52,213 nt of DNA from Candidatus Woesearchaeota archaeon (GTDB lineage: Archaea > Nanobdellota > Nanobdellia > Pacearchaeales > GW2011-AR1): assembly GCA_964592915.1 (NCBI GenBank), contig CAZQGH010000001.1, positions 10,544 through 62,756 on the forward strand. Reading direction: 5' to 3'. The translations under genes were made by a program, and so were the position numbers. Below, one piece after another: positions 1-52,213 of the stretch. Position 1 is the stretch's first letter. Every line of letters starts with the position of its first letter. The notes beneath the pieces were generated by a model that was given only the letters and a program-made list of their open reading frames with translations, was not told the origin of the DNA and did not search any database.

Positions 1-216
1 TATTTTTTAACTGATTCAGATTGCAAAATGAATGTGCTCGTCTCCCACTTATTCATTTTGTTCTTGATTTATTATTTTTTAACTGATTCAGATTGCAAAA
101 TGAATGTGCTCGTCTCCCACTTATTCACATTCTAATAAGTATTAAACATAGAATTATCAGAGCAGTTTGTAAAGTGGATTCTTGTCTCCCAATCAAGTTT
201 AAAAGAAATTGTAACG
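1..216. repeat. 72-bp-period tandem repeat truncated by the window edge
   Basis: Bases 1-55 and 73-127 are identical (tattttttaactgattcagattgcaaaatgaatgtgctcgtctcccacttattca). A degenerate third unit at 145-216 keeps gtctccca in register at offset 144; ttgtaaagtggat aligns with a 1-nt shift. Confidence 0.85.
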
Positions 217-351
217 GCGTATAAATTAAAAATCATGCTGTCAATCAGATTACAACTGACATTACTTGTTTCTATAACCTTATCTATTTCTTACAAATAT
301 GCAATATTCTCTAATGTATAATTATATTATTACTTTATAATGGTTAAAAAT

Positions 352-367
352 GCAAAGATTTAAAAAT
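352..367 (+). promoter_or_regulatory. BRE/TATA-like promoter element (gcaaagatttaaaaat)
   Basis: Purine-rich block followed by a TTTAAAA box about 25 nt upstream of ATG 388. The same aAAGATTTAAA pattern recurs at 2132-2146 and 25428-25443. Confidence 0.5.
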
Positions 368-387
368 AATTTTCATTTAGGTTGGAT

Positions 388-1299
388 ATGGTAAAGATTA
401 TCCACATGTCAGATATTCACGGGGATTTCGAAACTCTGGATACTGCTTTGAAGTATGTTGAGCAGAGTGATGCTGATATTTTGGCTGTAACCGGAGATTT
501 AGTTGGCAGAGTTTTAGATGAAAAAAACTTGCCAGAATTTGAAGAGGCAGCAAATTTTTTAATGCAGGTTTACAGGCAGACAGATGCAGAAGTAGATAGT
601 TTAGATGCGGCTGCTGAAATGTTTGTTGATGGAAAAATAGAAGTTGCAGGAGTTAATGGAGAAAAACTGGCTGAAAGATACTTAGACTTAGAAATTCAGG
701 CAAAAATTGAAATGAAAAAACAGTATCGGGGATTTAAAGATATATTTGATGATTTAGGCAAAAAAGTTTTGCTGGTTCCTGGAAACTGGGATGGCAAGTG
801 TATTGATGATTTCTTAGCTTTCAATAATTTACATAACAAAAACGTTGAACAGGTTAATGGAATTAGTTTTGTAGGTTATGGCGGAGCTTCTGTATTCTCC
901 GGTGAGATTCCAGTGGATTTGATTGTCAGATATAATGAAGATGAAATGTTCCATCATCTCTCTGCACATGAAGAAGCTGAAGTTGCATTAATGCACACTC
1001 CTCCTTATGGGTTTGAAAATTCTGAAAGGCATAATGGCTCAAAATTAGGGTTAGCTTATATGTTTAGAAATACCCCAAGTTTAATTTTAGCTGGGCATAC
1101 TCATAAGCCTCTTTTAGCCAGAGAATCAAAAACAAAAGTATGGGTAAGCAATTCTGGAAATTTGGGGAGATATCAAAACAGCAGTTACGGAACTTTTTTT
1201 GAAATAGAATTGGATGACAACACATTTGTTAATCCTTTAAGAACTTATCAAGTAGTTGGTGATGAAGTAAAAGTAGAGGATATAGAAAACCGAAGCTGA
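388..1299 (+). CDS. calcineurin-like metallophosphoesterase
   Basis: Motifs HMSDIHGD, GDLVG, GNWDG, HTPPYG and GHTHKP. The track start at 382 is TTG; the ATG at 388 is preferred. Confidence 0.8.
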   Translation: MVKIIHMSDIHGDFETLDTALKYVEQSDADILAVTGDLVGRVLDEKNLPEFEEAANFLMQVYRQTDAEVDSLDAAAEMFVDGKIEVAGVNGEKLAERYLDLEIQAKIEMKKQYRGFKDIFDDLGKKVLLVPGNWDGKCIDDFLAFNNLHNKNVEQVNGISFVGYGGASVFSGEIPVDLIVRYNEDEMFHHLSAHEEAEVALMHTPPYGFENSERHNGSKLGLAYMFRNTPSLILAGHTHKPLLARESKTKVWVSNSGNLGRYQNSSYGTFFEIELDDNTFVNPLRTYQVVGDEVKVEDIENRS

Positions 1300-1345
1300 A
1301 GCTTATCAAGAGTAAGATATTTAAACGCAATTAATATATATTATT

Positions 1346-2071
1346 ATGGCAATAAACGGGGTGAATAATCTAACTGGAGTGTCAGGTTCAATACTGAAAA
1401 TTTATGATGCAGTAACAGCTCCCTTGCCCGCAGGTTACGAGGTGTTGGTTAATCTTTTGTTTTATACAATTATTATTTTTCTTTTTGGAATGTTTGTATG
1501 GAAGTTTTACAGATTTGTTGCAAAAAGAGATATTCTCAGCATAAATTTATTTGAATATAACAAAACTGAGCATCCTTTATGGAACAAAACAGTTGCTTCT
1601 TTTTTATACATTTTAGAATATATAATCATAATTCCTCTATTAGTTATTTTCTGGTTTACAGTATTAGCTGTTTTCTTTTTATTATTGTCAAAATCTGAAT
1701 CTGCAGACCAAATCTTATTGATTTCAGCTGCAGTGGTTGCTGCAATAAGATTAGCTTCATATTATTCAAATGATTTGTCCAAAGAACTATCTAAAATGAT
1801 TCCTTTAACAGTATTAGCTATATTTTTAACTCAGCCGAATTTTTTCTCAATAAACAAGATGGTTGACAGGTTTTCTCAGGTTCCAGCTCTTGCGAATAAC
1901 ATACTTAAATATCTTGTATTTATAGTTGTTTTAGAAATATTCATCAGAGGGGTGTTTGTTTTGATTGATTTATGGATTAGTGAAGAAGTAGCAGAAGTTG
2001 AAAAGGAAGCTGAAGAAAAAGGAACGAAATCAAGAAAAATAATTGCAGTTGACGACACACTTGGTGAATAG
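1346..2071 (+). CDS. polytopic membrane protein, unknown function
   Basis: 241-aa ORF with several long hydrophobic segments and an acidic/lysine-rich C-terminal tail. Confidence 0.6.
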   Translation: MAINGVNNLTGVSGSILKIYDAVTAPLPAGYEVLVNLLFYTIIIFLFGMFVWKFYRFVAKRDILSINLFEYNKTEHPLWNKTVASFLYILEYIIIIPLLVIFWFTVLAVFFLLLSKSESADQILLISAAVVAAIRLASYYSNDLSKELSKMIPLTVLAIFLTQPNFFSINKMVDRFSQVPALANNILKYLVFIVVLEIFIRGVFVLIDLWISEEVAEVEKEAEEKGTKSRKIIAVDDTLGE

Positions 2072-2131
2072 TAAAAATTTTAAAGAATAGACTCTTATTT
2101 ATTGTTACTCTGATATAATCACAAACTATGC

Positions 2132-2146
2132 AAAAGATTTAAATAG
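2132..2146 (+). promoter_or_regulatory. BRE/TATA-like promoter element (aaaagatttaaatag)
   Basis: About 25 nt upstream of ATG 2168. Confidence 0.5.
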
Positions 2147-2167
2147 TTAATCCATTTTAGTTATAAC

Positions 2168-5100
2168 ATGCTAAGAGAAAAAGGGTTTAAAAAAAGAATA
2201 TTTTTTATTTTATTAATTTTGCCAATAATATTTTCTTTCACGTTTGTGAGTGCTCAGGAAGAATGCAATGATGTTGAAGGACCTGTTGTCTCTAATGTGA
2301 AGATAATTCCTCCAAAAAATAACGGAGATTTTAATGTTACAGCTGATGTTTCTGATGATTGTTCTGATATTGATTATGCTGAATATTTCACTCATTATCA
2401 TCTGCCTGCTAAATGCGGAGAAATCGGTAGTGGAGAAGAGATGGAAATTAATGGAAATGAATTATTCAAATCAAATGCTTATAATGGTCATGATGGGCTA
2501 AACTGGTTATGTGTCCAGGCTATGGACTCAACTGAAAAAGTCGGGGGTTGCGAGTGTGTTTATTTTGAAACTGATCCAAATCCTCCTGAGATTGTAAGAG
2601 ATTTCTCACTAAATGGAATGCCAAATCCTAAGGAATTATTAGTATGTGGTGAAAATCCTGAACTTGAAGTAACTATTTGTGACGGAGAGACAGATATCCA
2701 AGGAGGAGAGTATTTTCTGGATTTGTGGAGTCCTCCAATGAATGTGCCTGAACCATTTACTGGTTACTGGTTAGAACCCTTAAACCATTATAAAGATGTT
2801 AATGGTTTTTTCTGTTCTGACTTATCTGATTGGATCGACTTAACTGAATTAGAGGAAGGCACACATTATATAAATCAGATTAGAGGTAAAGACCAGTTAG
2901 AAAACTGGGGTAAGGTTTATGATCAAAATTTTAATTACTCATTTATTAAAGATACATTACCTCCTAACTCCAGTAAGGAAATTAATTTTGAAGGTCCTTA
3001 TTTTGAATGTGAGATTGATAAAGCTAATGACATTTATATAACTGACAATTGTTATTATGTAAGAAAAGGAACAACTATATCTCTAATCCCTGGACAAGAT
3101 CCAGATCCGCAAGGAACAGGAGAATTTGCCGGAGAAGAAACAATTCATTATAATATTTATTTAGGAGATGACTGTGATTCAAATAATAAAGAAGACTGGG
3201 AATTAATTGATTCAGGAGAAGGAAATCCAGAACAAAATGTTGAATTAAATTTAAACGAGGATTCTTGCCACTTAATAGAGTGGTGGGTTGAAGATAAATG
3301 CGGGAATCAAGAGGAGAAGCATTATAAGTTAGATATTGTTGATAATAAAGCTCCAGTAACTGAAAAAACAGTTGGAGATCCTAAAATTGAGTGTGAGGAA
3401 AATTGCCATTATTATATCACCCAGAATACAGATATAACATTTACTTGTTATGATCAGGAACCACATCCTATTGATGAGGTTGAAATGGTTATAAAAGCTT
3501 ACTGGAAAGAGGATTGGGAAGATGAATTTGAATTAGCTCATGAGTGGACAATTAAGGAAAATGAGTGGACAATAACCCCTCATAAAGATTCAATTCATAA
3601 ATTTGAATGGTATTGTAAAGATAAATTAAATAACACTTCCCAGATAAAAGAGGAGATTGATGTTGTTGATACTCAGGCACCTATTTTAGAGAAAGATGTT
3701 ATGAATCCCAAAATACCATTTGAAAACGAGCCGGAAGATGAGATTGATTATGACTGGTTTGTAACTCAGAACACATTGATATGTTTAAACGGAACTGATT
3801 TAGGACCTCATCCAGTCAATGGTGTTGAAATTTTTTGTGAGTGGACATGGTTCAATTCAGCCGGAGAAGGAAGTAAAGATGTATTTTCTCTGAATGATTC
3901 TGGATGTTTCAAATTCACTGAAGACTCCTTCCATCTATTACACTGCTGGGCAAATGATTCTTTAGGCAATACTAATGAATTATATGAGTGGGATATTGTT
4001 GATACTCAAAAACCAATTTCATATAAAGAAGTAAGTGAGCCGAAAGTTCCTTTCTGCAGTTTTGATGCAGAAGATTGGTATATAACAAACGAGACTGAAA
4101 TTTCATTGTCATGTGAAGATACAGGGGAGCATCCTGTTGGTGCTGATTCAATCTTTTACAGAGTGAGATGGAAATATGGTTTTAATGATAACTGGTCTGA
4201 ATGGGGTGACTGGATTGAATATAACGGAACATTTAGATTAGATGAATCATCATTTCACGAAATTGAGTGGTATTGTGTTGATAGATTAGAGAATCAGGAA
4301 GAATCTCAGTTTGAACTAGATGTGGTTGACTTAACCCCTCCTGAAATATCCAAAGAAATTGGTAGTCCTAAGTTTGAGTGCAATATAGAGGGCTGTGACT
4401 GGTTTGTTACAACTGAAACTCCTCTGACATTCAGATGCGAAGATACAGGAGTGCATCCTGTTGGAGATGAAAAGATATATCTAGAATCTTATTTATTTGT
4501 AGAAGATGAATGGAAATTAATGGGTGAAGTTACAGGGGATGATGAATTGATATTTAATTTCGGAGAGGAATCATTACATAAAATAAAATACTGGTGTGAA
4601 GATGGATTAGGAAACATGGGAGAAATATATGAAGAAATTGACAATGTAGATGGTTCAGGTCCAAATATATGGATATATAATCCAACTATGTTGGAAAGTG
4701 AATCTATTAAAAGATGTGATCAGTCTATAGTTGTTGAGGTATGGGATGAGAAATCTGAAATAAATGACTCATCAGTATATGCTGAATTAATTAATGAATC
4801 TGGGGATGTTGTTAGAAGAGTTGATTTACAAAAAGCTGTTTATCATGGAATGGAGTGGGGAGGAAACATTTATGAAGCTTTAATGGATAAGCAATTACCA
4901 GCAGGAACATATGAATTAATTGTATATGCATCAGACAATGTTGGGCATTCAAATAATGAATCTAGGATAGAAGACTTGCAAGAAGGAATTTGGGTTGAAT
5001 ATCTTGAGCCTGTCTCATGTGTAATTGAAGCTGGAGAAACAAAAGAATGTATATTTACATTCAATGTTTGCGGAAGAGGGATTAATCTGATTGACTTTTG

Positions 5101-5350
5101 CATGTATAAACTGGGAGAAAATCCTTCATTAATAACTCCGGATATGTTAAATGCTAAGATATCTAAAAACGGAAACTCAAGTTATGTTGGATTATGTGAA
5201 GTGAGTGACAAGGAACAACTGAGATTATCTGATGAAGAAATAAATGGCAAAGAAACATTTGATTTGACATTAGAGTTTAATGAACATACTACCTCAGTTT
5301 TGGGAACAGGCAATTATGACATAGACTATCTAATTGATGCTTGGGATTAA
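2168..5350 (+). CDS. large secreted surface protein with about five tandem Ig-like/adhesin-type modules
   Basis: N-terminal signal/anchor (FFILLILPIIFSFTFVSAQE). Diverged ~110-aa repeats end in D(I/V)VDxxxP and carry HP(V/I) and (F/L)HxIEW(Y/W)CxDxxGN motifs (aa ~280-830). Confidence 0.75.
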   Translation: MLREKGFKKRIFFILLILPIIFSFTFVSAQEECNDVEGPVVSNVKIIPPKNNGDFNVTADVSDDCSDIDYAEYFTHYHLPAKCGEIGSGEEMEINGNELFKSNAYNGHDGLNWLCVQAMDSTEKVGGCECVYFETDPNPPEIVRDFSLNGMPNPKELLVCGENPELEVTICDGETDIQGGEYFLDLWSPPMNVPEPFTGYWLEPLNHYKDVNGFFCSDLSDWIDLTELEEGTHYINQIRGKDQLENWGKVYDQNFNYSFIKDTLPPNSSKEINFEGPYFECEIDKANDIYITDNCYYVRKGTTISLIPGQDPDPQGTGEFAGEETIHYNIYLGDDCDSNNKEDWELIDSGEGNPEQNVELNLNEDSCHLIEWWVEDKCGNQEEKHYKLDIVDNKAPVTEKTVGDPKIECEENCHYYITQNTDITFTCYDQEPHPIDEVEMVIKAYWKEDWEDEFELAHEWTIKENEWTITPHKDSIHKFEWYCKDKLNNTSQIKEEIDVVDTQAPILEKDVMNPKIPFENEPEDEIDYDWFVTQNTLICLNGTDLGPHPVNGVEIFCEWTWFNSAGEGSKDVFSLNDSGCFKFTEDSFHLLHCWANDSLGNTNELYEWDIVDTQKPISYKEVSEPKVPFCSFDAEDWYITNETEISLSCEDTGEHPVGADSIFYRVRWKYGFNDNWSEWGDWIEYNGTFRLDESSFHEIEWYCVDRLENQEESQFELDVVDLTPPEISKEIGSPKFECNIEGCDWFVTTETPLTFRCEDTGVHPVGDEKIYLESYLFVEDEWKLMGEVTGDDELIFNFGEESLHKIKYWCEDGLGNMGEIYEEIDNVDGSGPNIWIYNPTMLESESIKRCDQSIVVEVWDEKSEINDSSVYAELINESGDVVRRVDLQKAVYHGMEWGGNIYEALMDKQLPAGTYELIVYASDNVGHSNNESRIEDLQEGIWVEYLEPVSCVIEAGETKECIFTFNVCGRGINLIDFCMYKLGENPSLITPDMLNAKISKNGNSSYVGLCEVSDKEQLRLSDEEINGKETFDLTLEFNEHTTSVLGTGNYDIDYLIDAWD

Positions 5351-5370
5351 TACTAATTTGATTAGGGGAA

Positions 5371-6093
5371 ATGAAAATAAAATTTTTTTTAATGGTTCTT
5401 GTATTTTTATTAGTTCTAACTTCTTTTGTTATGGCTGATAAAATAGGAACTTATGAAGGCAAGATGAATGTTGAGGCAGAAAACGGAAGAATTATAATTT
5501 CTGGAAAAGGTTCTGTTACTCATTATTGCGGTAATGAGATATTAGATGCATACCCTCCTTATTATGAACAGTGCGATGGAAATGATATGGGAGGGGAGTC
5601 TTGTCAATCATTAGGATATGATTCCGGGCAATTAGCTTGCCAATCAAATTGTGTTTATGACACCTCTTTGTGTTCAAATAATGTAAATACAGGAGACAGT
5701 AATGGAAATCGAGGTTTAGGTGGGGGTGGGGGTAGTAGCATAGATGATGAAGATAATGGTGAAATAATATACTTAAATGAAGGAGAATGTGTTGAATTAT
5801 GGGAATGCACTAACTGGTCTGATTGTAAACTTGGTAAGCAGATAAGGGAATGTGCAGATATAAATGAGTGTGGGACTGAAAAAATTAAGCCTGTTGAAGA
5901 AAGAGACTGTAAAATTGATGTGCTAAATGCGCCAACTTCTTCAGAAATCATACCAGGAATTGTAGGAGCTGTAACTGGCATTTTTGGCAAGTTAGGTTTA
6001 TCTCAGATTTTGGTTGTTGGAGTATTTATTTTAATATTAGTTATCTCTTCTATCTCTGTTTACCTATTAAGAATTTTATATAAAAAGAAATAG
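5371..6093 (+). CDS. secreted Cys-rich protein with poly-Gly linker and C-terminal TM anchor
   Basis: Signal peptide, GGGGGSS linker, the module CVELWECTNWSDCKLGKQIRECADINECG, and a C-terminal hydrophobic helix followed by a basic tail. Confidence 0.7.
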   Translation: MKIKFFLMVLVFLLVLTSFVMADKIGTYEGKMNVEAENGRIIISGKGSVTHYCGNEILDAYPPYYEQCDGNDMGGESCQSLGYDSGQLACQSNCVYDTSLCSNNVNTGDSNGNRGLGGGGGSSIDDEDNGEIIYLNEGECVELWECTNWSDCKLGKQIRECADINECGTEKIKPVEERDCKIDVLNAPTSSEIIPGIVGAVTGIFGKLGLSQILVVGVFILILVISSISVYLLRILYKKK

Positions 6094-6109
6094 TTTCTAG
6101 AAGTAAAAT

Positions 6110-6138
6110 CCTTAAAAATCAATATTTCTTATGAAAAA
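6110..6138 (+). promoter_or_regulatory. promoter block of SRP RNA copy 1 (ccTTAAAAATc...)
   Basis: TTAAAAAT box at 6112-6119, about 25 nt upstream of the predicted RNA 5' end. The block is conserved 27/29 with 37465-37493. Confidence 0.55.
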
Positions 6139-6400
6139 TGTAGACTAGGCTGGCAGGTTAGTTCTCTGCCATTTGCAAATGGACTTTAGGCAAGCTGCAA
6201 GGGAGAGCGTGAGATAAGTGGTAAAAAGCCCTTATTCCAACGTTGAGGTTCTGTCCTACTCGACCTTGTTCTTGCGAATTGGGTCAGACCTTGATCGGAG
6301 CAGCCCTAAACAGGAATTAAGGTGCTTGTGGGGTTGCAGAACTGAGGAGGAATCAGGATCACTTTTTACTTTTCTTATCGAGCCATCTCCTGAGTCTACA
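6139..6400 (+). ncRNA. signal recognition particle (7S/SRP) RNA, copy 1
   Basis: GC-rich ~261-nt island in AT-rich DNA. The 5' tgtagact pairs with the 3' agtctaca. It has the archaeal-type 5' CUAGGCUGGCAGG start and a helix-8-like GGGUCAGACC..UCGGAGCAGCCCUAAACAGG, resembling human ACGGAGCAGGUCAAAACUCC and E. coli GGUCAGGUCCGGAAGGAAGCAGCC (both recalled from memory). Confidence 0.8.
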
Positions 6401-6649
6401 TACAGTTAGTTCAATGAATAAAACATCTATAGGATAAATCATCGATATTTCTAAGCTTTCGAATTGAAGATTAAGTTAAAAGATTAGTATTAAACCATGT
6501 TTGAAAAATAAAAATCTATAAAATGCCATTTACTACTTTCCAATTTTATGATATCACTTTCCAGTCCATTGGTATATAAATTAAATTATATTGTAAAATA
6601 GATTTTTGATTGCAAAATTATATTTAAAGAAAGCTGAATTATTATAAAT

Positions 6650-6817
6650 ATGAGCTTGAAAATAGGTTTGAAAATGGTTTCATCCGGAGAAAAAGAAGCT
6701 GAAAAGGAGATAAGGAAAATCATGGATGATATATGGGAATTATATCCTAAAGCTCAGGTAGAAAAAGGGGACTTTAGGAGAAAAGAGAGTGAAATAGTTT
6801 TTGAAGTTAAGAATTAG
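6650..6817 (+). CDS. small hypothetical protein (55 aa)
   Basis: ATG-to-TAG ORF below the track cutoff, with a tatatttaaag TATA-like box about 25 nt upstream. Confidence 0.3.
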   Translation: MSLKIGLKMVSSGEKEAEKEIRKIMDDIWELYPKAQVEKGDFRRKESEIVFEVKN

Positions 6818-6844
6818 TTTTTCTATTTTTCTTTTATTTTTTAT

Positions 6845-7150
6845 TTAACACTCAGTCCTAATATATCCTTCTTGTAATGCCTGTTCTTCTGATTCAAAAC
6901 ACATTAGGTTTTCTCTTAATATGTTTTTAGCATATCTACAGTTACATTCATAGTATTTATCTGAGTTAACTGAACCAACATATTTTGTATTTTCTGAACA
7001 CCCTAATTCTATGCAAGAATTATTTTTAGTATTTTGAATAGTTTCATCATTTATATTATCTGAATAACCATAATTTATTACCAGTATTACAGATATGACT
7101 GAGAAAAACACTATTAACAATACCATTAAAAAAATTACTTTAATTTTCAT
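6845..7150 (-). CDS. small membrane-anchored Cys-rich protein (Ada-like/'sunset'-type metal-binding C-terminus, tentative)
   Basis: N-terminal TM followed by YVGSVNSDKYYECNCRYAKNILRENLMCFESEEQALQEGYIRTEC. Confidence 0.55.
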   Translation of the reverse strand: MKIKVIFLMVLLIVFFSVISVILVINYGYSDNINDETIQNTKNNSCIELGCSENTKYVGSVNSDKYYECNCRYAKNILRENLMCFESEEQALQEGYIRTEC

Positions 7151-7169
7151 CCTATTTTTCTATTATTTA

Positions 7170-7388
7170 TCAGGAACCTATGCCACATAATTTTTCTAAA
7201 TCCAGCCTTTGTTCATCACTTACATTTCCCAATAATTCAAACATTTCAATAGAGCTTACTTCAATTTCATCTGGCAATTCCATAATTAACTGGTATGCTT
7301 CCTGATATTGCTTTCTGTCTAATAATTCATAAAAGCTTTTCTGAACTGGATTTGCTTGCGGGGTTTGCGGATTATATGGTGTGTTCAT
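7170..7388 (-). CDS. small hypothetical protein
   Basis: 72-aa ORF overlapping the upstream RHH-like gene by 4 nt, which suggests an operon and possibly a TA-like pair. Confidence 0.45.
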   Translation of the reverse strand: MNTPYNPQTPQANPVQKSFYELLDRKQYQEAYQLIMELPDEIEVSSIEMFELLGNVSDEQRLDLEKLCGIGS

Positions 7389-7603
7389 TTCTTCCTTGGC
7401 CTTCCTCTATTTTCTCTGGAAAACATTCCCACAAGTTTATCGTCAATTTTTATTTTTCTTGTTCCTTTTCTTTTAGAATAGGATACACAGCTTCTTCTTA
7501 TTATATCCTCAACTTGTTCTTTTATTGTTAATAAATTTTCCTTACCTCTTTTTTTGAGAATTTTGACTTCATCATCACTTAGATTTATTGTCAAACTTGG
7601 CAT
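7385..7603 (-). CDS. ribbon-helix-helix (CopG-like) small DNA-binding protein
   Basis: N-terminal SLTINLSDDEVKILKK strand-helix pattern and a basic tail. Confidence 0.5.
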   Translation of the reverse strand: MPSLTINLSDDEVKILKKRGKENLLTIKEQVEDIIRRSCVSYSKRKGTRKIKIDDKLVGMFSRENRGRPRKK

Positions 7604-7820
7604 TTTTTTCCTCTTTTTTTGTTTGCTTTTTATTGATTTCTTTATTTTTTGGTTTTTTATGAATATATTTAGTTATTAAAGTATATAATATCCAGTAGAT
7701 AATAAAAAATATTATAATACTGATAATGTCAAACTCATTTCCCAATAAAGATAAAATTAGTGCAAAAACAATTGTTGCAACAATTGTTGTTATTGTTGTT
7801 TTCAAGATTATTTTTTCCAT
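7575..7820 (-). CDS. small membrane protein
   Basis: Two hydrophobic helices followed by a lysine-rich tail. Confidence 0.45.
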   Translation of the reverse strand: MEKIILKTTITTIVATIVFALILSLLGNEFDIISIIIFFIIYWILYTLITKYIHKKPKNKEINKKQTKKEEKNAKFDNKSK

Positions 7821-7823
7821 TTT

Positions 7824-7982
7824 TTATTTATTAGGTTTTTCTTCAACTTCAACAGGAATGAAATAAATAAACCAGATTACCCATATTAACCATGAAGCCC
7901 ATATTGATTCGCCTCTCAAAATTCCTGAAATAGCAAATAAAGCAAAAAATCCGAAAAAGCCTAATTGCCAGTTTTTTCTCAT
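7824..7982 (-). CDS. small membrane protein (52 aa)
   Basis: ORF below the track cutoff: MRKNWQLGFFGFFALFAISGIL...WLIWVIWFIYFIP. It is tightly packed between neighbouring minus-strand genes. Confidence 0.3.
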   Translation of the reverse strand: MRKNWQLGFFGFFALFAISGILRGESIWASWLIWVIWFIYFIPVEVEEKPNK

Positions 7983-8012
7983 TGTTTTCATTTTAATTTT
8001 CTTAATTATTTT

Positions 8013-8306
8013 TTATTTCTTAACTACATATGTTTTCTGAACTTTAAATGATTTGTATATTCCCTCTAATATGTCTGTGCCAGCATAACCTGCTAGTAAT
8101 GATAAGCGATAATCAAAATTAAATATCAATCCTACAAATGTGCCTATTACTACTGCTATTATAACGGTTATAGTATAATATCCCCATAATATCTTTCTTC
8201 TTAATGATAAAGCTTTCATTAAGCCTATGAATCCTCTTGTTAAGCCTCCCAAACCTCCCAATAATGATGGCAATATTAATTGCTGCATAGTTTCAGTTGT
8301 TACCAT
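8013..8306 (-). CDS. small membrane protein
   Basis: 97-aa ORF with Gly-rich TM segments (LLGGLGGLTRGFIGL). Confidence 0.5.
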   Translation of the reverse strand: MVTTETMQQLILPSLLGGLGGLTRGFIGLMKALSLRRKILWGYYTITVIIAVVIGTFVGLIFNFDYRLSLLAGYAGTDILEGIYKSFKVQKTYVVKK

Positions 8307-8387
8307 TTTTTATTTTTCCAACCTCTTTTTTCCTTATTTTTATACTTGTTAACAGTATTGATTATTTTTATAAGTTTCGATTTTGCT

Positions 8388-8759
8388 TTATAATGCGAGC
8401 AGTTTGTTGATTATTTGTTTTATACTTTTTTCCCTGGATTTAATGAATTCTGAAGAAATTTTTTCTCCGTAATACACAATATTATTTCTTGTTACTCTTA
8501 ATTCATCAATAAGCTGGATTTCTCTCTGAGATAAAGATTTGATATTTTTAGCTGCATACTCTACTAAAATTTTATGGCTTAAAGTTTTCCATCCTTTTTT
8601 ATACATAAAAGCTGTAATTAATTCTTTTATAATCTCATAATACTCCTCAATAATTCTGTAGGGCTTTTCAAAATTCATATTATCAAACCTGTCCTGTGCC
8701 ATTTCTTTTAATGCTTTTGCTCTTTTTTCATCCTTGCTTATCTTAAATATGTCTTTCAT
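8388..8759 (-). CDS. HEPN-domain protein (MNT/HEPN module)
   Basis: All-helical 123-aa protein with LRVTRNNIVYYG. It overlaps the upstream NTase gene by 4 nt. Confidence 0.7.
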   Translation of the reverse strand: MKDIFKISKDEKRAKALKEMAQDRFDNMNFEKPYRIIEEYYEIIKELITAFMYKKGWKTLSHKILVEYAAKNIKSLSQREIQLIDELRVTRNNIVYYGEKISSEFIKSREKSIKQIINKLLAL

Positions 8760-9259
8760 CTTTCTCCAAAAAGAATTGTTCCTTGTTTAATATTTTGTTT
8801 TAAACTTTCTGAAGCTTCTGTTTTAAACACTATATGTATGTTTCTGCTTAAATATTTTTCATATTTCTCCAGATTAATTTTAAATTTTTTAGTGTCTACA
8901 AAAATATCTACATCGCTTGTTTCTATATCTTCTCCTTTATCATAACTTCCAAATAAAATTATTGATTTAGGATATTTTTCTTTAAGTTTATCAATTAAAC
9001 CTGAATTTCTAAGTTTAACAAGATTAGCTAATTTTTTATAAAAAATAAAGTCGGGATTTTCTCTCTTTGCTTTATATCCTTTGTATATATCTCCTTTAGC
9101 AGTTTTTATTAATCCTATTTTAACTAATTCTAATAAATGGTTTTTCACTGATGTATGAGCCAGATTAATTTTTCTTGATATTTCTTTAATATAATGAATC
9201 TTAGTTGGCTCTATGAAAAACACTTCAATGACATTCCATATACTACATTTTTGTAACAT
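8756..9259 (-). CDS. wHTH-nucleotidyltransferase (MNT) partner of HEPN
   Basis: N-terminal wHTH-like region followed by LFGSYDKGEDIETSDVDIFV (GSx10-SDxD NTase motif). Confidence 0.75.
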   Translation of the reverse strand: MLQKCSIWNVIEVFFIEPTKIHYIKEISRKINLAHTSVKNHLLELVKIGLIKTAKGDIYKGYKAKRENPDFIFYKKLANLVKLRNSGLIDKLKEKYPKSIILFGSYDKGEDIETSDVDIFVDTKKFKINLEKYEKYLSRNIHIVFKTEASESLKQNIKQGTILFGER

Positions 9260-9540
9260 GTGGTATATATATGTATATTACACTATATAAATGTTGCTAT
9301 TTTAATTCAGTTGCTATTATTTAAAATCTTAAATATGCATAATTTCAAGTAAGATTATGGAATGGAGAACAAATGGAATGCCTGGATTTTTTGGAAAAAA
9401 CCGGGATGAAAGGTTTGCACTGATTTGGGTTATTTAATTTTGCTGTTTAAATGTGATGAAGCAATTTCTGGTTATGTTCACTTTGCCAAAGATGGATTTG
9501 GAAGCATAGCCCATTGCCTAAAAATAGAATCAGGCAATAT

Positions 9541-9936
9541 TCAATCAATTTTAGAAGAAGTTGAAAAATTAACTGATTTTTTCTGCTTGTAATACAAAAT
9601 TATTCCTGCAACAATTATAATCCCCAATATTGTCAGGAAAGAATTAATGAAATTAATTCTTAACCCAATTAAATTAAGATAAAAAACAAATAACGGGACT
9701 ATTGCTATAGACAATGCAAATGATAAAGCAATTCTCTCAATCACATCAATTTTAGCTGGAGGGAAGAATATATAGCTGATTAAATAGCCAGGTAAAAACA
9801 AAACATATACTGAACCAAAAACAATTCTAAATGATTCCAGCATTGTTAAATTACTGAATAAACCAATTGCAAGGGAAACTAAGACTAGTATTAATACAAT
9901 AATTCCTGTGTATTTTAAGTATTTATTTGGCTTCAT
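9541..9936 (-). CDS. membrane protein, unknown function
   Basis: 131-aa ORF with four hydrophobic helices. Confidence 0.55.
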   Translation of the reverse strand: MKPNKYLKYTGIIVLILVLVSLAIGLFSNLTMLESFRIVFGSVYVLFLPGYLISYIFFPPAKIDVIERIALSFALSIAIVPLFVFYLNLIGLRINFINSFLTILGIIIVAGIILYYKQKKSVNFSTSSKID

Positions 9937-10480
9937 TTTTTATTTTGTCAAGTATTTGAGTAAATTTAGTATATCCTGCTTGTTTATTAAAATGTCCTGC
10001 ATTTTTAATGATATGTAATTCTGCATCTATCTTATCTCTTAATTCATATGCTTTTTCCAAAGGAACATAAGGGTCATTGTCAGAATGAAACATAATAAAT
10101 TCATTGCAGTTTTGCTTTATTTCATCCCAATTGAATTCCTTAGTTGTAAAACTCTTATTGAGATTATCAAATTATTCATTATTTAATAATCCTATAAAAC
10201 CAGAGACAAAATAGCAAGCTTTAACTTTTTTATTTATTTTTTCTAAAACTGATAATATAAATGCTGAACCTAAACTATGCCCTATAAATATTGTATCTTC
10301 ATTTACTTTACTTAAATAATTATCATCAAATAATTTCATCCATTTATCTAAACTCTGGTTTTCAGGTGTGGGAAAATCAGGAACAAAAACCTTAGTTTCT
10401 TGTTCTAATTCTTTTTTTAACCAGGGAAACCAATTCTCATTTGCTTTTCCATAAGTTCCGTGAATAATAAAGAAGTTCAT
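9923..10480 (-). pseudogene. alpha/beta serine hydrolase (YdeN/RBBP9-like) interrupted by one in-frame TAA
   Basis: The N-terminal part carries GHSLGS and the C-terminal part carries FHSDNDPYVP...NAGHF. Both lie in one frame, separated only by TAA at 10172-10174. The total of 558 nt equals 186 codons. Confidence 0.75.
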
Positions 10481-10482
10481 TT

Positions 10483-10914
10483 TTATGCGCTTTCCTCCTT
10501 TTTTTCTCCCCCATCTTCCTCTGATTCATCTTCTTCTAATACTAATAAGGACAACAATACTATCAATATTCCTGCTATAATACTTATCAACCATGACAAC
10601 CAGTTTAATTCTGAGGTTTTGAACTTAATAATTATAAAACCTGCTAATCCTAAAAATGATATAAAAATATAATCTTTTTTTGTTATTTCTTTATCCTGAT
10701 TTTTTGGTTTAGGATGTTCTGAAAAAACATCTATAATTCCCGTTAAAATTACAGCAATTAACAAATAATTCAGGTTTAAGTAAACAGAAACTAATCCTTG
10801 CCAGATTTGTTCTAATAATAACAAGACTAAATATGTAACCAACAGGGTTTGAAAGAGATGATTAACTAGTGAAGCATAATGTCCTTTTATCAGGTTTTTA
10901 TTTTTCTCTGCCAT
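10483..10914 (-). CDS. membrane protein with acidic C-terminal tail
   Basis: 143-aa ORF with four TM segments, ending EEDESEEDGGEKKEESA. Confidence 0.55.
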   Translation of the reverse strand: MAEKNKNLIKGHYASLVNHLFQTLLVTYLVLLLLEQIWQGLVSVYLNLNYLLIAVILTGIIDVFSEHPKPKNQDKEITKKDYIFISFLGLAGFIIIKFKTSELNWLSWLISIIAGILIVLLSLLVLEEDESEEDGGEKKEESA

Positions 10915-10917
10915 TTT

Positions 10918-12615
10918 TCATATCCACTCCAATTTCTCCAGCAAGCCGGGTTTGTAAACACTTATGTTAATCCAGTCTATAGGTATTGTGTAGTTTTTAT
11001 ACTGTTCATTTGACAAGTGAGGAATATTAAATACTAAGTTTAATTTGTTATCTTTAATTACCAATTCATCTTCATTGATGTTAAATTGTGTTTCAGTTAT
11101 AATCCATTTATCAGTTCCTTTATCTCTTTCAGGTTGTTCATAATCTGTAACTATATAATCAACATTTTTCATCATCCAGCCCCAGTCCCTAATTCCCACG
11201 ATAGTTTGCTTAAATGGTTTGAAATAATTTTCTTTGGAAAATGACAAGTATGAAGGAGATGAAATGATTATGTCATTTTCATTCACAATTATGTTATGTT
11301 CTCCTGAGCTTAGATTGGCATAAGTTGCATTAACTCTCTGATTTAATTTTACAATATCCTCATTAATCTGTATGTCCTGAAAAGCAACATCATGCCATGT
11401 TCTGAATGCTAATTGAATCGGTCTTGATGTTTCAGCATATAATTTTGCTTTTTTATAAGTCAAATTAAGAAAAATAGTATTATCTGCTAAATATAACTCC
11501 TCTGAAACTATTTTGTTTGTATTGATTTTAATTTCTCTTATTAATCCGTCAAAATCTGAAAAAACCAGTTTATATGTTCCTTGTTCCAGATTGTTCACCT
11601 CTAAACTTCCTGACTGCATTTCAGGAATTTCTCTGGATACTATATCAATGCCGTCATCTTCAATAGTTGTGTTGGCAATCAATTCATCATTCAGGTCATA
11701 TAATGAAATTGATAGTTCATCTGAATTATCATACCAGTTTATGTCCTGCTTTTTCACTTCTAAATTCAGATTGCCTGATGTGTAAATATAAAATTCGTGT
11801 CCTCCCCTTAAGGTTGTGTTAATAATTGTTTCTTTGTTTTCATAATCAATAATATTTGGTATAGGTTTGATTTTTTTATCTGTTGCAATTACAGCCTGTT
11901 TATTTAGCAGATTATCAAAATCAGTTAATTCTTTTTCAGGATTAACTAAATACACATTATCTTTTTTTGGCAATGATTTTAAATTATTTAATTCAGGATT
12001 ATAAATTAAATTCCATAAATAATGCCATTCCTGCCTGTCTTTAGCTCCCAAACTTAATACTGAGTCAGGAAAATTATCCTTCAATTTAGTCTGTATTGTT
12101 AGTGATTCAGTTCCCCTTGGTATTGGAACATCAAAGTATACTAATGAAGAGGTTAAATTTTTAACCTCGGTATTGCCTAAAACAAATGCTCCTGTTATTC
12201 TTGAAAGAGGAGATAAATAATTTGAATCAGAATCAATATCATAGAAATAATTGAATTCCTGAGAAATTAAAAAATTAATAGTAAGCAAGTATAATAATAT
12301 CATAACAGGAATCAGTATGATGATTATTTTTAACACTCTGACATGCTTTGGTTCTGTAATGAAGTCTTTAGCTTTCTGGTAATCCTCTCTTATTATCTCT
12401 ATTATTGTTTCTTCTTCTGCTTCATTTTTCAGTTTATCAATCTGCTTTTTGTATTTTTCAACATCTTTTGTTAATTTTCTGACTTTATCTTCAGCTTTAA
12501 ATTTCTTCTTTACTTTATCTTTGTAACTTTTAGAATAATCCAGATTTTTACCCTCTTTTTTATCATTCCCTGTATTTTCTTTGTTATTAGAGTTGTTTTG
12601 ATTGTCAGTTTTCAT
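10918..12615 (-). CDS. large membrane-anchored extracytoplasmic protein
   Basis: Lys/Glu-rich N-terminus, a single TM (VLKIIIILIPVMILLYLL) and a ~420-aa external domain. The start is taken at the internal MKTDNQ, which overlaps the upstream stop by 11 nt. Confidence 0.65.
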   Translation of the reverse strand: MKTDNQNNSNNKENTGNDKKEGKNLDYSKSYKDKVKKKFKAEDKVRKLTKDVEKYKKQIDKLKNEAEEETIIEIIREDYQKAKDFITEPKHVRVLKIIIILIPVMILLYLLTINFLISQEFNYFYDIDSDSNYLSPLSRITGAFVLGNTEVKNLTSSLVYFDVPIPRGTESLTIQTKLKDNFPDSVLSLGAKDRQEWHYLWNLIYNPELNNLKSLPKKDNVYLVNPEKELTDFDNLLNKQAVIATDKKIKPIPNIIDYENKETIINTTLRGGHEFYIYTSGNLNLEVKKQDINWYDNSDELSISLYDLNDELIANTTIEDDGIDIVSREIPEMQSGSLEVNNLEQGTYKLVFSDFDGLIREIKINTNKIVSEELYLADNTIFLNLTYKKAKLYAETSRPIQLAFRTWHDVAFQDIQINEDIVKLNQRVNATYANLSSGEHNIIVNENDIIISSPSYLSFSKENYFKPFKQTIVGIRDWGWMMKNVDYIVTDYEQPERDKGTDKWIITETQFNINEDELVIKDNKLNLVFNIPHLSNEQYKNYTIPIDWINISVYKPGLLEKLEWI

Positions 12616-14281
12616 TTTTACAAGTATATTTGTAGATAAAATTGTCTCCTTTTTGCTCATATATTTCAAAACAGGTGTTATTAAAAGGTTTATTGCCTGC
12701 AAATAAATATATTGGTTTGTTATAATAAGATACTAATTTCATTGTCTTAAATTTATCTGTATTGCTCCAAAATTCATTCCACTCTCTTTCGCTCCATAAA
12801 TCATCATCAAATAACCCCGGAGCTATGGTTTTTCTGTTTGAATAAGCTAAAACAAATGGTGAATATTCAGATGTTAATACCATGACAGATGAATTTATAG
12901 AAGTATCATTTAATTCTGTTATTAATTCCAATTGTTCTTGCGTAATTCCTGGTTTTGCAGAATTAGCTTCCTGATATAATACTACTGATGATGAAACCAG
13001 CATTACAATCATTATGATTATCCCGAATTTCTTTTTTGTCTGGATTAATACTGTGAATCCAACTGATGCTAATATTATTAAAACAATATCCAAATGAATA
13101 ATAAATCTGTTATAAAAAAAGAACTGAAAATAGACTATTATTGCATTTATTAAACACCAGTAAAAAAGCATATTAAATTTCTTTTTTGCAACTAAATAAA
13201 AAAATCCTAAGATTGAAAAAGGAAGATAAAACAATATAGAAAACTGGTATGATAAAAATGATATAAATGTTCCTGGCGCCTCTCCAGTATTGACAAAGCT
13301 TGATAATACCGGTTTGAACATTGTTGTGATTGCTTTAGAGAATTTGCCCAAATAAAACAAGCTCGAAAATATGATTATTAAAGAACCATTGACAATGTTA
13401 TCGCTTAATTTTTTTAAATCATATTTATATCTGAATTTTTTGCCGTTTTTTTGTATTGGATTTAAAAAAGCAAAAGCAAAATATGACAAACCAAATATAT
13501 AGAATGTTGGTCTGTGGATAGAGCCCAATAATGAAGCAAATATGATAAACATAATTCTTTTATTGTCTTTTAAAAAATATAATGCCCATAACATACAAAT
13601 TAATCCTATTACATTTTTATAATACATATATGCAAAAACTTTAAACTGAATAATAGAAACTGCAAATATTAGTAATGAAATTAAAGCTATTTCTTTATTA
13701 AAATATTTTTTAGTAACAAAGTAGAGAGAAATCCCTAATAATACATAAAATAAAATAAACAGCCATGTGAGTATAACATTAGTTGGCAAGAATTTGAATA
13801 ACTGCATTAAATAAAGAAATCCGGGCTCCATTCCCTGCAAAATCCAGTTATCTAAATTAGACAAAGAAGATTCAATTGCATATTTGTATAATCCTGTATC
13901 ATAACCTAAAGGAATTGAATTATTAAAATAAGGCATGGCTTTGAAAAAAAATATCATGAATACTGCAATTAAGAATATTCTTGAATACGCATCAGGATTT
14001 TTTATTATCCGCTTGTATTTTTCTGAAGATTCATAACCATCATGCTCAGAATCATAATCGTAATCGGGATTTTCTATTGATTTTAAATCAAATTTTCTTT
14101 TATGAATAACTGATATTCCCAGTATTGCAATTATCAAACCCAGTATATTAAAATACAGTGCATATTTGCTTAGAAACCCCAGAACAATCAAAACAGTTAT
14201 CACAGAATAAACAACCAGCAGCTGATAAAAGCTGTTTTCAGCTATTTCTCTTAAACTTTTATTCCCTTTTTTCTGTTCCAT
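12605..14281 (-). CDS. polytopic membrane protein, GT-C-like glycosyltransferase architecture (tentative)
   Basis: More than 10 hydrophobic helices plus a C-terminal soluble domain. The function is inferred from architecture only. Confidence 0.55.
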   Translation of the reverse strand: MEQKKGNKSLREIAENSFYQLLVVYSVITVLIVLGFLSKYALYFNILGLIIAILGISVIHKRKFDLKSIENPDYDYDSEHDGYESSEKYKRIIKNPDAYSRIFLIAVFMIFFFKAMPYFNNSIPLGYDTGLYKYAIESSLSNLDNWILQGMEPGFLYLMQLFKFLPTNVILTWLFILFYVLLGISLYFVTKKYFNKEIALISLLIFAVSIIQFKVFAYMYYKNVIGLICMLWALYFLKDNKRIMFIIFASLLGSIHRPTFYIFGLSYFAFAFLNPIQKNGKKFRYKYDLKKLSDNIVNGSLIIIFSSLFYLGKFSKAITTMFKPVLSSFVNTGEAPGTFISFLSYQFSILFYLPFSILGFFYLVAKKKFNMLFYWCLINAIIVYFQFFFYNRFIIHLDIVLIILASVGFTVLIQTKKKFGIIIMIVMLVSSSVVLYQEANSAKPGITQEQLELITELNDTSINSSVMVLTSEYSPFVLAYSNRKTIAPGLFDDDLWSEREWNEFWSNTDKFKTMKLVSYYNKPIYLFAGNKPFNNTCFEIYEQKGDNFIYKYTCKNEN

Positions 14282-14363
14282 TATTATAGAATTTATAATA
14301 TACTGAGATATAAAAGCATTATTGCATTATATTTATTAATTAAAACAGATATTAAATTAAGAT

Positions 14364-14701
14364 TTAAAACCCATTAAAACCAATTTTAATCAAGATATTC
14401 TTTATTTCATTAATGGCTTTTTGCTGGGATTTTTTATCAGACATTCTTACAAACTTGATTAATAAATCAGCTAATGATTTCTTATCAAGAACATTTAATT
14501 TGTGCCCATCTGTGATAAAATAGAATCTGAAAGATTTATACTTTAATTCTTTAATCATTATCCCTCCTACTTGCCCTGATAATTTACTTTTTTTGTGTTT
14601 TCTTCAAGGGTTTCCAGCAAATCAATTATTTTATGAGCCTCTCCTTTAACCTTTTTTTGAATTTCCAAAAATAAAGAACGGATTATTTGGACTTTTGCCA
14701 T
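14364..14701 (-). pseudogene. HigB/RelE (Gp49-like) toxin gene, frameshifted at an A7 run
   Basis: The N-terminal 44 codons from ATG 14701 and the C-terminal ORF 14364-14558 are homologous to the intact paralog at 48628-48966. The frames rejoin if the A7 run (14588-14594) gains one A, giving 339 nt, the same length as the paralog. Confidence 0.75.
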
Positions 14702-14895
14702 TTTTTATCTAATTCTTTTCTTGCTTCATCAATTGAAAGATATCCTTCATCAGACATTAAGAATTCTTTTATCTGCTCTTTTACAGCTAGATTGTAAATC
14801 CTTTTAAGAATATCCTCATAGCTTTCCCCTTTTAATCCAAAAGATGCTATTTTCTTTTTTGTTTCCTTACTTAATTGAATTGTAGTTATATCCAT
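14683..14895 (-). CDS. RHH-like antitoxin (paralog of 48954-49160)
   Basis: MDITTIQLSKETKKKIASFGLKGESYEDILKRIY aligns with METTTIALPKKLQEELKEFGNKGESYSEILERLL. It overlaps the toxin start. Confidence 0.7.
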   Translation of the reverse strand: MDITTIQLSKETKKKIASFGLKGESYEDILKRIYNLAVKEQIKEFLMSDEGYLSIDEARKELDKKWQKSK

Positions 14896-14980
14896 TTTCT
14901 ATATCTCCTATAGATACTATATAATCTATAGTTTATACGCTTTTCTAAAGGAAATTCTAAAATATACAGAAAGCATTAGC

Positions 14981-15286
14981 TTAGTGAGGATAAACAATTT
15001 CTCCAATAACAAACAATATTGCAGATAAGCTGATTAAAACTGACAAGAAAACAAATATGCATCTTTCCCTGTGAAATATGCTTATTAATCCGGTAATAAA
15101 TGATGCAATTCCGCAAATTACTGCCAAAGAAAATGGGATTGATAAATACAAGTTATCAAAATAATTTTCTCCTCCTGTCTGTCCTGATAAAACAAATATA
15201 TTAAATATAAATAAAAATATGGCAAATGCAACCATAAATCTAACTGAATAATTTCCTAATTCTGTTTCAGGGACTAATAAGCTCAT
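14981..15286 (-). CDS. small membrane protein
   Basis: 101-aa ORF with three TM helices. Confidence 0.5.
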   Translation of the reverse strand: MSLLVPETELGNYSVRFMVAFAIFLFIFNIFVLSGQTGGENYFDNLYLSIPFSLAVICGIASFITGLISIFHRERCIFVFLSVLISLSAILFVIGEIVYPH

Positions 15287-15304
15287 CTTGTTTTTTTATG
15301 AATT

Positions 15305-15916
15305 TTAAAACTGATCATTAGATTGTGAAATAAGCTCGATTAACTCATCTGCCTGTTCTTCAGTTTCTATCTCTGTATTTAATCTGTTCTCTAAATTAGC
15401 TAATAAAGTTTTAACTCCCTGGTTTGTTAAAGTGCCATCAGCTGAAGTTACTGGCTCATTATTCTTAATAAAAGTTAATTCATTATCATATATCCAAATT
15501 CCCCCAATTGCTTCTGTGTTATGAAAATCCTGGTTGATTAAACCTGGATAAGCTCCTTTATAGATCTCAGGATTAAATCCTTCAATTGGAACTGCTCCTA
15601 AATTCTCTGTTCCTTTTTGCCATAACTGTTCAGCAAAATAATCTTCAACACTATTTCCATTCCCTTCTTCATTATCATTTATTCCATCATCTAAATCATC
15701 AATTTCCTCAACATAGGTTACTCCATTATGCATGCATTGTCTTGGGTAAGATTCCATAACAGGATTTCCAGCTGCAACACATGACTCAAAATCATTTATT
15801 TCATTTACAATTCCATTCTGAGATGGATAATTTGTAAATAAAACTGCAATTAATACAATTATTGATAACAAAACAATTCCGAGAATCACAAGAATCAAAA
15901 TCATACTTTTTTTCAT
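15305..15916 (-). CDS. membrane-anchored secreted protein, unknown function
   Basis: N-terminal anchor (MILILVILGIVLLSIIVLIAVLF) followed by an acidic soluble domain. Confidence 0.6.
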   Translation of the reverse strand: MKKSMILILVILGIVLLSIIVLIAVLFTNYPSQNGIVNEINDFESCVAAGNPVMESYPRQCMHNGVTYVEEIDDLDDGINDNEEGNGNSVEDYFAEQLWQKGTENLGAVPIEGFNPEIYKGAYPGLINQDFHNTEAIGGIWIYDNELTFIKNNEPVTSADGTLTNQGVKTLLANLENRLNTEIETEEQADELIELISQSNDQF

Positions 15917-15988
15917 ATATAATTATATTGATTCTGATTTATAAATTTATTTAGTTATTTTTATATAATATTTTTATGTATTTAAAAA

Positions 15989-16204
15989 TTAAAAAGAACC
16001 AATCAACTGTAATAAAAAACCAATACAAAGAAGTGCAAGCCAAAAGACATTTCTTTTTAGCTTACTTTTATTTTGCTTTTGCTGTTTCTTATATAGTTGA
16101 ACAACTCTTCCTGACACATCTTTATGAGATTCTATTAAAGTTTGAATTGCCCACCCCAAACTTGCAATAAATGTTAATCCCAAACCAATTTGACTAATAT
16201 TCAT
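15989..16204 (-). CDS. small membrane protein (tentative)
   Basis: 71-aa ORF with two hydrophobic segments flanking a basic loop. It competes with the overlapping plus-strand ORF 15976-16170. Confidence 0.35.
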   Translation of the reverse strand: MNISQIGLGLTFIASLGWAIQTLIESHKDVSGRVVQLYKKQQKQNKSKLKRNVFWLALLCIGFLLQLIGSF

Positions 16205-16327
16205 TATATTTTTAAATGATATAATTAATGCAATTAAAATAATAGCAATAATAAATTATTTTTTTATTAACGATTATCTTTATTTAGTTTTATCAGTCCC
16301 AGGTTTATGCTTAATTAGAATATAACC

Positions 16328-16792
16328 TTAAATGTTTTGATTAACAATTTTTCTATAATCTTTTATTTCCTTTTCATTTAAATTTGAAACAATTTCATCA
16401 AAATTTGATACAAATATTTTAGCTTCCTTGAGCATTTCTTTTATTTTTTCTTCTTGTTCTGTTTTCATATAATATTGGGCATCTATTCTTTTTTCTTTAT
16501 GTGAATTTATTGTTTTTATTAACTTCTCTCCTAAAAGCAATCCTACAGTTAAAATAGAACATGAATGATTCTCGCATTTGACTCCTATTTTTTGAAGAAA
16601 AGAATAAAGGGAATAATATTCAGCATAATAAATTGCAACAGTTGACCATAGAAAATCTTTGTCATCTAGGTCTTTTTCTGCTTTTAATAAAGAAGATTTA
16701 GCTTGTTCAAGATAAGATTTTGCCAATCTATCATTTGGCTCAAGAATTTTCAATCCACCTTTCAGTTTAGAACACCAGCTTAATTTACCCAT
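16328..16792 (-). CDS. HEPN-domain protein (MNT/HEPN module)
   Basis: Helical 154-aa protein with KRIDAQYY. It overlaps the upstream NTase gene by 8 nt. Confidence 0.65.
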   Translation of the reverse strand: MGKLSWCSKLKGGLKILEPNDRLAKSYLEQAKSSLLKAEKDLDDKDFLWSTVAIYYAEYYSLYSFLQKIGVKCENHSCSILTVGLLLGEKLIKTINSHKEKRIDAQYYMKTEQEEKIKEMLKEAKIFVSNFDEIVSNLNEKEIKDYRKIVNQNI

Positions 16793-17354
16793 AATAATCC
16801 CACATTATATTTATGTAAGAAGAGTGATTATTCAATATTATATGATTTTCTTCTATTTCTTTTATAATATTTTCTTGATTCGCTATGGCTTCTCTAAAAG
16901 AATCTTCTGTTAAAGTTATTTTATGAATTTCATAAGGTAGCAAATGCATAGGCAATTTACTATCTGGAATAATGAATATGTCTAAGTCAGATTCTTTATC
17001 TGCCTTAAATTTAGCAAAACTTCCGAAAATTACAATAATAGAGTTTGTACTGAGAGATTTTACAAAAATCTTGAATTGAGGATATTTTTCTAAAAATTTC
17101 TCAGTCTTATTAATCTCTGCCTTTAATAAGTAAGATTTTGTATGAATATTATCTAAGTTTAGACTAAAATATTTATTTTTTCCTTCTTTTTTGCTTTTTA
17201 ATATTTTTTCTTTTTCAAGGATTTTAAGAATATTTTGGCATGTTTTAAGTGGCAATTTAGCAAGTCTGCTTATTTGTCTTAAATAAAATCGAGAGTTATA
17301 ATTACCAGTATAAAGAGAGATTACTTCAAGTTTTTTGTTTCTTTTTTGATACAT
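16785..17354 (-). CDS. wHTH-nucleotidyltransferase (MNT)
   Basis: wHTH region (FYLRQISRLAKLPLKTCQNILKILEKEKIL) followed by FGSFAKFKADKESDLDIFII. Confidence 0.7.
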   Translation of the reverse strand: MYQKRNKKLEVISLYTGNYNSRFYLRQISRLAKLPLKTCQNILKILEKEKILKSKKEGKNKYFSLNLDNIHTKSYLLKAEINKTEKFLEKYPQFKIFVKSLSTNSIIVIFGSFAKFKADKESDLDIFIIPDSKLPMHLLPYEIHKITLTEDSFREAIANQENIIKEIEENHIILNNHSSYINIMWDYYG

Positions 17355-17378
17355 ACGTATACTTTTAGATACGATAGT

Positions 17379-18329
17379 TTATAAATTTTTTGTTTTTTCT
17401 TGCATTTCAGGTTCATGCTTAATCAATACATAAGAAAAAATAGGTCCTAATATTAATAACACTAGAAATGATACTGCTCTACCTAATAAAGCAGCTGTCA
17501 AGCTCTGATATGAGGTTATGCCGATAGTTAAAGCTGAGAAAACAATTATTGCTTCTGAAACTCCTAAATTAGCTGGTGTTAATTGTATTAATAATGATAA
17601 TGAACCAATGCAAGATAAGAATAAGCAGGAAAAATAACTAATATCAATTCCAAATACTCTGAACTGCAAGAATAATGCCAGAGAAGACAATAATAACTGG
17701 GATAATGATATAATAATAACAATAGATATAACTTTAGTATTGTTCTTTATTAAATGCCAGCCATTTACAACTTTTATAAATTTGTTAATAAACTCTGATT
17801 TTGCATAAGGAAATTTTGGAGCAAATATTACAATTAGCAACATGGGTATGAACACACCTGAAAATATCAAAAACAAAATCCAGGAAAATATTCCTGTTTG
17901 GTAATAAATGATTAGTGTTGAAATAATTCCAACTACTGAAGCAACTAAAAATATCAGTATGTAAGATGCAGCTAAAGTAGAGAAAAAATTTGTATATGAA
18001 AAATTATATTTTTTCTTTAAGTAAACTCCACGAGCAAACATGCCTCCTCTGAAGGGCATTATTAAGTTGTAAAATCCTGTAACTATTGAAATCATAAATG
18101 ATTCTTTTAATCCTAATTTGACTCCTAATGGAAGAAGCAGATTCAGAGTTACAATTCCAATTAAAAAATAATTGAACAAAAACAAAGCAATTAAAATAAT
18201 AAGAAGATAAGGAGAAACTAATTTTAATTGCTGAAAATTCTGGTAATTATTTTTCAAATAAAAAACAAAAAATACCAATATAACTATCAGTATTAATATT
18301 GAGAATATCTTTTTTGTTTTTTTATTCAT
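17379..18329 (-). CDS. polytopic membrane protein, UPF0104/LPG-synthase-TM (flippase-like) family (tentative)
   Basis: 316-aa ORF with about 8 TM helices and the typical basic N-terminus. The family call is by architecture and motif feel only. Confidence 0.5.
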   Translation of the reverse strand: MNKKTKKIFSILILIVILVFFVFYLKNNYQNFQQLKLVSPYLLIILIALFLFNYFLIGIVTLNLLLPLGVKLGLKESFMISIVTGFYNLIMPFRGGMFARGVYLKKKYNFSYTNFFSTLAASYILIFLVASVVGIISTLIIYYQTGIFSWILFLIFSGVFIPMLLIVIFAPKFPYAKSEFINKFIKVVNGWHLIKNNTKVISIVIIISLSQLLLSSLALFLQFRVFGIDISYFSCLFLSCIGSLSLLIQLTPANLGVSEAIIVFSALTIGITSYQSLTAALLGRAVSFLVLLILGPIFSYVLIKHEPEMQEKTKNL

Positions 18330-18730
18330 CTTGTTATTTTTATATGGTTTTTTTGTTTATAAATTTGTTTTTTGAGGTTTTTGTAAATTTTTAACTTACA
18401 AATATATGAAAAAAGACTATTCAGATGAGGTTAAATCACTAACTGATAAGTATAAAAAAAGAGATTTAAAGAGGGTAAAATAGTTGAGAAATTGCAAATT
18501 GCAAATAATTCTTAAGATTTTATAGGGGTTGGAGCTGATTAAAACTGACTTCATATTTTGTAAGTAAGGGGCATATGTCCCTAAACCGCACGAAGAAATG
18601 ATGCATATGTTTAAAAAGGATCAAATATTTCTCTTTTTATAATTAGGTATTTCATGCTTGTTATTAACAGATTGTTGAGGTTCAGGTTTGAGGAATTCTA
18701 GTTAAATTAAATTGAAATGGAGTTAAAAAT

Positions 18731-18967
18731 ATGAGAAACAATAATGGTCCAAAAAGAAATTTTGGCAATAAGGGCGGTTTTAGAAGTTCTGGTGGCGGAG
18801 GAAGAAAAGGCGGATTCAGAAGGAATAATTTTGGTGGTGAGAGGGAAATGCATAAAGCAATATGCTCTGAATGCAAAAAAGAATGCGAAGTTCCTTTTAA
18901 ACCTACTAAAGGCAGACCTGTTTATTGCAAGGAATGTTTTGCTAAGAATAAACCTAAGAGATTTTAA
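18731..18967 (+). CDS. RGG-rich zinc-ribbon nucleic-acid-binding protein
   Basis: N-terminal RGG/GGF-rich region followed by CSECKKECEVPFKPTKGRPVYCKECF (CxxC-x17-CxxC). Confidence 0.75.
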   Translation: MRNNNGPKRNFGNKGGFRSSGGGGRKGGFRRNNFGGEREMHKAICSECKKECEVPFKPTKGRPVYCKECFAKNKPKRF

Positions 18968-19046
18968 AAGTAGTTTGTTCGAGCAAAAACAAATAACTTG
19001 GAGAAAAAAGAAAAAATGATTATAAAATTGAATTAGGAGGTAAAAA

Positions 19047-19241
19047 ATGAAAGGAAAAGTAAAATTTTTCAACAGGATGAAGGAATTTGGATTCATAGCT
19101 GGCGAAGATGGCAAAGAGTATTTTGTTCATAAGTCCGGCTTGAATGAAGGAGTCACTATAGATGAAGAAGATGCTGTTGAATTTGAAGTTGAACAAGGAG
19201 ACCGAGGTCCAAAAGCTGTAAAAGTAAGCAAGTCAGAGTAA
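19047..19241 (+). CDS. csp: cold-shock domain protein
   Basis: GKVKFFNRMKEFGFIAGEDGKEYFVHKSGL, with a strong SD (GGAGGT at 19036-19041) upstream. Confidence 0.9.
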   Translation: MKGKVKFFNRMKEFGFIAGEDGKEYFVHKSGLNEGVTIDEEDAVEFEVEQGDRGPKAVKVSKSE

Positions 19242-19421
19242 TATTCTGTTAATTTCTAGTAAACTTATTAATTTATTGTTTTATTAATTTATTCTTGTTA
19301 TTTTTATGAATCTTGCAAATGGAGCTATGTAATAAGTTTCTTTTTTGGTTAGTTTTATTGGTGGTTAAGTTAAATTTATAAAAACAGAAAATTCTAAAAA
19401 GATAAGGCATATATAAACTAT

Positions 19422-19742
19422 ATGGGCAAAAGCAAAGAGGAGTTAAAAGAATACTTAGAAAGAATAAAAAAAGATAAGATTATTTTTAAAAAACATTTTT
19501 ATGATAAAAAAGAAACAGACAGAAAATATCTGAATGAAGAATTAGTAATTAGCTCATTAAGAGATATAAAAAATTTTATAGGATTTCAGGACCAGTCAGA
19601 GGAAATTGAAAAATACAGGATAGCAGTGAAGTTAAGTGGGAGATACAATCTTGTTATTGTATGTGAAATAAAAGACAAAAATTTATATATTATAACTGCC
19701 TGGAAAACTAGTAGAAGATGGCAAAAGGCAATGCAAAAATAA
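19422..19742 (+). CDS. small protein, putative toxin partner of DUF2283 (DUF4258-like, tentative)
   Basis: 106-aa ORF overlapping the downstream DUF2283-like gene by 25 nt. Confidence 0.5.
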   Translation: MGKSKEELKEYLERIKKDKIIFKKHFYDKKETDRKYLNEELVISSLRDIKNFIGFQDQSEEIEKYRIAVKLSGRYNLVIVCEIKDKNLYIITAWKTSRRWQKAMQK

Positions 19743-20071
19743 ACTATAATAGTGAAGAGGATATACTTAATTTATCCAAAGGAAATCCCAGCAAGGCTTC
19801 TATTGAAATAGGGGATTTTGTTATTGATGTGGATTTTAAGGGGTTTGTCTCTGCTATAGAAGTTCTGAATGCCAGTGAGAATCTCGGAATCAAGAAAGAG
19901 ATTCTAGAAGAAGTTGAAAAAGCCAGGATGAGTATTGTTTATAAGCCAAACTATTTATTTGTAGGGATAGTATTTAATTTTAGTGGAATAGAAAAAGATG
20001 TCAGAATTCCCCTTACAATTGATTTGGGGCATTCTAAAGTTGAAAAAGAAGAAACTGTTTTTGCAAGTTAA
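19718..20071 (+). CDS. DUF2283-like small protein (putative antitoxin)
   Basis: INYNSEEDILNLSKG...IDVDFKGFVSAIEVLNAS pattern. Confidence 0.6.
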   Translation: MAKGNAKINYNSEEDILNLSKGNPSKASIEIGDFVIDVDFKGFVSAIEVLNASENLGIKKEILEEVEKARMSIVYKPNYLFVGIVFNFSGIEKDVRIPLTIDLGHSKVEKEETVFAS

Positions 20072-20116
20072 TTCTGTTTGAGTTAGTTTTATATATTTCT
20101 TATGAGGCATATTTAG

Positions 20117-20833
20117 ATGAAACAGGAGACTAATATATTTTTAGCAATTATACTGGCAGGATTGATAATTGGTTTATCAATTTTTTCTGGTTTGTTATTA
20201 ACTGGCAGAGCTGTTGAAAAAACTGATTATGCTGAGAGTGAAAAATTAATAATCAATTTGCTGGAGTATGCAAATGTAACGAGAGTGATTGACGGGGATA
20301 CAATTGAAATACAGATTGGGAATGAAAGTGACAGGGTTAGGCTGGCTTGTATTGATTCTCCTGAAACTTATGAGGAGCATTATTATGATGCTAAAGAATT
20401 TGTTGATGATTTAATATTGAACAAACAGGTAAGAATGGAAAAAGATGTCTCTGAGAGAGGAAAATATAACCGATTGATAAGATATATTTATCTTGATGAC
20501 TTGTTTGTTAATGAATTAATAGTAAGAAATGGCTGGGCAAAAACATATCCTTACTATCCTGATACTAAACTATGCCCTCAGATTCAGGAAGCTGAAGATA
20601 AAGCTAAACAAGAGAAAATTGGGATATGGATTGCATCAGAAACAGAAAAAGGACAAGAAGAAAAAGCTGATATAAGCATTAACTACAATTGTGGCTCAGA
20701 TACATATAATTGCAAGGATTTCAAAACACAAAAAGAAGCTCAGGAAGTTTTTGATGGGTGTGGTGGATTAAGGAAAGATGTTCACAAGCTCGATGGAGAC
20801 GGGGATGGGGTGGCTTGTGAGAGCTTGGGTTAG
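20117..20833 (+). CDS. membrane-anchored staphylococcal-type thermonuclease with C-terminal Excalibur domain
   Basis: N-terminal TM, SNase motifs ([21 protein letters not shown]) and a C-terminal [16 protein letters not shown]...[12 protein letters not shown]. Confidence 0.8.
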
Positions 20834-20863
20834 TTTTATATATTTAATTTCATTAATTCTAAC

Positions 20864-21508
20864 ATGAAAAGAGTTAAGATAATCTGGTATTTGTTATTGA
20901 TTATTCCTATTATACTATTAATTTTAGGTTATATTTTTCCTTCTTCATTTTTATCAAATCAGGAGCAGGTTAGAGAGTATATTGCAGGGTTTGGTTCTTT
21001 AGCTCCAATTATGTTTATTTTATTGCAGATTTTATAAGTAGTTTTAACTCCAATAAGTCATTATGCTGTTAGTCTTGCTGGAGGATTTTTGTTTGGAGTC
21101 TGGCTGGGTTTTTTATATAACTGGATTGGAAGAGTAATAGGAAGTTTAATTGCTTTTAATTTGGGAAGAAGATACGGAAGAAAAATAATAAAAAAAGTTG
21201 TTAAACCGAAAACACTGGAAAAATATGATAAGCTATTTGATAAAGGTAAATTCATCTTATTTTTAATGTATTTCTTACCATTATTTCCTGATGATGAATT
21301 ATCATATTTAGCTGGTTTTTCTTCAATGAAATCCAGAGTTTATATTCCTATAATGATTTTAGGTCATATTGGAGGTTCACTAGGATTAGCTGTTTTAGGA
21401 GCTGGATTATCTTACACAAGTCCTATTTTCATAATTGGCTCTATAATCACATTAATTGCAGGATTTTTATTTGTTTTATATTATAGGAAGCTGTATAAGA
21501 ATAATTAG
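20864..21508 (+). pseudogene. DedA/TVP38 (SNARE-associated) membrane protein interrupted by one in-frame TAA
   Basis: ATG 20864 and track ORF 21089-21508 share one frame (645 nt = 215 codons). The only interruption is TAA at 21035-21037, within ...FILLQIL*VVLTPIS... Confidence 0.7.
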
Positions 21509-21567
21509 TTGTTGAGTTAGTTGTTGAGTTAGGAGAATTTTAAAAAGATATTAAATTTAAGTATTAA

Positions 21568-21825
21568 ATGTACAAGATATTTACTGCAAATAGTAAAACA
21601 GAGAAAAGATTGCAAAAATATATTTCTACGAGAAAAGATATTAAAGAAAAATTAAAAAGATTGAAAATAAATCCGAGAAAAGCAAATGGAGCTCACCCTC
21701 TTCATGGTAAATTAGAGGGGAAATGGAGCTGCTGGCTTGGCTCGAATATAAGAGTTATTTATATTATTGATGATATAAAATTAAGAATAATTATTGAGGC
21801 TGTTGGAAGCCATAATATTTATTAA
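21568..21825 (+). CDS. RelE/StbE-family toxin
   Basis: HPLHGKLEGKWSCWLGSNIRVIYIIDD...IIIEAVGSHNIY. Confidence 0.75.
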   Translation: MYKIFTANSKTEKRLQKYISTRKDIKEKLKRLKINPRKANGAHPLHGKLEGKWSCWLGSNIRVIYIIDDIKLRIIIEAVGSHNIY

Positions 21826-22049
21826 AACTTAAATTCTTTAATCTTTCCTTTTTTGATGTTTTTCTCACTTGCAATAATCTGACTAATTAAATCTTTATCC
21901 TGCAGGATTTCTCTTTCTTCTAATTGCCTCATTTTGTCCCTTATTGCTTCTCTTATAAATTCTGTTTTTGTTGAATACCTATTTTTCTTCATAATTCTCT
22001 CTAAAGCAGCCAGAAAACTGCCCTCAAGTCTTAAACATATTTGCTTCAT
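21822..22049 (-). CDS. CopG/RHH-family DNA-binding protein
   Basis: QICLRLEGSFLAALERIMKKNRYSTKTEFIREAIRDKM. It is convergent with the RelE gene, and their stop codons overlap in TTAA. Confidence 0.7.
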   Translation of the reverse strand: MKQICLRLEGSFLAALERIMKKNRYSTKTEFIREAIRDKMRQLEEREILQDKDLISQIIASEKNIKKGKIKEFKF

Positions 22050-22144
22050 TGTAATACTATGTATTGCATTGTAATATATAAATCTTTCTGTTTATTCTTT
22101 ATGGAGGTGGGGTTGGAGATTGGGTTGGGTTAGTTTGATTTGTT

Positions 22145-22186
22145 GGGATTTCGAGCTTATTCCTGTCTAATGCGAGAAATCTGGGG
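22145..22186 (+). repeat. family-A imperfect hairpin (arms gatttcgagc / gcgagaaatc), copy 1
   Basis: The arms are conserved with copy 2 (23498-23546) while the loop differs. G-runs and TTAGTT motifs flank it. Confidence 0.8.
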
Positions 22187-22246
22187 TTGGTTAGTTAGTT
22201 TTATACAAATAGAAAGAAATAAAAAATAATAGACATTATTGGAAGG

Positions 22247-22765
22247 ATGATAACTTTATTTCAAGTAGATAAATCTGGAAGTGATATCTTTGAAAAAGAT
22301 TATTCTATATCTCTAATTAAGGATAAAAAAGAAGTTTATGGAATCAATATACCGCAGGCGATAAAAGATAAATTAGTGCACTTGTTTAATACAGGAACAT
22401 TAAATATAACCTCTACAAGCCCAAAGAAAGCAAAATTGAGATTTAAATTAAGATTCCATATAGCAATAATTATTCTCCTTATGCGAAGAGCAATAAAAGA
22501 TGAAGGTTATATTGATGAGTTAAATGTTGAGCTTTGCAATGATCTTGATGGTCATTTTCATGAGATAAGAGATATGATATACAAGAATATTTCAAAGATG
22601 ATTCCTTCATTGAATGAAGAAGATATTGTGCAGACTAAATTTCCAAAAACTGCCTTAGTTGATGTATCTGCGAGAAATCTAAGAGAAAAGAATACAAAAG
22701 AAATAAATAAGTATCATATATTAAAAATTAATTTCAAAGAGGTTTTAGAGATAGTAAAAAAATAA
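22247..22765 (+). CDS. hypothetical protein
   Basis: 172-aa ORF with no recognisable motif. Confidence 0.55.
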   Translation: MITLFQVDKSGSDIFEKDYSISLIKDKKEVYGINIPQAIKDKLVHLFNTGTLNITSTSPKKAKLRFKLRFHIAIIILLMRRAIKDEGYIDELNVELCNDLDGHFHEIRDMIYKNISKMIPSLNEEDIVQTKFPKTALVDVSARNLREKNTKEINKYHILKINFKEVLEIVKK

Positions 22766-22772
22766 AAATAAG

Positions 22773-22850
22773 AGACAGTAACCAGGGTTCGAAGAACCGA
22801 ATCCCTATTTGTCCCATCCAAAGATGAAACGCCAAGGCGCATTACTGTCT
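22773..22850. other. GC-rich 78-nt structured element (9-bp closing stem plus internal hairpins)
   Basis: agacagtaa (22773-22781) pairs with ttactgtct (22842-22850). Internal hairpins are agggttcg/cgaatccct, catc/gatg and cgc/gcg. The element is far more GC-rich than its flanks. Confidence 0.6.
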
Positions 22851-23008
22851 AGTATATATACACATAACCCTAATTTAAATCTTTTGGTTTTTAGGCAGTA
22901 TTTTTTATTCTACTTTTAGTTTTGATTTTATTTAGGGTGGGGGGTTGGGTTAGTTTTATAAACAAAACTAATAGTAAAATTTAAATAGAATTAAAGTTAA
23001 AATAAGAT

Positions 23009-23212
23009 ATGGCAGAATTTAATATAATAATTGAGCAAGGAGAAGACGGAAATTTTATATCGGAAGTAATTGGAATTCCCGGATGTCATACTCAAGCTAA
23101 AACATTAGATGAACTAATTAAAAGAACAAAAGAAGTTATTGCTTTATGTCTTGAAGAAGAAAATATTAAGATTGAAGATAAGTTTATTGGTGTCCAAAAA
23201 GTAGAGGTATAA
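23009..23212 (+). CDS. hicB: HicB-family antitoxin
   Basis: FNIIIEQGEDGNFISEVIGIPGCHTQAKTLDELIKRTKEVIALCLE. Confidence 0.8.
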   Translation: MAEFNIIIEQGEDGNFISEVIGIPGCHTQAKTLDELIKRTKEVIALCLEEENIKIEDKFIGVQKVEV

Positions 23213-23440
23213 ATGGCTCAGCTGCCTTTAATAAGTGCTAAAGAGTTTCTTAAAATTCTTGATAAAATTGGATTTAGAGTTATGAGGTAAAAAGGGAGAC
23301 ATATATTTCTCAGACATAAGGATGGGAGAACAACAACAGTTCCAAATCATCCTGGAGAGAAATTAGACAGAGGATTGCTAAATAAGATAATAAAAAAAGA
23401 TTTGAACATCACAAGAGAAGAATTTGAGAAATATTTATAG
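23213..23440 (+). pseudogene. hicA: HicA-family toxin with one in-frame TAA
   Basis: MAQLPLISAKEFLKILDKIGFRVMR*KGRHIFLRHKDGRTTTVPNHPGEKL... TAA at 23288-23290 sits where HicA proteins usually have Gln (..RQKGSH..). Confidence 0.8.
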
Positions 23441-23497
23441 TATGGGGAGTTAGTTATTTTTGACTTTTGGGGTGGGGAGGTGGAGTTAGTTTGTTAT

Positions 23498-23546
23498 GGG
23501 GGAATTTCGAGCTTACTCTATGTCACTTGCGAGAAATCAGGGGGGG
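23498..23546 (+). repeat. family-A imperfect hairpin, copy 2
   Basis: Arms aatttcgagc (23503-23512) and gcgagaaatc (23529-23538). The loop is unrelated to that of copy 1. Confidence 0.8.
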
Positions 23547-23650
23547 TTGGGTTAGTTAGTTTGATTTGTTTTGGGGTGGGGAGAGGGGGTTGGGTTAGTT
23601 AGTTTGATTTGTTTTGGGGTGGGGAGAGGGGGTTGGGTTAGTTTTATAAA
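23543..23650 (+). repeat. 43-bp tandem repeat (about 2.5 units), G-quadruplex-capable
   Basis: The unit ggggttgggttagttagtttgatttgttttggggtggggagag starts at 23543, 23586 and 23629 (last copy partial). ggggtggggagagggggttggg occurs at 23573-23594 and 23616-23637. Confidence 0.9.
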
Positions 23651-23919
23651 TTTCTACTATAAATCTTGTCATGGTGGTCAAAATATTCAAAAGAAACAAA
23701 ATCCTTCTTTTTATCAAAACTAAATACTAAAACAAAATGCCCTATATGAACTCTTTTTGAATCTTTCATATTATATCGCAGATTTTTATAGTGCTTAATA
23801 TCATAAGAATTTACTATCTCCTCAATTTTCTTTATAACTTGTTTGTATAAGTTTTTGTCTTTTTTATACAGCTTTTTAATTATTTTGTCTAGCTCTGGCT
23901 TTACTTCAAATTTATGCAT
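23644..23919 (-). CDS. RelE/ParE-superfamily toxin
   Basis: ...RVHIGHFVLVFSFDKKKDFVSFEYFDHHDKIY. It lies directly downstream of its antitoxin gene. Confidence 0.7.
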   Translation of the reverse strand: MHKFEVKPELDKIIKKLYKKDKNLYKQVIKKIEEIVNSYDIKHYKNLRYNMKDSKRVHIGHFVLVFSFDKKKDFVSFEYFDHHDKIYSRNL

Positions 23920-23920
23920 T

Positions 23921-24166
23921 TTATGCCTCTTTTTCTATATGCCTTCTTAAATCTTCTATACTTTCAAAACTTATTCCTTTCTGGCTTTTTATCTCTTTCA
24001 GCTTGACTAAGAACTCTGGTCTTAATTCAGGCTCCAAAAAGCTGTCTTCATAAATCTTTGCAATTAAAGCTACTGCCTCACTTTTGTTCTTTAGACCATA
24101 TTTGGCTTTGACTATATTTAAGATTCTGTCTTCTTTCTCCTCCAAGTCAATTATGCTTTGTACCAT
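23921..24166 (-). CDS. antitoxin (DUF2683-like)
   Basis: IIDLEEKEDRILNIVKAKYGLKNKSEAVALIAKIY. TTATAAT direct repeats lie in its upstream region. Confidence 0.6.
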   Translation of the reverse strand: MVQSIIDLEEKEDRILNIVKAKYGLKNKSEAVALIAKIYEDSFLEPELRPEFLVKLKEIKSQKGISFESIEDLRRHIEKEA

Positions 24167-24228
24167 TTTATTATAATTTATTATAATCTATAATGATTTA
24201 TAATGTTTATAAATGTTTCTGCTGGGTG

Positions 24229-24279
24229 GCGAGCAAGTTGATGTGGGTTAGTTAGTCGAGGGGTGGTAATCAACTTGGG
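24229..24279 (+). repeat. family-B hairpin (arms caagttgat / atcaacttg), copy 1
   Basis: Perfect 9-bp inverted repeat at 24234-24242 and 24269-24277. The extended arm sequence (gcgaRcaagttgatg / ggtaatcaacttg) is conserved with copy 2, and the loop differs. Confidence 0.85.
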
Positions 24280-24340
24280 AGTTTGGGTTAGTTTGATTTG
24301 GGGTAGTTAAGGGGTGGGGAGATGGGGTTTGGTTGAGAGA

Positions 24341-24673
24341 TTAATATTTGAATTTTCTTTCATAATTTTTGTGATCAAACCAATCTAGAATAAAAGAGAT
24401 TATCTTTATTTCATCTGTTTCCAAAGTATAAATTAATCTCCAGGCATTTGGCAGATCATACTTCCATAGATTTGTTAGGCTATATTTTCTAATATACTCT
24501 TTTGGCCAGATATCTTTTGGGACTTTTACTCCTGCTAAAGGATTTTTCTTTAAGTCATCAATTGCTCTCTGGATATACCTAAATAATTTCTTATCTTCAA
24601 ACTTGCCTTTTTCCAGAGATTCGAAATCTTTTTTGAGTTTTTGATTAATAAATGCTACAAACTTTTCTTTCAT
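24341..24673 (-). CDS. RelE/ParE-superfamily toxin
   Basis: ...LTNLWKYDLPNAWRLIYTLETDEIKIISFILDWFDHKNYERKF. The start is taken at the internal MKEKF, which forms an ATGA overlap with the upstream gene's stop. Confidence 0.7.
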   Translation of the reverse strand: MKEKFVAFINQKLKKDFESLEKGKFEDKKLFRYIQRAIDDLKKNPLAGVKVPKDIWPKEYIRKYSLTNLWKYDLPNAWRLIYTLETDEIKIISFILDWFDHKNYERKFKY

Positions 24674-24951
24674 TTTGCAATCAAGCCTTTTTCTATGGCC
24701 TGAGATATTCTTTTTGGATTGTATGTCCAGATAATGCATCCATCATTGTCTATTATTATCTTACCAGAAGAGATCAAATAATCAAGTATGACTAAATAAG
24801 TTTGATACATCATTTTTTGAGGAAGTTTTTTCCAAAGCTGATATTTCCCACATTCCTGACTATATTTTTGTATTGTTTCTTCTACCATTAAAACAGAACT
24901 TAAAGTAGGATTGTATAGAAGTCCTTTGCTTGTTTGTTTATTTGTTTTCAT
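24670..24951 (-). CDS. putative cognate antitoxin
   Basis: 93-aa ORF translationally coupled (ATGA) to the toxin gene. Function is inferred from position only. Confidence 0.5.
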   Translation of the reverse strand: MKTNKQTSKGLLYNPTLSSVLMVEETIQKYSQECGKYQLWKKLPQKMMYQTYLVILDYLISSGKIIIDNDGCIIWTYNPKRISQAIEKGLIAK

Positions 24952-25043
24952 TTTATTATATTTATCTATATATTATATGTATATATATAATAGGTTATTT
25001 AAATCTTTCTATTAGTTTAATTTTATTTGGGGTGGGGTTGGGG

Positions 25044-25093
25044 GCGAACAAGTTGATGAGATTGAGGGGAGGGAGGAGGTAATCAACTTGTGA
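25044..25093 (+). repeat. family-B hairpin, copy 2
   Basis: Perfect 10-bp inverted repeat acaagttgat (25048-25057) / atcaacttgt (25082-25091), with a G-rich loop. Confidence 0.85.
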
Positions 25094-25105
25094 GGGGGGG
25101 TTAGT

Positions 25106-25387
25106 TTACTTAATTACTCCCTTTAAATAAGGCATTTGTACCTCTATAAACTCTACAATCTCTTTTTTGTACTTTGGATTTAAGGAGATACCAGTGAATT
25201 TTTTTTTATGAATAATTAGCCAGCCAATTTTTGATAGATCTTTTATTATATCTTTTAAATTTTGAAATTTTTTGAAATGCTCTAATCTGTCATAACTATT
25301 TCCCCAGTTTCCCTTGCTTCTTGCTAAAGCAGACATAAACTGAGCTTTTTCTGCGTCTAGTGCCATATAATTAAATAAGTTTAACAT
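25106..25387 (-). CDS. hypothetical small protein
   Basis: 93-aa ORF, divergent from the wHTH regulator gene. Confidence 0.5.
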   Translation of the reverse strand: MLNLFNYMALDAEKAQFMSALARSKGNWGNSYDRLEHFKKFQNLKDIIKDLSKIGWLIIHKKKFTGISLNPKYKKEIVEFIEVQMPYLKGVIK

Positions 25388-25427
25388 TTTTAAATGTTTC
25401 TATCTTTGATAGTTGTGTATTAATAAT

Positions 25428-25443
25428 AGAAAGATTTAAAAAG
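25428..25443 (+). promoter_or_regulatory. BRE/TATA-like promoter element (agaaagatttaaaaag)
   Basis: About 30 nt upstream of ATG 25476. Confidence 0.5.
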
Positions 25444-25475
25444 GGAGATTGCCATACTATTTTAACCTAGTTAAA

Positions 25476-25802
25476 ATGAAAACAAAAGAAAACAAAAGTT
25501 TTTTCCTTATGCAATTTGGAGATACACCTCAGTTAAGGATACTTGATTTTTTAATCGGATTTCATTTCTTTGATTATCCTCTGACTGAAATAGCTAGAGA
25601 AAGCAATGTTAGCTATAATTCTCTTAAATCTATTCTTCCAACATTTATTAAATCTGGAATTGTTATCAAAACAAGAAGGATTGGTAAATCTGATTATTAT
25701 AAACTTAATACTGAGAATCCCTTTGTTCAGAATCTGATAAAACTTGATTGGAGTTTGACTAAAAGAAATGTTCTTCAAGAAGAAAAAGAAGTTGCAGCTT
25801 AA
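25476..25802 (+). CDS. winged-helix transcriptional regulator
   Basis: LRILDFLIGFHFFDYPLTEIARESNVSYNSLKSILPTFIKSGIVIKTRRIGKSDYYKLN. The ATG at 25476 is preferred over the track's TTG at 25449. Confidence 0.65.
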   Translation: MKTKENKSFFLMQFGDTPQLRILDFLIGFHFFDYPLTEIARESNVSYNSLKSILPTFIKSGIVIKTRRIGKSDYYKLNTENPFVQNLIKLDWSLTKRNVLQEEKEVAA

Positions 25803-25900
25803 TTCTGTTAATTGGTTTTAATTGGGGGGGTTTGGATAGTTTGATTTTATTTTGGGGGGGTTGAGTTAGTTTTATATAATTCTAAAATCTAATAAATATA

Positions 25901-26542
25901 ATGAGGATAGTTTTGATGATCATTCTGGGAGGAGTCTTAGGAGTAGTTACAATATTTCTTAATATGGTGGGAAGCAAGAAGACTCTTAAGATAATTTTTG
26001 GTATTTTAAGTATCCTAATAATAATTACGGCAACCATTCTTGGGGTTTATAATCATCTTTCAATTGAGAAAACTGAAAAATACTCAAGATCTACTGGAGA
26101 TTATGAGATGGAAGACATACCAAAGAACTTCAGAATAAATGTGGGCTCAAATATTTTTGATGGATATAATAATGTAAGTTTAGAAAACTATGTCCACACT
26201 CCTGTAACCATTTTTGTAGATGAAGGAAAATTAAAAGTTTCCACATTGATATTTGATAAAGACGGAAATATTCTCGTTAGAGTAAATGAAGGCAAAGGAA
26301 AAATATACTCTGATTATGGAGATCTAAGTTTTGATAATAATGCTCTCGAAGTATTAAATAATAATGAAGTTATATTCCAGGTTTTTTATTCTAATAATAT
26401 TATAAATGTTTTTGGGGATTTTTATAATGAGGAAGGGAATCATATAGTTGTAGATAGTAGCGGGGTATATATAAATTCAGAAATTAAACCAATCATAAAC
26501 AAACTATTTAAATATCCCTCTGAAGAATATTTGGGAAAATAA
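25901..26542 (+). CDS. membrane-anchored protein, unknown function
   Basis: Two N-terminal TM helices followed by a soluble domain. Confidence 0.55.
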   Translation: MRIVLMIILGGVLGVVTIFLNMVGSKKTLKIIFGILSILIIITATILGVYNHLSIEKTEKYSRSTGDYEMEDIPKNFRINVGSNIFDGYNNVSLENYVHTPVTIFVDEGKLKVSTLIFDKDGNILVRVNEGKGKIYSDYGDLSFDNNALEVLNNNEVIFQVFYSNNIINVFGDFYNEEGNHIVVDSSGVYINSEIKPIINKLFKYPSEEYLGK

Positions 26543-26548
26543 AACTTA

Positions 26549-26803
26549 CTACCCCACCCTATACAATCTCTCCAACCTGTCAGTATCAGGATTGTTTCTC
26601 TGTTTAACAATCCCAAGAGATTCCATAGTGTCGAGAGCTTTTTTTGCAGTTCGCCACTGAGAATTAATTTTTAAGGATATCTGTCTAACTGATAACTCAT
26701 CATGTTTTTCCAACAGCTTCTTAATATCTTCAATTATTTTGGTTATTGGTTTTCTGTTAGTATTAGTATTGGTGTTGGTGTTGGTGTTATTAGTGCTGCT
26801 CAT
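26549..26803 (-). CDS. small winged-helix DNA-binding protein with N-terminal (Thr-Asn)n tract
   Basis: SVRQISLKINSQWRTAKKALDTMESLGIVK. The TN repeat is encoded by a hexanucleotide microsatellite at 26756-26794. Confidence 0.6.
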   Translation of the reverse strand: MSSTNNTNTNTNTNTNRKPITKIIEDIKKLLEKHDELSVRQISLKINSQWRTAKKALDTMESLGIVKQRNNPDTDRLERLYRVG

Positions 26804-26925
26804 ATATGCATAATAAGACAGATAAGTTTATATACTAATATATGCATAATTATACCTATATCTAAACAATTGAAAAAAGTAACAATTAAATGAAAACTGA
26901 TTGAAAAAATTGAAAAAATTGAAAA

Positions 26926-27105
26926 ATGCCAAAATTCTGTATTAAATGCGGGGGAACAATCAGGGAAAACAGCAAAACAGACGAAGATAAATTTGTGATG
27001 GTAATAACAAAAAGAGGAAGGCAAATTGTTGAATTTGCCTGCTTTCATTTAAAATGCTGGAAACAGCATTTTAGGGATGTTGGGATTTCGAACAAAAGAA
27101 AGTAA
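26926..27105 (+). CDS. small zinc-ribbon protein (59 aa, tentative)
   Basis: The ORF is below the track cutoff: MPKFCIKCGG...FACFHLKCW (CxxC...Cx4C). Its 3' end overlaps the convergent methyltransferase gene by 35 nt. Confidence 0.35.
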   Translation: MPKFCIKCGGTIRENSKTDEDKFVMVITKRGRQIVEFACFHLKCWKQHFRDVGISNKRK

Positions 27106-27835
27106 TAGAACTATTAGTAAAATAAAAAATTTCTGGAAGAAAAAACAATCTAGGAAATTTTTCTGCTATTCTTCTCTTTAATTTTTTACCTGGAAAGTAA
27201 GGCAATAGTTTTATTTGAAATCCTGCCAACTTCACAATATTCTCCCATTTTCTAAGAGAATATAATGAAACATGAGTTTTATCCGTATTGCCATGCCATT
27301 TATCTAATCGATTAAACAATTTGAGAAAATGATAATCTATCGAACTTTTATTTGGAACTCTAAAGATGAATATTCCTCCTTTATTGAGGTGATTTTTTAT
27401 TAATTTTATAACTTTTTCTGGATTTTCTAAATGCTCAAGAACATCAAGAGCAATAACAATATCAAACTTTTTATTTCCTATAAATTCCTTTAAATCTTTT
27501 TCAACATCTCCCACCTTTAATTCAGTTCTTTTGGTTATCTTCTTTGCCTGGGTTATTGCATAATTGGATATATCCATCCCATAAGTTTCAAAGTATTTCT
27601 CTGCGTATTTTAGGATATACCCATAAGCGCATCCTATTTCTAGTAACCTCCCTGATTTTTTGGATCTTAAAATATAATTAATTATTTGTTTATTGAACAC
27701 ATGATCTTCATATGAAGCATGGCTATTTGATTTTTTTCTCAAATAATACTCCTTATTATAATTTTCTGATTTTTTTTTATTTTTAGCTCTTTCCATTTGT
27801 GTTATTATTTTATTATTTTTTCTTGGCACAAACAT
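27071..27835 (-). CDS. class I SAM-dependent methyltransferase
   Basis: LLEIGCAYGYIL (motif I) and ALDVLEHLENP. Confidence 0.8.
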   Translation of the reverse strand: MFVPRKNNKIITQMERAKNKKKSENYNKEYYLRKKSNSHASYEDHVFNKQIINYILRSKKSGRLLEIGCAYGYILKYAEKYFETYGMDISNYAITQAKKITKRTELKVGDVEKDLKEFIGNKKFDIVIALDVLEHLENPEKVIKLIKNHLNKGGIFIFRVPNKSSIDYHFLKLFNRLDKWHGNTDKTHVSLYSLRKWENIVKLAGFQIKLLPYFPGKKLKRRIAEKFPRLFFLPEIFYFTNSSITFFCSKSQHP

Positions 27836-27841
27836 CCTGGA

Positions 27842-29317
27842 CTAGGTTTTTTGTTTGCACATTACTAAAATCAATCCCTGTTTCAGACACAAAGTATAAT
27901 TACTTTGATAGTTGAATGATCCTCCTTCCCTTAGAATAATTATATCAGGGGAGTCGCATAATGTGTAATCCTGACAATAACTAAAAGTTTTATTAGGAAC
28001 AAGAAAACTCTTGATCCATAGTACACTTCTAAATCTCCTATTATCTAGCATTATAACTTTCCCTTCAGAAAAATTAGTGGCTATAAAATTTGCGACTTCT
28101 TCTAATGATTCATCGAATCCAGAATCTGTATCGAATACATTATAAACTTCATTATTCTTTAGATACTGATTTTTATTTAGGGTTCCAGAACTATAGAAGA
28201 TTAGGACAATTAATGATAAAATAATTAAGATCTTTGTTATTCTTCCAAGATTGCTATACCTCAGAAATTTGACTGAGAAAAATGAAACTAAAATTATCAA
28301 AGGGTATTCTATATACCAAAGAATTCTAATTGGCGGGATATTCAGATGAATTAAAGGTCCAAAAGATAAGATCAATAACAAAAGACATTGATAGACTATT
28401 AAGAGAAGATTTTTATCTCTTAAATTTAATTTTTTATTTAACAATCCTATAATGTAGAGAAAAATCCCCAATCCAGCGATAAGGAATAGTTCTCCATTTA
28501 AAATCAATGCAGGATATTCAGTTATACTTTTGACCTCTGAGATATGAAGGGGGTCTAAATAAATAAATGTTGCATAGAATAATTCTAATAAAAATTTATG
28601 GGAAGATAAGAATATAATAATTGCAGCTAATGAAACTGCCCCTACTATAACTATAAGGTGTTTAGGATTAGTTATTTTTATAATAAAATATGTAAGAGGC
28701 AAAATTATTATCCAAAAAGCAACAAAAAAAGAAAGTTGGTGGGTGTAATACAACGCCATTAATAGGAAAAAAAGGATTGCTATTTCTTTCTTGGAATTGT
28801 TTGGTTTTTTTTGGGCTATAACTAATAAGAGAAATATAGAAAATACTAATAAAAAATCTCCTAAAAGATTCTGATAATGATATCCTGGGAGGATTAAATA
28901 TCTTAATACTCTCCCAGAAAATAAAATAAAGATTATACCTGCAATAAAGCCAGAATTTCTATCTAATAATCGACATGTTATAAAGAGAGCTAAAAAGAGG
29001 AATATAAAACAAATAGAATTAATTAGAATAACAGAATAAACTGTTGAGATTCCACTTATCCAACTATAAATAGCTAGATTTATATGTAAAAATGGTGTAA
29101 AATAAGTTGATCCAGGTTTATTCCATTCCGAAGAATATACACTATAGTCTGGAATGCTTTGATCGTTTTGGATTATATTTGCCCACAATACAGACATGTA
29201 AGAATCTCCATTGGGGGAAAAATTGTTTTTTTCAATAAAGAATATGCAGGAGAAGATAATGGCTACTAAAACTATAATAAAAAAAACAAATCTAACAAAT
29301 TTTTTACTCATCTTCAT
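27842..29317 (-). CDS. polytopic membrane protein (GT-C-like or polymerase-like, tentative)
   Basis: 491 aa with more than 10 TM helices and a C-terminal soluble part. It overlaps the upstream GT gene by 14 nt. Confidence 0.55.
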   Translation of the reverse strand: MKMSKKFVRFVFFIIVLVAIIFSCIFFIEKNNFSPNGDSYMSVLWANIIQNDQSIPDYSVYSSEWNKPGSTYFTPFLHINLAIYSWISGISTVYSVILINSICFIFLFLALFITCRLLDRNSGFIAGIIFILFSGRVLRYLILPGYHYQNLLGDFLLVFSIFLLLVIAQKKPNNSKKEIAILFFLLMALYYTHQLSFFVAFWIIILPLTYFIIKITNPKHLIVIVGAVSLAAIIIFLSSHKFLLELFYATFIYLDPLHISEVKSITEYPALILNGELFLIAGLGIFLYIIGLLNKKLNLRDKNLLLIVYQCLLLLILSFGPLIHLNIPPIRILWYIEYPLIILVSFFSVKFLRYSNLGRITKILIILSLIVLIFYSSGTLNKNQYLKNNEVYNVFDTDSGFDESLEEVANFIATNFSEGKVIMLDNRRFRSVLWIKSFLVPNKTFSYCQDYTLCDSPDIIILREGGSFNYQSNYTLCLKQGLILVMCKQKT

Positions 29318-30356
29318 AAAGTGATTTAACTTTTCCTCTTGATCCTAAGTACTTTTTTTTATTTATCTTTATGAATTTAGTATTGCTCAAATATTCTACT
29401 ATTTTTCTCACCAATCTTTTTTTATTCCCATATTCAACTAGAAATTTTTTATCTTCAATTATGCTTCTTATTCCATCAGTCTTAGTTCCAATAACAGGAG
29501 TTCCACAAGCTAAAGATTCTAAAACAGTTAAACCAAAACCTTCAAATATAGAAGGAACAATAGTGATTTTGCATTTGTTATACCATCTTGGGAGTTCTTC
29601 ATCTGGAACAAATCCAAGAAACTCCACATTATTTTCCAATTGATTCTTTTTTACGAATTTTTCTAACTTCTTTCTTAATTTTCCTTTTCCTATTACAAAC
29701 AATTTAATGTTAGAAATTTCTTTCTTAACTAAAGGAATTGTTTTAATAAGAAAATCAATTCCTTTTCTCTTATCTAACCTTCCCACAAATAACAAACTAT
29801 TTGAAATTTTTTTTATTTCTTTAATTTTTCTAAATCTTCCAAAATCAACTCCATTCGGAATTACAGTTATTTTTGACTTAGGAATTTTGTAATAATCAAT
29901 AAGTGCCTTTTTTGTATCTTCTGATACTGCAATTATTTTATCTGCATTTTTATACATCTTTTTTTCAAATAAATATAATACATACTTCCATTTTTGAGAG
30001 AGGATATATTTTTGCTGTTGATAATAAGTATGATGAACTGTGCAAATCATTTTTGCTTTAGGTTTTTTGATGATTATAATTCCCCCAGGACCTGTATGAA
30101 AATGAACTGTAGATAGATTGTATTTTTTTATTAATTTATTAATATTTTTATTTAGATAAAAAGAAAATTGAAGATTTCTTCCAAGTTTATTTTCAGGAAA
30201 TATTTGGATATGATTCTTTAGATTATTGGAATTAGGAGAAAAAATAATAACTCTTTTATCATTCTCATAGGCTCTTTTATATAGCTCAAATAAATGTCTC
30301 CCTTGTCCTCCTTTTATTGGAAAAAAATCATCTGTGAATATTCCTATCTTTTTCAT
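29304..30356 (-). CDS. GT4-type (group 1) glycosyltransferase
   Basis: FVGRLDKRKG...PSIFEGFGLTVLESLACGTPVIGT. Confidence 0.8.
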   Translation of the reverse strand: MKKIGIFTDDFFPIKGGQGRHLFELYKRAYENDKRVIIFSPNSNNLKNHIQIFPENKLGRNLQFSFYLNKNINKLIKKYNLSTVHFHTGPGGIIIIKKPKAKMICTVHHTYYQQQKYILSQKWKYVLYLFEKKMYKNADKIIAVSEDTKKALIDYYKIPKSKITVIPNGVDFGRFRKIKEIKKISNSLLFVGRLDKRKGIDFLIKTIPLVKKEISNIKLFVIGKGKLRKKLEKFVKKNQLENNVEFLGFVPDEELPRWYNKCKITIVPSIFEGFGLTVLESLACGTPVIGTKTDGIRSIIEDKKFLVEYGNKKRLVRKIVEYLSNTKFIKINKKKYLGSRGKVKSLYEDE

Positions 30357-31411
30357 TTTAATTTTTTACTATATTCTTTTGATATTTTATTCCAGCTAAA
30401 CTTTTTATGTATTGTACCTATTACTTTTTTTGAAATTAACCTTTTAGTTTCAATTTTTTCAACAAACCTTTCAGCATTTTTCTCCTCCACCAACCACCCA
30501 GTTTCCCCATTAATAACTGCATCGCTTAATCCTTCAATATTAGATGCTATAACTGGCAAACCACAAGAGCCTGATTCTAAGGCGACAATCCCAAAACCTT
30601 CAGCATCTCCTCTTACTTTTATGTTTGGCATTATGAATAAATCTGCTGAATTGTAAAGTAATTTTAGCATTTCTTTATTAACCTTACCCAATAAGAATAC
30701 TTTTTCTTGTAATCTATTTTTTTCAATTGCCTTCTCAATATTTTCTCTTTCTTCGCCTTCACCAGCAATAAGATAAATATAATTATCTTTTAATTTAGTC
30801 ATAACATTTAGAACAAACCATTCTACTCCTTTTCTTTTTATTAATCTCCCAACTGTAAGAAGAATCTTTTTATTTTCTAATTTTAGGTTTAATTTGCTTT
30901 CTAATTTTTTTCTTAATTGTTTTTTTGGTTTATTTATAATAAACTCTTCTGGATTAATCCCATTTGGAATTACAACAATTTTTTCTTTTGGAATTCCCTT
31001 TTTAATGCATTCTTTTTTTGTATTGTTGCTAACACAAATTAATTTATCTAGTTTGGAAACTGAATAAGGAATTAAGTTTTGATAAATTTTATTTTTATAA
31101 GTGATATCTAATCCATGAATTGTTATTGCTGTTTTTACCCCAGTTAACTTTTTTATTAAATATCCTTCAAATGCAAGTAAACCATCACTTAAATGTAAAT
31201 GAGTTATTTTATTTTTCCAGATTATATATAGGGCTTTGAAAAATGAATATGGTAGAAAAAAGATTAGAAATTTATTTCCTTTTTTATTAGCAATTACAAA
31301 TGTGTTGTTTTCTCCATTAAGTTCTTTAAAATTTTTAATTAGATTATAACTTTGGTTTTCCATTCCTCCTGTTTGAGGAGGATATTTTCTTGTTAAAAAT
31401 AGTATTTTCAT
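30353..31411 (-). CDS. GT4-type (group 1) glycosyltransferase
   Basis: TGGMENQ, VGRLIKRKG and GDAEGFGIVALESGSCGLPVIASN. Confidence 0.8.
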   Translation of the reverse strand: MKILFLTRKYPPQTGGMENQSYNLIKNFKELNGENNTFVIANKKGNKFLIFFLPYSFFKALYIIWKNKITHLHLSDGLLAFEGYLIKKLTGVKTAITIHGLDITYKNKIYQNLIPYSVSKLDKLICVSNNTKKECIKKGIPKEKIVVIPNGINPEEFIINKPKKQLRKKLESKLNLKLENKKILLTVGRLIKRKGVEWFVLNVMTKLKDNYIYLIAGEGEERENIEKAIEKNRLQEKVFLLGKVNKEMLKLLYNSADLFIMPNIKVRGDAEGFGIVALESGSCGLPVIASNIEGLSDAVINGETGWLVEEKNAERFVEKIETKRLISKKVIGTIHKKFSWNKISKEYSKKLK

Positions 31412-32406
31412 CCCCCAAACTCCCCCTTCTTCAACCTATATAAAATTTCTTCCTGGTTGCGTTTGATTGTTTTCAGCATGTCGGCAATTAATGCAAGAAT
31501 AATCAATAATAAACCTAGACTAAATAAGAATGTTGATGTGTATAGCAACATTCTTACAGGAGTTGTTCGCAGGTATATAAGCCAGAAGATAAATGAAAAC
31601 AGTCCTCCGATTAAGCCGATAATTGTGAAGAAAATTCCAGGCAAGCCGAAGAAAGTAAGTGGTTGAGTATCACGAGTTGCTCTGGCAATAATGCCCAATG
31701 ATCTCATTGAGTATCTTCTTAAATTATTTGAGATAATTGATTTTCTTTTTTTATAATATTTAGTTTCAACAGGAACTTCCATGATTTTCATTCCTTTTTC
31801 AGCCAAATCAATGAAAACTTCCTGCGTATATGTAAATGAACCATACAAATTCAATCTTAATGCAGCTTCTCTTGAATATGCTCTGAATCCGCACTGAGTA
31901 TCTGTAAATCTCTTACCAGTTATTTTGCTTATCAAATTTGTAAATAATCTGTTTCCGGATTTTTTAATCTGGGGCATTCCTATTGTTTTGCTTGATTTTA
32001 AAAAACGAGAACCAGTAACCATATCAGCTTTATTTTCCATAATTGGCTTAATAAGTCTGGGAATTTCTTTAGGATTAAATTGGTTGTCTGCATCTATATT
32101 AACTATAATATCTGCTTGCAATTTCAATGCCTCATTAATCCCTCTTTTGAATGTAAATCCCAATCCTTTGTTTGTTTTGTTCTGAATAATCAAAGCTCCA
32201 GCTTGTTTTGCGATTTCAACTGTTTTATCAGTTGAGCCATCATCTATGACCAGAATTTGTATAGATGAGATGTTTGGGATTGGAGATGGGATTTCTTTTA
32301 TGACTTTTGCTATGGTATCCTGTTCATTATAAGCAGGAATCATTACAACTAGGTTTAATTTCTCATTAATTTTAGAGGTATTACTATCCCTTTTCTCTTT
32401 TGACAT
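31408..32406 (-). CDS. GT2-family glycosyltransferase with C-terminal TM helices (dolichyl-phosphate sugar synthase-like)
   Basis: VVMIPAYNEQDTI, VIDDGSTDKT and NIDADNQ, plus two C-terminal TM helices. Confidence 0.8.
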   Translation of the reverse strand: MSKEKRDSNTSKINEKLNLVVMIPAYNEQDTIAKVIKEIPSPIPNISSIQILVIDDGSTDKTVEIAKQAGALIIQNKTNKGLGFTFKRGINEALKLQADIIVNIDADNQFNPKEIPRLIKPIMENKADMVTGSRFLKSSKTIGMPQIKKSGNRLFTNLISKITGKRFTDTQCGFRAYSREAALRLNLYGSFTYTQEVFIDLAEKGMKIMEVPVETKYYKKRKSIISNNLRRYSMRSLGIIARATRDTQPLTFFGLPGIFFTIIGLIGGLFSFIFWLIYLRTTPVRMLLYTSTFLFSLGLLLIILALIADMLKTIKRNQEEILYRLKKGEFGG

Positions 32407-32523
32407 AATTATATTTGTTGTTATGGCTTTTATATTTTATTATGTTAGAATAGGCGTTATAATTATTGTTTTTGTGTTAATATTGGTTATGGTGTTGAAA
32501 AGAATGGGAAAGGTTTAAATATA

Positions 32524-32543
32524 TGTTTATACATGTATAAACA
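32524..32543. promoter_or_regulatory. perfect 20-bp palindrome (tgtttatacatgtataaaca), probable operator
   Basis: Self-complementary over all 20 nt. It lies 17 nt upstream of ATG 32560, the AbrB-NTase fusion gene. Confidence 0.7.
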
Positions 32544-32559
32544 TTAAATATGCAGATTT

Positions 32560-33333
32560 ATGAAAATGGAAACTGAAATAATCAAACAGGCATTTAAATT
32601 GGGCAATTCAGCAGGAATTGTTTTGCCTGTTGAGTGGAGAGATAAGAAAGTAGTTGTAAAACTTATTGAGAAATCTATTACTAAAGAAATAATTGATATT
32701 TTAGATGAGAGAGGTTTTCTTCAGGATGTAATGGGAATTTATCTGACAGGAAGTTATGCAAGAGGAGAAGAAAATGAAGGAAGCGATGTTGATATACTGG
32801 TAATAACAAATGGAATTGACAAGCAGATAAAAGCAGGAAAATATGAGATAGTTTTAGTTTCTAAAGAAAAAGCTGATAAATCTCTGAAAAGCAGCTTATA
32901 TTTAGCTTCTTTATTAAATGAAGCCAGAGCAATATTAAATAATTATCTGTTAGAAGAGTATAAATCAAAGATTAAGGAAATTTCATTGAAAAAGCAGATT
33001 AACAGGATTAAGTCTGCATTAAGAATTAATAATGAGGCAATTGATATTAGTGAAAAATTAGGAGAAAAGGTTGCTGATGAAACATTATATTCAGTTGTAT
33101 TAAGACTAAGAGAGCTATATTTAATTGAGTGCTTAAAAAAGAACAAGGAATATTCTAATAAAGAATTTTTAAAATTAATAAAAAAAATTGCAAGTCAGGA
33201 ATCTTATAATGCTTATCTCAGAGTAAAAAATGATTTAAAATCTAAAAAAGTTATTAGTGTTAATGAAGTTAAATCATTATTAAGTGAGTTAGAAAAAAGA
33301 ATTAAAAAATTAGAAAATGACAAAAAGAAGTAA
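32560..33333 (+). CDS. AbrB/SpoVT-like domain fused to a nucleotidyltransferase and a helical C-terminal region
   Basis: KLGNSAGIVLPVEWRDKKVVV (looped-hinge-helix type), then GSYARGEENEGSDVDILV, then a ~150-aa helical tail. Confidence 0.7.
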   Translation: MKMETEIIKQAFKLGNSAGIVLPVEWRDKKVVVKLIEKSITKEIIDILDERGFLQDVMGIYLTGSYARGEENEGSDVDILVITNGIDKQIKAGKYEIVLVSKEKADKSLKSSLYLASLLNEARAILNNYLLEEYKSKIKEISLKKQINRIKSALRINNEAIDISEKLGEKVADETLYSVVLRLRELYLIECLKKNKEYSNKEFLKLIKKIASQESYNAYLRVKNDLKSKKVISVNEVKSLLSELEKRIKKLENDKKK

Positions 33334-33580
33334 AAGACTGAGAAAAAGTATAGAAAGCCTGAAAAAAGAAATTGAAGAGCATTTTAAAAAAGCTGAAGAT
33401 GATATTAAAAATGAGGAATTTGAGATTGGGAGATATCATGTCAAGGAAATCGAAAGAAGTTTTATTAATATTTTAGGACAAAAAATTAAATTGCTTGGCA
33501 AGGAAAAAGAAAATTCAGAATTAATAGATAAATTCAGAAAAAGATTAGAAAAATTAAAAGAGAATCTGGGTGTTGAGTAA
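33317..33580 (+). CDS. small coiled-coil protein
   Basis: 87-aa Lys/Glu-rich ORF overlapping the upstream gene by 17 nt. Confidence 0.45.
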   Translation: MTKRSKRLRKSIESLKKEIEEHFKKAEDDIKNEEFEIGRYHVKEIERSFINILGQKIKLLGKEKENSELIDKFRKRLEKLKENLGVE

Positions 33581-33674
33581 TTAAATAAAAATCTGATTTT
33601 TATAGTTTATTATCTTGGCTTATATAGAATAGATTGTTATTGTTGTTCTTGTGTTGAATAGAAAAGATATAGAA

Positions 33675-34010
33675 CTAAGATTGAATTATTCTACAAATAG
33701 CATCTTCAACTTTTTTTATTTTATTCTTATTTAATCTGCCTACTTTATATAATATTATTGAGTTTCTAATTGTAAAAAGAATTGAAGGTTTGATAAAGCT
33801 TTCAACTTTCAGACCTCCTTTTTCAAAATCCTCTTTGTTTAGAGATATCTGGTATGAGTCTTCTTTATGCTCTTTTGAAGTTATCTGACATAAGATGACA
33901 TCATCTCCTTTTAAATTTGTAACAACAAGAACGGGTCTTCGGACAGATGAAGTTAAATTCGAAAAAGGAAATGGGGTGACAACAATGTCTCCTTTTACAA
34001 ATCTTTCCAT
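33675..34010 (-). CDS. mazF: MazF/PemK-family endoribonuclease toxin
   Basis: KGDIVVTPFPFSNLTSSVRRPVLVV. Confidence 0.8.
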   Translation of the reverse strand: MERFVKGDIVVTPFPFSNLTSSVRRPVLVVTNLKGDDVILCQITSKEHKEDSYQISLNKEDFEKGGLKVESFIKPSILFTIRNSIILYKVGRLNKNKIKKVEDAICRIIQS

Positions 34011-34204
34011 GCTTCATTATCCTCTTTACTTAACCAGTTTTCTGAAAGAAGTTCTTCATCTGCATATAATTCAGATTTGATTTTTTCAAGTTCTTTAATT
34101 CTTTTCTTTACACATTTTCTTACATATTCGCTCCAGCTAATTTCAGAGTATTTTTTCATTTTTTTGTAAACTGAATCATCAATTGAAAGAGTTATATTTG
34201 TCAT
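33995..34204 (-). CDS. RHH-like antitoxin of MazF
   Basis: NITLSIDDSVYKKMKKYSEISWSEYVRKCV. It overlaps the toxin gene by 16 nt. Confidence 0.65.
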   Translation of the reverse strand: MTNITLSIDDSVYKKMKKYSEISWSEYVRKCVKKRIKELEKIKSELYADEELLSENWLSKEDNEAWKDL

Positions 34205-34294
34205 GTTAGATTAAGTGAACTCACTTATTTAAATCTTTTGATTATCAGTGATATATAGAATATGCGTTGTTGTTTTTGTTGTTCTTGTGTTGCA

Positions 34295-34696
34295 TTATGA
34301 TTCTCTTATTAACTCAGAATACTCAACCCATAAATCAAATAAACTCATTAAAGTTAGAACATCAGAGGAACAAGCTGTATCAAAATTATGAGTTGAGTAT
34401 TTAACAGATTTATCAAATTTAGGTTTTGTGTCCGGAGTTGCTTCCAGGTTTAACCACCTTCCTGCTCCTGCATCAAGATTAATCTGGCTTACTAAACAGG
34501 TATTTCCACGAAAAATATAGGGTTCTGGTTTTTCAAAACCCAGCAGTTTTTTTGGTAAATCCTGCATTTCCTGATAATTTTCTCTGGTTAACTCTGATTC
34601 ATACATTTGTCTTGCAAATTCAGGATTTAATAATATTTCAAAATTATATCCTGGCTGATAAAGGTTTTGTGGCTGCCATATTATTTGATTAGACAT
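34295..34696 (-). CDS. hypothetical protein
   Basis: 133-aa ORF with no recognised motif. Confidence 0.5.
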   Translation of the reverse strand: MSNQIIWQPQNLYQPGYNFEILLNPEFARQMYESELTRENYQEMQDLPKKLLGFEKPEPYIFRGNTCLVSQINLDAGAGRWLNLEATPDTKPKFDKSVKYSTHNFDTACSSDVLTLMSLFDLWVEYSELIRES

Positions 34697-34749
34697 AGAT
34701 GATAATCAGATTTATGGCTTTTTATATTTTATTATGTTAGAGAATAGGA

Positions 34750-35175
34750 TTATATGGTTTTTTTAATCTCTCTCAGAAAAATTTCAGCATCTTTTAAAGA
34801 TAATTCAGCATCTTGTTTTTCCGGGGTATATTCTAATCCATACATCGCTTCGTGTCTTTCTGTCCTGTGAATTTCCAGAAAATTTATAACTGGTAGGGGG
34901 ATTTTGCTAGAATATTTTTCTTTTAAATAAACTGAAATTGCAAAATGGCTTTTTTCCTGAATTCCATCCTTATATAACAGGGCTCTTGCAGCATGAAACA
35001 TTGCCCTATAAGATTCAAGAATAACAAAATCAAATATCTTCAGATTTAAAGCTTTTCTGGCTTTTTCAAGTCTTTTTTCTGATACTTCCAGAGATTTTTT
35101 TGATTTTTCCGAATCAGGTTTTATTTTTCTTAATAATCTGAACTTAAAACAATCTTCAATATTTTTTATTTCCAT
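34750..35175 (-). CDS. HEPN-domain protein (MNT/HEPN module)
   Basis: Helical protein with HRTERHEAMYG. It overlaps the upstream NTase gene by 10 nt. Confidence 0.7.
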   Translation of the reverse strand: MEIKNIEDCFKFRLLRKIKPDSEKSKKSLEVSEKRLEKARKALNLKIFDFVILESYRAMFHAARALLYKDGIQEKSHFAISVYLKEKYSSKIPLPVINFLEIHRTERHEAMYGLEYTPEKQDAELSLKDAEIFLREIKKTI

Positions 35176-35717
35176 TTTGTTAATGGCAGCTCTCCGTATA
35201 GCGGAATCCCGGAATTTATTATTTCATAATAAAAAGGGTGATCTTCTTTGGATTTATTATTCCACTCACTCCAGCTAAAAAAATGTATTGTTATTTTTTT
35301 ATTTAATCTGTTCTCAAACTTGTTTAAAGTTAATTGCTTTTCCTTGCCTATAATAAGTATATCCACATCACTTTCCTCATTATCTTCTCCTTTAGCTATA
35401 GACCCGAATAGTACAATCGAGGTTATATTTACAATATTTTCTTTTAGAAAATCTACCAAGCCAGAATTTGATAATTGCTTAATGCCATATGCTATTTTTA
35501 GATGCTTATAGAACAAGCCATTGATGTTCGCTTTTAAATATCTTAAATTTGCTCTTTTTTCATCTAAGATTAATCCTTCTTTTACTAATACATCTGCATA
35601 TTTCTTTATTGCAAACGGGCTGATTTTTAATTTTTTTGCAAGTTCTCTTATATAACCTTCTTTATAGGGATTTTTCAAAAAAAATTCTGTAAATTTTATT
35701 AATTTAAATTCTTGCAT
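35166..35717 (-). CDS. wHTH-nucleotidyltransferase (MNT)
   Basis: GYIRELAKKLKISPFAIKKYADVLVKEGLI followed by FGSIAKGEDNEESDVDILII. The start is taken at the internal MQEF. Confidence 0.7.
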   Translation of the reverse strand: MQEFKLIKFTEFFLKNPYKEGYIRELAKKLKISPFAIKKYADVLVKEGLILDEKRANLRYLKANINGLFYKHLKIAYGIKQLSNSGLVDFLKENIVNITSIVLFGSIAKGEDNEESDVDILIIGKEKQLTLNKFENRLNKKITIHFFSWSEWNNKSKEDHPFYYEIINSGIPLYGELPLTKWK

Positions 35718-35825
35718 GCAATTGTTATTGATTTTTATCTTTATAAACTTATTGTTTTTATATAAAAACAATTGTTTTTGTTTTTTATCTTTATAGTTTA
35801 ATGATTAGAATATAATTAACAGAGA

Positions 35826-36192
35826 TTAGAATTTTTGTTCAAAAAAAGCAGCACACGCCTCAAGTCCAGGCAGCTGCCTGAGTTTATTGATTATTTCTTC
35901 CGGGCCTACAAACACCTCATATCTTAAGGTATAGGGAAATGCTATCCCTCCTCCATCTTCTGGCTTTTTCTAAATTTTTCACAGCTTCCTGGTTTTTTTC
36001 CTGATTAATGTTTTCAATTGCAGAATTAACTTCTTTTTCTCTTATTTCCAGAGCAAGCTGAACTTTATTTCCTGAGAAAAACATTTTAATATTATCTGTA
36101 AAACGATTAAATTCAGAATAAGACTGAGCCTGAACTAGGGAGAATAGTAAGAATAAGCCTATAAGTAGTGCTACTAATAACCTCTTTTTCAT
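35826..36192 (-). pseudogene. secreted protein gene frameshifted at an A5 run
   Basis: Signal peptide plus coiled-coil ORF starting at ATG 36192. Removing one A from the run at 35965-35969 opens a stop-free 48-codon extension (PEDGGGIAFPYTLRYEVFVGPEEIINKLRQLPGLEACAAFFEQKF) ending at 35826. The span is 367 nt, which is 3n+1. Confidence 0.5.
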
Positions 36193-36268
36193 GTTAATAA
36201 AAATCAATAATCGTATTAAAATTTTTGGTTTTTACATTGTTAACTTATTTAGCTTACTGCCTTATAAT

Positions 36269-36334
36269 AAAAACCCTGTGTGTTACCAACTCCTAAAGGA
36301 GTTGGTTTTTGCAATGCATTCCTGATATAATGAA
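36269..36334. promoter_or_regulatory. conserved upstream element shared with rtcB (palindrome ccaactcct-aa-aggagttgg plus gcaatgcattcc)
   Basis: 36286-36334 aligns with 49393-49441 with only a few mismatches. It lies upstream of the TATA-like boxes of gene 36393. Confidence 0.7.
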
Positions 36335-36392
36335 TAAAATCTATATATCCGAGAATAATAATTAATTTAAATAAATGAGAAATTATTAAATC

Positions 36393-36728
36393 ATGAGAGC
36401 CAGAAAATACAACAGAATTTTATCTGATGTTTTAAAAGAATACGGATTAGTTCATGTTTATACTTACTCTAATAATGGTGATGATGTTAGTGTAATACAT
36501 AGTGTTGAGGAAGCAGGATCAGGAAATCCAGAATGGAGATGCTTTGCATATGTAACAGAAGAGCATGGAAAAGCTGTAGGGAAAAGTGGAATACATTATT
36601 CATTAGAAAGAGGAAGCAGATTAGTTATAGAAGAAACACCAGATGTTATAGATACAGGAATTGCAGAGAAACTGAGAGAAGCTGAACAAAGGATTAACAG
36701 CAAATTGGAATTGCATATGATTTCTTAA
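36393..36728 (+). CDS. hypothetical protein
   Basis: 111-aa ORF with more balanced amino-acid composition than its neighbours and no recognised motif. Confidence 0.55.
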   Translation: MRARKYNRILSDVLKEYGLVHVYTYSNNGDDVSVIHSVEEAGSGNPEWRCFAYVTEEHGKAVGKSGIHYSLERGSRLVIEETPDVIDTGIAEKLREAEQRINSKLELHMIS

Positions 36729-36828
36729 TCAATAATAAAAATAATAATAAAGCCTCATTATGAGGAGTATGAGGAATAGATAATCAAAAACAATAAATAA
36801 TATAAATAATCAAACCTAATGAAAAGAC

Positions 36829-37278
36829 ATGGCAAATCAGATAGATTTTGATGATGAAATAAGAGATTATAAAAGAGGATTAGATGATGATGCAAAAAGA
36901 GTTGCTGAGGGCAGATTAATCATAACATCAGTTATTATTGGTGCTGTATTAATATTCTTAATAGGTGTTTATGCTGTGATTATGATTGACAGAATGATTT
37001 TGCCTTCTCCTGCTGAAGGATTAGTGTTAAACGTATATCTGATTAAAAGTGGAATAGGAGATGTTAGCGATGTGACAGTAAGCGACATAGAAATTGAGCA
37101 GGGAGAACCTAATGTTGTTAAAGGAAATGAAATTCAGTTATTAGATAAGAAAAAACGCATATTAAATCAGTCTGGTTATATTGAAGTAATATCTTTCCCG
37201 TATTATGAAGAAGCAGAATATGTAATGATTAATTCTAATCCTGACTATTATTACTTAATTAGCGATTATATAAAATGA
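36829..37278 (+). CDS. membrane-anchored protein, unknown function
   Basis: Single TM (IITSVIIGAVLIFLIGVYAVIMI) followed by a soluble domain. Confidence 0.55.
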   Translation: MANQIDFDDEIRDYKRGLDDDAKRVAEGRLIITSVIIGAVLIFLIGVYAVIMIDRMILPSPAEGLVLNVYLIKSGIGDVSDVTVSDIEIEQGEPNVVKGNEIQLLDKKKRILNQSGYIEVISFPYYEEAEYVMINSNPDYYYLISDYIK

Positions 37279-37464
37279 GCATAACCTAAGTATTAATAAT
37301 AGATGAAATGGATATGCAATTATTAGTAAGGGAAATGAAATTTCATTATTGCCAGTATTATTAATCTTAACTTTATCTTTGATGCTAATTTTAGTGTTTT
37401 TATTCTTATTAATTTCTAAAAAATAGATAAAAGAAAAGACAAGGAAGAATTTCAATACCATAAA

Positions 37465-37493
37465 CCTTAAAAATCGATATTTCTTATAAAAAA
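37465..37493 (+). promoter_or_regulatory. promoter block of SRP RNA copy 2
   Basis: Same TTAAAAAT box and spacing as copy 1, with two substitutions. Confidence 0.55.
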
Positions 37494-37755
37494 TGTAGAC
37501 TAGGCTGGCAGGTTAGTCCTCTGCCATTTGCAAATGGACTTTAGGCAAGCTGCAAGGGAGAGCGTGAGATAAGTGGTAAAAAGCCCTTATTCCAACGTTG
37601 AGGTTCTGTCCTACTCGACCTTGTTCTTGCGAATTGGGTCAGACCTTGATCGGAGCAGCCCTAAACAGGAATTAAGGTGCTTGTGGGGTTGCAGAACTGA
37701 GGAGGAATCAGGATCACTTTTTACTTTTCTTATCAAGCCATCTCCTGAGTCTACT
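37494..37755 (+). ncRNA. signal recognition particle (7S/SRP) RNA, copy 2
   Basis: Collinear with 6139-6400 at a constant offset of 31,355 bp. By-eye alignment shows only two internal substitutions (c for t at 37517, a for g at 37735). Followed by a T6 run. Confidence 0.8.
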
Positions 37756-37775
37756 TAAACATTTTTTAGAAAAAA

Positions 37776-39338
37776 TTATTTCTTTCTTCTCAATTTGGCA
37801 AGTTCTTTGTCCAGTTTTTTCAGTTTCTTGTCAATGTCTTTTGTATCCATTTGTTCCTCTTTTTTCTGCATCTCCTCTGGTTTGGAGTTGCCGGATTTTT
37901 TTTCCTGTTCTATTTTTCTTTTTCTGATTCTATGTAAAAAATATGACAGGAATATCATGGGCGGAATCATAGATAATATGAAAATGATAATGCTCCAGTT
38001 TATGTCTATTGATCCCTTTTGATTTTCTCCTACTGCCTGTCCTGTAATGGGAGCTGACTGCTGATTTCTTAATGCTTCTTCATACTGCTCTTTTGAACAG
38101 GCTATTTTTTCCAAATCCAAAGGATTATCACAATCATTTAAATTTTTACAGTTAATAGGATAAAAATAATAATTTCCATCTTCATTCTCTTGGCAAGAAC
38201 TCCAGTCACATCTCCAGTTCGGTTCGCAACTCCCGCTTATCTTTGTATCCTTTGCTATGCTTGTTTGAGTATCATTACCTGAATCATCTCCACTGCCAGA
38301 ACCTCCGCCGCCGCCACCTCCTCCCCCGCCTCCTCCTTCATCGTTATTATTGGACGGGGGAATTGATTTTGTAGTGAAATTATATTCTTCAGATGAAGAA
38401 CAGTTATTGCCTGAATCACAGCTAGTTAGGTTATAATAATATAATGTAGAAGCATGCAGATTAGTTAAACTAATTTCATGATTGACAGCTAAATCTGAAT
38501 TTATCCTGGATGATTTTTCATGAGTTGCTCCGTAATTCACCTCAGTTGTTGTTGGCTCATCAGTATATAAAGAAAGTTCAGCTAAATTTGCAGAAACTAC
38601 TTCTGATTTTGTAATTATCTCCGGTGGATCAGAATCATTTTTTGTTGTGTTGATTGTAAATGAAACTGCAGTTTGATTTACCATTGTTCCGTTAGCATAT
38701 GCATATATTGTGTGCGAGCCATCTGGAAAATTGTATTCCTGAGGATTTGTGTATGTTAAATTATCAGTTGAATTGCTCCAGAATATATCATTTGCTGCTG
38801 AATCCAAATAAACCAAGACAGATGACGAGTAAGTTTTATTTTTTGGAGACAAAATATCAATCGGGTATTGGGAAGTAAACAAAATTGTCAGAACATCCCC
38901 GGAATATGAATAGGTTTTTGTTCCGGCTATAACATATAGCTGAGTATTGTAATCTCCTATTTGAATATTATCAGTATCTAAAGTTATGTTGTATTCTAAA
39001 TTTCCTGGCAAATAACCGTATCCATAACTGTAATTAGTAGAAGATAATTGTTCAACCTGCATGTTTGGGCAGGAAATTTCAGTTGCATTGGGGAAAAATG
39101 AGCAGGATAATTTGTCAGGCCCTGTAATATTTAACACAAATCTTTGTATATCTATATAATTGTCAGCTTCTTGGATTATTGCTGTTGCAACAAATGAAAC
39201 TAATTCTCCTTCATTTATCTCATTATTATCAATAACCAAACCCAGGATAAAAGCTTTTGCTGGTCCTATTATCAGCAAAAATGAAATTATAAATACTGAT
39301 AACAATACTGCTAGTGACTTAATATACAGGTTATTCAT
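37776..39338 (-). CDS. large secreted surface protein with Gly12 linker, Cys/Trp module and C-terminal TM anchor
   Basis: Signal peptide, N-glycosylation-sequon-rich domains, GGGGGGGGGGGGSGSG, then CEPNWRCDWSSC...CKNLNDC, a TM helix and a Lys/Glu-rich tail. Confidence 0.75.
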   Translation of the reverse strand: MNNLYIKSLAVLLSVFIISFLLIIGPAKAFILGLVIDNNEINEGELVSFVATAIIQEADNYIDIQRFVLNITGPDKLSCSFFPNATEISCPNMQVEQLSSTNYSYGYGYLPGNLEYNITLDTDNIQIGDYNTQLYVIAGTKTYSYSGDVLTILFTSQYPIDILSPKNKTYSSSVLVYLDSAANDIFWSNSTDNLTYTNPQEYNFPDGSHTIYAYANGTMVNQTAVSFTINTTKNDSDPPEIITKSEVVSANLAELSLYTDEPTTTEVNYGATHEKSSRINSDLAVNHEISLTNLHASTLYYYNLTSCDSGNNCSSSEEYNFTTKSIPPSNNNDEGGGGGGGGGGGGSGSGDDSGNDTQTSIAKDTKISGSCEPNWRCDWSSCQENEDGNYYFYPINCKNLNDCDNPLDLEKIACSKEQYEEALRNQQSAPITGQAVGENQKGSIDINWSIIIFILSMIPPMIFLSYFLHRIRKRKIEQEKKSGNSKPEEMQKKEEQMDTKDIDKKLKKLDKELAKLRRKK

Positions 39339-39483
39339 TTTTATTCTTCTTCTGATTATTTATATGCTCCTGAATCAGTTTTTCCAGTAACTGAGAAGCA
39401 TTGATGCAGTTTTCAGAAACAAACTTTTTCCACTTATGATAAGTTTCTTTGGACAAATTAGCTGAGATTTTTTCCTTTGCCAT
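39331..39483 (-). CDS. small RHH-like DNA-binding protein (50 aa)
   Basis: The ORF is below the track cutoff: MAKEKISANLSKETYHKWKKFVSENCINASQLLEKLIQEH. Its end overlaps the ATG of the surface protein gene. Confidence 0.5.
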   Translation of the reverse strand: MAKEKISANLSKETYHKWKKFVSENCINASQLLEKLIQEHINNQKKNKNE

Positions 39484-39582
39484 CTTTTGTATTATTTATA
39501 TTCTTTTTATTATTTATATTACTTATATTATTTCTATGTTTATCTTATATATTAATGTTTTGCTTTTTAAAAGCTTTTAGAT

Positions 39583-40650
39583 TTAAACTAATCTATAACC
39601 TTTCATAACAAGTATTTTCTCAACACTATTATCTATTTTTGAAGCATTAATCCCTCCAAATTCAGCTTGTTTTTCAAGCTCATCCAGTAAAACAAGCAAT
39701 TGATGGGGAGATAAATCAAAATCTAAAATTAAGTTTTCTCCAGAATTAATTAATTCCGCATATATCTCAGATTTATCCGGATAAAATGATTTTAATGCAT
39801 TCATGTTTATTTCATCTGCAATTATTAATGCTGAATTATTTACAGATGAAACAACTTTTTCAGAAACACTTGAGGGTTTATTGTCAGAGTTTAATTCCCC
39901 ATAAACAATCTGATGAGAAACCATTATTGAAGAAATATTATTTTTTAAACATATTTCAAATAAATACAAATCATCTTCAGTTATGTTTTGTTTATCTGTA
40001 ACCTCATGAAGATTCTTTTTCATTGCTTTTCCTGGGTAGTGTTTGCAGGTTCCATGAACATTTTTTTGCAAGCCTAAGATGTAATTTTCAATTTTTTCCG
40101 CTATTTCCTGCTTAGTTCCATTAAATGTTCTGCCTCCATATGCTTTGTCAGAATATTCAGCAACAGGTGCAAAATTCATATTAAATCCTGTCTGTTTTAA
40201 CAATTGTCCGTGTTCCAAACCTGTTTCATAAGCTTGTTGTTTTGTTTGTATATCTGAAAAATGAGGAAATTGCATTTCTGAATCAGCAAAAGGATTCCAT
40301 GCTCCTTCCAAATCTGTTGAAGCAAATAATCTAATTTTAGAATTTTTTTGATAAGAATTAATTAGTTGCTTGTAGTTTTCCTGCTTTTTTTGCCTGTCTA
40401 AAAAAACTCCTCCAATTGCAAAATTTGTAAATTCAAAATCTTCATAATCTCCTCTTATCATAATCATCTGGCTTAATTTCTGCTTTAATGTTAAAGAATT
40501 AAAATCAATTTCATTATTGTTTATTATAATATTGTTTGTAGTTAACTGAGAAATTTTTTTATTTATATTATAAATTTTAAACTGATATCCTGAAAAAGAT
40601 ATTAGGAAAATCAGTAAAACAAATGCAATAATAATCTTTTCTCTTTTCAT
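39583..40650 (-). CDS. membrane-anchored glycoside hydrolase family 3 (NagZ-like beta-N-acetylhexosaminidase), tentative
   Basis: N-terminal anchor, then LSQMIMIRG, GGVFL, STDLEGAW, NFAPVAEY, KHYPGK and IMVSHQIVY. Confidence 0.55.
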   Translation of the reverse strand: MKREKIIIAFVLLIFLISFSGYQFKIYNINKKISQLTTNNIIINNNEIDFNSLTLKQKLSQMIMIRGDYEDFEFTNFAIGGVFLDRQKKQENYKQLINSYQKNSKIRLFASTDLEGAWNPFADSEMQFPHFSDIQTKQQAYETGLEHGQLLKQTGFNMNFAPVAEYSDKAYGGRTFNGTKQEIAEKIENYILGLQKNVHGTCKHYPGKAMKKNLHEVTDKQNITEDDLYLFEICLKNNISSIMVSHQIVYGELNSDNKPSSVSEKVVSSVNNSALIIADEINMNALKSFYPDKSEIYAELINSGENLILDFDLSPHQLLVLLDELEKQAEFGGINASKIDNSVEKILVMKGYRLV

Positions 40651-40691
40651 TTTGTTGATTTAAAAGAGAACATATTTATAAAACTGACTTA

Positions 40692-41282
40692 ATGCAAAAG
40701 TTATTTAAATCAAATCTGATTAATAGAATTATGATAAAAGAGGAAAAAGGACAGTTTTACATAATTTTAGCAGTAATCATAATTGTGATAATTGTTGCTT
40801 CTCTAACCATATTCAATTATGCAAGAACTGCAAAAAATCCTGTTAAATTTTATGACTTGTCAGATGAATTAGGAATTGAAAGTGAGAGTGTTATAAATTA
40901 CGGAATCTATCAGGAAAAATATACAGATTACTTAGTTGAAAATTTTACAGACACTTATTCAGACTACTTTGAATTGCTTGCTGGCAAATCTGATTTAGTG
41001 TTTGTTTATGGAGACGAAAAAAACATGACTATGCTTATCTATTCAAATATAACAAAAGGAAGAGTAAGTTTAAGTTTAGGAGACAGCAAAACATACATAG
41101 ATGTTACAGGCAAGGAAAAGCAGAAAGTAAATTTGGTTCCAAAATTACTTCCAGCCCAGGGAGATTATGTCCTGGTAAATATAAGTGACAGAACTTATAA
41201 TTTCACATTGCATAAAGGAGAAAATTTCTTTTTTGTGTTAACTAAAAGTATTGGAAATGAAACCCATGTTACCCAAGGATAA
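40692..41282 (+). CDS. pilin-like protein with class III signal peptide
   Basis: EEKG/QFYIILAVIIIVIIVASL. The start may instead be the internal M at 40731. Confidence 0.6.
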   Translation: MQKLFKSNLINRIMIKEEKGQFYIILAVIIIVIIVASLTIFNYARTAKNPVKFYDLSDELGIESESVINYGIYQEKYTDYLVENFTDTYSDYFELLAGKSDLVFVYGDEKNMTMLIYSNITKGRVSLSLGDSKTYIDVTGKEKQKVNLVPKLLPAQGDYVLVNISDRTYNFTLHKGENFFFVLTKSIGNETHVTQG

Positions 41283-41733
41283 AAAAGCTGTAAGCTTAAT
41301 GATGTCCTATGTCTTATTAATCGTAATTGTTCTAGCTTTAGGCGCATTAACCTTTTCATGGATTAAAACAAAGATCCCTACTGAAGAAGAAAAATGCCCT
41401 GCAGATTTATCTTTAATAATATGGGATTATAATTGCTCTTCCCAGGTATTAGAATTAACAGTTCAAAATAAGGGATTATTTGATATTGACGGGTATTATA
41501 TAAGAGGAGAAAGCAATGAAAGAATTGTAGAATTAGAAGCAACAGACAATCCCGGGCAAGAAGGAAGAGTGAGATTTTTAAACGGCAAATTAGAATCTGG
41601 AGAAAAATCTGTTCAGTTTTTTGATTACTCCAAATACGGAAATTTGTCTAAAATAGAAATTCAGCCATTTATCATAAGAAATAAGAAGCTAATTTTATGT
41701 TCTGATATAAGCAGACAAGAAGTTTCATGTTAA
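41251..41733 (+). CDS. archaeal type IV pilin-like protein
   Basis: KDKKAVSLMMSYVLLIVIVLALGALTF. Confidence 0.6.
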   Translation: MEMKPMLPKDKKAVSLMMSYVLLIVIVLALGALTFSWIKTKIPTEEEKCPADLSLIIWDYNCSSQVLELTVQNKGLFDIDGYYIRGESNERIVELEATDNPGQEGRVRFLNGKLESGEKSVQFFDYSKYGNLSKIEIQPFIIRNKKLILCSDISRQEVSC

Positions 41734-41761
41734 AAAAATTTAAAAACAAGTTATTCTTCAT

Positions 41762-42196
41762 ATGTTTATGAAAAAAAGAGGAGTATCACCAATAATTGCA
41801 AGTATTTTACTAATTGCCATTGTTGTTTTATTAGCTGCAATAATATTCTGGTGGGCAAGAGGATTTTTTTCTGAATCTGTTCAAAAAATGGGGAGAGATG
41901 CAGAGCAGGTTTGTCAAGATGTTAAAATATCCGCTTCAAGACATTCTGATGGAATTGACATAGTAAATACAGGCAATGTTCCTATACACGGAGCAAGTAT
42001 AAAAAAATATGAATTGGGAAAGTCAACAACTGATTCAATTGTGTTTACAAGTGGTGTTTCTCCCGGAAAATCATATTCAATAGACATAAATCATGATATA
42101 TATGATAGAATAATTATCATTCCCGCAATAATGGGAAAATCTGATGGAGCTCAAAAATTATATACCTGTGATGAAGAACTGGGTGTTTCAGCATAA
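41762..42196 (+). CDS. archaeal type IV pilin (pilin_N-type N-terminus)
   Basis: MKKRGVSPIIASILLIAIVVLLAAIIF, a canonical (K/R)GVSP(V/I)IA motif. Confidence 0.8.
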   Translation: MFMKKRGVSPIIASILLIAIVVLLAAIIFWWARGFFSESVQKMGRDAEQVCQDVKISASRHSDGIDIVNTGNVPIHGASIKKYELGKSTTDSIVFTSGVSPGKSYSIDINHDIYDRIIIIPAIMGKSDGAQKLYTCDEELGVSA

Positions 42197-42197
42197 A

Positions 42198-42686
42198 ATG
42201 TTAGATAAAAAGGGAGTTTCTGCAATAATTGCAACTTTGCTGATAATAATGCTAACAATAGTTATTTTTTCTGTAATTTATTCTGTGATGATTCCTGCTG
42301 TGAAAAATTATTTAGGAGAAAGCAAGACCTGTTTTGATGCATTAGACAAAGTTAAAATAAACAAAGATGAGCTAACTTGCTATAATGAAGAAACCGGAGA
42401 AACAGGAATAAGTGTTAAAAGAGATGATGTTGAATTAGATGAAATTATCATCTCATTAATTGGGGAGGGAGATTCCAGAAAATTTGAAATTAGTGATAAT
42501 ATGAAAAGTGATAATATAAGAATGTATTATTCAAATTATTCTCAGGAACTGGAATTACCGGGAAAATTAGAAGAAAGAACTTATGTTTTTAAAACAAGTT
42601 TTGAAGTTGACAGAGCACTGATTGCTATTCAGATGGATAATATAAACTGCAAAATATCTGAAGAAGAAAATATTGAAAAATGCTAA
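42198..42686 (+). CDS. archaeal type IV pilin
   Basis: MLDKKGVSAIIATLLIIMLTIVIF, with the start taken at the internal ATG 42198. Confidence 0.75.
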   Translation: MLDKKGVSAIIATLLIIMLTIVIFSVIYSVMIPAVKNYLGESKTCFDALDKVKINKDELTCYNEETGETGISVKRDDVELDEIIISLIGEGDSRKFEISDNMKSDNIRMYYSNYSQELELPGKLEERTYVFKTSFEVDRALIAIQMDNINCKISEEENIEKC

Positions 42687-43216
42687 AAAAAGGGCAGGTA
42701 TGGATTGAAACTGTTATCTACACTTTAATAGGTTTGACTGTTATAGCATTGATACTAAGTTTTGCCAGGCCAAAGATAGAAGAAATAAGAGACAAGGCTG
42801 TTATAGACCAGACAATTGAATCATTTAATAATATTGACAAAATAATTTCAGATATTATGGTTTCTTCTGGAAACAGCAGATTGGTATTGTTTTCACTGAG
42901 AAAAGGAGATTTGAATATTGATGGTGAAAATGATGAAATACGATTTGTTTTGGAAAACAGCAAAAGTGTTTATTCTGAGCCAGATAAACAAATCTCACTG
43001 GGAAAGTTATACCGGGGAAATTTGTATGTTAAAACTTCCGGAGATGAGGCAAAAACAGTTGAAGTTTGGCTTGATTATTCCAATTTAATCAATTTAAAAT
43101 ATGATGAAAAAGAAGAAAACAAAGCTCTTGAAAAAGCCAGCACACCATACAGGATTTTCTTTGAAAATACCGGAAATGCTGGTGGATTATCAAATATTAA
43201 TGTGAAAATAATTTAA
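42680..43216 (+). CDS. pilin-like protein with Glu at +5
   Basis: MLKKG/QVWIETVIYTLIGLTVIAL. Confidence 0.65.
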   Translation: MLKKGQVWIETVIYTLIGLTVIALILSFARPKIEEIRDKAVIDQTIESFNNIDKIISDIMVSSGNSRLVLFSLRKGDLNIDGENDEIRFVLENSKSVYSEPDKQISLGKLYRGNLYVKTSGDEAKTVEVWLDYSNLINLKYDEKEENKALEKASTPYRIFFENTGNAGGLSNINVKII

Positions 43217-43293
43217 TTCTAATATTAAAAATAATCGAGAGTTAAGTTTAAATAGAATGCTAAGTTACTATTAAAAAAGGAGGTTTTTTTATA

Positions 43294-44817
43294 ATGGTAA
43301 TCGAAATAAATATTAATCCTGCAATACCTCAGTTGAAAAAAGAGCCAGACAGAACTAAGATTAATATCAGATACACCTTAATTTCTCCTTATGCATCAGC
43401 TCATATTCACTGGGATGACAAAAGTTCAGAATTAGTATATGATATTGAAGAGCCAATTTTAAGCAAAAAAGAGGAAAAAATATTCCAGAGACTTGAAGAA
43501 GGAATGAAGGAAGTTATCAATCTGAATGTAGTTGTTGAAAAAACTCAGGAAGGAATACTGAATTATTTAGATAAAACAGCCAAATTATTAATTGAAGAAA
43601 TGGGGCTAAGTGTAAAAGACAGCTCATATAAAAAAATATTTTACTATTTATTCAGGAATTTTGTCGGTTTAAATGAAATTGAGCCATTAATGAGGGATTA
43701 TTTTATTGAAGATATTGAGTGTAATGGAGTTAACAGTCCGGTTTATATTGTTCACAGAGTTTATAGAAATTTAAGAGTTAATTTATCATTTGATAATATT
43801 GACAATCTGGCAAATTTTGTAGAAAAACTTGCCCAAAGAACTGGAAGATATATTTCATATGCTTCTCCGATTTTAGATGGCACATTGCCTGATGGTTCAA
43901 GAGTTAATGCTACTTATACCACAGATATTACATCAAAAGGACCGACATTTACAATAAGGAAATTCACAAAAATTCCCTGGACTCCTCCTCAGTTAATTTC
44001 ACTAGGAACAATCAGCCCTGAAATGCTTGCTTATTTTTGGTTGTTAATCGAGTATAAATCAAATATTTTGATTACTGGAGAGACTGCATCTGGAAAAACC
44101 ACCTTGCTGAATGCTGTATCATTTTTCATACCTCCTGAATCAAGAGTCGTTTCAATCGAAGATACAAGAGAAATAAATTTGTTAAGAGAAAACTGGTTGC
44201 CATCAGTAGCTAGGACAGCAGTAGGATTAGGAAAATTCGGAGAAGTTGATTTATTCAGTTTATTAAAAAATTCATTTAGACAAAATCCTGATTATGTTAT
44301 TGTTGGGGAGGTAAGAGGAAAGGAAGCTTTTGTTTTATTTCAGGGAATGGCTTCTGGACATTCATCAATATCCACAATTCATGCAGAATCTGTAGAAACT
44401 GTAATAAGAAGATTGCAAACTCCTCCTATTGAATTATCTCCTACTTTAGTAAATACCTTAGATGCAGTTGCAATTATGATGCATGCCAGAGTGAAAAAAC
44501 AAGAAACAAGAAAATTAAGAGAAGTTGTAGAAGTTGTCAATGTTAAACCAGATGGGGAAGCAGAAACAAACACTCCTTTTGCATGGGATCCTGAAAAAAA
44601 TAAATTTTTTTCCAAACAAAAAAGCAGGGCATTTGAAAAAATTGCTAAAAAATATGGATTGGCAAAGCAGAAAATCATGAAAGAATTTGAGCAAAGAACC
44701 AAATTGTTAGATGAAATGAATAAAAGAAAAATATATGATGCTGAATCAGTCCAGAAAATCATCAATGATTATTATAAAAATCCTGAACAGTTACTGAAAC
44801 GTTTAAGCATTTCTTAA
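43294..44817 (+). CDS. FlaI/PilB/VirB11-family secretion ATPase
   Basis: Walker A GETASGKTT, SIEDTREI, Walker B NPDYVIVGEVRG and His box GHSSISTIHA. An SD (GGAGG) lies upstream. Confidence 0.9.
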   Translation: MVIEININPAIPQLKKEPDRTKINIRYTLISPYASAHIHWDDKSSELVYDIEEPILSKKEEKIFQRLEEGMKEVINLNVVVEKTQEGILNYLDKTAKLLIEEMGLSVKDSSYKKIFYYLFRNFVGLNEIEPLMRDYFIEDIECNGVNSPVYIVHRVYRNLRVNLSFDNIDNLANFVEKLAQRTGRYISYASPILDGTLPDGSRVNATYTTDITSKGPTFTIRKFTKIPWTPPQLISLGTISPEMLAYFWLLIEYKSNILITGETASGKTTLLNAVSFFIPPESRVVSIEDTREINLLRENWLPSVARTAVGLGKFGEVDLFSLLKNSFRQNPDYVIVGEVRGKEAFVLFQGMASGHSSISTIHAESVETVIRRLQTPPIELSPTLVNTLDAVAIMMHARVKKQETRKLREVVEVVNVKPDGEAETNTPFAWDPEKNKFFSKQKSRAFEKIAKKYGLAKQKIMKEFEQRTKLLDEMNKRKIYDAESVQKIINDYYKNPEQLLKRLSIS

Positions 44818-44819
44818 AA

Positions 44820-44993
44820 ATGGATAAAATACTTCAAAAAGAGGCAAAACTTGTCTTGCAGGCAATTAAAGCTTTGAAAGATTCTTTCAATAATCTGAAA
44901 AAAGCTTATGAAAATGAGAATCATGCAGACTTTGAAAATATAAAAAAATCAATTCTTGAATTGCAAAAAGAAATTAATATGATTATAAAATGA
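44820..44993 (+). CDS. small coiled-coil protein (57 aa)
   Basis: The ORF is below the track cutoff. It starts 2 nt after the ATPase stop, and its TGA overlaps the next ATG (ATGA). Confidence 0.45.
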   Translation: MDKILQKEAKLVLQAIKALKDSFNNLKKAYENENHADFENIKKSILELQKEINMIIK

Positions 44994-46234
44994 GCATAAC
45001 AGAAATAGAAAACAACATAGAAAAACAGGAAGAACTGGCAAAAGAGTTGTATCAATTAACCAAATCAAGAACAACCAAAAAAAATAAAAAACAAGTGGAA
45101 GTATTAAAAAAACAAATCAGACACATTAATAATTCTCTTCCTCATTTGATTAATGAAATTTCTATTTTGCAGGAAAAAAAGAAACCAAAAAATTTAGTGA
45201 AAGTAAGTTATGATAGGAAGAAAAAAAGAGATACAGTAGTTTTGCATAAAAAAGACCATAAAAAATACATCAGAAATATAAAAAAAGAAAAGCAGTTGCA
45301 AAAAAAAGATGATAATTTTAGGAAACCCAGTGTAATTGCTAAGATTTCCAGCAAATTATTTTTTGAGGTTTCGAATAAAATTTCTAAAAACAAAATTTTC
45401 AAAAAACTTAATTTAGATTTAAGAAAAGCAAATATCAGATTTTTATTAAACACTTACATATCAATAATGCTTTTCTTTACATTAATTAGTTTTTTTGCTG
45501 CCTGCATTTTATTTGCAATCCTGTTGTTTTATAAATTTTCAGTATTTTTTCCTTTTTTTGTTAATACAGATGAATCAATATTATTACGAGCAGGAAAAAG
45601 TTTCTGGGTTATTTTTGTTATTCCTATTACAACATTTTTATTATTTTATATTTATCCTGGAAGCGAGGCAAAATCAATTGGCAAGAAAATTGATCAGGAA
45701 TTGCCATTTGTAACCATTAATATGTCCGCAGTTGCTTCAAGCAATATTGAGCCTACCAGCATTTTCCAGATTGTTGTCAAAGCTGGAAAAGAATATCCCT
45801 ACACAAGTAGCGAGTTTAAGAAAATTATCAATTACACCAGCATTTATGGTTATGATTTAGTTACAGCTTTGAAAAACACATCAAAGACAACTCCGAGTGA
45901 CAATTTAAAAGATTTATTAGATGGTTTGGCAAATGCAATTTCTACTGGAACCAGAATAACAACATTTTTAGACAAAAGATCTGAAAGCCTGTTGTTCAAT
46001 TATAAATTAGAAAGAGAGAGATATACCAAAGTAGCTGAAACATTTATGAATATTTATATATCAGCTGTAATTGCCGCACCATTAGTGCTAATGTTAACTT
46101 TTTTCCTTATGAGTTTGGGTGGATTGGGAATTGGATTGGGTTTAAATACAATCAGTTTGTTGATTGTCTTAGTAGTTGTTTTAATTAACATTGGATTCCT
46201 TACATTCCTTCATTTCAAACAGCCAAAATACTAA
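44990..46234 (+). CDS. FlaJ/TadB-like platform membrane protein (T2SSF domain) with long basic N-terminal extension
   Basis: About 140 aa of Lys-rich coiled coil, then TM helices flanking a T2SSF-like soluble domain (LPFVTINMSAVASSNIEP...GYDLVTALKN). Confidence 0.7.
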   Translation: MSITEIENNIEKQEELAKELYQLTKSRTTKKNKKQVEVLKKQIRHINNSLPHLINEISILQEKKKPKNLVKVSYDRKKKRDTVVLHKKDHKKYIRNIKKEKQLQKKDDNFRKPSVIAKISSKLFFEVSNKISKNKIFKKLNLDLRKANIRFLLNTYISIMLFFTLISFFAACILFAILLFYKFSVFFPFFVNTDESILLRAGKSFWVIFVIPITTFLLFYIYPGSEAKSIGKKIDQELPFVTINMSAVASSNIEPTSIFQIVVKAGKEYPYTSSEFKKIINYTSIYGYDLVTALKNTSKTTPSDNLKDLLDGLANAISTGTRITTFLDKRSESLLFNYKLERERYTKVAETFMNIYISAVIAAPLVLMLTFFLMSLGGLGIGLGLNTISLLIVLVVVLINIGFLTFLHFKQPKY

Positions 46235-46235
46235 A

Positions 46236-47084
46236 ATGTTATTGAAAAAAAAATCAGGTTTCAGCAAAGTAAAGTTAATGGGAATTATTTTTGCATTAAT
46301 CGTTTTAATTCTTGATTTTATATTTTTAAGGGGTAATGACATATTTTATTTTGTTTTGGGAATGGCTTTTGTCATCGGTGTTTTGCCCTTTATAATCGGT
46401 ATAAGTTTGGAAGCTGCAAAAGAAAAAGAAAAAGAAGAAATGTTTTTAGAATTTTCAAGAGATTTGGTGGAAGGAGTAAAATCCGGAACTCCTATTAGCA
46501 AGAGCATATTAAATGTTAAAGGAAAAGCTTACGGAGCTTTATCTCCTCATGTGAAAAAAATTGCGAATCAGATTGCATTAGGCATTCCAGTTAGGGAAGC
46601 GTTAGATACTTTTGCAAAAGATGTTGAAAACAATACCATCAGCAGGAGCATAAGCTTAATCAAAGAAGCTGAAAGAACAGGGGGAAATATTGAAGACATA
46701 TTAGAGTCTGTTGCCAGTTCAATATCCACAATTGAAAAACTTAAAAAAGAAAGGGCTTCAGCGATTTATGGTTTGATTGTTCAGGGATATATTATTTATT
46801 TAATATTTATCATAATCATATTAATAATGCAGTTCAAGATTTTGCCTATGACTGTTGGCATAACTGATTTGGGGGGGATTGGGGACATAGGAATCTCAAC
46901 AACTTCGTTGTTAGCTGAAGATTTGTCAACTCCTTTTTTATATTTGTTAATTGCTCAGGGATTTTTTGCAGGATTAGTTATTGGTAAAATTGCACAAGGA
47001 AGTTTAAAGTCAGGATTAAAACACTCAGCTATATTGATTATAATATCTATATTAATATCAACAGGAGCGCGTATATTCATATGA
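46236..47084 (+). CDS. FlaJ/TadC-like platform membrane protein (second T2SSF domain)
   Basis: FSRDLVEGVKSGTPISKSI...GIPVREALDTFAKDVENNTISRSISLIKEAERTGGNIEDIL. The start is taken at the internal ATG 46236. Confidence 0.75.
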   Translation: MLLKKKSGFSKVKLMGIIFALIVLILDFIFLRGNDIFYFVLGMAFVIGVLPFIIGISLEAAKEKEKEEMFLEFSRDLVEGVKSGTPISKSILNVKGKAYGALSPHVKKIANQIALGIPVREALDTFAKDVENNTISRSISLIKEAERTGGNIEDILESVASSISTIEKLKKERASAIYGLIVQGYIIYLIFIIIILIMQFKILPMTVGITDLGGIGDIGISTTSLLAEDLSTPFLYLLIAQGFFAGLVIGKIAQGSLKSGLKHSAILIIISILISTGARIFI

Positions 47085-47782
47085 TAAGAAAAAAAGCAAT
47101 AAGTCATGTTGAAGTCATGGTTTCATTTTTAATTTTTATAGTCTTTTTAATATTTTTATTAAGTTATCTTAATCCTTTTCAAAAATCCGGCATTGAAGAA
47201 GGATTAGTGAGTTTGTTAGAAAGAGAGTTAATAAGCAATTCTCAAATTGAAGTTTTAACTTCTACATTAATAATAAACAAAACCTATCCTTTATCCGGGA
47301 TAAACTGCTTTATAGTTGAACAAATTTCACAGAATCCTGTTACTGTGAAAAATACTAAAGGTGAAATTGCAAATGCAACAAATACCGATGCCTTGTATAT
47401 TGAGGAAAAAGGAAGATTATACAATATATTTTCATCTCCAGTTTTTAAGGAAAATAAATTAGATTATTATTCCTGTGCTTCTTTAGATTCGGGCTCATAT
47501 AACTTTGGGGTTACAAAAAAGGAGAGTTTTGTATTTCTTGATAATGTGAACGAAATAGCTGAAGAATATGAGCAAGATTATGATTATTTAAAGCAAGAAT
47601 TAAATTTTCCGGGAAAAAATGATTTTAGCTTTAGTTTGAAAACTTTAAATAATACTGAATTAGTAGCTGTAACCAGAAATGAGCCAATTGGAGTTGGAAT
47701 TGTAGCCAGAGATATTAATGTGGGATTGATTGACAAGCAAGGAAATATTTATTCGGCTATATTAAATATAAAAGTTTGGTGA
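47081..47782 (+). CDS. pilin-like protein with Glu at +5
   Basis: MIRKKA/ISHVEVMVSFLIFIVFLIFLL, with an ATGA overlap to the upstream gene. Confidence 0.6.
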   Translation: MIRKKAISHVEVMVSFLIFIVFLIFLLSYLNPFQKSGIEEGLVSLLERELISNSQIEVLTSTLIINKTYPLSGINCFIVEQISQNPVTVKNTKGEIANATNTDALYIEEKGRLYNIFSSPVFKENKLDYYSCASLDSGSYNFGVTKKESFVFLDNVNEIAEEYEQDYDYLKQELNFPGKNDFSFSLKTLNNTELVAVTRNEPIGVGIVARDINVGLIDKQGNIYSAILNIKVW

Positions 47783-47797
47783 TTGGAAAAATAGAAG

Positions 47798-48199
47798 ATG
47801 AAAAATAAAAAAGCGTGGATAAGAATTGTTGAATCTGTTCTAGCTATTATGATATTGTCTACATTTCTATTTATCATTGCCAATAAGCAGAGAGGAGATG
47901 TTGTTGATATGGGAGATTATATGTATAATCTTGAAAAAACCATATTAAGAGAAATTGAAAAAAACGAAACATTAAGAAAAGCTGTGATTGAAGAAAGAAA
48001 AAATGAAATTGAACAATATATTGATTCCAGATTGCCTGATATATTTAATTTTACAATCAGGCTTTGCCCTGTAAATGATGTTTGCGGTATGGGTTTTTAT
48101 GTTGAGAACAGGGATATTTATGCTAATTCTGTTTTAATTTCGTCAACTTTAGAACAGTATGAACCTAAACAATTAAAATTATTTGTGTGGGAAAAATGA
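47798..48199 (+). CDS. pilin-like protein
   Basis: MKNKKAWIRIVESVLAIMILSTFLFII. Confidence 0.6.
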   Translation: MKNKKAWIRIVESVLAIMILSTFLFIIANKQRGDVVDMGDYMYNLEKTILREIEKNETLRKAVIEERKNEIEQYIDSRLPDIFNFTIRLCPVNDVCGMGFYVENRDIYANSVLISSTLEQYEPKQLKLFVWEK

Positions 48200-48627
48200 A
48201 GTTTAAGTTTTTAGAACATACTGCTGATGTGAAATTTAAAGCATTTGGAAAAACAATTGAAGATGCCTTTGTTAATGCTGGTTATGCATTAAAAGAAACC
48301 ATTGTTAATGACATGAAAATTAAAGAAAAACAAAAAAAGAAAATAAAAGTTGATGGGATAGATAAGCAATCATTATTGCAGCAATTTTTAGAGGAATTTT
48401 TATATTTGCTGGATGCTGAAGATTTTATTTTATCTGAAATAAAATCAATAAAAATAAAAGGAAATAATAATGGTAAACAGAATAAATTTGGATTAGAAGC
48501 TGAGATTGCAGGAGACAAAGCATCAGATTATAATTTTACAAATGGTGTAAAAGCTGTAACATATAATGAGATGGAAGTAAAACATACAAAACAGGGCTGG
48601 CAGGTTCAGGTTGTTCTGGATGTTTGA
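48196..48627 (+). CDS. archease
   Basis: MKFKFLEHTADVKFKAFG...VKAVTYNEMEV...WQVQVVLDV. Its ATG forms an ATGA overlap with the stop of the last pilin-like gene. Confidence 0.85.
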   Translation: MKFKFLEHTADVKFKAFGKTIEDAFVNAGYALKETIVNDMKIKEKQKKKIKVDGIDKQSLLQQFLEEFLYLLDAEDFILSEIKSIKIKGNNNGKQNKFGLEAEIAGDKASDYNFTNGVKAVTYNEMEVKHTKQGWQVQVVLDV

Positions 48628-48966
48628 CTAAAATCCTTCTTCACCTAAATTCCTTAAAACATATTTAATTTCATTGATGGCTTTCTGCTGAGATTTTTTA
48701 TTAGACATTCTTACAAATTTGATTAGCAAATCCTGCAATTCACTTGCATTTAATAATTTTAATTTAAAACCCTCTGTAATAAAATAAAATCTAAATGATT
48801 TATATTTTAATTCTTTAATTATAATTTTTCCTATCTGGCATATCAGTTTGCCTTTTTTTGGATTATCTTTCAAAGAATACATTAATTCAAATATCTCAAT
48901 AGATTCTTTTTTGAACTTTTTGTTTATTTTTTCCTCAAGCTCTTTTGTAATTATTACTTTTGCCAT
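48628..48966 (-). CDS. HigB/RelE (Gp49-like) toxin, intact paralog
   Basis: KELKYKSFRFYFITEGFKLKLL...LLIKFVRMSNKKSQQKAINEI. Its stop directly abuts the archease stop. Confidence 0.65.
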   Translation of the reverse strand: MAKVIITKELEEKINKKFKKESIEIFELMYSLKDNPKKGKLICQIGKIIIKELKYKSFRFYFITEGFKLKLLNASELQDLLIKFVRMSNKKSQQKAINEIKYVLRNLGEEGF

Positions 48967-49160
48967 TTTTTCTTGGCTTCTGATAGCGCTTCTTCTATAG
49001 GAATTGTATCTTTTTCGTCCATAAGTAGATCTTGTAGCTGTCTTTCTTTAGCACTTTTCAGTAATCTTTCAAGTATCTCTGAGTAAGATTCTCCTTTATT
49101 TCCGAATTCTTTTAGCTCTTCTTGAAGTTTTTTAGGTAAAGCTATAGTGGTTGTTTCCAT
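48954..49160 (-). CDS. RHH-like antitoxin
   Basis: Paralog of 14683-14895. It overlaps the toxin start by 13 nt, and AT-rich palindromes lie upstream. Confidence 0.65.
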   Translation of the reverse strand: METTTIALPKKLQEELKEFGNKGESYSEILERLLKSAKERQLQDLLMDEKDTIPIEEALSEAKKKWQK

Positions 49161-49265
49161 TTTTATATTACTTATTTTTATTATAATCTCTATAATTATT
49201 ATAAAAATTATAATATATAAATGTTTCGATTTGCTTATTTACTAAAAATATAATCAAAAAACCCT

Positions 49266-49441
49266 GTGTTGCTACATGTCAGAAATCTTTTATGGATTTC
49301 TGAGCACTATCAAAGTTTATAAAACTTTGAAGCTTAAAAGTGTTGGTTTGTTAGGGTTTTTAGAATATTCAGGAATGCTCATCCAACTCCTTTAGGAATT
49401 GGTTTTCGCAATGCATTCCGGATATCATAAACTATTTAAAC
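49266..49441. promoter_or_regulatory. rtcB upstream region: copy of the 36.3-kb element split by a ~109-bp structured insert
   Basis: 49266-49283 and 49393-49441 align with 36269-36334. The insert (49284-49392) carries hairpins tcagaaatc/gatttctga and caaagttt/aaactttg. A 9-bp pairing, aaaaaccct (49267-49275) with agggttttt (49363-49371), encloses both hairpins. Confidence 0.65.
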
Positions 49442-49476
49442 AAAATTTTCTTGTTTTATATATAAGGGAAAATAAA

Positions 49477-50898
49477 ATGGTTGAAATTAAAAAAATAAAT
49501 GAGTATGAATGGGAAATTCCCAAAACTGGAAAAATGAAAGTGCCAGTCAGGATTTTCGCATCTGAAAAACTTCTTGATAAGATGAAAGAAGATGAGACAT
49601 TCAAACAGGCTATGGATGTGGCTAAATTAAAAGGTATTCAAAAAGCAAGTTATGTGATGCCTGATGGACACATGGGCTATGGTTTCAGTATTGGTGGAGT
49701 TGCTGCAATGAACTTAGAAAATGGAGTTATAAGCCCAGGAGGAATCGGTTTTGATATTAATTGCGGGATTAGAATATTAACAACTAATCTTACTAAGAAA
49801 CAGATATTGAGCAAGAAGAAAGATATGATTCATCAGATATCAAGAGATGTTCCTAAGGGGATTGGGAAAGGAAGTGTTGTTAAATTAGATAAAAATGAGA
49901 TTAAAGAAATATTGGAAACAGGAGCAAAATGGGCTGTTAAAAATGGATATGGCAGAAAAGAGGATTTGGAGAGAACAGAGGATTATGGGTGTTTAGAAGG
50001 AGCAAACGCAGAAGATGTGAGTGAAAGAGCAATTGCAAGAGGATTACCCCAATTAGGAAGTTTAGGTTCTGGGAATCACTTTTTAGAAATACAGGAAGTT
50101 GATGAAATTTATGATAAAGAGATAGCTAAAAAATTTGGGATAACAGAAAAAGGACAAATCACAATAGGGATTCATTGTGGTTCAAGAGGTTTAGGACATC
50201 AGGTTGCTTCTGACTATATCAAACTTATAGAAGAGAAGTATGGATGGAAGGATTTACCAGACAGGGAACTGATAAATGCCCCAATTAATTCTGATTTGGG
50301 ACAGAAGTATTTGTCTGCAATGAGATGTGCTGCAAATTTTGCATACTGCAACAGGCAGATGATTATGGAGTGGACAAGAAAAGCTGTAAAAATATTTTTT
50401 CCTGAAGCTAAATTAGATTTAATCTATGATGTTTGCCATAATATTGCTAAAATTGAAGAGCATACTGTTGATGGAAAAGAAAAAGAAGTTCTGATAATGA
50501 GAAAAGGTGCAACCCGTTCATTTGGACCTGGAAGAAAGGAATTGCCTTCTATATATAAAGAAACAGGACAGCCAGTACTATTACCAGGAACAATGGGAAC
50601 AGCTTCTTATATTTTAGTCGGAACAGAGGAATCTGAAGAATTATCATTTTCAAGTACTGCTCATGGAGCAGGAAGGGTTATGTCAAGACATGCTGCAATG
50701 AGAACTCAGAGATTAGAGGATGTTAAAAAAGAATTGCAGGAAAAAGGAATTGATGTTGAAGCTGGAAGCTGGAAAGGTTTGGTAGAAGAAGCTCCTTCTG
50801 TTTACAAAGATATAGATGAAGTTGTTAGAGTTTCAGACAAGTTAGGTATTGGTAGGTTAGTTGCCAAACTCAAGCCTATAGCTGTAATGAAAGGGTAA
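49477..50898 (+). CDS. rtcB: RNA 3'-phosphate ligase RtcB
   Basis: [47 protein letters not shown] and HGAGR. The start is taken at MVEIKK; the track's 26-aa N-terminal extension is rejected. Confidence 0.95.
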
Positions 50899-50929
50899 TA
50901 TTTATAAGTTAAATTCTCTTGATTTATTT

Positions 50930-52213
50930 ATGAAAAAAAGAGGAATTTTGGTAATAGTTGGTATTTTATTTCTGTTAATCATGTTTTCTTCAAACATAAA
51001 AGCTTCTTGCGATTCTTTATCTCCTGAGCAAGACTGGGGAGGTGAAGCAACTAAAGGACAGTGTAAGGATTGGTGCAACCAGGGATTGTGCGGATTTAAG
51101 GAACCAGATATTTATATTACAATGAATGAAAATTCAATACAGGTTAACAAAAATACGAAAATCAATGGAGACAGAATTTTTGTTGAAAAAATAAGAATAT
51201 TTTTCGACGATGACGGGACTGACGGGCCTATTGATGTTTATAGCTATGATAATGATGATGAAACTTTAATTTCTGGAGATTATTATTTTGAAAAGGATAA
51301 AGCAGACAAATGCAACGGAGCTATAAATGATGAGATTAAAAAAAATAGAGAGTGCTACTGGGAGATTGATGTGAATGAGTATTTAACAGGAATAAAACTG
51401 GGTGTTGAATCAAAAGTCAATCTGGATTTTTTCGGATTGTTTTACAAAGAAGGATGTGTTGATTTGGATAATGACGGGTATGATGATGAAAATTGTGGCG
51501 GAAATGACTGCAATGATAATAATCCTGATATTAACCCAGGAGAAGAAGAAATTCCTTATGACGGTTTGGACAATAATTGTGATGGTTTGGATTTGGCTGA
51601 TATAGATGGAGATGGGTATTGCAAAGAAGGATATGTAATCCAAAATAAAGAATTGCAATGCCTAAAAGAAGAAGGGAGCATAGGAACTGACTGCAATGAT
51701 AATAACAATGAAATTAATCCTGGAGCTGAAGAATTATGCGATGGGATTGATAATGATTGCGACGGAATAATCGACGAAGGATGTTTTGCAATTTCTGATG
51801 CTTTTTGGGCAAATATGAAAGAAAGCCCTATTGCAAATGCAGATTTAGATGATAAAGTTAAACTAGTAGTTCCTGGTGAAGGATTGGAAGGAATGAATAT
51901 TGAATATGAGATTTGGAAAGATGTAAAATGGTGGTTTGATTCTAAGGAAGCTCAGATAGATTCGAAAGGTTATGCAGTTTGGAGAGCAAATGAATCTGGG
52001 GGATATTATTTTAAAGCGAGAATAGAAGGTGGGGAATGGTTAGAATCTGGCTTATTGAATATATCATCCTTATCAAATAACCAAAAACCTTCAGCAATCA
52101 TAACAAAGCCTCAGAACAAAGAAATGTTCAAAATTGGAGAAGCAATTCAGTTTGAACATGACTCCTATGATTTGGATGATGATATCAGTGTTGAATGGGA
52201 TTTTGGAGATGGT
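50930..52213 (+). CDS. secreted protein with MopE-like Cys/Asp metal-binding repeats and the start of a PKD-like domain (partial, runs off the window)
   Basis: Open frame of 428 codons from ATG 50930 with no stop. It has a signal peptide, [57 protein letters not shown] and a terminal WDFGDG. Confidence 0.75.

Follow-up and report, generated by a model that had tools for sequence, protein, structure and literature searches.

The window analysed here (the whole stretch of DNA, 52,213 nt in length) belongs to a 1.15-Mb MAG of a DPANN archaeon of Pacearchaeota type that is made up of 60 contigs, with a GC content of about 30%, an estimated completeness of 85% and a contamination of 2.4%. A repeat search of the window returned a direct repeat of 296 nt with 98% identity (6107–6402 and 37462–37757). 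When the two units were aligned together with 150 nt of their flanks, the similarity was unbroken and in the same orientation over 6110–6399 and 37465–37754 (286 of 290 positions identical), and it stopped sharply at both edges. The repeat begins with a TATA box and runs through a 260-nt structured RNA as far as its 3′ end; the GC content of this RNA is 47%, compared with about 30% for the genome. The two units, hereafter copies A and B (Table 1), differ at two positions in the spacer between the TATA box and the start of the RNA (6121 A versus 37476 G, and 6133 G versus 37488 A) and at two positions within the RNA itself (6163 T versus 37518 C, and 6380 G versus 37735 A). The latter two enclose a core that is identical in both copies (6164–6379, 216 nt).

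The initial annotation of this DNA had reported a GC-rich structured RNA present twice, promoter included, with two internal differences and a match of 27 of 29 nt in the upstream TATA block. All of this holds: the TATA box falls inside the repeat, and the two spacer differences agree with the count given for the block. The two track ORFs that it had placed inside the structured RNA (6218–6409 and 37573–37758) are indeed spurious frames within what prove to be SRP RNA genes. Neither a third, partial SRP copy nor an att-like remnant was found in the genome, which contains only chance matches of 12–18 nt.

Table 1. Features of the SRP RNA locus (window coordinates)
Feature	Coordinates	Strand	Basis or remark
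Left-flank gene, 240-aa secreted/anchored Cys-rich protein	5371..6093	+	Signal peptide, Cys-rich domain, C-terminal TM anchor
TATA box of copy A, CCTTAAAAAT	6110..6119	+	At the 5′ boundary of the repeat, some 25 nt upstream of the RNA
SRP RNA gene, copy A	6138..6401	+	RF01857; U at 6163, G at 6380
Accessory island between the copies	6403..37461	.	Pfam content, TM counts
TATA box of copy B	37465..37474	+	Identical to the copy A box
SRP RNA gene, copy B	37493..37756	+	RF01857; C at 37518, A at 37735; ancestral position by synteny
T6 run, likely archaeal terminator of copy B	37763..37768	+	9 nt after the 3′ stem; read from the sequence
Second lineage-specific insert, 2.9 kb (520-aa secreted protein and GH3 glycosidase)	37776..40650	-	Separates copy B from the pilus operon
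Type IV pilus-like operon (pilin-like genes, T2SSE ATPase, T2SSF platform)	40692..48627	+	Pfam and NCBIfam

The repeated RNA and its relatives

Both copies match the Rfam family Archaea_SRP (RF01857) over model positions 1–317, with 89.9 bits (E = 6e-21) for copy A and 91.2 bits (E = 1.6e-21) for copy B. A scan of the window at the gathering threshold gave no match, the gathering score of RF01857 being 96.5 bits, and the two copies were recovered under an E-value threshold instead. In the covariance-model check proposed with the initial annotation, the match is full-length and significant at both loci (E of about 1e-21), though below the gathering score. This shortfall arises because the SRP RNA of this lineage has no helix 6, for which 40 model positions are deleted in the Rfam alignment. 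Indeed, only 28 of 401 genomes of the order score above the gathering threshold, and the same short form of the RNA (258–272 nt) occurs once per genome in 34 of 40 relatives.

The consensus fold of 21 sequences (the two copies and 19 relatives) contains 74 pairs, 53 of which show compensatory double changes. It consists of a terminal stem between the 5′ and 3′ ends, helices 3 and 4, and a long helix 5 that runs unbranched into helix 8. The paired termini (GUAGAC/GUCUAC), the CUAGGC..GGCAGG segment and the helix-8 segment (GGUCAGACC..UCGGAGCAGCCCUAAACAGG) that the initial annotation had singled out are all present. The loops of helices 3 and 4 pair with each other (AGYCC with GGRCU; columns 25–29 with 57–61), and the loop–loop pair 27:59 covaries, being C–G in 15 sequences and U–A in six. 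In helix 8 the SRP54-binding loops (GGGUCAG...AGCAGCCCUAA) are invariant or nearly so in the 21 sequences, and the helix pairs that flank them covary. Folding and comparing the two variants, as had been suggested, gave equal predicted energies (−91.0 kcal/mol for copy A and −91.3 kcal/mol for copy B) and differences that are compatible with the structure.

On the protein side, SRP54 (PF02978 M domain) is encoded once in the genome, on contig C8, and is present in 17 of 21 genomes. SRP19 (PF01922) was detected in none of 41 genomes of the order and in none of 101 genomes of the phylum, with a Pfam model that also missed one of four archaeal control genomes. Both elements are SRP RNA genes of a reduced type without helix 6, which is the general form in this order. 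The first identification as an archaeal SRP (7S) RNA is borne out by the full-length RF01857 match, by 322 single-copy homologues (see below), by the helix-8 motif and by the 53 covarying pairs.

The likeness to the archaeal SRP RNA described by RF01857 lies in the terminal stem, the Alu-domain helices 3 and 4 with their loop–loop pairing, the long helix 5, the SRP54-binding loops of helix 8 (GGUCAG...AGCAGCC), the archaeal TATA promoter and the single conserved locus in relatives. On the other hand, helix 6 is absent here, the S domain forms one unbranched hairpin, and the apical loop of helix 8 is UUGAYC in this family and not GGAA. This architecture resembles that of the Bacillus-type bacterial SRP RNA, which has an Alu domain and no helix 6. 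We found no specific report in the literature searched of a DPANN SRP of reduced form (loss of helix 6 or of SRP19). SRP19 is found in all archaeal subgroups and co-occurs with helix 6 according to a 2010 review of the archaeal SRP (PMC2905702), whereas neither was detected here; its dispensability in Haloferax is among the statements cited in PMC6098224. We would thus be dealing with an archaeal group of phylum level in which the SRP is apparently reduced to SRP54 and a helix-6-less RNA. The Rfam gathering threshold misses most such RNAs, which matters for the annotation of DPANN genomes.

SRP RNA is a textbook single-copy housekeeping gene, as the initial annotation had noted, and the order conforms to this: of 401 genomes, 323 have a match at E <= 1e-6, and 322 of them have one copy. 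Only this genome has two. A second intact copy is thus a 1-in-323 event in the order, and no specific report of SRP RNA duplication was found in the literature searched. Scans for the exact helix-8 motif returned 28 loci on metagenome contigs and nine on genome contigs, which carry the labels of Pacearchaeota, Woesearchaeota or Nanoarchaeota MAGs. No same-species locus and no empty site were found in these scans, the nearest SRP RNA elsewhere being about 82% identical, and the viral contigs yielded no match to the exact motif that would indicate a virus-borne SRP RNA. Two loci outside this genome have peculiarities of their own. In the relative L056 the last 27 nt of the SRP RNA, together with 44 nt of downstream sequence, occur four times in tandem, and at the end of L035, a short contig from a metagenome, the 3′ terminus of the RNA is joined head-to-tail to about its position +9.

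Promoters, termini and constraint on the two copies

A TTAAA-type box is located at the same distance from the RNA start in 19 relatives. The 20-nt spacer that follows the TATA box shows no conservation among relatives, but copies A and B share it apart from two changes; this points to a recent common origin and not to convergent conservation. Differences between the copies affect two of the 20 spacer positions, compared with two of 258 positions in the RNA (Fisher p = 0.027); small as these numbers are, the pattern is what purifying selection on both RNAs would give.

Within the RNA, the C-to-U change at 6163 turns a C–G pair of the loop–loop helix into G·U. Since this pair (28:58) is C–G in the 20 other sequences, copy A carries the derived allele, with the pairing kept. 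The C of copy B at 37518 is the state in all 19 aligned relatives. The G/A difference at 6380, which is RNA position 241, falls in an unpaired column that is either G or A in relatives. Direct reading of the sequence found no oligo-T near the 3′ end of copy A, so that copy A may terminate or be processed differently from copy B. Taken as a whole, both copies look functional, and we infer that both are expressed. The U or C at RNA position 24 offers a natural two-allele system for asking whether this is so.

The island between the copies and its flanks

The initial annotation did not mention that the copies bracket what appears to be a 31-kb accessory island, nor that copy B stands at the ancestral SRP locus. 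By Pfam, the island encodes two GT4 and one GT2 glycosyltransferases, a SAM methyltransferase, LPG_synthase_TM and a nuclease (SNase+Excalibur), besides two membrane proteins with about nine predicted TM segments (one EpsG/PMT2-like). Also present are three HEPN/nucleotidyltransferase pairs, a lone nucleotidyltransferase, MazF, a YoeB/ParE-like toxin and many small ORFs. A cassette array with G-rich repeats occupies about 19.2–25.9 kb, and several island proteins have no family match, for example those of 594 aa at 10918–12702 and of 172 aa at 22247–22765. No integrase, replication, partition, conjugation or phage gene was found in the island using Pfam, NCBIfam, PHROGs, PADLOC and PDB sequences; these profile searches covered ORFs of at least 81 aa and left out a few of 70–100 aa. 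The four tyrosine recombinases of the genome (PF00589) are located only on contigs C12, C19, C23 and C24.

The composition of the island is not foreign and is indistinguishable from that of the rest of the genome: its GC content is 28.2%, compared with 29.9% for the genome, and its tetranucleotide distance is ordinary, 20% of 31-kb windows being as far from the genome. Homologues of the island genes are patchy among relatives and lie away from their SRP RNA genes. Within 10 kb of the SRP RNA of relatives we found only weak matches, in four relatives, to a nuclease, a methyltransferase and a small toxin–antitoxin-like pair, and none of the relatives examined has the island glycosyltransferase genes within this distance. 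In two relatives, an SNase homologue precedes the SRP RNA by about 3 kb. In view of this homologue and of the native-like composition, part of the 31 kb could be native.

The right flank carries the type IV pilus-like operon, which is followed by rtcB. In about 15 of the 20 relatives examined over ±10 kb, the single SRP RNA is directly followed by collinear homologues of the operon, and metagenome loci have the same arrangement of SRP RNA followed by pilus operon. It is this synteny with the operon that shows copy B to hold the ancestral SRP RNA position. In relatives the first pilin-like gene starts 0.05–2 kb after the SRP RNA, and mostly less than 1 kb after it. The 2.9 kb that follow copy B are therefore a second lineage-specific insert; homologues of neither the 520-aa protein gene nor the GH3 gene were found between the SRP RNA and the pilin-like gene in the relatives examined.

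In the left flank, the protein encoded at 5371–6093 has a domain with the pattern CxxWxCxxWSxC..R.C.D.N.CG, which is found twice in this genome and at about 3.7 per Mb in 20 relatives (50 matches in 13.4 Mb). Genes with this domain occur on the same strand within 6 kb upstream of the SRP RNA in four of the 20 relatives, at a distance of 36 nt in one (G021) and of 5–6 kb in three (G024, G026 and G038). Over the 200 kb examined, about 0.56 such cases would be expected, as against the four observed (Poisson p of about 0.003, in a post hoc test of one protein domain). The 5371–6093 gene thus probably belongs to the ancestral neighbourhood on the upstream side of the SRP RNA. The synteny of a 1060-aa left-flank protein and of a 558-aa island protein is too patchy in relatives to be informative. 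Contig C19, an apparent upstream neighbour, was rejected, the match being to an internal paralogue and not to a contig end. The non-coding DNA at the junctions (6398–6850, 37279–37465 and 40600–40700) has no similarity anywhere in the genome or in the relatives. The relatives, which stand at genus-to-order distance, have a single SRP copy, both flank types represented and no island genes, and the two outer flanks here thus resemble their single-copy locus.

Origin of the duplication and comparison with known systems

The continuity of the locus was compared with independent per-run Logan assemblies (k = 31) of SRR7048218 and SRR7048220, which were reached by exact-protein look-up. Contigs from these assemblies match window positions 98–6193, 36302–37548 and 45338–37705 with 99.97–100% identity. 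Each of them ends exactly 30 nt beyond a copy-specific base, because a k = 31 de Bruijn graph must stop there. They link the left flank to the 5′ variants of copy A, the right end of the island to the 5′ variants of copy B, and the 3′ variant of copy B to the right flank. Three of the four junctions are thus confirmed, and the fourth, from the 3′ end of copy A to the left end of the island, was not recovered in these assemblies. In the exact-protein look-ups, six proteins from 6845–9259 and two from 12605–18329 gave no record. Moreover, the flanks assemble as contigs of 6–11 kb and the right end of the island as one of only 1.2 kb, which suggests that the island is less evenly represented than its flanks, because of microdiversity or because only a subpopulation carries it. 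The two allele sets are found together in one run. Finally, it should be noted that, since the 216-nt core exceeds any k-mer, a k-mer graph looks the same for an integrated island as for a 31.4-kb circle next to an empty site.

The explanation that we favour, at a probability of roughly one half, is that the 31-kb accessory island was inserted at the SRP RNA locus independently of an integrase, and that the complete gene unit was duplicated in the process. The ancestral order would have been the Cys-rich surface-protein gene, the SRP RNA and the type IV pilus operon. The accessory block (glycan synthesis, toxin–antitoxin modules and cassette array) would have entered this locus, and its entry would have duplicated the whole 290-nt unit from the TATA box to the RNA 3′ end. 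Copy A would then head the island on the old upstream flank, and copy B would end it on the old downstream flank. As to the route, incoming DNA that had circularised and bore a copy of the gene could have undergone a single Campbell-type homologous crossover with the chromosomal gene; alternatively, the block could have been inserted with long target duplication. A recombination that needs no integrase encoded in the island appears to be the most likely route, for the sole reason that the island has no recognisable recombinase. The way in which the repeat is bounded by the promoter and by the RNA 3′ end fits a recombination between DNAs that share only this gene. A random segmental duplication does not fit, as the repeat edges match the TATA box and the RNA 3′ end too sharply. 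Both copies would remain functional and supply the single SRP54, with the SRP RNA dosage at most doubled, and the 290-nt direct repeats would allow the island to loop out by homologous recombination.

We may wonder whether the same junctions could arise with the island outside the chromosome. A circular extrachromosomal element of 31,355 bp with its own SRP gene, next to a single-copy chromosome, could have been threaded by the assembler through the 216-nt core; in a variant of this, the population would mix integrated and excised forms. The four junction types, seen or implied, fit such a circle equally well, the core at 6164–6379 being longer than any k-mer, and the island does behave unlike its flanks in the runs (the 1.2-kb contig compared with 6–11 kb, and the eight unrecorded proteins). 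However, a multicopy episome should assemble better than the flanks and not worse. No replication initiator, partition or conjugation gene was recognised in the 31 kb, the composition is native-like, and the MAG contig crosses both copies, suggesting pair-aware or long-read support, so that we consider the circle unlikely. It is just as unlikely, in our view, that nothing was inserted, the 31 kb having long resided upstream of copy B and copy A having been pasted in by ectopic duplication or repair. This would account for the consensus C at 37518 and the oligo-T terminator of copy B, as against the unique U and the lack of such a run in copy A, and it would agree with the native composition and with the SNase homologue that precedes the SRP RNA of two relatives by about 3 kb. 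It is harder to reconcile with the gene beside copy A, whose rare domain is found upstream of the SRP RNA in four relatives, with a repeat running exactly from the TATA box to the RNA 3′ end, which is not expected of a random duplication, and with the relatives, none of which has the island glycosyltransferase genes within 10 kb of its SRP RNA.

Two further possibilities have less weight. An assembly or binning artefact, in which two strains with one SRP gene each in different neighbourhoods were merged into a chimeric contig, might be suspected in a 60-contig MAG (85% complete, 2.4% contamination) with both allele sets in the same run. Yet one false join at the sole repeat cannot yield two copies on a linear path unless the intervening DNA is circular, and three junctions were reproduced at 99.97–100% identity in the per-run assemblies; we regard this artefact as highly improbable. 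The least probable, to our mind, is a classical integrase-driven element that targets the SRP RNA gene with a recombinase that is divergent, lost or acting in trans. Direct repeats of a small-RNA gene around toxin–antitoxin-rich accessory DNA are a hallmark of such islands, a divergent recombinase might be sought among the island proteins without family match (such as the 594-aa protein at 10918–12702), and four tyrosine recombinases are encoded elsewhere in the genome. Against this, the repeat comprises the whole gene and its promoter (290 nt) instead of some tens of nucleotides from the 3′ part of the gene, the searches of the island revealed neither an integrase nor a capsid, terminase or replication signal, and the genome contains no partial third copy or att-like remnant.

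If the integrase-independent insertion is real, a complete RNA gene unit would have provided the homology arm in the gain, and probably also in the loss, of a large cell-surface and toxin–antitoxin island. This would mean island exchange without an integrase of its own, in an organism with a reduced genome and a barely known mobile-element biology. A broader reading, which we hold to be rather doubtful, is that the SRP RNA gene in this DPANN group is a recurrent integrase-independent landing or exchange site, with a role like that of tRNA genes. Whole-gene repeats would then let the island integrate, excise as an SRP-bearing circle and move between strains. The repeat-less 2.9-kb insert after copy B, the tandem array of L056 and the head-to-tail junction of L035 are hints in this direction that do not settle the matter.

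Among known systems, islands at tRNA and tmRNA genes (attL/attR, Islander model) are similar in that accessory DNA directly follows the 3′ end of an intact small-RNA gene, and in that toxin–antitoxin and surface-modification genes are bounded by direct repeats of the target gene. They differ in three respects. The target here is the SRP RNA gene, for which we found no report in the literature searched as an archaeal island target. Moreover, tRNA/tmRNA-gene islands repeat a short 3′ segment, whereas the entire 290-nt gene with its promoter is repeated here, and they carry a site-specific recombinase, usually at one end, whereas none was found in or beside this island. Insertion with long target duplication was reportedly described by Nobusato and co-workers in 2000 for Helicobacter restriction–modification genes. 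It has in common with our case an accessory insert without integrase, direct repeats of hundreds of nucleotides and a target that is single-copy in relatives; on the other hand, the insert here is 31 kb compared with a few kb, the host is an archaeon and the duplicated target is a complete RNA gene. Campbell-type integration predicts two near-identical full-length direct copies, homology that ends where the parents diverge and a reversible loop-out, although here neither a donor circle nor a plasmid backbone or replication gene can be identified, and no excised form was seen. As in both of these modes, the duplicated segment corresponds to a sequence of which relatives have one copy at the same locus, and the DNA between the copies is non-homologous. 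The locus thus resembles known islands and insertions, but differs from them in its target, in the length of its repeat and in the missing integrase.

Representation of the island in independent assemblies

The 31-kb accessory island between the two SRP RNA gene copies appears to be represented unevenly in independent data. Identical contigs from the per-run Logan assemblies (k = 31; SRR7048218 and SRR7048220) cover both outer flanks together with the last 1.2 kb of the island (window 98–6193, 36302–37548 and 37705–45338), and no public assembly on record contains any of eight proteins encoded in its left and middle parts (6845–18329). Taken together, these two observations hint that there is microdiversity within the island or that only some of the population carries it.

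A further insert and repeats within the window

Another lineage-specific insert starts 19 nt past copy B, the SRP RNA gene at the ancestral position, and separates it from the type IV pilus-like operon, which in relatives comes directly after the SRP RNA gene; the insert has no flanking repeats. The island itself holds diverged copies (75–86% identical) of sequences adjacent to rtcB, a gene downstream of the pilus operon. It also carries, at 22113–25905, a cassette-like array in which small toxin–antitoxin units are set apart by G-rich repeat motifs (TTAGTTTGATTT..GGGGTGGGG); these motifs are frequently joined to a TATA-like box. At the start of the window (1–127) a 55-nt sequence recurs without mismatch at a period of 72 nt, and it is within this repeat, at position 98, that the independent Logan contig starts.

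Second insert and diverged copy pairs in the window
Feature	Position	Strand	Content
Second lineage-specific insert, 2.9 kb	37776–40650	both genes minus	520-aa secreted protein; GH3 glycosidase
Diverged copy pair	14365–14594 vs 48629–48858		part of 112-aa gene 48628–48966
Diverged copy pair	36286–36334 vs 49383–49431		element immediately upstream of rtcB start

Surroundings of the SRP RNA gene in relatives

In these archaea, many of the large surface proteins, S8 protease-like ones included, carry at their C-terminus a Cys-rich module (CxxWxCxxWSxC..R.C.D.N.CG) and, after it, a TM anchor (window 5371–6093; relatives' contigs G021:C6, G024:C11, G026:C2 and G038:C7), and this module tends to sit upstream of the SRP RNA gene. 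Repeats of SRP RNA sequence were seen at two other loci. In a Woesearchaeota-labelled MAG (CAYXNX010000004.1, locus L056, 3426–3666), a fourfold tandem array with a 71-nt period lies directly 3′ of the gene, each unit comprising the last ~27 nt of the RNA and 44 nt of downstream sequence. On the 1117-nt contig Ga0007798_10034889 (locus L035, 1040–1117), the 3′ end of the RNA (..CGTCTAC) runs head-to-tail into position ~+9 of that RNA, followed by 68 identical nt that reach the end of the contig. The join may be an effect of assembly or reflect a promoter-less duplication in tandem.

The SRP RNA type of the order

In 373 of 401 genomes the SRP RNA goes undetected at the Rfam gathering threshold. 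SRP19 (PF01922) was undetected in all 41 genomes of the order and in all 101 genomes of the phylum with a completeness of at least 80%; SRP54 is present. Helix 6 is absent throughout the order (window 6138–6401 and 37493–37756; relatives' loci L003–L021), so that the S domain is a single unbranched hairpin, and the apical loop of helix 8 in this SRP RNA family is UUGAYC rather than GGAA.
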